DNA of 32,000 bases from an uncultured Chloroflexia bacterium (GTDB taxonomy: Bacteria; Chloroflexota; Anaerolineae; Anaerolineales; Anaerolineaceae). The position numbers were made by a program, and so were the translations under genes. Positions 1 through 32,000 of this stretch are shown here, one piece after another (the first letter of the stretch is position 1; every line of letters starts with the position of its first letter). The stretch is taken from NCBI GenBank assembly GCA_963704755.1, contig OY969938.1, positions 3,930,001 through 3,962,000 on the forward strand, given 5' to 3'. The notes under the pieces were generated by a model. That model made no database searches and was not told the origin of the DNA. It was given only the letters and a program-made list of their open reading frames with translations.

Positions 1-731
1 ACATCCCGGGGGCGGTAAAAGTGGATTGGTTTACGACTTTACAGCAACCCGTCCGGCGTGATTTTCTTTCACGAGAAGATTTCGAGAAACTTTGTTCTAA
101 TCTTGGCATTGCGAACGATACCACTGTGGTATTTTATGGGGATAAAAGCAACTGGTTCGCGATCTACGCCTTCTGGTTGTTCGAATATTACGGCCACGAG
201 AATCGCAAGGTGATGAATGGCGGCCGTTTAAAGTGGATTTCCGAGAATCGGATTCTTACCAGCGAAATCCCGCATTACCCAAAAACGAACTACCAGGCCA
301 AAGGACCGGATCAGTCCATCCGCGCATTTCGTGAGGACGTGATCGCACAGTTGGACAAAAATTCTTCCCTTGTGGACGTTCGCTCGCCTAAGGAGTACTC
401 CGGGGAACTATTGCATATGCCCGGTTATCCGCAGGAGGGGGCACAGCGCGGCGGCCATATCCCTGGCGCCATGAACATCCCCTGGGCACTGGCAGTAACC
501 GATGACGGCACCTTCCGGCCGGTCAACGAGCTGCAGGAGTTATATGGCAGCCGCGGAATCACCCCGGACAAAGATGTTATTGCCTATTGCCGTATTGGCG
601 AGCGCAGCTCACATACCTGGTTTGTACTTAAATATTTGTTAGGTTATCCAAACGTACGGAATTACGACGGTTCCTGGACGGAATGGGGCAACCTGGTGGG
701 GGTGCCGATCGAGAAAGGCATCAAAGTATGA
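1..731 (+). CDS. Rhodanese-domain thiosulfate/3-mercaptopyruvate sulfurtransferase (5' end outside window)
   Basis: The frame is open from nt 3 (IPGAVKVDW precedes the track start at 21). It has the active-site loop [13 protein letters not shown] and the [10 protein letters not shown] motif typical of CysA/SseA-type two-domain rhodaneses. The stop overlaps the next start (ATGA at 728-731). Confidence 0.85.
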
Positions 732-1186
732 GCACCGATGAAGTTCTCCCGGGCCGGTTGGAAGAGATCGTCTCGGATTTTGAAATCTGCGAAGGCCGTG
801 AAAAGCTGGAGCTACTGCTGGATTACGCCCTTAATTTTCCCCCCTTCCCGGAGCGACTGCAACGGCCAGACCGTGTGGATGACGTGCCCGAGTGCATGAC
901 GCCGGTGCAGATGGCGGCCGAGGTAGAAGAGGGCCGGCTCAATTTTTATTTCGATATACCGCAAGAATCGCCCACGGTCCGCGGCTACGCGGCCTTGATT
1001 ATGCAAGGTATCAATGGCCTGGCGTCCGAAGATATTCTGCGAATCCCACCGGATTTCTATTTACGCATGGGACTGCAGGAAGTGCTGACACCCCAGCGGA
1101 TGAACGGCATGGCTGCCATCCTGGCGCACGTCAAACGGCGGGCCTTGCAGGAAATGGAGGCTGTGGACCAGTCCAATTCGGGCTGA
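728..1186 (+). CDS. sufE: SufE-like sulfur-acceptor protein
   Basis: The ATG at 728 overlaps the rhodanese stop. The sequence has the SufE-like layout ([11 protein letters not shown]..., conserved Cys in [38 protein letters not shown]). Pairing with a rhodanese is a common sulfur-relay arrangement. Confidence 0.75.
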
Positions 1187-1204
1187 TCCCGGCCAATAAT
1201 TTTT

Positions 1205-1246
1205 CAAAAAAAGTCCCCCGGCAAGCTTGCCGAGGGACTTTTTTTG
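1205..1246. terminator. Bidirectional rho-independent terminator-like hairpin
   Basis: aaaaaaagtccc-cc-ggcaag/cttgcc-ga-gggacttttttt: a GC-rich stem flanked by an A-run upstream and a T-run downstream, 19 nt after the sufE stop. Confidence 0.7.
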
Positions 1247-1250
1247 TGGT

Positions 1251-1295
1251 TTCTTGCCCCTCTCCCGTTTCTGGGAGAGGGGTTGGGGTGAGGGC
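1251..1295 (+). repeat. GC-rich hairpin repeat, family A copy 1
   Basis: ttcttgcccctctcccgtttctgggagaggggttggggtgagggc. The stem is cccctctccc/gggagagggg with loop gtttct. It is repeated at 1430-1474 with a single mismatch. Confidence 0.9.
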
Positions 1296-1429
1296 AGTTT
1301 TTGCACGGCAAGTTTTACCTGGCCGGATGGTGGGTTGCGGGCAATGTCTGGGCAATCGAATGGATTCGTGATTCAAAAACGTTCTATAAGAGCCCTGCAC
1401 CCACCCTACATTGATACTTCTATTATTGC

Positions 1430-1474
1430 TTCTTGCCCCTCTCCCGTTTCTGGGAGCGGGGTTGGGGTGAGGGC
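1430..1474 (+). repeat. GC-rich hairpin repeat, family A copy 2
   Basis: A 45-nt direct repeat of 1251-1295 (44/45 identical, a->c in the right stem arm). Confidence 0.9.
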
Positions 1475-1481
1475 GAAGGCT

Positions 1482-2663
1482 TTATATAACTTTCAAATTG
1501 CGGCCGACCTGGGCAAATTTCTCCAGGGCGATATCCAAATCGGCGCGGCTGTGGGCGGCCGAGATCATCACCCGGATGCGGGCCTTGCCCTTGGGCACGG
1601 TCGGGTAGCCGATTGACATAGCAAAAATGCCTTCTTCATACAGGTCGCGGCTGAATTGCTGCGCCAGAGGCGCCTCGCCTAGCATGACCGGCGTGATGGG
1701 AGTAACGCTGTGGCCGGTATCGAAGCCCAAATTCTTCATCTCTTCTTTGAAATAGCGAGCATTTTCCCATAGACGGTCCACCAACTCGGTGGATTCTTCC
1801 AGCAGGTCGATGGCGGCGATGGTGGCAGCCACATCCGGGGGTGTCACCGCGGAGGAGAACAGGAACGGCCGCCCGCGCTGGCGCAGCCACTCGACGATGA
1901 GTGCGTTGCCGGCCACCACACCGCCAACCACGCCAAACGCCTTGGAGAGTGTGCCGATTTCCACGTCCACCTTGCCGTGCAGGTGGAAATGATCGACGAT
2001 CCCCCGTCCGCCGCGGCCCATGACCCCTTCGCCGTGGGCGTCGTCCACCATCAGCATCACGTGGTGCTGGCTGGTGACTTCGTAAATTTTGTCCAGCGGG
2101 GCAATGTCGCCGTCCATACTGAATACACCGTCACTGATGGCCAGCGCCCGCCGGTAGCTGCCCAGGTTTTCGTGGATGATCCGATCCAGGTCGGCCGGGT
2201 CGGCGTGGGCAAAGCGCACGATGCGGGCTCCCGAAAGGCGAGCTCCATCGATGATCGAAGCGTGGTTGAGCTCGTCCGAGAAAATAACGTCCTCTTTGCC
2301 GACCAGCGCCGGAATGGTCGCCAGGTTAGCGGTGAACCCGGACTGGAAGCTAATGGCGGCATCGACGCCCTTGAATTCTGCCAGGCGGCGTTCTAATTCC
2401 AGATGGATATCCATCGTCCCGGCGATGCTGCGTACCGCACCCGGCCCGACGCCGTATTGATCCAGAATAGCCCGGGCGGCCTCGACCAGTTTGGGGTGAT
2501 TGGCCAGCCCCAGGTAGTTGTTCGAGCACAGGTTCAGGACCTTTTTGCCGTCCACCACCAGCCAGGCACCCTGCGGCGAGCTGAGGGTGCGGATCTGGTT
2601 ATACAGCCCCTGGTTTTTTAGCCCATCCAACTCTTGCTGTATCCAGTTCAAACGGTCAGACAT
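1482..2663 (-). CDS. kbl: Glycine C-acetyltransferase (2-amino-3-ketobutyrate CoA ligase), PLP-dependent
   Basis: A 393-aa protein with alpha-oxoamine synthase family motifs: [32 protein letters not shown] and the PLP-lysine context [13 protein letters not shown] Shine-Dalgarno lies upstream of the ATG at 2663. Confidence 0.85.
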
Positions 2664-2697
2664 TGGGTTTACCTCGTGAGAATTGAGATTTTAGAAT

Positions 2698-2767
2698 GTT
2701 AACTGCCCGGCTTGGCGAATGAGAGCCTCAAATTCGGGAACATCTTAACCTGTGCCTGAGCAGTTAC
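2698..2767. repeat. Internally deleted copy of the MITE-like element family (GTAACTGCTCAG termini)
   Basis: The right end ctgagcagttac (2756-2767) is the exact reverse complement of gtaactgctcag at 19346 and of gtaactgctca at 29990. The left end gttaactgcccgg is degenerate. The interior retains cctcaaattcggg, which is half of the palindrome seen at 14359-14411. Confidence 0.6.
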
Positions 2768-2894
2768 AAAAGCCGAAAAGCACAAGACAGGCTGCCAGCC
2801 AGGCTGAAAAGCCTGCCTGCAAAGCGATTATACATCACAACCCGAGCCGCTTTTTCGCCCGCGCAAGAACAGAGTTGTCATTAGCTCCTGGCTC

Positions 2895-4547
2895 TTAGCT
2901 TTTTCCACCCCCGATTTTGTCCAGGTGCGATTCCCCCAGGTAACCGGTTTCGGCCAGGGCTTTCAGCACCGCCTCTTCGCTGTTGGGACGCAGGCTGACG
3001 ATAGTAGTGGTGATCTCTTCGAGGATGTAACGTGCAGCGCGGGTCTTGCGCAATGCAGCCAATACGTCGGGCGATTTGACCCGCAGCAGGGTTGCCTGTT
3101 CCACCTGGGCCTGGGAGCCGTCTTTTTCCCAGCGCTTGAGCGCCTGGAGCAGCAGCGGCGGCAATGGATCCGGGTCGTTTTTTTGCAGTAAAGCGATCAG
3201 GTGGGCCGGTTTGAGCTGTTGGCTGCGTGCTCGCGCCAGGGCGGGTGGGGTGATGCGGTAACGATATTCTTCGCCCGAGCCGGGCAGCCATTCACCGAAA
3301 CGAGCCAGTTGGTAGCGCACGGCCCGCGAGGCCAGGCGTGGGACGATCAGCAGCCCGTCCGAGCTGACCCGCACCGGCGCGTCCTCGACAGCCAGGCCGG
3401 AAGGCGCTTTGCCGGCCAGCAGGTCGTCTGCCCAGGCGGAGGGGCGCAAGGCGCACGGCGCTGCACCGGCCTCAGGCGCGGCCAGGTCCAGGATGCCCAG
3501 CCAGTGCAGCGGCCCGCACAAGATTGAGCGTAATAAAGCCCCCTCGACCGCGTCCCAACTGGCGAAGCCACGCAGATACTCATCGCTGCCCAGGGGGTGA
3601 ATGAACCAGGAATCGTAATCGCCGGCCGGGCGTTGGAAATCGGGCTGTTGTTCTTTGACATCGGCGATGAAGGCTTCCAGCGACCACCAGGTATGCGGCG
3701 GCAGCGGGGCCAGCATCTCCAGCACTGTGCGGCGGGTTTGCAAGGGATTGTTGACCCATTGGCCCTCGAACGCCAACCCAGGCAAAAGGCGCAGGTCGTT
3801 GTAAGCCTCGGAGTCGAGCCAGGCCCGCGCTAGCAGGGCCAGGGCAGCCTCTCGCGGAGATTCCAGAAACTCGCGTACCGGGTCGAGCCGGGGCAGGCCG
3901 CGGCTGTCCAGTAAGCCGGCGGCGAAGAGCAGGCTGCTCAATTCGGTCACCGAGATGCGCCACTCACGGCTGGGGAGCTGCTCGTCGGCCAGTCCCAGGC
4001 GGCGGCCGGCCAGCAGGGTGCAGGCGTGGTCGAGGATCCGGTCGTCCGCGGGGATCTCCAGGACAATTTCCCCGTCCGGAGCCGGCTGACCGTAGAGATT
4101 GATTCCGGCCGAGGCGGGCAGATGGATCAGCGCGAGCAGATCGTCGGGGATGTAAGCGTATTCCTGCGGTTCGGGCGGCAGGTTGAGGAAGGCCTGGCCG
4201 ATCAAGCCCCGGTACCAGAGCGTTTCGGTCGGGGAGGCCGGGTAGAGGTCCGGGCGCTCGCGGTCACGGCGGGCGGCGCCCATGACACGCACTTCGCCGT
4301 AGCGCCGGGAGAACAGCGGCCATGGCAGGTGGCCTTCATTGCTGACCAGGTCGTGCAAGGCCCGTAAAGCAGCGGCCGGCAGCGATTCGACCACTTCCTC
4401 GACTACCCCTCCATTGAGAATCCCCTTGACCAGCCCGGGCAAAGCCGTGGAGGCGTCCGGGGCGGTTACTTCGATACCCCATAGCCCGGCCGTCATCTTC
4501 AAAAAGCCGAAATCTTTACCATGCAGGGTATGTTCCAGGTCGGGCAT
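2895..4547 (-). CDS. Hypothetical protein; C-terminal half resembles XPB/Ssl2-N-terminal-type helicase-associated repeats
   Basis: A 550-aa uninterrupted ORF with an ATG start and coding-like composition. The tentative domain call rests on segments such as YRITPPALARARSQQLKPAHLIALLQK...LLLQALKRWEKDG. No catalytic motif was seen. Confidence 0.6.
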   Translation of the reverse strand: MPDLEHTLHGKDFGFLKMTAGLWGIEVTAPDASTALPGLVKGILNGGVVEEVVESLPAAALRALHDLVSNEGHLPWPLFSRRYGEVRVMGAARRDRERPDLYPASPTETLWYRGLIGQAFLNLPPEPQEYAYIPDDLLALIHLPASAGINLYGQPAPDGEIVLEIPADDRILDHACTLLAGRRLGLADEQLPSREWRISVTELSSLLFAAGLLDSRGLPRLDPVREFLESPREAALALLARAWLDSEAYNDLRLLPGLAFEGQWVNNPLQTRRTVLEMLAPLPPHTWWSLEAFIADVKEQQPDFQRPAGDYDSWFIHPLGSDEYLRGFASWDAVEGALLRSILCGPLHWLGILDLAAPEAGAAPCALRPSAWADDLLAGKAPSGLAVEDAPVRVSSDGLLIVPRLASRAVRYQLARFGEWLPGSGEEYRYRITPPALARARSQQLKPAHLIALLQKNDPDPLPPLLLQALKRWEKDGSQAQVEQATLLRVKSPDVLAALRKTRAARYILEEITTTIVSLRPNSEEAVLKALAETGYLGESHLDKIGGGKS

Positions 4548-4570
4548 AGGGGTATTTTACCGTGAAAGGG

Positions 4571-4826
4571 GGGAAAGAAGAGAATAGAGAATAGGGAATA
4601 GTGGATTAGTCGATGAGGCAACGAGGCGATGAGGATTGTGTTGCCCGGCTTTCGAGGCCGGGACCCATGCTTAAATCGGCAGGGGAGAAGATAGGAAAAA
4701 GGCAACGGGTAATGAGGATGTAGCCCGGCTTTCGAAGCCGGGACGAATGCTTAAATCGGCAGGGGAGAAGATAGGGAAAAGGCAACGGGGCAATGAGGCA
4801 ATGAGGCAATGAGGCAATGAGGATGT
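4571..4826 (+). repeat. Purine-rich arm plus tandem hairpin-unit array (family C), truncated by IS insertion
   Basis: The arm is agaatagagaatagggaatagtggattagtcgatgaggcaacgagg. It is followed by units of about 83-105 bp, each with gcccggctttcga(a/g)gccggg + atgcttaaatcggcaggggagaagatagg(a/g)aaaaggcaacggg (hairpins at 4643-4662 and 4723-4742). A (caatgagg)x4 microsatellite lies at 4791-4822. Confidence 0.85.
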
Positions 4827-4854
4827 TGACCTTTCCCCGGTTTAGTAGACATAG

Positions 4855-5712
4855 TTAAAGGGTGAGGTTTTCGAAATCAACGGGGCTGAGGTAGCCCAAA
4901 GTAGAGTGTAGTCGTTGGCGATTGTACCAAACCTCCAGGTATTCAAAAATGGTCGTGCGAGCCAAGGTACGGGTAAGAAATGGACCCGTAACGCATTCGG
5001 TTTTCAGAGTGCCAAAGAAACTCTCCATGACCGCATTGTCGTAACAGTTGCCAGCCCCGCTCATACTCAGTTGGGCCAGAGCTTCGGTCAAGCAGGAGCG
5101 GTAGGCAGCGCTGGTGTACTGGCTGCCCTGATCGGAGTGGTGCAGCAGGCCAGCCGGTGGATGACGTCCCAGGAGGGCCATACGCAAAGCTGTTTCTACC
5201 AAGGCGGTGTCCATCTTCTGGCTCATCGACCACCCAATCACTTTGCGGGAGAACAAGTCCAAGACCACGGCCAGATACAACCAGCCTTCTCCGGTCTCGA
5301 TGTAGGTAAAATCACTGACCCATTTCTGGTTGGGGGCAGAGGCGGAGAAGTCCTGGTTCAGCCGGTTGGGGGCAGGAATCGCCCCTGGCTGGCGGTGGGT
5401 GGTCACTGGACGGTACTTGCGCCTTGCAAGGGCTGCGATCCCATGCAAACGCATCAGGCGTGCCACCCGATTATGCCCACACACTACCCCTTTTCGCCGC
5501 AGAACCACGTACACACGCGGGCTGCCATATGTTTTCCGGCTGCGCTCATGCTCTGCTGTAATCAGCTCCAGCAGAGCCTGGTTGGCTTGTTCCCGCGTGC
5601 TGGGCGTTCGTTTCCGCCAGGCGTAATACCCACTGCGCTTCACACTCAGCATCCGGCACATCCGCTTGATCTGAAATTGCTCTTCGTGGGCAGCCATAAA
5701 CGTGTACTTCAT
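4855..5712 (-). CDS. IS3-family transposase OrfB (DDE/rve integrase core)
   Basis: A 285-aa protein: MCRMLSVKRSGYYAWRKR..., HSDQGSQYTS, and YDNAVMESFFGTLKTE...YNRQRLHSTLGYLSP, which is the typical IS3 DD(35)E region. Confidence 0.92.
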   Translation of the reverse strand: MKYTFMAAHEEQFQIKRMCRMLSVKRSGYYAWRKRTPSTREQANQALLELITAEHERSRKTYGSPRVYVVLRRKGVVCGHNRVARLMRLHGIAALARRKYRPVTTHRQPGAIPAPNRLNQDFSASAPNQKWVSDFTYIETGEGWLYLAVVLDLFSRKVIGWSMSQKMDTALVETALRMALLGRHPPAGLLHHSDQGSQYTSAAYRSCLTEALAQLSMSGAGNCYDNAVMESFFGTLKTECVTGPFLTRTLARTTIFEYLEVWYNRQRLHSTLGYLSPVDFENLTL

Positions 5713-6017
5713 CCGCCTTTCCGGGAGAAAATGTTGACTACTTTTTTTAGGATCTCTCGCTCTTCGGCTATCTCCTTCAGCTCCCGTTGCAAACGCACAA
5801 TCTCCCTTTTGGCCGCTTCTAAATCACTCGGTACCAGCTTCGGCTCCTGGTTCTCTGGCAACACCACCTCGTATCGATCCCGCCACTTTAGCAACATCCC
5901 TGGCGTTATCCCCAGTTCCCGCTCAAGCTGTCCTGCACTCTTCCCGCTGCTTTTCAGCAGCTCTAACGCTTCCCGCTTGAACTCATCGGTGTATTCTCGA
6001 TATTTCTTGTCACTCAT
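5709..6017 (-). CDS. IS3-family transposase OrfA (HTH)
   Basis: MSDKKYREYTDEFKREALELL...GITPGMLLKWRDRY followed by a leucine-zipper-like tail. I prefer the ATG at 6017 over the track start at 6047. The stop overlaps the orfB ATG. Confidence 0.85.
   Translation of the reverse strand: MSDKKYREYTDEFKREALELLKSSGKSAGQLERELGITPGMLLKWRDRYEVVLPENQEPKLVPSDLEAAKREIVRLQRELKEIAEEREILKKVVNIFSRKGG
5742..5748 (-). other. Programmed -1 ribosomal frameshift site (A AAA AAA) giving the OrfAB transposase
   Basis: There is a T7 run on the plus strand, which is cuA AAA AAA gua in the orfA frame. A -1 slip reads KKSSQHFLPERR and continues in frame into MKYTFMAAH of orfB. Confidence 0.7.
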
Positions 6018-6089
6018 GACCTTCCTCCGTTCCCTTTTACTGTACATCTCTCACCCTTCATTCGTGTCTACTGATTCGGGGAAAGGTCA

Positions 6090-6112
6090 GTAGCCCGGCT
6101 TTCGAAGCCCGG
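6090..6112 (+). repeat. Remainder of the third family-C hairpin unit, displaced by the IS
   Basis: gtagcccggctttcgaagcccgg continues the unit that is cut at 4826. Confidence 0.8.
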
Positions 6113-6272
6113 AGGGGAGTAAATGGGATTTTTTTTCTTGGCATTAAGCTCTTCTCTCCAAATCGGTTTTTGATTTGGGGGGAAGCGGGGAAGGGGGGCA
6201 GAGTGCCGGCCGGCCGGGCATAATGAAACGGTAGTTTATTTGCTCTTCATTTTTCGCAATGGATTGGCGCTG

Positions 6273-6316
6273 GCCCTCATCCCCCGGCCCCTTCCCCCGT
6301 TCTGGGGGAAGGGGAG
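6273..6316. repeat. GC-rich hairpin repeat, family B copy 1
   Basis: gccctcatcccccgg-ccccttcccccgttctgggggaagggg-ag. The 27-nt core is identical to that at 31341-31367. Confidence 0.85.
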
Positions 6317-6359
6317 TAGACACTGGCTAGCCGCTACACTGTGATTAACAAGGTTCGTG

Positions 6360-6392
6360 AAAAAAATGAAGAGCGGCCTAAGCCGCTCTTCA
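6360..6392 (-). terminator. Rho-independent terminator-like hairpin reading on the minus strand
   Basis: The stem is tgaagagcggc/gccgctcttca with loop ctaa. An A7 run at 6360-6366 becomes a U-tract after the hairpin on the minus strand. No convincing minus-strand gene lies upstream of it. Confidence 0.5.
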
Positions 6393-6750
6393 TCAATGAG
6401 GTCGTCGAAAGCCGGCCTACGCCGGCCCTGGCTGCCTTGCATCATGAAGGGGACGGCACTCCGTTCAGCGATAATGCGCATAGGCGTGTGGTTGAACAGG
6501 ATAGTCTGCAGCGCGGCCAGGACATAAACCGCAAAAACCGCTCTCAATGACAACGAACCGTTATCTTAGACCGCAGCGATCTCTCAGCCGGAGATTTAAT
6601 GTTTTGACATCGCCTCGGGCCCTTTTTCATTGGGTAGATAAATTTGCCGACAGAAGATGCAATTGCCTTGCTTTCCGGCTTTCTCCAAACGATATTGTAA
6701 GGTAAGATTACCTGAACAACCGCTATTATGGGTATACCATGGGTCAGGTT

Positions 6751-6759
6751 TGTTATAAT
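6751..6759 (+). promoter_or_regulatory. Extended -10 promoter element (TGtTATAAT) for the 6795 operon
   Basis: It matches TGnTATAAT exactly, 36 nt upstream of the ATG at 6795. No good -35 element is present. Confidence 0.4.
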
Positions 6760-6794
6760 TCTGGAAGATGCGGAGTTAAGTCGAGGCGCGTGTT

Positions 6795-7610
6795 ATGGCA
6801 TTAAAGGGTAACCTGCGGGATTTCTCCTTTACCCAATTGCTCAATCTAATCAACCTGGCGAATAAAACCGGCATCCTGATCGTCGATGGACCAGGAGAAG
6901 TGGCTCAGGTTAATTTTCGCGACGGAAAACTGTCCTACGCCCAAATTGGCAAAGAGGACTGTGATCTCGCGTCGGTTCTCTTGCGTTGCCGGAAAATCAC
7001 CAAAAACCAGGCCAAGGTCATCCACGAACGCACCCGCCAGATGAGCGACAAAGAAGTTGGGCTGCTGTTGATCAACGCCGGCTACCTGACTCAACGCGAT
7101 ATCCTCGACAGCGTCTCGCAGTATTGTAGCGATATCGTCCGCAAGCTTTTTACCTGGGTGGAAGGGTTTTTTCGCTTCGAACAGGGGATTGAGGCGCCCA
7201 ACGGCAAAATCCCGGTGCGGATCGACCTGGAAAACCTGATCATCGAGGGGTCACGCCAGTTACGTGAATGGGAACAACTCCAGGAGGAAATTCCCAGCCT
7301 GGATATGTCGTTAAAATTCGTGGAGCGCCCGGGCGCGGACTTGCGCAACCTGCATCTCAGCCTGGAGGAATGGCGGGTGGTGCGTTATGTGGACCCCAAG
7401 AATACCATGCGCCAGATTGCCCACACTACGAAAATGAACGATCTGGAAATCCGCCGGATCGCATATTCCCTGCTGCAGGCCGGCCTGGTCGAGATAATTC
7501 GCCCGGGCGGTGCCCCGTTGGCGCCTATTAGCCGGGCGTTCCCAACGGCCAACAAAGACGAGCAACGCTCTCTGGTCAATCGTTTGATTAGCCGGATCCG
7601 CTCCATCTAA
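6795..7610 (+). CDS. DUF4388 (PATAN-like) domain protein with C-terminal winged-helix-like segment
   Basis: The N-terminus LKGNLRDFSFTQLLNLINLANKTGILIV matches the DUF4388 signature (G-L-x-x-F-x-L-x-x-LL-x-L...KTG-x-L). The C-terminus LSLEEWRVVRYVDPKNTMRQIAHTTKMNDLEIRRIAYSLLQAGLVEI looks like a DUF742/MarR-type wHTH. Confidence 0.7.
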   Translation: MALKGNLRDFSFTQLLNLINLANKTGILIVDGPGEVAQVNFRDGKLSYAQIGKEDCDLASVLLRCRKITKNQAKVIHERTRQMSDKEVGLLLINAGYLTQRDILDSVSQYCSDIVRKLFTWVEGFFRFEQGIEAPNGKIPVRIDLENLIIEGSRQLREWEQLQEEIPSLDMSLKFVERPGADLRNLHLSLEEWRVVRYVDPKNTMRQIAHTTKMNDLEIRRIAYSLLQAGLVEIIRPGGAPLAPISRAFPTANKDEQRSLVNRLISRIRSI

Positions 7611-7631
7611 CTTGGGCTCAAAGGACGACCG

Positions 7632-8165
7632 ATGCAAACCGTCAAAATCGTTGTAACTGGACCGTTCAATGCCGGAAAAACGAAATTTATTCAATCCGTC
7701 AGCGAAATTGACGTGGTTTCTACCGAACGCAAGATCACCACTCCGGCCGAAAAGGTGAAGAGCAGTACCACTGTGGCCATGGATTTTGGCCGGATCACCG
7801 TCGACGACAACCTGGTGCTGTATTTGTTTGGTACACCTGGCCAGAAGCGATTTGATTTCATGTGGGAAATCTTATCGGAGGGTATGTTGGGTTTCATCGT
7901 CATGGTGGACAGCACCCGGCCCGAGACATTCCGTGAAGCGCGCAGTATTCTGGAGACGTTTCGCGCCTATGCACCCACCCCCTACGTGGTGACCGCCAAC
8001 AAGCAGGACCTGAACGATGCCTGGGATCTCGAAGATATGCGCCTGGCCCTGCGTGTGGACCCGAAAATCAAATTGCTGCCCTGTGTGGCTACCAGCAAGG
8101 AAAATGTCAAAACCGTCCTGTTGGAACTGCTTTACAGCATTCTCGCTGAAATGGAGCGGGGCTAG
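7632..8165 (+). CDS. Small Ras-like GTPase (MglA/CvnD-type 'ATP/GTP-binding protein')
   Basis: A 177-aa protein with G1 GPFNAGKT, G3 LFGTPGQ, G4 NKQD and a G5-like CVATSKE. An AAGGA Shine-Dalgarno lies 7 nt upstream. Confidence 0.85.
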   Translation: MQTVKIVVTGPFNAGKTKFIQSVSEIDVVSTERKITTPAEKVKSSTTVAMDFGRITVDDNLVLYLFGTPGQKRFDFMWEILSEGMLGFIVMVDSTRPETFREARSILETFRAYAPTPYVVTANKQDLNDAWDLEDMRLALRVDPKIKLLPCVATSKENVKTVLLELLYSILAEMERG

Positions 8166-8195
8166 CTCGAACCGCCCGTCAGGATCAAAAAATAC

Positions 8196-9011
8196 GTGTC
8201 TTCGATTACTACCGATCAAGGCAATTTACATTACGAAGTTTACGGCCGGGGCAAGCCGGTGATATTGCTGCACGGCTGGTTGGGTTCATGGGGCTTGTGG
8301 CAGGAGACCATGGCCTATTTGGGCCAGTATTACCGCACCTACGCGCTTGATTTCTGGGGGTTTGGTGAATCGGGTACTCACCTGAATACCTACAAAGTGG
8401 CCGATTTCGTCTCGCTGGTCAACCAGTTCATGGACCAGTTGGGCATTGTCAGCGCACCGCTGGTGGGCCACAGCATGGGTGGGACGGTCAGCCTGGCCGT
8501 GGCCATCCGCTACCCCGAGCGGGTCGAGAAAGTGACCATCATTGGTTCGCCGGTGGTAGGCTCTTCGCTGGCTCCAATGCTCAAGGTGGCCGGTTACCGT
8601 CCGGTGGCCTGGTCGCTGTTCACCTTTTTTTCCTTATTCCGTAAAGCCATGCGGGTGGCCTCGCCGTCCATTTGCCGCGACCCGCGTTTCCCGGATATGA
8701 TGGACCGGGACCTTTCCAGGACCAACCTGGAATCATTCCTGCTCAGTATCGCTTCGCTGCGCCGCACGGATTTGCGCAGCCAGGTGCCGCAAATCAACGT
8801 CCCGGTGATGGGTATGTTCGGTCACCAGGATAATATCGTCAGCCCGAATGAATGGAAAACCTTACAGAAAGGATTGCCGGCAGCGCGAATTGAACGGTTC
8901 GCCCAGGCCGGCCATTTTATAATGTTAGACGAACCGCAAGTTTTTACTCATACTTTGCGTGACTTTTTGAACTCTACTCCAAAAAAGGAATTGATCGTCA
9001 ATGAAAACTGA
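8196..9011 (+). CDS. Alpha/beta-fold hydrolase (intact Ser-Asp-His triad)
   Basis: GTG start. It has an HGW oxyanion region, the nucleophile elbow GHSMGG (Ser codon AGC at 8472-8474), GHQDNIV (acid) and AGHFIMLDEP (His). Confidence 0.85.
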   Translation: MSSITTDQGNLHYEVYGRGKPVILLHGWLGSWGLWQETMAYLGQYYRTYALDFWGFGESGTHLNTYKVADFVSLVNQFMDQLGIVSAPLVGHSMGGTVSLAVAIRYPERVEKVTIIGSPVVGSSLAPMLKVAGYRPVAWSLFTFFSLFRKAMRVASPSICRDPRFPDMMDRDLSRTNLESFLLSIASLRRTDLRSQVPQINVPVMGMFGHQDNIVSPNEWKTLQKGLPAARIERFAQAGHFIMLDEPQVFTHTLRDFLNSTPKKELIVNEN

Positions 9012-9600
9012 CCAGATATATTCGAACCGCGTTACCACTTGCGTGCTGGAAGGGGTCAGGGAGATCATCGGCCCGGAGGAATTGGCCAATGCAGTAGCCA
9101 AATCGGACATGGATCAACTCATGTCGCCGGAGGAAACAACTCTGCGCCTTTCAGCAATCCGGGCGCTGCATTCGATCTTCCTCAACCGGTTTGGTTCACT
9201 GCCCGTGCAGGGCATTGCGCGCCAGTCCGGGCGTTCCTTTTTTAATTATTTCTTGAAATTTTATGGGAAAGAAGCCGGGTTCGAGGAGTTGGAATTCCGT
9301 CTGCTGCCGCCCCGCCAGCGCATTCTGGCCGGGTTGAAGTCGTTGGCGCAGGTGGTTGGCCGCGAGTGCCACTGCCCCGTGGACGTCAGCGAGCAAGAAA
9401 GCAAATGGGTCTGGAAGATGAATTATCTGCCGGGTATCGAAAAGGGGGGCAAGGACCAGTGCCAGTTCACCCAGGGCGTGCTGCAAGGGTATTTGACCTG
9501 GATTAGCGGCGGAAAATATTACCCGGTGGAAGAATGCAACGAAGCCATTGAAGGCCAAACGGCCTTCGTGATCGAAATCGCCCAGCAGCCCATCGATTAG
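9001..9600 (+). CDS. V4R (4-vinyl reductase)-like domain protein
   Basis: The ATG overlaps the upstream gene by 11 nt. The C-terminal CQFTQGVLQGYLTWISGGKYYPVEECNEAIEGQTAFVIEI fits the V4R pattern C-x-F-x2-G-x3-G...E-x2-C-x5-G-x3-(C)-F, with the last Cys replaced by Ala. Confidence 0.55.
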   Translation: MKTDQIYSNRVTTCVLEGVREIIGPEELANAVAKSDMDQLMSPEETTLRLSAIRALHSIFLNRFGSLPVQGIARQSGRSFFNYFLKFYGKEAGFEELEFRLLPPRQRILAGLKSLAQVVGRECHCPVDVSEQESKWVWKMNYLPGIEKGGKDQCQFTQGVLQGYLTWISGGKYYPVEECNEAIEGQTAFVIEIAQQPID

Positions 9601-9612
9601 GCCAGGCAAAGG

Positions 9613-10890
9613 ATGCTCAAGATCATCTTGCAAAGCCCGCGGGTGTTGAAGCCGTTCAACGAGCGGGCGCGCGACTTGCGCATCCTCAACAAACCGTTGT
9701 GGTTGGCTCAGCGCGACGTGCTGGCGCCCTATACCACGCGCGAACTTGAGCTGGCTCCCGCGGCACGGCTTCCGCAAACCCAGGAGCCCTGCCTGGTTTA
9801 CCGGGATAACCTCTATTTCGATGCGGGCTATATTGCGGCCTTCCTGGAAAAGGCCCGCAGCCTGCCGCACGCCTCGCGGGCGGCTTTTTCAGCTGGTGAC
9901 CGGGCTTTCAAGGAGCACTGCCTGCCCCTTTCGGATTCATACGTGCCCTCGGGCGAGGTTTACCTGGCGGATTTATGGTATTACCCGCACGGCCCAACCT
10001 CCAGCGCGGAGCCGCTGGTGATCGACCTGCAGGCACGCGAAATTGGCTATTACCACGTGCCCACCTACATGGCTTACGATGCCGGTGATCTGGTTTATCA
10101 GGTGCCGCTGCGCAGCCTGATCGCGATCAACTCGTGGGTGCACGTGTTTGTGGCCGATACCATCTTTGGCCTGTTCGGGCGCGGCGCGCGCTTCGAGGAC
10201 CGCTTGAATAAGGATCCTTTTTTTAAACTGGGCGTCCTGGGAGCCGCGGTGATGGAGGGCAAGCAGGTATTGGAATGTTCGCGGCTGGTACACGTCGGCC
10301 GCAACTGCTCGATCGACCCTTCGGCGGTCATCCACGGGCCGACCAGCCTGGGCGACAACGTTACGGTTGGAGCCGGGGCGGTGATCGAAAACTGTATCAT
10401 CGGCGATAACGTCAATATTTCGCAGGGCTGCCAGTTGATGATTTCGGTCGTGGGCGACGGTACGTTTTTACCCTTCCGGGCCGCGTTATTTATGACCACA
10501 ATCATGGATAACAGCATGATCGCGCAAAACACCTGCCTGCAGATGTGCGTGATCGGGCGCAACTCCTTTATCGGCGCCGGGACGACGTTTACCGATTACA
10601 ACCTGGTGCCGGTGCCCATCCGCGCCCGCGATGCGAACGGGGAGCTGCGGCCATCCAACCGGCCGGTGCTGGGCGGTTGCGTGGGGCATAACTGCCGCAT
10701 CGGTTCGGGGATGCTGATCTACCCGGCCCGCACGATCGAATCGGACGTGGTTTTGTTTGCCTCCAAAGATCGCCGGGTCATCGACCGGGATGTACATTTC
10801 GAGGAAAGCGATCATCATGCCCTGTCCTCCGGGTATCTGCATCCGCGTCTGTATCCGCGGCCGGGGGAGGGCAGGCCGGAAGAGTGGTGA
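9613..10890 (+). CDS. Left-handed beta-helix (hexapeptide-repeat) protein with degenerate nucleotidyltransferase-like N-domain
   Basis: Residues ~230-390 show successive [LIV]-G-x4 hexapeptide turns (IHGPTSLGDNVTVGAGAVIENCIIGDNVNISQGCQL..., VIGRNSFIGAGT, VGHNCRIGSGMLI). The N-terminal ~200 aa lack a GxGTR-type signature. Confidence 0.7.
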   Translation: MLKIILQSPRVLKPFNERARDLRILNKPLWLAQRDVLAPYTTRELELAPAARLPQTQEPCLVYRDNLYFDAGYIAAFLEKARSLPHASRAAFSAGDRAFKEHCLPLSDSYVPSGEVYLADLWYYPHGPTSSAEPLVIDLQAREIGYYHVPTYMAYDAGDLVYQVPLRSLIAINSWVHVFVADTIFGLFGRGARFEDRLNKDPFFKLGVLGAAVMEGKQVLECSRLVHVGRNCSIDPSAVIHGPTSLGDNVTVGAGAVIENCIIGDNVNISQGCQLMISVVGDGTFLPFRAALFMTTIMDNSMIAQNTCLQMCVIGRNSFIGAGTTFTDYNLVPVPIRARDANGELRPSNRPVLGGCVGHNCRIGSGMLIYPARTIESDVVLFASKDRRVIDRDVHFEESDHHALSSGYLHPRLYPRPGEGRPEEW

Positions 10891-10906
10891 GGGGAAGTAA
10901 AAAGTA

Positions 10907-10934
10907 ATTAGTAAATAGAGATTAGTAAATAGAG
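10907..10934 (+). repeat. Tandem duplication (attagtaaatagag)x2, related to the purine-rich arms at 4571 and 31271
   Basis: Two exact 14-nt units sit head to tail. They are followed by a 12-bp stem hairpin at 10935-10961 (atcaggggccgg ttt ccggtctctgat, with two G-T pairs). Confidence 0.8.
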
Positions 10935-11159
10935 ATCAGGGGCCGGTTTCCGGTCTCTGATGATTATCATCCAAGGTAAAGGTAAAGGTACTCCTTTCGA
11001 GTAAGAAACCCGCATTTGAGTGTAGTACCTCAAATGCGAGGGCTCCAAGACATAAGCCTGAAAAGTTGTGATCCAAGTTTATTTAATGCGTTTGGTTGCC
11101 GGGTTCCTATGACGGGAATATTGCCTTAGAAAGCCAGGGGAAATTGCCTTGAAAATGGC

Positions 11160-11189
11160 TTGACAAAAGGTTTCTAATCTCTCTATAAT
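11160..11189 (+). promoter_or_regulatory. Consensus sigma-70-type promoter (TTGACA-18 nt-TATAAT)
   Basis: TTGACA is at 11160-11165 and TATAAT at 11184-11189. Both hexamers are perfect, and the promoter lies 39 nt upstream of the LacI-family ATG. Confidence 0.65.
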
Positions 11190-11191
11190 AA

Positions 11192-11216
11192 AGCAATCGA
11201 TTGCGCAAACGTTTGC
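11192..11216. promoter_or_regulatory. Two adjacent perfect 12-bp palindromes; LacI-family operator candidates
   Basis: GCAATCGATTGC is at 11192-11203 and GCAAACGTTTGC at 11205-11216, immediately downstream of the -10. The second conforms to the LacI/PurR/CcpA-type core (A-A-N-C-G-N-T-T). Confidence 0.65.
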
Positions 11217-11227
11217 TAAAGGCGAAT

Positions 11228-12247
11228 ATGACTTCGATCCCCACAATCCATGATGTTGCCAGATTAGCAGGTGTTTCTACAACCACCGTGTCCCATATCA
11301 TCAACGGGACGCGGTATGTAAGCGATGAGCTAAAGGAACGGGTGGACAAGGCCATTGCCGATTTGGGCTACCGGCCTAACAGCCTGGCCAGGGGGCTGCG
11401 CAGGGGGGAAAGTAAAACCATCGGGTTGATTGTACCGGATAACTCGAACCCATTTTTTGCCGAAATTTTACGCTCTATCGAAAGTATCGGCTATTCCAAC
11501 GGCTATGCGGTAATTCTTTGTAATAGCGATGGCGACATCGAAAAAGAAGTCGCCTATACGGATTTGCTGGTGGCCAAGCAGGTGGACGGCATTGTGTTCA
11601 TCACCACCAACAATTCCTATGAACACTTGCAGCAAATCACGGCTGCTGGGATCCCGATCATCGTCATCGATCGCGATATCCCCCTTAAAGGAACGGATGT
11701 CTTATTGGTCGATAATTTCCAGGGCGGGTATGATGCGACCCGCTATTTGATTAGCCTGGGCCACCGCCGGATCGCCTGTATCACCGGCCCATCCCGGCTC
11801 ACCCCAAGCGCGGATCGGGTCAACGGTTACAAAAAGGCGCTTAATGAGGTAGCCATAGCGGAGATTCCGGGGTATATTGTGGCCGGTGATTTCCAGTTCC
11901 AGGGCGGCGAGAATGGCGTCGAGCAGCTCCTGAGCCTGGACCCGCGCCCGACCGCGATCTTTGCCTGCAACGATATGATGGCCCTGGGGGCCATGCGCGG
12001 ACTGCGTAAAGCCAACCTGGCGATTCCACGGGATATCTCGGTGATCGGTTTTGACGATATTGCCCTCACATCGGTCGTTTCGCCGGCACTTTCGTCGGTC
12101 GCCCAGCCGATCCAAAGGATAAGCGAGCTGGCTTTCGACCTTTTGATCCACCGCATTCAAAAGAAAGATACCGAATTTGAAGATAAGCGCATTGTTTTAC
12201 CCACACAGCTCGTCATTCGTGATTCCTGTAAAAATATCGGAGAGTAA
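11228..12247 (+). CDS. LacI-family transcriptional repressor
   Basis: N-terminal HTH TIHDVARLAGVSTTTVSHIINGTRYVS...YRPNSLARGLR followed by a periplasmic-binding-protein-like sugar-binding core. I chose the ATG at 11228 because the TTG at 11201 lies inside the operator. Confidence 0.9.
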   Translation: MTSIPTIHDVARLAGVSTTTVSHIINGTRYVSDELKERVDKAIADLGYRPNSLARGLRRGESKTIGLIVPDNSNPFFAEILRSIESIGYSNGYAVILCNSDGDIEKEVAYTDLLVAKQVDGIVFITTNNSYEHLQQITAAGIPIIVIDRDIPLKGTDVLLVDNFQGGYDATRYLISLGHRRIACITGPSRLTPSADRVNGYKKALNEVAIAEIPGYIVAGDFQFQGGENGVEQLLSLDPRPTAIFACNDMMALGAMRGLRKANLAIPRDISVIGFDDIALTSVVSPALSSVAQPIQRISELAFDLLIHRIQKKDTEFEDKRIVLPTQLVIRDSCKNIGE

Positions 12248-12250
12248 TTA

Positions 12251-13156
12251 ATGTCGGAAATCGTCGTTCTTGGCAGCCTGAATATGGATTTATCGGTTAA
12301 CGTTCCCAGGATTCCTTTACCAGGCGAAACGATCAGTGGCGGTGGCCTGGCGACCAGCGCAGGGGGTAAAGGAGCCAATCAGGCAGCGGCCTGCGCACGG
12401 CTCGGCAGGCAGGTGACTATGGTGGGGTGCGTGGGAAAGGATGATTTTGGCGCGCGCATTAAAGAGAACCTGTCCGCAATGGGAGTTGATATAACCCATG
12501 TGAATGAAGAAGAAGCTGCCCCCACCGGCACCGCGATGATCTTGATCGATGCCAGGGGGGAGAACTGTATCGTTTTATCGCCAGGGGCCAACCAGTTGGT
12601 CAGGATCGACGCGCATACGGCGGAGTTGATCAAAAACGCAAAATTATTATTGCTCCAATTCGAAATCGCGAGCGAGGTCGTCTTCGAGGCGATCGAAATT
12701 GCTAACCGGGCAGGGGTTACAGTGTTATTGAATCCGGCTCCTGCGATCCCCTTACCGGACGATATATACAAAAAAGTAGATTATTTGATCCCCAACGAGG
12801 TCGAAGCTTTTCAGTTGACCGGTGTTCAGGTCACCGACCTCTCTTCTGCGCAAAAAGCAGCCCAAATATTGTTGGGGCACGGCACCCCGACGGTGATTAT
12901 TACCCTGGGAGCGGAAGGCGCATTACTGGCTACATCCGAGCGGATGGTCCATATCCCCGGGCTAAAAATCGACGCGGTTGACACCACCGGGGCAGGCGAT
13001 GCCTTTATCGGTGGATTTGCATCCGCTTTGTTGGAAGGAGAGGGGATCGATTATGCCCTCAAGATTGCTTCGACGGCTGGAGCCCTGGCAGCCATGCATA
13101 CCGGCGCTCAATCCAGCCTGCCGACTCGTCAGGAAGTCATTGCATTCCTGAAATAA
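12251..13156 (+). CDS. rbsK: Ribokinase (PfkB family)
   Basis: VVLGSLNMD, GGKGANQA and the DTTGAGDAF anion-hole/catalytic motif. The gene starts 3 nt after the lacI-family stop. Confidence 0.85.
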   Translation: MSEIVVLGSLNMDLSVNVPRIPLPGETISGGGLATSAGGKGANQAAACARLGRQVTMVGCVGKDDFGARIKENLSAMGVDITHVNEEEAAPTGTAMILIDARGENCIVLSPGANQLVRIDAHTAELIKNAKLLLLQFEIASEVVFEAIEIANRAGVTVLLNPAPAIPLPDDIYKKVDYLIPNEVEAFQLTGVQVTDLSSAQKAAQILLGHGTPTVIITLGAEGALLATSERMVHIPGLKIDAVDTTGAGDAFIGGFASALLEGEGIDYALKIASTAGALAAMHTGAQSSLPTRQEVIAFLK

Positions 13157-13240
13157 TAACGGAATTCCCGGGAGGTGCCATTCGAAAACAGACCTTCTAT
13201 CGTTCGTTCTGCAACTCATTATTTTCCTAAGGAGATAAAA

Positions 13241-14260
13241 ATGAAGAAGACGATTTTTGCAATACTTGCTGCAGTTCTCGTAGTTAGCCTTATAGGCTGT
13301 TCTTCTGCAGCCCCAACGCAAAAGACTCAGAAGGTGGTCTATCTGATCAACGGCGCGTTGGGCGATAATGCCTTTTACGATTCGGGCCAAAAAGGCATCG
13401 ATAAGCTGGCGAAAGATTATGGCGCCGAAACCCGCACGATCGAGGCTAATTTTGACGCCGGCCAGTACGAACCTGCGCTGGAAGCGGCCGTAAATTATGC
13501 CGATGTTATTTTCGTGATCTCCTACGGTTTCGAAGATCAATTGAAAGAATATGCCGATAAATACCCCGATAAAGTCTTTGTCAACCTGGATACCGTCGTC
13601 CAGAATGATAAAAATACAATCACCTCGGTCGATTTCATCGAGGAAGAATCCGCCTACCTGGCCGGGGTTGCGGCTGCTTACGCCACCACGGACACCAGCC
13701 TGGCCAACATCAACCCCGATAAGATGATCGGCGTTGTGGCCGGCGATTCCGACCCGGTTACCGAGGCCTTCATTTTTGCCTATACAAACGGGGCAAAATC
13801 GGTTGACCCCGCTATCGACGTCGAGACAAAATACATCAATAGCTGGGACGACACCGCCAAAGCCAAACAGGCGACCTTGCAGCTCTTCGATATGGGCGCC
13901 GACGTCGTCTTCCAGGTCGCTTCGGCGGCCGGTATGGGTGTCTTGCAGGCTGCCGGCGAGCGCGGATTGTACGCCATTGGTGCCGACACCAACCAGAACG
14001 ACCTCGTCCCCGGCCATGTCATTGCCAGCGATATCAAAGACGTCGGCCAGGCGATCTATGAGGTTTATCAAACCATCCAGGATAACACCTACAAACCCGG
14101 CGAGACCCTGCAATATGGCCTGGCCAAAGGTGGCGTGGACATCGATATGAGCGCAACCGCTCCGGTGCTCTCGCAGGACATTCAGGATAAGGTCAATGCG
14201 GTCCGCCAGGATATCATCGACGGCAAGGTAAAAATCGAACTGTATACAACCGCCGGCTAA
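13241..14260 (+). CDS. BMP-family (Med/PnrA/NupN-like) ABC transporter substrate-binding lipoprotein
   Basis: AAGGAG Shine-Dalgarno at 13229-13234. The signal peptide has a lipobox (LIGC). GALGDNAFYDSGQKGI is typical of the BMP family. Confidence 0.85.
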   Translation: MKKTIFAILAAVLVVSLIGCSSAAPTQKTQKVVYLINGALGDNAFYDSGQKGIDKLAKDYGAETRTIEANFDAGQYEPALEAAVNYADVIFVISYGFEDQLKEYADKYPDKVFVNLDTVVQNDKNTITSVDFIEEESAYLAGVAAAYATTDTSLANINPDKMIGVVAGDSDPVTEAFIFAYTNGAKSVDPAIDVETKYINSWDDTAKAKQATLQLFDMGADVVFQVASAAGMGVLQAAGERGLYAIGADTNQNDLVPGHVIASDIKDVGQAIYEVYQTIQDNTYKPGETLQYGLAKGGVDIDMSATAPVLSQDIQDKVNAVRQDIIDGKVKIELYTTAG

Positions 14261-14275
14261 TATCCCTATGCTGGC

Positions 14276-14314
14276 GCCGTTATGGGGCCCAATGTCTGCG
14301 GGCCCCATAACGGC
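14276..14314 (+). promoter_or_regulatory. Stable intra-operon stem-loop after the binding-protein gene
   Basis: gccgttatggggccc / gggccccataacggc forms a perfect 15-bp stem with a 9-nt loop, 16 nt after the stop at 14260. There is no U-tract. Confidence 0.6.
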
Positions 14315-14358
14315 AAGTATTCCTGAATTCATCGGACCTGCTATTTATTTAAAAATTG

Positions 14359-14411
14359 CCGAATTTGAGGTATATGCGGGGGCATCGCCCCCGCATATAC
14401 CTCAAATTCGG
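14359..14411. repeat. Long perfect palindrome (25-bp arms), member of the ccgaatYtgaggt...acctcaRattcgg family
   Basis: ccgaatttgaggtatatgcgggggc atc gcccccgcatatacctcaaattcgg. The outer arms are shared with 19656-19708 and 30021-30070. Confidence 0.9.
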
Positions 14412-14518
14412 GGTTCTCAGTTCTTATCACGCCAAGCCGCCAAAGAATAAAAAAATCATCCGTGGGATCCGGATGGATCGCGTCAGGTTGAAAAACCGGG
14501 GCGCAGGAGTCCCAATAT

Positions 14519-16063
14519 ATGGAAACCCTTATCGAAATGAAAGATATCGTCAAAGTTTTCCCGCCCAACGTGGTTGCTTTAGACGATGTCACAACCGATT
14601 TCCGCAAAGGTGAGATACACGCCATTGTTGGTGAAAATGGCGCCGGAAAAAGCACCCTGATGAAGGTGCTTTACGGCCTGGAATCGAAAAACGGTGGAGA
14701 AATTTTCTTTCATGGACAGCCTGTACATTATAAAGACCCTGGAGAAGCCATTGCGGCCGGGATCGGCATGGTGCACCAGGAGATTCTGCTCATCCAGGAA
14801 TATACGATCTGGCAAAACATTGTATTGGGCATCGAGCCGGTCGGGATTTTTGGCACGATAAACCAGGCTCAAGCCCGCCGCGCGGTCCAGGAAAAAATAG
14901 CTGAATTTAAGTTCAACCTGAATCCGGATGATTTGGTCCAGGATATTTCTGTGGCAGCCAGGCAAAAGGTTGAGATTCTTAAGCTGCTTTATCGCAACGT
15001 GGAAATTTTGATTCTGGACGAGCCGACCGCCGTGTTGACCCCACAAGAAATTCCGCAATTATTTTCTGAGTTACAACGTCTGCGCAATTCGGGAAAGACG
15101 ATTTTGTTTATTTCGCACCACCTGGACGAAGTGCTTACCCTCAGCGACCGGATCACCGTGATGCGTAAAGGCAAAAAGGTCGCGACCGTCGAAACGAGCC
15201 AAACCAATAAAGAAGACCTGGCCAAAATGATGGTTGGGCGGAATGTGCTTTTTCTTTCACAACGCGATCAGAAGCAGCCTGGTCCGGTTGTCTTTTCAGT
15301 CGAAAACTTGAACTATACCGATGGGAATCAGCACAAACGATTGGACGATGTGAACCTGCGGGTCCGCTCTGGCGAAATCGTAGGTATCGCCGGTGTGGAA
15401 GGGAACGGCCAATTGGAGCTGGTGAATTGCATTATGGGCCTGGCTCAGCCAACCTCTGGCAAGATGTTGGTGCAAGAAAAAGATTTAACCAAAGCAGAGA
15501 TTTTGGAGCGGCGCAAATCGATCTCGTTCGTATCCCAGGATCGCAGCAAAATGAGCGCGTCGGTCAAGGCCTCGATCACCGATAATGTGATGATGACCCA
15601 CCACCGCTTGAATAAACACTTCACCCGCTGGAACGGCCTGATCCTGGATTATCAATATTCTCGCCAGTTCACCCGCGATATCGAGCAGCAATTCAATGTC
15701 AGTATGGGGTCGATCGACAATCCCTTCAAATCGCTTTCAGGCGGGAACCAGCAAAAAGTAATTTTGGGCCGTGAATTATTACTGGACACGCCCTTTTTAT
15801 TGTTGGACCAGCCTACCCGCGGCCTGGACGTCGGTTCTATCGAATACGTCCACGAACTGATCTTGAAAATGCGCGCTCAAGACCGCGCGATCCTCTTGAT
15901 TTCTGCCGACCTGGAAGAATTGTTTCGCATTTCAGACCGGATTGTGGTGATGCATCGCGGCAAGATCGTAGCCGACCTTTCCACCGAGAAAACCGACGTG
16001 GACCAGGTTGGCTACTTGATGCTGGAAGGAAAGGACAAAGAAAATGCGAATGAAATTCGTTAA
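14519..16063 (+). CDS. ABC transporter ATP-binding protein, duplicated NBD (sugar/nucleoside type, NupO/RbsA-like)
   Basis: Walker [10 protein letters not shown], Walker B ILILDEPT, a second NBD with LSGGNQQKV and [11 protein letters not shown], and a degenerate second P-loop GVEGNGQ as in this family. AGGAG lies 9 nt upstream. Confidence 0.9.
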
Positions 16064-17081
16064 CGGGGTCGTGGGGATCCTGGTAGCGCTGCTCATTGGC
16101 GCAGGAATCATGCTCGTCCAGGGATTCAACCCGATCGCGACCTATGGGGCCTTATTCAATTATTCATTAGGCGGCTTGTATCCCCTGGCTTCTACTTTAC
16201 GTAATTCGGTCCCGCTTATTCTCACCGGGCTGTCCGCGTCGGTGGCTTTTGCCTCGGGCCCGGTCAACCTGGGGCAGCCCGGGCAGTTCCTGATCGGTGC
16301 TTTATTCGCCACCGTCGGCGGGCTGTACCTGCACCTTCCGGCCGTGCTCATGATCCCGGTCCTGATCATCCTGGCCATGATCGGCGGGGCGCTCTGGTCG
16401 GGTATCGCCGGCTTGATGCGCAGGTGGTTCTCGATGGATGAGTTCATCACCACCCTGATGCTGAATATCATCGCGGATTTGTTCACTTACTGGGCCATCT
16501 CGTACCCCTTCTTCGACCAAACCGCCTACTCACCGATGACCCCCCAGATCGATAAAGCCGGCTGGCTGCCCGAATTTGGTGATTTCAATACCAACGTGAT
16601 CGTGATGGTGTTGGCCTTTGCGGCCGCATGGTTCATTATTTCGCGCATGACCGCCGGCTACGAATGGCGATTGACCGGCCAGAACTCGATTTTCGCCCGC
16701 CTGGGCGGCTGCAAAATCGATAAGAATTACATGACCGTCATGCTTTTTACCGGCGCTTTGGCCGGATTGGCCGGTGGTTTGATCGTCATGGCGGGGCCGC
16801 ATCGTTTTATCAAAGATATTGGGGCGAACTACGCCTGGGATGGGGTCATGATCGCCATGGTCGCGAATAACGGTCTGATCGGCACGCTCTTATATGGATT
16901 ATTCTTCAGTTCCTTGCAATCAGGTTCGCTGGGCATGGAACTCATCACCGCTGTTCCCAGCGAATTTATCTCGGTGCTGCAGGCGGTCATCGTTTTGGTC
17001 ATCGTGGCCGGGCGGGGCACGTTGGAGATTCTGCTCGACAGGAGCCTGGTTAAGCGTAAAGCAAGGGAGCGGGTAGCATGA
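16044..17081 (+). CDS. ABC transporter permease (NupP/RbsC-like)
   Basis: A 345-aa polytopic hydrophobic protein. It overlaps the ATPase gene by 20 nt. Confidence 0.85.
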
Positions 17082-17968
17082 ATGTCTTCGTTGGATTGAT
17101 TAATGGCATGATCTCCGGAGCGACTCCCATTTTGCTGGCTGCGCTGGGCGGCACATTCACCTTCTATGCGGGCATATTCAACATCGCCATGGAAGGGATG
17201 ATGCTGGGTGGGGCTTTCTTTGGGGTGCTCGGTTCTTACTACTTCCATTCCTGGCCGATGGGCATTCTTTGCGCGATTCTGGGCGCCCTCTTCATGGCTT
17301 TGATCTTCATTCTTTTCGCGGTCGTATTGAAAACCGACGAATTCGTCACCGGCATAGCCTTGAACCTGTTCGCCGTCGGCGCGACCACTTACATGCTCCG
17401 CCAGATTTTCAGTGTAAAAGGAGCCTTTTCCAGCCCGGATATCATCCCGATCCCTTCGATTACGATTCCGTTTCTCGATAAAGTGCCGGTTTTGGGCGAT
17501 GTGTTGAGCGGGCAGAACTTATTGGTGTACATCACGGTCCTGATGGTATTGGTCTCGGCTTTTGTGATCTTCAAGACAAAATTCGGTTTGCGCTTGCGCG
17601 CCGCCGGATATAACGCGCCCAGCCTGGATTCGAGCGGGGTCAAGACGGCTTCGATTCGCATCTGGTCGCTGGTGATCTGCGGGGTATTGTGCGGGCTGGC
17701 CGGGGCGTATCTCTCCCTGGGCTACGTGACCCTGTTTTCCGAGAATATGTCCGCCGGCCGGGGCTGGATATCCCTGGCGGCGGTGATTTTGGTGAATGGC
17801 AACCCGTGGGGCATAGCCCTTATCTCCCTGCTCTTCGGGTTTACCGATGGCCTGGGTTTGCTGCTGCAAAAATTCTTCCCCTCGCAATTCACCGGCATGG
17901 TGCCTTACCTGGCCACCCTGGTTTCTTTGTACTTCTACTCAATTCAAAAAAGGAAGAAACTGATATGA
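17078..17968 (+). CDS. ABC transporter permease (NupQ-like)
   Basis: A 296-aa polytopic hydrophobic protein, with an ATGA overlap with the previous gene. Confidence 0.85.
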
Positions 17969-19338
17969 AAAAAGCCTGGCAAATGGAACGAGAATTACGG
18001 GACGCGGCCGTCCCGCTGGATCGGCGCACCCATTCTTCGAACTGGTACGACAGCAGTTTCGAGGTGCCTTACGGGGATGCCTTGATGAACATGTTCTGGA
18101 ATTCACGCGTACCCGGGTCGGATGCCCCCGAGATCCCTTACCTGGAAATGGCTCAGGCAGCCTATAACAAAGGCCTGGATACCTCGGCCGCCATGGAATT
18201 GATCCCGACCGGGATCAAACTGGCACAGGAAGGCAAAATCAATGAATTGCGGGCGATCACGGCCGAGATTCTGGAAACGCTCAATAGCGCGCCGGTCGAT
18301 CCGCAGCACCCGTTCCACAGCTACCAACATCCCGCCGCCTGGGAAGACGTCAAGGCGGCTATGGGTACGGTGCAGGAAACAGCCATTTCTTTCGATAATT
18401 CAAATTTGGGCGAGCGGATTTACCAGGGCTGGCTGGGCCAGTTGGCCGGCGGCTCTTTTGGCACGGCCATCGAAGGGTATACCGGGGAACAAATTGCCAA
18501 AGTGTATGGTGAAATCCGCGCCTACATCACCGAGCCCGAAACGACCAACGATGACGTGGTGTACGAGCTGGTCCTGCTGGACGTTTTCGAACGGCTGGGC
18601 CGAAAATTAACTTCCCGTGCCCTGGGCCTGGAATGGGTCAAGCAGATCCAGTTCGGTTGGTCGGCCGAATGGGTGGCCTTGCGCAATCTCAACCAGGGCA
18701 TTTTTCCGCCCGAATCTGGATCCTTCCAAAACCCGTATTCCAACTGGATCGGGGCCCAGATGCGTGGAATGGTGTGTGGCATGCTGGCGCCCGGCTGGCC
18801 GATGGAAGCTGCCCGGCTGGCGCATATCGATGGCGTCATCAGCCACGACAATAATGGCGTGTATGGCGAGATGTTTGCGGCGGTGATGACTTCTCTGGCG
18901 TTTGTCTATTCCGATCCGCGTGAAATTTTACAGGCTGCGGCGGAATATGTTCCCCAGAAAAGCCTGTACGCTGCGGTGCTGCGCGATTGCCTGGCGGTCG
19001 TCAGCCACGAAAGTAACCCGGCCGCTGCCTGGAAGATTCTCGAGAAGCACTATGAAGAATATAACTGGATCGATGCCCATCCCAACATCGCGGCCGTGAT
19101 TTATTCCCTCTGGTATAGCCAGAAGGACATGACCGAATGCTTCTCGCTGCTGGCAAAGGCCGGCCTGGATGTGGATTGTAACGGCGGCCTGGCCGGGAAC
19201 GTTCTTGGGGTGATCCGGCCGGTTCCGGCAAAGTGGGCAGACCCTTTAGGCGATTTGCTGGAGACCTATTTGAAAGGCAAAGAAAAGATATCGATCCGCG
19301 AACTGGCTTCGCGAACGACAAAGATGGCTGTGCAATAA
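17965..19338 (+). CDS. ADP-ribosylglycohydrolase-family protein with ~150-aa N-terminal extension
   Basis: The ATG at 17965 overlaps the permease stop (ATGA). It has an ARH-like [14 protein letters not shown] (canonical G-x-a-x-GDA-x-G-x-x-x-E) and C-terminal [16 protein letters not shown] (canonical D-x-D-[TC]-x-[AG]). The track ORF start at 17689 is rejected because it lies inside the permease. Confidence 0.75.
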
Positions 19339-19345
19339 AAAGTTG

Positions 19346-19455
19346 GTAACTGCTCAGCCACCGCAAAAGAGAGGGGTGTTTTTAAGGTTTTTCGCGTGCA
19401 TCGCACGCGAAAAACCTTAAAGCACCCCTAATTTCCGACCTGCCTGAGGAGTTAC
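19346..19455. repeat. MITE-like element: 12-bp terminal inverted repeats around a long palindrome
   Basis: The left end is gtaactgctcag (19346-19357). The right end is ctgaggagttac (19444-19455), matching 11/12 as reverse complement. The internal palindrome at 19372-19429 has the perfect core aaggtttttcgcgtgc atc gcacgcgaaaaacctt. Confidence 0.75.
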
Positions 19456-19460
19456 AAATG

Positions 19461-19517
19461 TTGCTCAATTAAAAAGTTTGCGGTGGCTTCGCCACCGCAA
19501 ACTTTTTAATTGAGCAA
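19461..19517. repeat. Perfect 27-bp-arm palindrome
   Basis: ttgctcaattaaaaagtttgcggtggc ttc gccaccgcaaactttttaattgagcaa. The termini tgctca/tgagca echo the MITE termini. Confidence 0.9.
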
Positions 19518-19628
19518 CAACTTAACCCGAGCTTGAGGAGCAACCCTCATCCTTACAACTTCTTAACTAATCTCCGCCTTGCGGCGATAATGGTTGCCAT
19601 TCCTCCCGCTTTTGCGTAAGATTAAAGG

Positions 19629-19737
19629 TACTTCTCAGGCTCGAGCGAGGGACTTCCGAATCTGAGGTGTTTGCGGTGACGTAGTCACCGCAAACACCTC
19701 AGATTCGGGGTTCTTACTTAATTGACTGAGCAGATAA
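19629..19737. repeat. MITE-like element, degenerate termini, perfect 25-bp-arm palindrome
   Basis: The palindrome at 19656-19708 is ccgaatctgaggtgtttgcggtgac gta gtcaccgcaaacacctcagattcgg. It is flanked by gtacttctcagg (9/12 to the consensus end) and ctgagcagataa. Confidence 0.7.
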
Positions 19738-19787
19738 TTTTTACTCCGGCCTAAATTTATTCTTATTAGCCACGAACGGAGGCATGG

Positions 19788-20678
19788 ATGAGCAAAGCCC
19801 GCCTGTTGATCGTTGAAGACGATGTCGATATTGCCAATATGCTGCGGATCTTTTTTACCAACCTGGATTACGAGGTGGACTGGGCGCCACGCGGGCAGGA
19901 TGCCCTCGAGAAGACCCGCCTGGGTATGCCGCACTTGATTATTTTGGACATCATGCTGCCGGATATCGATGGTTACGAAGTCTGCCGGGCGCTGCGCACC
20001 AGCACCCGTACCAGTCATATCCCGGTTTTATTCTTGACCCAAAAAGATGAACGCAGCGACAAATTGAAGGGCCTGGAATTGGGTGCGGATGATTACATCA
20101 CCAAGCCGTTCGACATCGAGGAATTGAAGCTGCGTGTTCATAACGCCGTGGCCCGCTCCGAGCGAGAAAGCCTGACCGATCCGCAGACCGGCCTGCCGGC
20201 CGGCAAACTGATCGAGGACCATCTGCGCAAACTGATCCGGTTACCGAGCTGGGCTTACCTGGATGTGCGTATCAACGATTTCGAGCCGTTCAAGGAAGTG
20301 TACGGTTTCATTGCCGCCAACGATGTGCTGCGCTACACGGCTATCTTGCTGGGCGAAGTGGTGGATGGGTTGGGTACGCCGGAAGATTTTATCGGGCACG
20401 CCGGAGGGGACAGCTTTGTGATTTTTACCACCCCGCAGGCCGCTTCTGGCCTCGTCAGCCGGCTGAAAGAACGCTTTGCCGTTGAAATTTTGACCCATTA
20501 CAACTTTTTGGACCGCCAGCAGGGGTTTATCCTGACCCCCGAAAAAGGTGGCAGCACCGTGAAGACCCGTTTTATGACGCTATCCATTGGCAGCGTCTCT
20601 CCTCAAACCCACCAGTTTTCAGATATCCGCGAAATCACCGAATTAGCTGCGGAAGAACGCCGCCGCGACGCAGCCTGA
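19788..20678 (+). CDS. Response regulator: receiver domain + degenerate GGDEF-like domain
   Basis: The REC motifs are LIVEDD, LIILDIMLPDIDG and ITKPF. The output domain is DPQTGLPAGK..., LDVRINDFEPFKEVYGFIAANDVL, HAGGDSF, so the signature is GGDSF rather than GG(D/E)EF. GGAGG Shine-Dalgarno lies 5 nt upstream. Confidence 0.85.
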   Translation: MSKARLLIVEDDVDIANMLRIFFTNLDYEVDWAPRGQDALEKTRLGMPHLIILDIMLPDIDGYEVCRALRTSTRTSHIPVLFLTQKDERSDKLKGLELGADDYITKPFDIEELKLRVHNAVARSERESLTDPQTGLPAGKLIEDHLRKLIRLPSWAYLDVRINDFEPFKEVYGFIAANDVLRYTAILLGEVVDGLGTPEDFIGHAGGDSFVIFTTPQAASGLVSRLKERFAVEILTHYNFLDRQQGFILTPEKGGSTVKTRFMTLSIGSVSPQTHQFSDIREITELAAEERRRDAA

Positions 20679-20705
20679 CGCGGGAAAGGCCGGCTGACAG
20701 TACCC

Positions 20706-23432
20706 ATGGCACTGAACAATCCGTTCGTCCTGGGAGCAGTTTTAGGCATAAGTGGCCTGGTTTTGTGGGGGGCGGCCATTCTTTTGCTGGTCATCCCTTC
20801 CAGGGCCAAAACCAACCCGACCAAATTCGTCCCTAACGTGGATGAGGAATTGCCCGACCTCTCCGCGAATGCTTTGGTATTGGTGCGGCCGGGAGGACGG
20901 GTAGAATATGTCAACCAGGCGGCGCGGAAGGTATTCAACCTCAGCGGAGACGCTCTGCCAAGTCTGGAAATCCTGGCGCGTTTGCTCCATCCCAAGGAAG
21001 AGCTGTATGCCTTGTGTAACACCGATCGCCGGGCTCGCCTGGACCTGCAGGGGCTGACCTTGGATGCGGTATCATTCCATTTACCCTGGGGTGATGAAGG
21101 GCTGCAAATGCTGGTTTTCCAGCCGGAAGCTCTGGCAGAGACCGCTATGCCGGAACAAACGCTGGTATCCGGGCATTCCCTGCGCTCTTTGCTCGAAACA
21201 GGCGGTCGGATCTCGACCAGCCTGGTATTGGATACCACCATCCGGATCGTACTCGAGACGCTCAACGAGTTCTTCCCAGCCGACCTGCGCGAGGTGACCT
21301 TGTGGGAAGAAGCCGCCCAACGGCTGGTGCCTTACCGGCTGGTCTATTCGCTGGAAGGTGCCCCGCGGGTGGAGCGCTTGCGCCACACCTACACCCTGGA
21401 CGACCGCTATTCGGGCGCATTGATCCGTGACGGGCACTCGCTGCTGGTCCGCGATGCCCAGGACATTGGGGAAATCGCCCCAAATGGCACCAACGGCCAA
21501 CGGGTGTTCCCTTTACGTTCCTTTTTGGGTGTGCCCCTGCTGGCCGAAGGTGAACCGGTAGGCACGCTGGAACTGTCTTCCTACAGCAGCGGCGGTTTCA
21601 AGGAGCAGGACCGGGACCTGCTGGAGATATTTTCCGGCCAGGCGGCCATTGCCTTGCGTAATGCGCGCCAGTTCGAGAAGGAACGCAGCAAGACCGCCGA
21701 GATGAACGGCCTGGCCCAACTGGCCCAATCGTTCGGTGCGGTGCGGGATGCCAAGGTCATGTACGAAAGGATGGTGACCACCATCCGGCCGCTGCTGAAG
21801 GTCAATGTCCTCGGCTTTCTCCTCTACAACGATAATACCCGCGCGCTGGAGGCTCAGGCGCCTTTCGTGGGCATCCCCGAGCAATTCCTGGAGCTTTACC
21901 ATGTGCCGGTGCCGGCGAACAGCAAGCTGGAGAGCACTTTCTTGAACCAGGAGATGCTCATCAGCGAAAACGCCCGCCTGGACCCGCGCTGGAGTGAATT
22001 GGGCTTCGAGCCGGTCGCCATGGCCGCCAGCCTGGAAGATACGGTCATGGCTCCGCTGGTGACCGGGGGCCGCATTCTGGGCTATTTGCAGGCGGCCAAC
22101 CACCAGGAAGGCCCGGCTATTTTCTCCCGCGAAGAGTTGCACCTGTTGACGATCATCGCCAACCAGGCTGCCCCGGTGATCGACAACGCCAACCTGATCC
22201 AGCAGTCGCGTCTGCGGGCGCAGCGCGCCGAGGGACTGCGCCGGATTGCCAGCCTGGCCAGTTCGGCAGCCGGCCTGGACGAAATATTGAAGTATTCCTT
22301 GCAGGAGCTGGCCCGGCTGCTACAGGCCGACCTGGGGCTGGTCTTCTTGATGGACCGGCGCCAGTCGTATATGGAACTGGACCAGGCGTCATGTTATGGC
22401 GATCACACCCCGGCCAGCGAGCGCGTTACGCGCCTTTTGGTGGACGACGTGCAATTTCCCTTCACTGCCGCCGGCGGCCAGCACGCCTTCTTACTCAACC
22501 AGGAACAATCCGACCAGCCGGTGGTGCCTTTCTATACCCAATTGATGCACACCTGGCAGGTCGAATCCCTGGCGGTTGCCCCGTTGGTGATCCAGGAGCA
22601 GGGCATTGGGGAGATCTGGTTTGGTTCGCGCCAGCAGAATTTCTTCAACCAGGGCGATCTGCAACTGGTGAGCACGGCCGCCGGGCAACTGGCCGGGATG
22701 GTCGAGCGCAATAACCTGGCCCAGGAGACCGACGAAAGCCTGCGCCGCCAAATCGAACAATTGACCTCCCTGGCCCACGCTACCCGCGAGTTGAACAGCA
22801 CCAGCGACCTGGGGTATGTCTTGCAAACGGTCCTGGACGAAGCCTTGAAGGCGACCCAGGCTGATTGCGGTTCGATCCTGTTTTTCGAAGCGGATTTGGA
22901 TGCGGACCGGGAACCGGTGACCCGCCTGTGGGTCGGTGATGCGCCGGTAGATGGGCTGGGCGGGTTGGAACGGCAGGTGTTGAACAGTGGGCATGTACAG
23001 GTCTTCGGCGAAGGCGACCCGGTGGATTACGTCTTTCCGCATGCTGCCATCCGCTCATGCCTGGTCGCGCCGATTTACGTCAACGACCGGCCGCGCGGGC
23101 TGGCCAGCCTGCATTCCGCCCAGGTGGATATTTTCAACAGTGCCGTAACCGAATTTGTGCTCTCTCTGCTGGCGCAAACCGGGATTGCCCTCAACAACGC
23201 CCTGCGGCAGGAAAAACAGGAGCAGCACAATGCGGCGGTAGAAGATTGGCTGGAAACGATAACCGGCCTGCTGCGCCCGTCCCAGGCTTTGGAACCGGGA
23301 AGCGCGACTCTGCTGGCCGATCTGGATCGCGCCATCCAGGTAATCCGGGCGGCGACTCCATTCCAGATAGCCCGGATCAGCCTGTACGATCCCCAGGTAG
23401 AGGGATTCCGCTGGGTGGTGCAAGAAGGTTAA
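20706..23432 (+). CDS. N-terminal part of giant multi-GAF sensor kinase (TM + PAS-like + 4.5 GAF repeats)
   Basis: It has one N-terminal TM helix. The GAF C-terminal helix motifs recur (QAAIALRNARQFEKE, QAAPVIDNANLIQQS, QLAGMVERNNLAQET, QTGIALNNALRQEKQ). The ORF stops inside a fifth GAF domain. Confidence 0.8.
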   Translation: MALNNPFVLGAVLGISGLVLWGAAILLLVIPSRAKTNPTKFVPNVDEELPDLSANALVLVRPGGRVEYVNQAARKVFNLSGDALPSLEILARLLHPKEELYALCNTDRRARLDLQGLTLDAVSFHLPWGDEGLQMLVFQPEALAETAMPEQTLVSGHSLRSLLETGGRISTSLVLDTTIRIVLETLNEFFPADLREVTLWEEAAQRLVPYRLVYSLEGAPRVERLRHTYTLDDRYSGALIRDGHSLLVRDAQDIGEIAPNGTNGQRVFPLRSFLGVPLLAEGEPVGTLELSSYSSGGFKEQDRDLLEIFSGQAAIALRNARQFEKERSKTAEMNGLAQLAQSFGAVRDAKVMYERMVTTIRPLLKVNVLGFLLYNDNTRALEAQAPFVGIPEQFLELYHVPVPANSKLESTFLNQEMLISENARLDPRWSELGFEPVAMAASLEDTVMAPLVTGGRILGYLQAANHQEGPAIFSREELHLLTIIANQAAPVIDNANLIQQSRLRAQRAEGLRRIASLASSAAGLDEILKYSLQELARLLQADLGLVFLMDRRQSYMELDQASCYGDHTPASERVTRLLVDDVQFPFTAAGGQHAFLLNQEQSDQPVVPFYTQLMHTWQVESLAVAPLVIQEQGIGEIWFGSRQQNFFNQGDLQLVSTAAGQLAGMVERNNLAQETDESLRRQIEQLTSLAHATRELNSTSDLGYVLQTVLDEALKATQADCGSILFFEADLDADREPVTRLWVGDAPVDGLGGLERQVLNSGHVQVFGEGDPVDYVFPHAAIRSCLVAPIYVNDRPRGLASLHSAQVDIFNSAVTEFVLSLLAQTGIALNNALRQEKQEQHNAAVEDWLETITGLLRPSQALEPGSATLLADLDRAIQVIRAATPFQIARISLYDPQVEGFRWVVQEG

Positions 23433-26400
23433 CCGAGCCGGCCTGGCAAGATCTGCGCGGGCAGGTTCAGGCCTGGAGCGAGGTACGCGCGCTCCTCCGC
23501 GAGGATTACCGCTCCAGCGGCCTGTATTTTATCCCTGGACCACCGGCACTTATCCTGGCGCCGTTGCTCGATTCGGCCGGCGTCAACATGCTGGGCTTGC
23601 TCCACCTGGAAGATGCCCGAGAAGCTGGCCACCCGGATAAAACTACCCTGGGTTTCATCGAAGTATTTGCCGGCCTGGCCGGTAAGCTGATCGAAAACCA
23701 TTCGCTTTTCACCCAGGCCCGAGGCGAGACGATGGGCCTGGAAAAAAGCGCCGAAATAGCCCATAGCCTGGAGTTCCTGCCGGAAAGCGAAGCAGCCCTG
23801 GTGGCTACTCTGGAACGCATCCGCTTCGGGCTGGAGACTGCCGGAATGGTCGGCCGGCAGAGCGACGAACTGTCTGCCCTGGTGAAACTGGCCGGCATGT
23901 TGTGCACTCATTTTTCCATGCAAGTAGGCCTGGCAGCTCAATCCGGGCCGGCCGGCGGGCGGATTGTAGCCGTGGCCGGCAGCTTGCCCGAGGGGGCCAA
24001 CCCGGAAGCTTTGTTTGGCCAGCGTAACCCGCTGCGCCAGTCCCTCCAGGATAACAAGCTCATCTTCGTGCCGGACCTGGCTCAGGAGCCGGAATGGAGC
24101 AGTTCGTCTCTGGTGCGAGCGCTGGGCTCGGCCAGTTTCATCGTCCTGCCTTTTGAAGGCCTGGAAGGACAGTGCGCAGCCGTGATGGTCAGCAGCGGGC
24201 AGCCCTTCGAGCCGTTGAGTTACCTGGATTACCGGGTGTACGAGCAGCTCTGCGTACAAATTGGGAACGGGCTGCGCAATCTGGGCCTGGCGGCCGAATC
24301 GAAGCGCCGCCTGGAAGAAGTCAACCTTCTGCTGGAATTCAGCCGCAAGATCAGCTCGCTGGACCGCGAACATATCCTGCAGACCCTGGTCGAAACCTCT
24401 AACCAGGTTTTGTACAAATCGCAGGCCTGCTGGTTCGGCATCCTGGATGAAGAAGCCGGCTGGGTCGCGCCCCTGGTCGCCAGCGGCTATGCGGACAATG
24501 AAGCTTTGCTGGAGATCCACATCCCGCAAACCGGCGACCCGGCACCTCTGCCGGTGCGGGCGATCCAGGAAGCCCGGCCGTTTTTGACCAACGAGACCCT
24601 CTTTTCACGCGATTACGGCCTGGCCCAGGAGGATTTACTGGTTTACCAGCATGGGGCGGCAAAAAAATGGCCGGTGAGTGTATTGGCCGTGCCCGCGCTG
24701 CTGGGAAACAAAGCGCTGGGGGTGCTGGTGGCCGAAAGCTTCGGCGAAGGCGAGCCATATGGACCGGAAGACCAGACCCTGGCCCTGTCCCTGGCCGGGC
24801 AGGCGGCGCTGGCCCTGGAAAACGCACGTCTGTACGAAGAAAGTGTCCGTAAAGCAGTCGAGTTGGACCAACGCTCCAGCCGCATGTGGCTGCTCAACCG
24901 CCTGTCAGCCGACCTGGGCAGCACCCTGGATGGCAGCACGGTCTTGAATCTGACCTGTGAGCGATTGGCGCGTGCGTTGAATACCGTCCTGGTGGCGGTG
25001 GTGCTGCGCGATAGCCCCGACAAAATTTACCTGACGGCCGAATCCCCGGCCGGTTACGGCAAGTCCTACCCACAATCCTTGCCGCGCACACCTTTCCTCG
25101 AGCCGCTCGGTCCCTCGACCGAACCGGTCAGCATCAGCGACGTGCAGGAAGTGGATGGCCTGTGGCCCCTGGCCGAGGCTTATTTCGACGAAAACGGCAC
25201 CCGCTCGCTTTTGATCGTTCCCCTGGCGACCGGGTCGGACTTACTCGGTTGGGTGTTAGCCCAGGACTCACACGTGCGCCATTTTACGGCCGCCGAGATC
25301 GAGCTGGCCATAACCGTTTGTAACCAGACCGCCATGGCCTTGCAGAACGCGCGCCGTTTCGAAGAAACCCGCCTGTTGAAGGAAGACCTGGAGCGGCGGG
25401 TGGAAGAGCGCAGTGGTGAACTGGTGCAGGAGCATCACAATACCCAGACCATGCTGCGGGTGATCACCGAGCTGGCGGCCAGCATGGATATCCAGCAGGT
25501 GCTCAACCGTTCGTTGATCGTCCTCAATGAGGCACTGGCTGCGGATGAGGCGCTCATTGTGGTGGCAAACAGCCGGCGGGTTTTTCATGCCGGGCAGGAT
25601 TTATTAGGTGCGGGTGGGCCGGAAGGGTCTTTTACGCGGGTCGAAATGGATTTGCAGCGATGGGTCATTCGCCAGCGCCAGCCGGCTATTCTGGCGGATA
25701 TCGGCAGCGATGAATACTGGAACCCCGAGCAGGAGACGCGGCCGTACTGCAGCCTGATCGCATTGCCCCTGGCGGTAGGCGAGGAAACCCTGGGGGTGTT
25801 GATGCTTTCGCACCGCCGGCCCAATTTCTTCGATGAAGGGCAACTGGCCTTGCTGGAAGGTGTTTCGCGCCAGATGGCCATCACCTTGAATAACGCCGAG
25901 GCGTTCAAATTGATCCGGGACCAGTCGGAAAACCTGGGCGGGCTGCTGCGGGCGCAGGAGATCGAGTCCTCCCGTTCGCGGGGAATATTGGAGGCGGTCG
26001 CCGATGGCGTGATCGTCACCGATCCGCTGCAGGAGATTACCCTGTTCAACCGTTCGGCGGAACAGATCCTGGCGGTCAAATCCAGGCAAGTGCTGCATAA
26101 ATCGATATTGGAGCTGATCAATGTGATGGGCGGCACCGGCAGCGGCTGGATCCCCACCATCCAGCGCTGGTCCACCGGGTTGACCAAGGATTTATCGGGT
26201 GAGACCTTTGCCGAGCAGGTCAACTTGAACCACGGCCGGGTCGTGTCCATCCACCTTTCTCCGGTCATCTGGCGAAATGAATACCTGGGTACGGTTTCCA
26301 TCTTCCGCGATATCACCCACCAGACCCAGGTGGACCGCTTGAAATCCGAGTTCGTCGCCAACGTCAGCCATGAGCTGCGCACCCCCTTGACCTCGATCAA

Positions 26401-27064
26401 AGGGTACGTGGACATCTTGCTGATGGGTGCGGCCGGCGAGGCCAACGCCCAGCAAACCCATTTTCTGACCATCGTCAAAGAAAACACCGAAAGGCTGAAC
26501 AACCTGGTCAACGACCTGTTGGACGTCTCGCGTATCCAGTCTGGGCGAGTACGCCTGAATTTGCAGTCCCTGGATATGCGCCTGCTGGCCGGTGAATCGG
26601 TCAACGAGATGCGCCGCCGCGCGCAGGAAAAAGGGAAAGCGATCGAATTCAACGTCGAGGCCGGCGGGGATCTGCCCTGGGCACGTGGGGATTACGACCG
26701 GGTCGTCCAGGTGCTGCATAACTTGCTCACCAACAGCTTGAACTATACCGAAGATGGCGGGTCGGTGACCGTGCGCGTGTCGCTGCGCGAGCCCGCATCG
26801 GTGCAGGTGGACGTACAGGACACCGGTATCGGCATCCCGCTAAAGGACCAGTCGCGCATTTTTGACCGGTTCTTCCGCGGCGATAACCCGCTGGTATTCC
26901 AGACGGCCGGCACGGGGTTGGGACTGGCGCTATCCAAACTGTTAGTCGAAATGCAAAACGGACAGATCTGGTTTAAATCGAGTGGAATTCCTGGGGAGGG
27001 AAGCGTATTTTCTTTTACCTTACCTGCCTATAACAATGAGGTATCTGCTCAACCCAATGGGTAA
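23429..27064 (+). CDS. C-terminal part of the same sensor histidine kinase (4.5 GAF + PAS + HisKA + HATPase_c), in the -1 frame
   Basis: The frame is open from 23057, but the homology-consistent sequence starts at ~23429 (LTEPAWQDL...APLLDSAGVNMLGLLHLED...GKLIENHSLF completes the split GAF). The first in-frame starts after the ORF1 stop are TTG 23564 and ATG 23588. The H-box is SHELRTPL (His codon 26369-26371), with N-box LHNLLTNSLNYT, G1 DTGIGIP and G2 GTGLGLA. Confidence 0.8.
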   Translation, partial: LTEPAWQDLRGQVQAWSEVRALLREDYRSSGLYFIPGPPALILAPLLDSAGVNMLGLLHLEDAREAGHPDKTTLGFIEVFAGLAGKLIENHSLFTQARGETMGLEKSAEIAHSLEFLPESEAALVATLERIRFGLETAGMVGRQSDELSALVKLAGMLCTHFSMQVGLAAQSGPAGGRIVAVAGSLPEGANPEALFGQRNPLRQSLQDNKLIFVPDLAQEPEWSSSSLVRALGSASFIVLPFEGLEGQCAAVMVSSGQPFEPLSYLDYRVYEQLCVQIGNGLRNLGLAAESKRRLEEVNLLLEFSRKISSLDREHILQTLVETSNQVLYKSQACWFGILDEEAGWVAPLVASGYADNEALLEIHIPQTGDPAPLPVRAIQEARPFLTNETLFSRDYGLAQEDLLVYQHGAAKKWPVSVLAVPALLGNKALGVLVAESFGEGEPYGPEDQTLALSLAGQAALALENARLYEESVRKAVELDQRSSRMWLLNRLSADLGSTLDGSTVLNLTCERLARALNTVLVAVVLRDSPDKIYLTAESPAGYGKSYPQSLPRTPFLEPLGPSTEPVSISDVQEVDGLWPLAEAYFDENGTRSLLIVPLATGSDLLGWVLAQDSHVRHFTAAEIELAITVCNQTAMALQNARRFEETRLLKEDLERRVEERSGELVQEHHNTQTMLRVITELAASMDIQQVLNRSLIVLNEALAADEALIVVANSRRVFHAGQDLLGAGGPEGSFTRVEMDLQRWVIRQRQPAILADIGSDEYWNPEQETRPYCSLIALPLAVGEETLGVLMLSHRRPNFFDEGQLALLEGVSRQMAITLNNAEAFKLIRDQSENLGGLLRAQEIESSRSRGILEAVADGVIVTDPLQEITLFNRSAEQILAVKSRQVLHKSILELINVMGGTGSGWIPTIQRWSTGLTKDLSGETFAEQVNLNHGRVVSIHLSPVIWRNEYLGTVSIFRDITHQTQVDRLKSEFVANVSHELRTPLTSIKGYVDILLMGAAGEANAQQTHFLTIVKENTERLNNLVNDLLDVSRIQSGRVRLNLQSLDMRLLAGESVNEMRRRAQEKGKAIEFNVEAGGDLPWARGDYDRVVQVLHNLLTNSLNYTEDGGSVTVRVSLREPASVQVDVQDTGIGIPLKDQSRIFDRFFRGDNPLVFQTAGTGLGLALSKLLVEMQNGQIWFKSSGIPGEGSVFSFTLPAYNNEVSAQPNG

Positions 27065-27105
27065 ACACTTGAATTTGAGTAGCTGCTAAACGAGGCGAAT
27101 TAAAA

Positions 27106-27495
27106 ATGGCGAAAATACTGGTAGCCGAAGATGAAAAAGACATCCGTGACCTGATTGCATTTACTTTGAATTATGCCGGTCACCAGGTTGTGACCGTCGA
27201 AAATGGAGAACAAGCCGTCAAGGAGACTATCCAGGAAATGCCGGACTTGATTTTGATGGACATCCGCATGCCGCGCATGACCGGCTACGAAGCCTGCCGC
27301 CAGATCAAGGCGGACCCGCTGGTCAGCCACATCCCGGTCGTGTTCCTTTCCGCGAAAGGCCAGGAATCCGAGATCCAGGCCGGCTTTGACCTGGGCGCCA
27401 GTGAATATTTGCTCAAGCCGTTTGGCCCGGACGAACTGACCCGCCAGGTCAACCGGATTTTAGCGAGCGCAGCCGGGCCTGAGGGGGCAGGATGA
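27106..27495 (+). CDS. Single-domain CheY-like response regulator
   Basis: A 129-aa protein with VAEDE, LILMDIRMPRMTGYE, SAKG and LLKPF. Confidence 0.9.
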   Translation: MAKILVAEDEKDIRDLIAFTLNYAGHQVVTVENGEQAVKETIQEMPDLILMDIRMPRMTGYEACRQIKADPLVSHIPVVFLSAKGQESEIQAGFDLGASEYLLKPFGPDELTRQVNRILASAAGPEGAG

Positions 27496-28280
27496 GTGCG
27501 ATCCTGCTGGAGCGCGATATCATCCATTATGAGGCCTTGGGCCGGGGCAAACCGGTCCTGTTCCTGCATTCCTGGGTGGGCTCCTGGCGTTACTGGATTC
27601 CGATGATGCAGGCCATTTCGATCGGCTACCGCGCTTATGCCCTGGATTTTTACGGGTTTGGCGATACCAGCAAGAGCAAAAAATACAGCCTGGACGCCCA
27701 GTCCGAACTGATTTGCGGCTTCTTGGACCGGATGGGTATCGGCCGGGTGGTGTTGATTGGGCATGGCCTGGGGGGCCTGGCCGGCCTTTCGTACGCCTTG
27801 AAATACCCCGAAATGGTCGAGCGGATGATGATGATCGATTTACCTTTGGGTGAATCGGATTTGAGCGCGCGTTTGCGGAACGGCAAGCCGGTCGAGCTGG
27901 CCGAAGCGCTGCTGGGGCACAGCGCCTTGAGCGAGCCGGTCGCAATGGATGCCGCAAAAACCGATCCGCTGGCGGTGGCAGGCTCTTTGGCCGATTTGGG
28001 ACGATTTTTTGAGTATGGCCTGTGGGCCAAACTGGCTTCGGTGCCCTGCCTGCTGGTATATGGCAACAGCGACCCGCTCGTCCAGGCGCCAGACCCTGAG
28101 CATGTAGGATCGCTTTCGAGCCGCTCACACCTGATCTATTTCGAAGGCGCGGGCCATTTTCCCATGCTCGACCAGGGCAGCAAATTTGCCCGTTTGATCA
28201 ATGATTTCCTGGCTCTGGCCAGCGGCGAAAGCCCGGCCGAGCTGCAGCTCAAGGAAGAATGGAAACGGCGGGTCCGTTGA
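27492..28280 (+). CDS. Alpha/beta-hydrolase-fold protein, nucleophile Ser replaced by Gly (probable pseudoenzyme)
   Basis: ATGA overlap with the REC gene. It is a paralogue of 8196-9011. The nucleophile elbow reads GHGLGG (Gly codon GGC at 27765-27767) rather than GHSMGG. Asp (GNSDPLV) and His (AGHFPMLDQ) are retained. Confidence 0.85.
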   Translation: MSAILLERDIIHYEALGRGKPVLFLHSWVGSWRYWIPMMQAISIGYRAYALDFYGFGDTSKSKKYSLDAQSELICGFLDRMGIGRVVLIGHGLGGLAGLSYALKYPEMVERMMMIDLPLGESDLSARLRNGKPVELAEALLGHSALSEPVAMDAAKTDPLAVAGSLADLGRFFEYGLWAKLASVPCLLVYGNSDPLVQAPDPEHVGSLSSRSHLIYFEGAGHFPMLDQGSKFARLINDFLALASGESPAELQLKEEWKRRVR

Positions 28281-28318
28281 CTTTTTTTGAAGTCAGCGAG
28301 TGCTCAATCCAGGTATTC

Positions 28319-28383
28319 AATTTGGGGGAGTTGATTATTTTTCGTATGCGTCGCATGCGAAAAATAATCAACTCCCCCAAATT
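28319..28383. repeat. 65-nt near-perfect palindrome (same family as 19372-19429)
   Basis: aatttgggggagttgattatttttcgtatgcg t cgcatgcgaaaaataatcaactcccccaaatt, with one T-G position. It shares the tttttcg...cgaaaaa core and the trailing aatttcc with the 19372 element. Confidence 0.9.
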
Positions 28384-28406
28384 TCCCGAAAGTGGATTGG
28401 TGATAT

Positions 28407-28443
28407 AAAAAAAGCCGCGGCAATTTGTGCCGCGGCTTTTTTA
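28407..28443. terminator. Bidirectional rho-independent terminator between convergent genes
   Basis: aaaaaaagccgcggca atttg tgccgcggcttttttа-type structure. The stem is agccgcggca/tgccgcggct, flanked by an A7 run and a T6 run. Confidence 0.8.
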
Positions 28444-28458
28444 TATCCAGAGAGCAAA

Positions 28459-29961
28459 CTACAGCCCGTAAATATCGCTGTATTTGGCCTTCAGATACTT
28501 CATGTAGGGTTTGGGGTCGATCTTCGAGCCGGTCACTTTTTGGACCAGGTTTTGCGGCTCGAATTTGGCGCCATGGCGGTGAATATGCTCGCGCAGCCAG
28601 CCCAGCAAAGCCGAGAAATCGCCTTTTTCGAACTGGGCGTCCAGGTTGGGTAGGTCGCGTTGAATCACTTCCCAGAGCTGGGCGGAAATCAGGTTGCCCA
28701 GGGCATAGGTGGAGAAATAGCCGATCATGCCGCCGGACCAGTGCACGTCTTGCAGCACGCCGTTGGCGTTGCTGGGTGGGGTGACCCCCAGGTATTCCTG
28801 CATGCGGCTGTTCCAGGCTTCCGGCAGGTCCTTGACTTCCAGCTTGCCTTCCATCAGGGCAATCTCCAACTCCAGGCGCAGCATGATGTGCAGGTTGTAG
28901 GTGGCCTCATCCGATTCGGTGCGAATCAGGGACGGCTGCACTTTATTGATGGCCCGGTAGAAAGTTTCCATGTCCACGTTGCCGAGCTGTTGCGGGAAAT
29001 ATTCCTGCAGGCGCGGGTAAAAATAGCGCCAGAAGGGGCGGGAGCGGCCGACCAGGTTTTCCCACATGCGCGACTGGGATTCGTGAATGGCCATCGAGGC
29101 GCCGCTGGCTAAAATCGTGCGGTGCAGATTCCAGTCAACCCCTTGCTCGTACAGGGCATGACCGGTTTCGTGAATGGTGGAGAAGAGCCCGGACGTCAAG
29201 GCATCTTCATGCAGGTGGGTGGTGATACGCACGTCGCGGATACCGAAGCTGGAGGTAAAGGGATGGGCAACCCGGTCGAGACGGCCGGCTTTCCAGTCGT
29301 AACCTTGCTTGGTGGATACTTCGACGCCGAAATCCCATTGTTTTTTGTCTTCGTAGTGCTGGTGCAGGAAAGCATCTTCCACCTGGGGACGTTTGCTGAT
29401 CGCCTGAATGAGCTCGACTTGCAGGGGGCGGATCTCATCGAAAATAGCCTTGACTTCGGCGGTCTTCATGCCCGGTTCGAAGTCGTCCAGCAGCGGATCG
29501 TAGACGTGGTTGTAGGGCGCAAAATAGCTGGCGTATTCACGGCGCAGATCGACGATCTTTTCCAGATGAGGCTGGAAGATCGAGAAATCGTCGGCCTGGC
29601 GTGAGCGCACCCAGGCTTCCTGCCCGAGAGTGGTGGCGCGAGCAAATTCGGCAACTTTCTCGCCCGGCACTTTGGTCTCTTTGTCGTAAGCTCGCTTGGT
29701 CTGCCGGATCAGGCAGGCGTCGTCAGAATCCGGGTCGAGGCTTTCCCCATACGGAACCAGTTCGTTGATCAGGGCGCCGAACTCGTCCGAGGTGACCATG
29801 TCGTGGGCGATTCCGGATAAGGTCGCAAGTTGTTCACCGCGCTCTTCCGCAGCCTTGGGCGGCATATAGGTCTGCTGGTCCCAATTCAACAAGGCAGCCG
29901 CGTAGTTCAAATCGATCACCTTTCCCATCATTTCCTTCAACTTGCTGAGCTTTTCCTCCAT
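28459..29961 (-). CDS. Carboxypeptidase Taq-type M32 metallopeptidase
   Basis: HPF motif (VAHPFTSSF), DVRITT, the zinc site HETGHALYE (HExxH), IHESQSR and GYFSTYALGN. I prefer the ATG at 29961 (AGGA Shine-Dalgarno 5 nt upstream) over the TTG at 29982. Confidence 0.9.
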   Translation of the reverse strand: MEEKLSKLKEMMGKVIDLNYAAALLNWDQQTYMPPKAAEERGEQLATLSGIAHDMVTSDEFGALINELVPYGESLDPDSDDACLIRQTKRAYDKETKVPGEKVAEFARATTLGQEAWVRSRQADDFSIFQPHLEKIVDLRREYASYFAPYNHVYDPLLDDFEPGMKTAEVKAIFDEIRPLQVELIQAISKRPQVEDAFLHQHYEDKKQWDFGVEVSTKQGYDWKAGRLDRVAHPFTSSFGIRDVRITTHLHEDALTSGLFSTIHETGHALYEQGVDWNLHRTILASGASMAIHESQSRMWENLVGRSRPFWRYFYPRLQEYFPQQLGNVDMETFYRAINKVQPSLIRTESDEATYNLHIMLRLELEIALMEGKLEVKDLPEAWNSRMQEYLGVTPPSNANGVLQDVHWSGGMIGYFSTYALGNLISAQLWEVIQRDLPNLDAQFEKGDFSALLGWLREHIHRHGAKFEPQNLVQKVTGSKIDPKPYMKYLKAKYSDIYGL

Positions 29962-29989
29962 GTTAATCCTTTCGTGAAACAAGATTTTG

Positions 29990-30070
29990 GTAACTGCTCA
30001 TATTCAAGATAAGCGGTTTCTGAATTTGAGGTGTTCGCGGGGTTTCGGCTCCGCAAACACCTCAAATTCA
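29990..30070. repeat. MITE-like element lacking a right terminus
   Basis: The left end is gtaactgctca (29990-30000). The palindrome at 30021-30070 is tgaatttgaggtgttcgcgg / ccgcaaacacctcaaattca (19/20 pairing, 10-nt loop). Confidence 0.7.
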
Positions 30071-30138
30071 ATCCTTCTCCCTGTTCAATTCAAAAAAAAC
30101 GTATCGCCAGTCCAGCCGGCAATTTTGCCATTAATGAA

Positions 30139-30170
30139 ATCTGGCTGGCAGTGTCGACTACCAGCCAGAT
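30139..30170 (-). terminator. Hairpin downstream of the dehydrogenase gene (weak terminator candidate)
   Basis: atctggctgg / ccagccagat forms a 10-bp stem with a 12-nt loop, 16 nt after the stop at 30186 on the minus strand. The U-tract is poor. Confidence 0.35.
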
Positions 30171-30185
30171 AATTCTATCTGAAAA

Positions 30186-31127
30186 TCAATTTACTTTCCA
30201 GCGTAATGGCTTACCATCCAGGGCGGCCAGCACTTCTTGCGAAATATCACTGGCGGCGCGCACCTGGGCTTCCTGGGTCTGGGCGCCCATGTGAGGGGTG
30301 GCGACCACGTGGGGGTGTTTGGCCAGCGCGGAATCTCCGGGGGGTTCGCTGGTGAAAACATCCAGGCCGGCAGCGGCGACCTTGCCCAATTCCAGGGCCT
30401 GTAACAAGGCGTCTTCGTTGATCACCCCACCGCGGGCGGCGCAGATGATGCGTACGCCGTCTTTCATTTTGGCGAACGCGGCGCTGTCCAGGAAATCGTG
30501 CGTATCGGCGGTCAGAGGCAGGTGCATGGTGATCACATCCGCCTGGGCGAGCAGTTCGTCCAACGAGACGGGTTTGGCGCCACGCTTGAGGATCTCTTCA
30601 CCGGGCAAAAACGGGTCGTAGGCCACCACGTCCATCTCGAAGGCCTTCGCGCGCTGGGCAACCGCCGAGCCGATCCGGCCAAAGCCGATGACGCCCAGGG
30701 TTTTTTGCCAAAGTTCGCCGCCTTCCATTTCTTTCTTCAGCCATTTGCCGGCTTTGATCCCGGCGTCGGCCCGCGGGATCTCCCGCATGGTGGACAGCAT
30801 GAGCCCCAGGGTAAGCTCGGCCACGGCCAGGGTGGTCGCGGTGGGCGAGTTGACCACGGTGACTCCCTTGGCGGTCGCCGCCTTGAGATCGATGTTATCC
30901 ACACCTACGCCAGCCCGCCCGACTACCTTTAATTTTGAGGCGGCGTCCAATACGGCTGCCGTGACCTTGGTCCGGCCGCGTACGATCATGGCATCGTAAT
31001 CGGCGATAACGGTCAGGAGTTCATCGGCAGTAATGCCCGGGCGGTTGTCCACCTGGGCCGCTTCCCTGAGGATAGCCTGGCCGTTCTCTTCCAGGCCATC
31101 GGTTAATAAGACTTTCCAGTTTCCCAT
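30186..31127 (-). CDS. serA: D-3-phosphoglycerate dehydrogenase-like D-2-hydroxyacid dehydrogenase (short form, no ACT domain)
   Basis: A 313-aa protein with the Rossmann motif GVIGFGRIGSAVA and the catalytic Arg/Glu/His contexts ARGGVINEDAL, DVFTSEP and TPHMGAQT. Substrate specificity cannot be fixed from sequence alone. Confidence 0.7.
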   Translation of the reverse strand: MGNWKVLLTDGLEENGQAILREAAQVDNRPGITADELLTVIADYDAMIVRGRTKVTAAVLDAASKLKVVGRAGVGVDNIDLKAATAKGVTVVNSPTATTLAVAELTLGLMLSTMREIPRADAGIKAGKWLKKEMEGGELWQKTLGVIGFGRIGSAVAQRAKAFEMDVVAYDPFLPGEEILKRGAKPVSLDELLAQADVITMHLPLTADTHDFLDSAAFAKMKDGVRIICAARGGVINEDALLQALELGKVAAAGLDVFTSEPPGDSALAKHPHVVATPHMGAQTQEAQVRAASDISQEVLAALDGKPLRWKVN

Positions 31128-31270
31128 TCCTTATTTCTCCTTGATCAATGAATAAGAATCTACAGGACTTTGTGGTGTTGTTTGAGGGGTGTTGCTTGGC
31201 TGAACCTGACGATCCTTCTTTATTTTCCATCCCCCCGGATGGGTTCGCCTGCCTATGATTTTACCTTATT

Positions 31271-31550
31271 TGGGAGAGAGGAGAGGATAGAGAGTAGAAA
31301 GTAGTCAATGAGGGAGCAGGCAACGAGGGAAAAGAAACTCCCCTTCCCCCGTTCTGGGGGAAGGGGCCGGGGGATGAGGGCGAATCGCCGGCTGGAAGAA
31401 GCCCCTTCGGCAGCACCTCTTTTTCCCTATCCTCTGCCGATCGTGGCATCAGCCCCGGCTTCGAAAGCCGGGCTACGCTTTTCTCCCTCCTCCCTCGTTG
31501 GCTGTTTCACTCATTGACTAATCTCTATTTTCCAATCTCTGTTCATTGCT
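31271..31550. repeat. Composite ~280-bp element with long imperfect terminal inverted repeats carrying family-B and family-C hairpins
   Basis: The left arm core is tagtcaatgag..caacgaggga (31302-31330). The right arm core is tccctcgttg..ctcattgacta (31491-31520). Purine-rich atagag extensions lie outside both arms. Inside are the B hairpin at 31338-31381 and the C hairpin at 31451-31476. Confidence 0.7.
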
Positions 31551-31562
31551 CCCCCTTCCATT

Positions 31563-31571
31563 TGGTATAAT
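31563..31571 (+). promoter_or_regulatory. Extended -10 promoter element (TGgTATAAT) upstream of gyrA
   Basis: It matches TGnTATAAT exactly, 39 nt upstream of the gyrA ATG. Confidence 0.45.
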
Positions 31572-31594
31572 TAGAAGGTTATGTATTTTTATAG

Positions 31595-32000
<406 letters not shown>

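Follow-up and report, generated by a model that had tools for sequence, protein, structure and literature searches.

Pairs of a PATAN gene with a gene for an MglA Group 5 small GTPase have been catalogued in the Chloroflexi (ANT_06780 of Anaerolinea thermophila, and Cagg_2798 and Caur_0665, both from Chloroflexus; Wuichet & Sogaard-Andersen 2014, PMC4316618, table S2). In that survey, only PATAN and MglB genes were recorded as neighbours, and the Group 5 neighbourhoods were judged to be variable; the Anaerolinea GTPase (179 aa) is an 'orphan' with respect to MglB, with one orphan MglB, ANT_03760, encoded elsewhere. The locus described here, which lies in a window of 32,000 nt (the whole stretch of DNA that was analysed), shares with these pairs the GTPGQ, TT and NKxD motifs, the GTPase length of 177–179 aa, the adjacent PATAN gene and, as in Anaerolinea, the orphan state of the GTPase. 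It differs in belonging to a cluster with a hydrolase-V4R-NT/LbH-dehydrogenase-response regulator-histidine kinase extension and in having a PATAN protein with a DUF742-like tail, neither of which is described in the survey.

The actinobacterial conservons (AGPS; CvnA-CvnB-CvnC-CvnD and MfpE-D-C-B), with the gene order CvnA-Roadblock-DUF742-GTPase, resemble this cluster in combining a small MglA-family GTPase with a linked histidine kinase, a Roadblock protein (present in the relatives of the cluster) and, between Roadblock and GTPase, a protein with a winged helix-turn-helix (wHTH) and a DUF742-like terminal helix. The differences here are a PATAN domain at the N-terminus of the partner protein, a canonical NKQD in the GTPase in place of the NxFD/DAR motifs of Group 2, a kinase of soluble multi-GAF/PAS type encoded at the opposite end of the cluster, a regulator with REC and degenerate GGDEF domains, and three extra proteins. 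The MglA-MglB-RomR/RomX system of Myxococcus and Thermus is likewise a Ras-like switch of this family; Roadblock serves as its GAP, and PATAN proteins are often found in the vicinity. It departs from the present cluster in its Group 1 MglA, which carries a TVPGQ motif together with an intrinsic arginine finger, in its GEF, RomR/RomX, which bears no relationship to the PATAN protein of this locus, and in its output, motility polarity; the window holds no motility genes.

Layout and products of the five genes

The five genes are co-directional, with open reading frames of 271, 177, 271, 199 and 425 aa in the ORF list, and are flanked by two candidate signals:

6751..6759, plus strand: candidate extended -10 promoter element TGTTATAAT, read from the sequence, 36 nt 5' of the g1 start codon
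6795..7610, plus strand: g1, PATAN (DUF4388/PatA_N) protein with a wHTH tail (Pfam PF14332, E 2.4e-24, residues 4-160)
7632..8165, plus strand: g2, MglA-family small GTPase of Group 5 type, 177 aa (Pfam and NCBIfam matches, motifs)
8196..9011, plus strand: g3, alpha/beta-hydrolase (Pfam Abhydrolase_1, E 1.6e-33)
9001..9600, plus strand: g4, divergent V4R-domain protein (positional orthologues match V4R)
9613..10890, plus strand: g5, nucleotidyltransferase (NT)-fold N-domain followed by a left-handed beta-helix (LbH; Pfam Hexapep/LbH from about residue 220)
11009..11040, no strand assigned: strong hairpin within the 310-nt gap 3' of g5

The coordinates reproduce exactly the junctions given in an earlier note on this DNA, namely 21 nt (g1/g2), 30 nt (g2/g3), -11 nt (g3/g4, an overlap) and 12 nt (g4/g5). 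As for the promoter that the note placed at 6751, the extended -10 element is visible but is not called in a sigma-70 consensus scan because its -35 is poor. Beyond the hairpin, a perfect sigma-70-type promoter (11160-11189) serves the next gene, which encodes a LacI-type regulator, and the five-gene transcription unit probably ends in the region of the hairpin and this promoter. The same gene order is found again in many genomes, so the arrangement is no chance event; the five genes form a real, tightly packed cluster that is conserved in Anaerolineae bacteria, and none of the protein families is a housekeeping one.

The motifs of g2, read directly, are G1 GPFNAGKT, G2 TT, G3 GTPGQ and G4 NKQD, in agreement with the earlier assignment of G1, G3 and G4. 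Set against the criteria of PMC4316618, GTPGQ and TT are motifs of MglA Groups 2-5, with TT denoting the lack of an intrinsic arginine finger, and g2 pairs them with the canonical NKxD. The Pfam matches are to ATP_bind_1, Ras and Arf, and the PDB sequence matches to Asgard Arf and MglA. The best 120 database matches listed, several of them named Anaerolineae, are 85-94% identical to g2, and the GTPases of the Anaerolineae genome loci are 71-86% identical.

In g1, a PATAN domain with an alpha-helical insertion is followed by a MarR-like wHTH (weak Pfam wHTH matches at residues 195-233; family profile match to MarR wHTH, E 1.7e-5) and by a conserved C-terminal helix, ...SLVNRLISRIRSI. The proposed DUF742-like tail holds up in profile comparison (hhalign probability 89%, E 2.4e-6, against 0.1-0.2% for reversed and unrelated controls), and a C-terminal motif is common to both families (LxRLIxxIRxL-COOH versus LLERVLSGLRRL-COOH in the comparison of the g1 family with DUF742). 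The relationship lies under the Pfam threshold, with one of nine proteins scanned matching at E 0.012, and some of the signal may reflect a generic likeness among wHTH domains. In the Mfp system, the DUF742 protein MfpC has GEF activity and the Roadblock protein MfpD has GAP activity (PMC11343762; PMC13015309); g1 is a candidate exchange factor or adaptor of g2.

A weak resemblance links the helical insertion of g1 to the N-domains of PilB, PilF and MshE (E 0.013-0.024). In Synechocystis, PilB1 is a binding partner of PATAN domains, homologues of MglA/MglB often occur near PATAN genes (bioRxiv 10.1101/2021.06.11.447907), and polarity is controlled by Group 1 MglA (PMC4316618). All this is consistent with an MglA-like regulator of cell polarity or type IV pili, in which the GTPase would position a motility or filament-growth machine and the PATAN domain would contact the pilus ATPase. 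Such a role is nevertheless very unlikely, considering that the similarity to the PilB N-domain is below significance, g2 lacks the arginine finger of Group 1, and the conserved neighbourhood, like the window, is free of pilus and motility genes, the conserved neighbours being sensor and kinase proteins. This reading concerns the output and is compatible with the main model presented below.

The window copy of g4 matches nothing at sequence level in Pfam, NCBIfam or the PDB, and a word search yields only three database homologues, but 15 of the 20 positional orthologues match Pfam V4R, which upholds the earlier description of g4 as V4R-like. The orthologue profile matches the sensor domains of PoxR, MopR and MJ1460, pointing to a ligand-binding fold of the PoxR/MopR type that is also related to TRAPPC3. 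The window copy is highly diverged, has lost most of the zinc-site cysteines that the orthologues keep, and is broken into two ORFs in a near-identical contig, so it may be decaying.

The NT+LbH architecture claimed for g5 finds no support for the NT domain in sequence, profile search included, but is recovered from structure: the confident AF2 model (pLDDT 92.9) aligns along its entire length in Foldseek with ST0452, GMPPA/B, VTC1/KJC, GlmU and eIF2B (E down to 2.8e-15). The two-domain fold is thus that of non-catalytic regulators (GMPPA, KONJAC, eIF2B gamma/epsilon) as well as of enzymes (ST0452, GlmU), although the N-domain of g5 shows no detectable sequence similarity to these proteins and, in the family consensus, lacks the Gly-rich G-x-G-x-R nucleotide loop. 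Because this loop is absent, g5 is unlikely to be a pathway enzyme; its role is probably that of a scaffold or of a pseudo-enzyme that binds a ligand.

The Roadblock partner

No Roadblock, DUF742 or CvnA gene adjoins the GTPase, as had been stated, and neither tblastn (best E 0.12) nor hmmsearch detects a Roadblock gene in the 32-kb window; among the hydrolase-type loci compared, none carries one within 8 kb, L090 being a separate exception. In the relatives, Roadblock proves largely to be the conserved partner, an outcome that the note itself named as counting against its reading. Roadblock adjoins in basal Anaerolineae (L029, L034, L085), where it directly follows the GTPase in L085, at the position held here by the hydrolase, and full or near-full Roadblock-bearing clusters are found in Anaerolineae at L034, L085 and L090. 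The order Roadblock-PATAN-GTPase (L036, L037-L039, L042-L044, L045, L046) is found in Aquificales, Actinomycetota and cyanobacteria, and L055 has the order Roadblock-GTPase-PATAN. V4R and the response regulator are tied to Roadblock by trios that occur by themselves in L086, L088 and L089, in the order Roadblock-V4R-response regulator.

Along the lines of the earlier note, the locus could be a Roadblock-independent switch, with its GAP and perhaps its GEF function supplied instead by the PATAN, V4R, LbH or hydrolase protein; the note itself named the first three for the GAP, GEF and effector functions and saw in the hydrolase a possible ligand-sensing or output component. Apart from the absence of Roadblock and the position of the hydrolase, the folds are suggestive, V4R being that of TRAPPC3, a subunit of a eukaryotic Rab exchange factor (PMC10933270), and NT+LbH that of the gamma and epsilon subunits of eIF2B. 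However, L090 joins Roadblock, hydrolase, V4R and LbH genes in one cluster, with Roadblock between GTPase and hydrolase, so that the latter three are additions and not substitutes; moreover, Roadblock and V4R are conserved as an isolated pair as well, A. thermophila has exactly one orphan MglB and one MglA-family GTPase, and clusters L006 and L026 lack all three extra genes. The switch regions are also unchanged between cluster types: when GTPases that have Roadblock in cis are compared with those that lack it, identity is 85-87% over segment 44-96 and 71-77% overall. Replacement of Roadblock is therefore distinctly unlikely; in this lineage, the cluster has lost its Roadblock gene.

The co-occurrence of a V4R fold, a Roadblock fold and a small GTPase is reminiscent of TRAPP, in which TRAPPC3/Bet3 (V4R fold) and longin/roadblock-fold subunits act on Rab; small GTPase, roadblock and TRAPPC3 proteins are found in Asgard archaea as well (PMC10933270; Podar 2008, PMC2253512). 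In bacteria, the likeness is one of conserved gene adjacency, seen at the level of genes (L034, L085, L090; Roadblock-V4R in L086, L088, L089). It differs from TRAPP in that the bacterial V4R looks like a PoxR-type ligand sensor, with homology at the fold level only, and g2 belongs to the MglA and not the Rab family.

Extra genes and two-component neighbours

The neighbourhood conservation that had been predicted is complete for one part of the cluster and partial for the rest: the PATAN gene lies directly 5' of the GTPase in all 33 Anaerolineae loci, whereas the hydrolase-V4R-LbH trio is found in 14 of the 24 loci with enough downstream sequence and is missing or partial in the other 10. In its fullest form, the order seen in the relatives L090 and L085, the cluster runs PATAN/DUF742-like - MglA Group 5 GTPase - Roadblock - hydrolase - V4R - NT/LbH - (dehydrogenase) - REC/degenerate-GGDEF response regulator - multi-GAF/PAS histidine kinase. 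The window contains counterparts of the regulator and kinase genes, followed by two further genes:

19788..20678, plus strand: response regulator, REC and degenerate GGDEF (GGDSF; Pfam, motif, synteny)
20706..27064, plus strand: multi-GAF/PAS histidine kinase (Pfam), syntenic partner of the cluster in relatives
27106..27495, plus strand: stand-alone REC-domain protein directly 3' of the kinase (Pfam Response_reg, E 2e-30)
27492..28280, plus strand: pseudo-hydrolase, a paralogue of g3 (32% identity) with the nucleophile Ser replaced by Gly (GHGLGG)

In most relatives, the response regulator gene lies directly 3' of the LbH or dehydrogenase gene, and a regulator or kinase is found downstream in 14 of the 20 loci having at least 7 kb of downstream sequence. 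Here, a sugar-utilisation block of about 8 kb (11201-19338) is inserted between g5 and the regulator (8.9 kb from stop to start codon) and the kinase is read as two overlapping ORFs (20706-23432 and 23057-27064), so the coupling of these genes to the five-gene cluster may be weakened in this genome.

The Ser-Asp-His triad of g3 is intact (GHSMGG ... D ... H) and invariant across 16 orthologues, and, among solved structures, g3 comes closest to esterases, C-C hydrolases and lactonases. Alpha/beta-hydrolases are known as signalling partners in RsbQ-RsbP of Bacillus and in D14/KAI2 of plants. The analogy, and it is only that, lies in an intact-triad hydrolase encoded in a signalling operon beside a ligand-binding sensor domain and in a catalytically dead paralogue whose start codon overlaps the stop codon of a REC protein; no specific sequence relationship of g3 to RsbQ or D14 is seen, the best PDB matches being generic esterases and C-C hydrolases.

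The three extra genes, which a substantial minority of loci lack, may be dispensable or have a function of their own. They could form a small-molecule metabolic or regulatory unit that travels alongside a PATAN-GTPase pair, in which case only the pair would be a functional unit; the invariance of the pair, the retained triad of a hydrolase related to ordinary esterases and lactonases, the classic role of V4R domains as aromatic-ligand sensors and the dehydrogenase gene that often comes next all fit this reading. We nevertheless consider it unlikely: the order and short junctions persist where the GTPases are only about 75% identical and the flanks differ, V4R follows GTPase or Roadblock even without the hydrolase and LbH genes (L014, L016, L019, L020, L034, L086, L088, L089), g5 lacks the loop expected of a pathway enzyme, the pseudo-hydrolase is translationally coupled to the REC protein, and the conserved block is devoid of transporter or pathway genes.

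A locally trimmed signalling cluster

We favour, with moderate confidence, the interpretation of the five genes as a local remnant of a larger Anaerolineae small-G-protein signalling cluster, with Roadblock acting in trans and the extra proteins providing input. Judging from the comparisons above, the core of this cluster appears to be, in evolutionary terms, the Roadblock-PATAN-GTPase cassette of other phyla, which parallels CvnB-CvnC-CvnD of the actinobacterial conservons.

From the organisation of the genes, the identities of domains and folds, the states of the motifs, the synteny and the phyletic pattern, we infer a scheme of protein-protein interactions, GEF and GAP roles, ligand sensing and cellular output. 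The GTPase g2 would cycle between GDP and GTP states; g1 would bind it via the DUF742-like wHTH and terminal helix and promote nucleotide exchange in the manner of MfpC, while its PATAN domain would receive input or tether partners. GTP hydrolysis would be stimulated by a Roadblock protein encoded, in this lineage, outside the cluster and probably acting in trans, much as the orphan MglB would in Anaerolinea thermophila. The switch would be biased by an input that processes and senses small molecules, made up of the hydrolase, which is catalytically competent, the V4R protein as ligand binder and the pseudo-nucleotidyltransferase/LbH protein, and the linked histidine kinase and response regulators would join the switch to phosphorelay signalling.

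The earlier view that the combination is uncharacterised applies to only part of it, given that the pairing of PATAN with MglA Group 5 was catalogued in 2014 (PMC4316618), whereas no description of the extended cluster was found in the searchable literature. Overall, the cluster is a locally trimmed variant of a known switch type and not a new type of switch; of its features, the bacterial linkage of V4R, Roadblock and GTPase is the most novel.

Layout of the cluster and its surroundings

The five genes of the cluster are separated by junctions of 21, 30, −11 and 12 nt, and both the junctions and the ORF coordinates bear out the five-gene arrangement described in the earlier note.

Genes of the cluster
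6795-7610, + strand: g1, PATAN protein (ORF of 271 aa)
7632-8165, + strand: g2, GTPase (ORF of 177 aa)
8196-9011, + strand: g3, alpha/beta-hydrolase (ORF of 271 aa)
9001-9600, + strand: g4, divergent V4R-like protein (ORF of 199 aa)
9613-10890, + strand: g5, nucleotidyltransferase (NT)/left-handed beta-helix (LbH) protein (ORF of 425 aa)

Positions 6751-6759 read TGTTATAAT, an extended −10 element on which the consensus promoter scan makes no call. The 310-nt gap 3′ of g5 holds a strong hairpin (11009-11040), followed by a perfect sigma-70-type promoter (11160-11189) that serves the gene next after g5. Given the −10 element upstream and the gap, the hairpin and the promoter of the next gene downstream, it is plausible that g1-g5 form a transcription unit of their own.

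Flanking features
1482-2663: aminotransferase gene
2895-4547: Helicase_C_3-like gene
4855-6047, − strand: IS3-family insertion sequence with overlapping reading frames, orfA (5709-6047, HTH_Tnp_1) and orfB (4855-5712, HTH_21 and rve)
11201-19338: inserted block with a LacI-type regulator, a PfkB/ribokinase, a Bmp-type ABC transporter (binding protein, ATPase and two permeases) and an ADP-ribosylglycohydrolase
19788-20678: response regulator (RR), REC and degenerate GGDEF
20706-27064: multi-GAF/PAS histidine kinase (HK), two ORFs (20706-23432 and 23057-27064) in different frames with a 376-nt overlap
27106-27495: stand-alone REC protein, directly 3′ of HK
27492-28280: paralogue of g3 (32% identity, E 2e-31), nucleophile Ser replaced by Gly (GHGLGG)

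The IS3 element separates g1 from the Helicase_C_3-like and aminotransferase genes, which are the direct upstream neighbours of g1 homologues in several relatives, and it may have replaced the native region upstream of the operon. On the other side, the block at 11201-19338 parts g5 from RR; the relatives do not have this block, and in most of them the LbH gene and RR are adjacent or nearly so. Within the 450-nt gap 5′ of the response-regulator gene are three perfect palindromes, at 19381-19421 (19-nt arms), 19459-19519 (29-nt arms) and 19656-19708 (25-nt arms), each with a loop of 3 nt. Two of them have the core GTTTGCGGTG in common, and all three resemble either repeats of the REP or MITE type or a stack of terminators.

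Gene neighbourhoods and the place of Roadblock

With each GTDB species represented by a single genome, a scan yields 80 loci, which were mapped with tblastn, with family HMMs and by clustering of ORFs. In Anaerolineae, all 33 of 33 loci have PATAN as the gene immediately 5′ of the GTPase. The complete five-gene order recurs in Thermanaerothrix daxensis, between unrelated flanks.

Genes that follow the GTPase in the 24 Anaerolineae loci whose downstream sequence extends for 3.8 kb or more
hydrolase-V4R-LbH: 14 loci
hydrolase-LbH: 2 loci
hydrolase only: 1 locus
V4R only: 3 loci
Roadblock-V4R, with or without LbH: 2 loci
none of hydrolase, V4R, LbH and Roadblock: 2 loci

RR and HK genes are found further downstream in 14 of the 20 Anaerolineae loci with at least 7 kb of downstream sequence, often with a gene for a Shikimate_DH-like dehydrogenase 5′ of them, after the cluster genes. 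A less likely rival explanation of these neighbourhoods is that g3, g4 and g5 merely hitch-hike beside the GTPase genes.

No Roadblock (MglB/CvnB-type) gene is present in the 32 kb window. The basal Anaerolineae loci L029 and L034 have the order PATAN-GTPase-Roadblock(-V4R), and Chloroflexota metagenomes abound in highly conserved homologues of their Roadblock protein (those listed come from other MAGs and are at least 76% identical). Further loci combine Roadblock with the other genes or with a part of them.

Other homologous loci with Roadblock
L085: PATAN-GTPase-Roadblock-V4R-LbH-dehydrogenase-RR-HK
L090: PATAN-GTPase-Roadblock-hydrolase-V4R-LbH-RR-HK
L086, 8001-10209: stand-alone Roadblock-V4R-REC/GGDEF-like trio
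L088, 7001-9120: stand-alone Roadblock-V4R-REC/GGDEF-like trio
L089, 7001-8968: stand-alone Roadblock-V4R-REC/GGDEF-like trio

Locus L090 has identities to the window of 80% for the GTPase, 47% for the hydrolase and 52% for the LbH protein. Because the hydrolase, V4R and LbH genes coexist with Roadblock there, they are additions to the system and not Roadblock substitutes. A replacement of Roadblock by the hydrolase, a candidate raised by L085, where Roadblock takes the slot right after the GTPase that the hydrolase fills in the window, was rejected because L090 carries both. The window arrangement is derived, Roadblock having been lost from the cluster. A crude neighbour-joining tree of the GTPases, with the Roadblock-linked forms basal and the hydrolase-type, V4R-only and bare forms nested, is consistent with this derived, Roadblock-less state. 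The stand-alone trios have no PATAN or GTPase gene nearby and lie in unrelated surroundings, one of them inside a ribosomal-protein region, which suggests that these three genes are a mobile sub-module within the system.

The earlier note had proposed a non-canonical switch in which proteins of the cluster replace Roadblock. The absence of Roadblock from the window stands, but the interpretation is only partly supported: a replacement does not agree with the presence of Roadblock beside hydrolase, V4R and LbH in L090, so that a truly Roadblock-independent switch is weakened as an explanation. A Roadblock protein acting in trans is plausible in the window lineage, because Anaerolinea thermophila is listed with an orphan MglB: its ANT_06780 (179 aa), a Group 5 MglA adjoining PATAN and uncoupled to MglB, and ANT_03760, the orphan MglB elsewhere in the genome, are the only Anaerolinea entries in the survey table (PMC4316618). 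The switch I-switch II segment (residues 44-96), in which GTPases that have a Roadblock in cis share 85-87% identity with those that have none, compared with 71-77% overall, is consistent with such a trans-acting partner.

Domains and folds of the encoded proteins

The product of g2 is a small GTPase that matches the Pfam families Ras, Arf and ATP_bind_1 as well as TIGR00231, and the motifs GPFNAGKT, TTVAMDFG, GTPGQ and NKQD (Ras-like P-loop, G1-G4) can be read in its sequence. Under the MglA group criteria (PMC4316618), Group 1 has an arginine finger, GTPGQ occurs in Groups 2-5, and Group 2 is marked by NxFD in G4 and DAR in G5. By these criteria of Wuichet and Sogaard-Andersen, the motifs place g2 in the MglA family as Group 5-like, because G2 has Thr in place of the Group 1 arginine finger, G3 is GTPGQ (Thr for Asp), and G4 (ANKQD) is the canonical [NT]KxD, which sets g2 apart from Groups 2 and 3. 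The coupling to MglB/Roadblock within four genes, typical of MglA though not obligatory, is absent for g2 and present in L029, L034, L085 and L090. The GTPase is unusually conserved: over 31 loci, 91 alignment positions reach a conservation of 95% or more, and TTVAMDFGR and LFGTPGQ are invariant in all 31 of the 31 Anaerolineae sequences; the best 120 homologues listed, several of which carry the name Anaerolineae, are 85-94% identical to g2.

In g1, the PATAN domain (Pfam PF14332, now PatA_N; 86.1 bits against a cut-off of 25) spans residues 4-160 and is followed by a winged helix-turn-helix (wHTH), with the family profile matching MarR-type wHTH structures at positions 175-261 (E 1.7e-5). 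The earlier note had called the tail of this protein DUF742-like. In support of that call, profile-profile comparison of the C-terminal region (wHTH and last helix) with the C-terminal 75 positions of DUF742 (CvnC), aligned from conservon loci, gives a probability of 89% (E 2.4e-6), compared with 0.2% for the reversed DUF742 alignment and 0.1-0.2% for Roadblock and V4R profiles. The same amphipathic motif closes both families, exactly at the C-terminus: PATAN partners end in ...SLVNRLISRIRSI or ...SLMLRLIAGVRGL, and DUF742 proteins in ...LLERVLSGLRRL. Against it, g1 has no match to Pfam DUF742 (PF05331), and only one of the nine proteins scanned matches this family, below threshold (15.9 bits against a cut-off of 27). 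The relationship of the tail to DUF742/CvnC is thus probable but short of proof. Its importance lies in the conservon GTPase MfpB, for which the DUF742 protein MfpC is the reported exchange factor and the Roadblock protein MfpD the reported GAP (PMC11343762; PMC13015309; PMC12236503).

Gene order points the same way. Aquificales (L036, L045) and an Actinomycetota clade (L037-L039, L042-L044, L046) have Roadblock-PATAN-GTPase, compared with CvnA-Roadblock-DUF742-GTPase in classical conservons, so that the PATAN protein occupies the CvnC slot; the cyanobacterial locus L055 has Roadblock-GTPase-PATAN. The DUF742-like tail and the shared order together suggest that the PATAN partners are kin of the CvnC/MfpC exchange factor, a protein whose gene is stated in a 2026 preprint to be exclusive to Actinobacteria (PMC13015309). 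The window locus itself is not a conservon, yet probably works like one: unlike conservons, the five-gene unit has no CvnA-type kinase or CvnB Roadblock immediately upstream, its linked kinase is of the GAF/PAS type (20706-27064), and g2 carries the Group 5 NKQD and not the Group 2 motifs. The Actinomycetota homologues of the PATAN partner are much extended (595 and 1,130 aa; L037 4593-7985 and L039 6201-7988) by linkers, acidic and of low complexity, that part the wHTH from the conserved terminal helix, and the L037 gene is preceded by three tandem Roadblock genes.

The PATAN domain of g1 contains an alpha-helical insertion (roughly residues 53-115), shorter in the Aquificales homologues, of which residues 54-111 weakly resemble the N-domains of PilB, PilF and MshE (GspE_N/MshEN-type; E 0.013-0.024). 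This likeness recalls the PATAN-PilB1 interaction reported in Synechocystis (bioRxiv 10.1101/2021.06.11.447907). An MglA-like role in polarity or in pili is an unlikely rival explanation of the system.

The calls of the earlier note on the fourth and fifth proteins, V4R-like and NT plus LbH, respectively, prove right, the former through orthologues and the NT part of the latter through a structure model. Taken alone, g4 matches neither Pfam V4R (PF02830) or any other family nor any PDB entry, and a word-index homologue search with it returns 3 proteins only. Orthologues that hold the same position in other genomes can be aligned with it, however, and 15 of 20 of these match Pfam V4R (best E 2.1e-10); the family profile matches the V4R sensor domains of PoxR, MopR and MJ1460 (E 0.005-0.12). 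Most of the cysteines of the PoxR/MopR-type zinc site that the orthologues keep (CPxC...CC...C...C) are lost in g4, which partly keeps the site, with C154 present and the last two positions replaced. In L001 (2733-3331), a near-identical Logan contig from a sequencing run with an identical GTPase, the V4R gene appears as a pair of ORFs (84 and 115 aa). Taken with the cysteine loss, this split hints that the V4R copy of the window lineage may be decaying.

The C-terminal half of g5 is a left-handed beta-helix (Hexapep, 57.4 bits), regular at residues 226-347 in the AlphaFold2 model, which was built with 39 homologues (pLDDT 92.9, pTM 0.93). The N-terminal 220 residues match nothing in PDB or Pfam by sequence or as a profile, and none of the 39 homologues matches the NTP_transferase/nucleotidyltransferase models. 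In Foldseek, however, the model matches NT-plus-LbH proteins over the whole length (E 2.8e-15 to 1e-7, TM about 0.5), among them ST0452, GMPPA/GMPPB, VTC1/KJC, GlmU and an eIF2B subunit, which identifies the N-terminal fold as that of a nucleotidyltransferase. Because the family consensus (MLKIILxxPRxIxPFNEPARDL) is devoid of the Gly-rich G-x-G-x-R loop of active nucleotidyltransferases, g5 looks like a pseudo-enzyme or a ligand-binding scaffold.

The alpha/beta-hydrolase g3 (Abhydrolase_1, 116.9 bits) has a Ser-Asp-His triad (GHSMGG elbow, D, H) that is invariant in 16 orthologues. Its nearest solved structures are generic esterases, C-C hydrolases and lactonases; neither RsbQ nor D14 is among its PDB sequence matches, and a specific kinship with either was rejected. 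The start codon of the g3 paralogue overlaps the stop codon of the REC protein gene, and its sequence marks it as a probable pseudo-hydrolase with a link to the two-component system. The sharing of one signalling neighbourhood by a catalytic and a dead member of the family argues that g3 is a signalling component, not a stray metabolic enzyme.

The GGDEF motif of RR is degenerate (GGDSF in the window, GGDNF and GGDDF in orthologues) and the I-site is absent, so that c-di-GMP synthesis by this protein is unlikely. A c-di-GMP circuit, with RR as the producer and the MshEN-like insertion of g1 as the sensor, was rejected as the main model on the same two grounds, the degeneracy extending to all orthologues, and on the weakness of the MshEN likeness. 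HK is a single very long gene in relatives (>2,200 aa in L090), and its split in the window may reflect a frameshift, pseudogene formation or an error in sequencing. A reading of g1-g5 as anti-phage defence was discarded, as none of the five proteins has a match in PADLOC.

Mechanism and significance

With the gene structure, the domain and fold identities, the motif states, the synteny and the phyletic pattern established by observation, a most likely mechanism can be outlined. The GTPase g2 would be the switch, and g1 would bind it through the DUF742-like module and, by homology with MfpC, promote nucleotide exchange, the PATAN domain serving as an input or tethering domain. GAP activity would come from a Roadblock protein encoded elsewhere. 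The active hydrolase g3, g4 with its V4R ligand-binding fold and the pseudo-NT/LbH protein g5 may constitute a small-molecule processing and sensing input, and the GAF/PAS kinase and REC proteins may couple the switch to a phosphorelay.

The pairing of PATAN with Group 5 MglA has already been catalogued, Anaerolinea included, and the neighbourhoods of this group were judged too variable to interpret by Wuichet and Sogaard-Andersen (PMC4316618); the PATAN-MglB linkage goes back, as cited in later papers, to Makarova et al. 2006. Podar et al. 2008 (PMC2253512) make no mention of a GTPase or Roadblock linkage. In the searchable literature, no description was found of the extended Anaerolineae cluster, of the likeness between DUF742 and the tail of the PATAN partner or of a conserved bacterial adjacency of V4R, Roadblock and small GTPase. 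To our knowledge, hardly any work exists on bacterial small Ras-like GTPases beyond those of Myxococcus and of the actinobacterial conservons.

In eukaryotes, V4R/Bet3, roadblock/longin and small GTPases are partnered in TRAPP and Ragulator (TRAPPC3 has the V4R fold; PMC10933270), and in Anaerolineae, genes for V4R, Roadblock and GTPase show conserved linkage, which bears on the origin of TRAPP-like regulators. A bold and rather improbable extension is that a ligand-gated GEF/GAP assembly, made up of V4R (TRAPPC3-fold), Roadblock and the PATAN/DUF742-like protein, acts on an MglA-type GTPase in Anaerolineae, with the hydrolase and the pseudo-nucleotidyltransferase making or presenting the ligand. 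If true, it would provide a bacterial precedent for the eukaryotic partnership, and the CvnC exchange-factor module would be ancient and widespread, not Actinobacteria-specific. The window locus and its relatives represent a stable, testable Group 5 system across a whole bacterial class.
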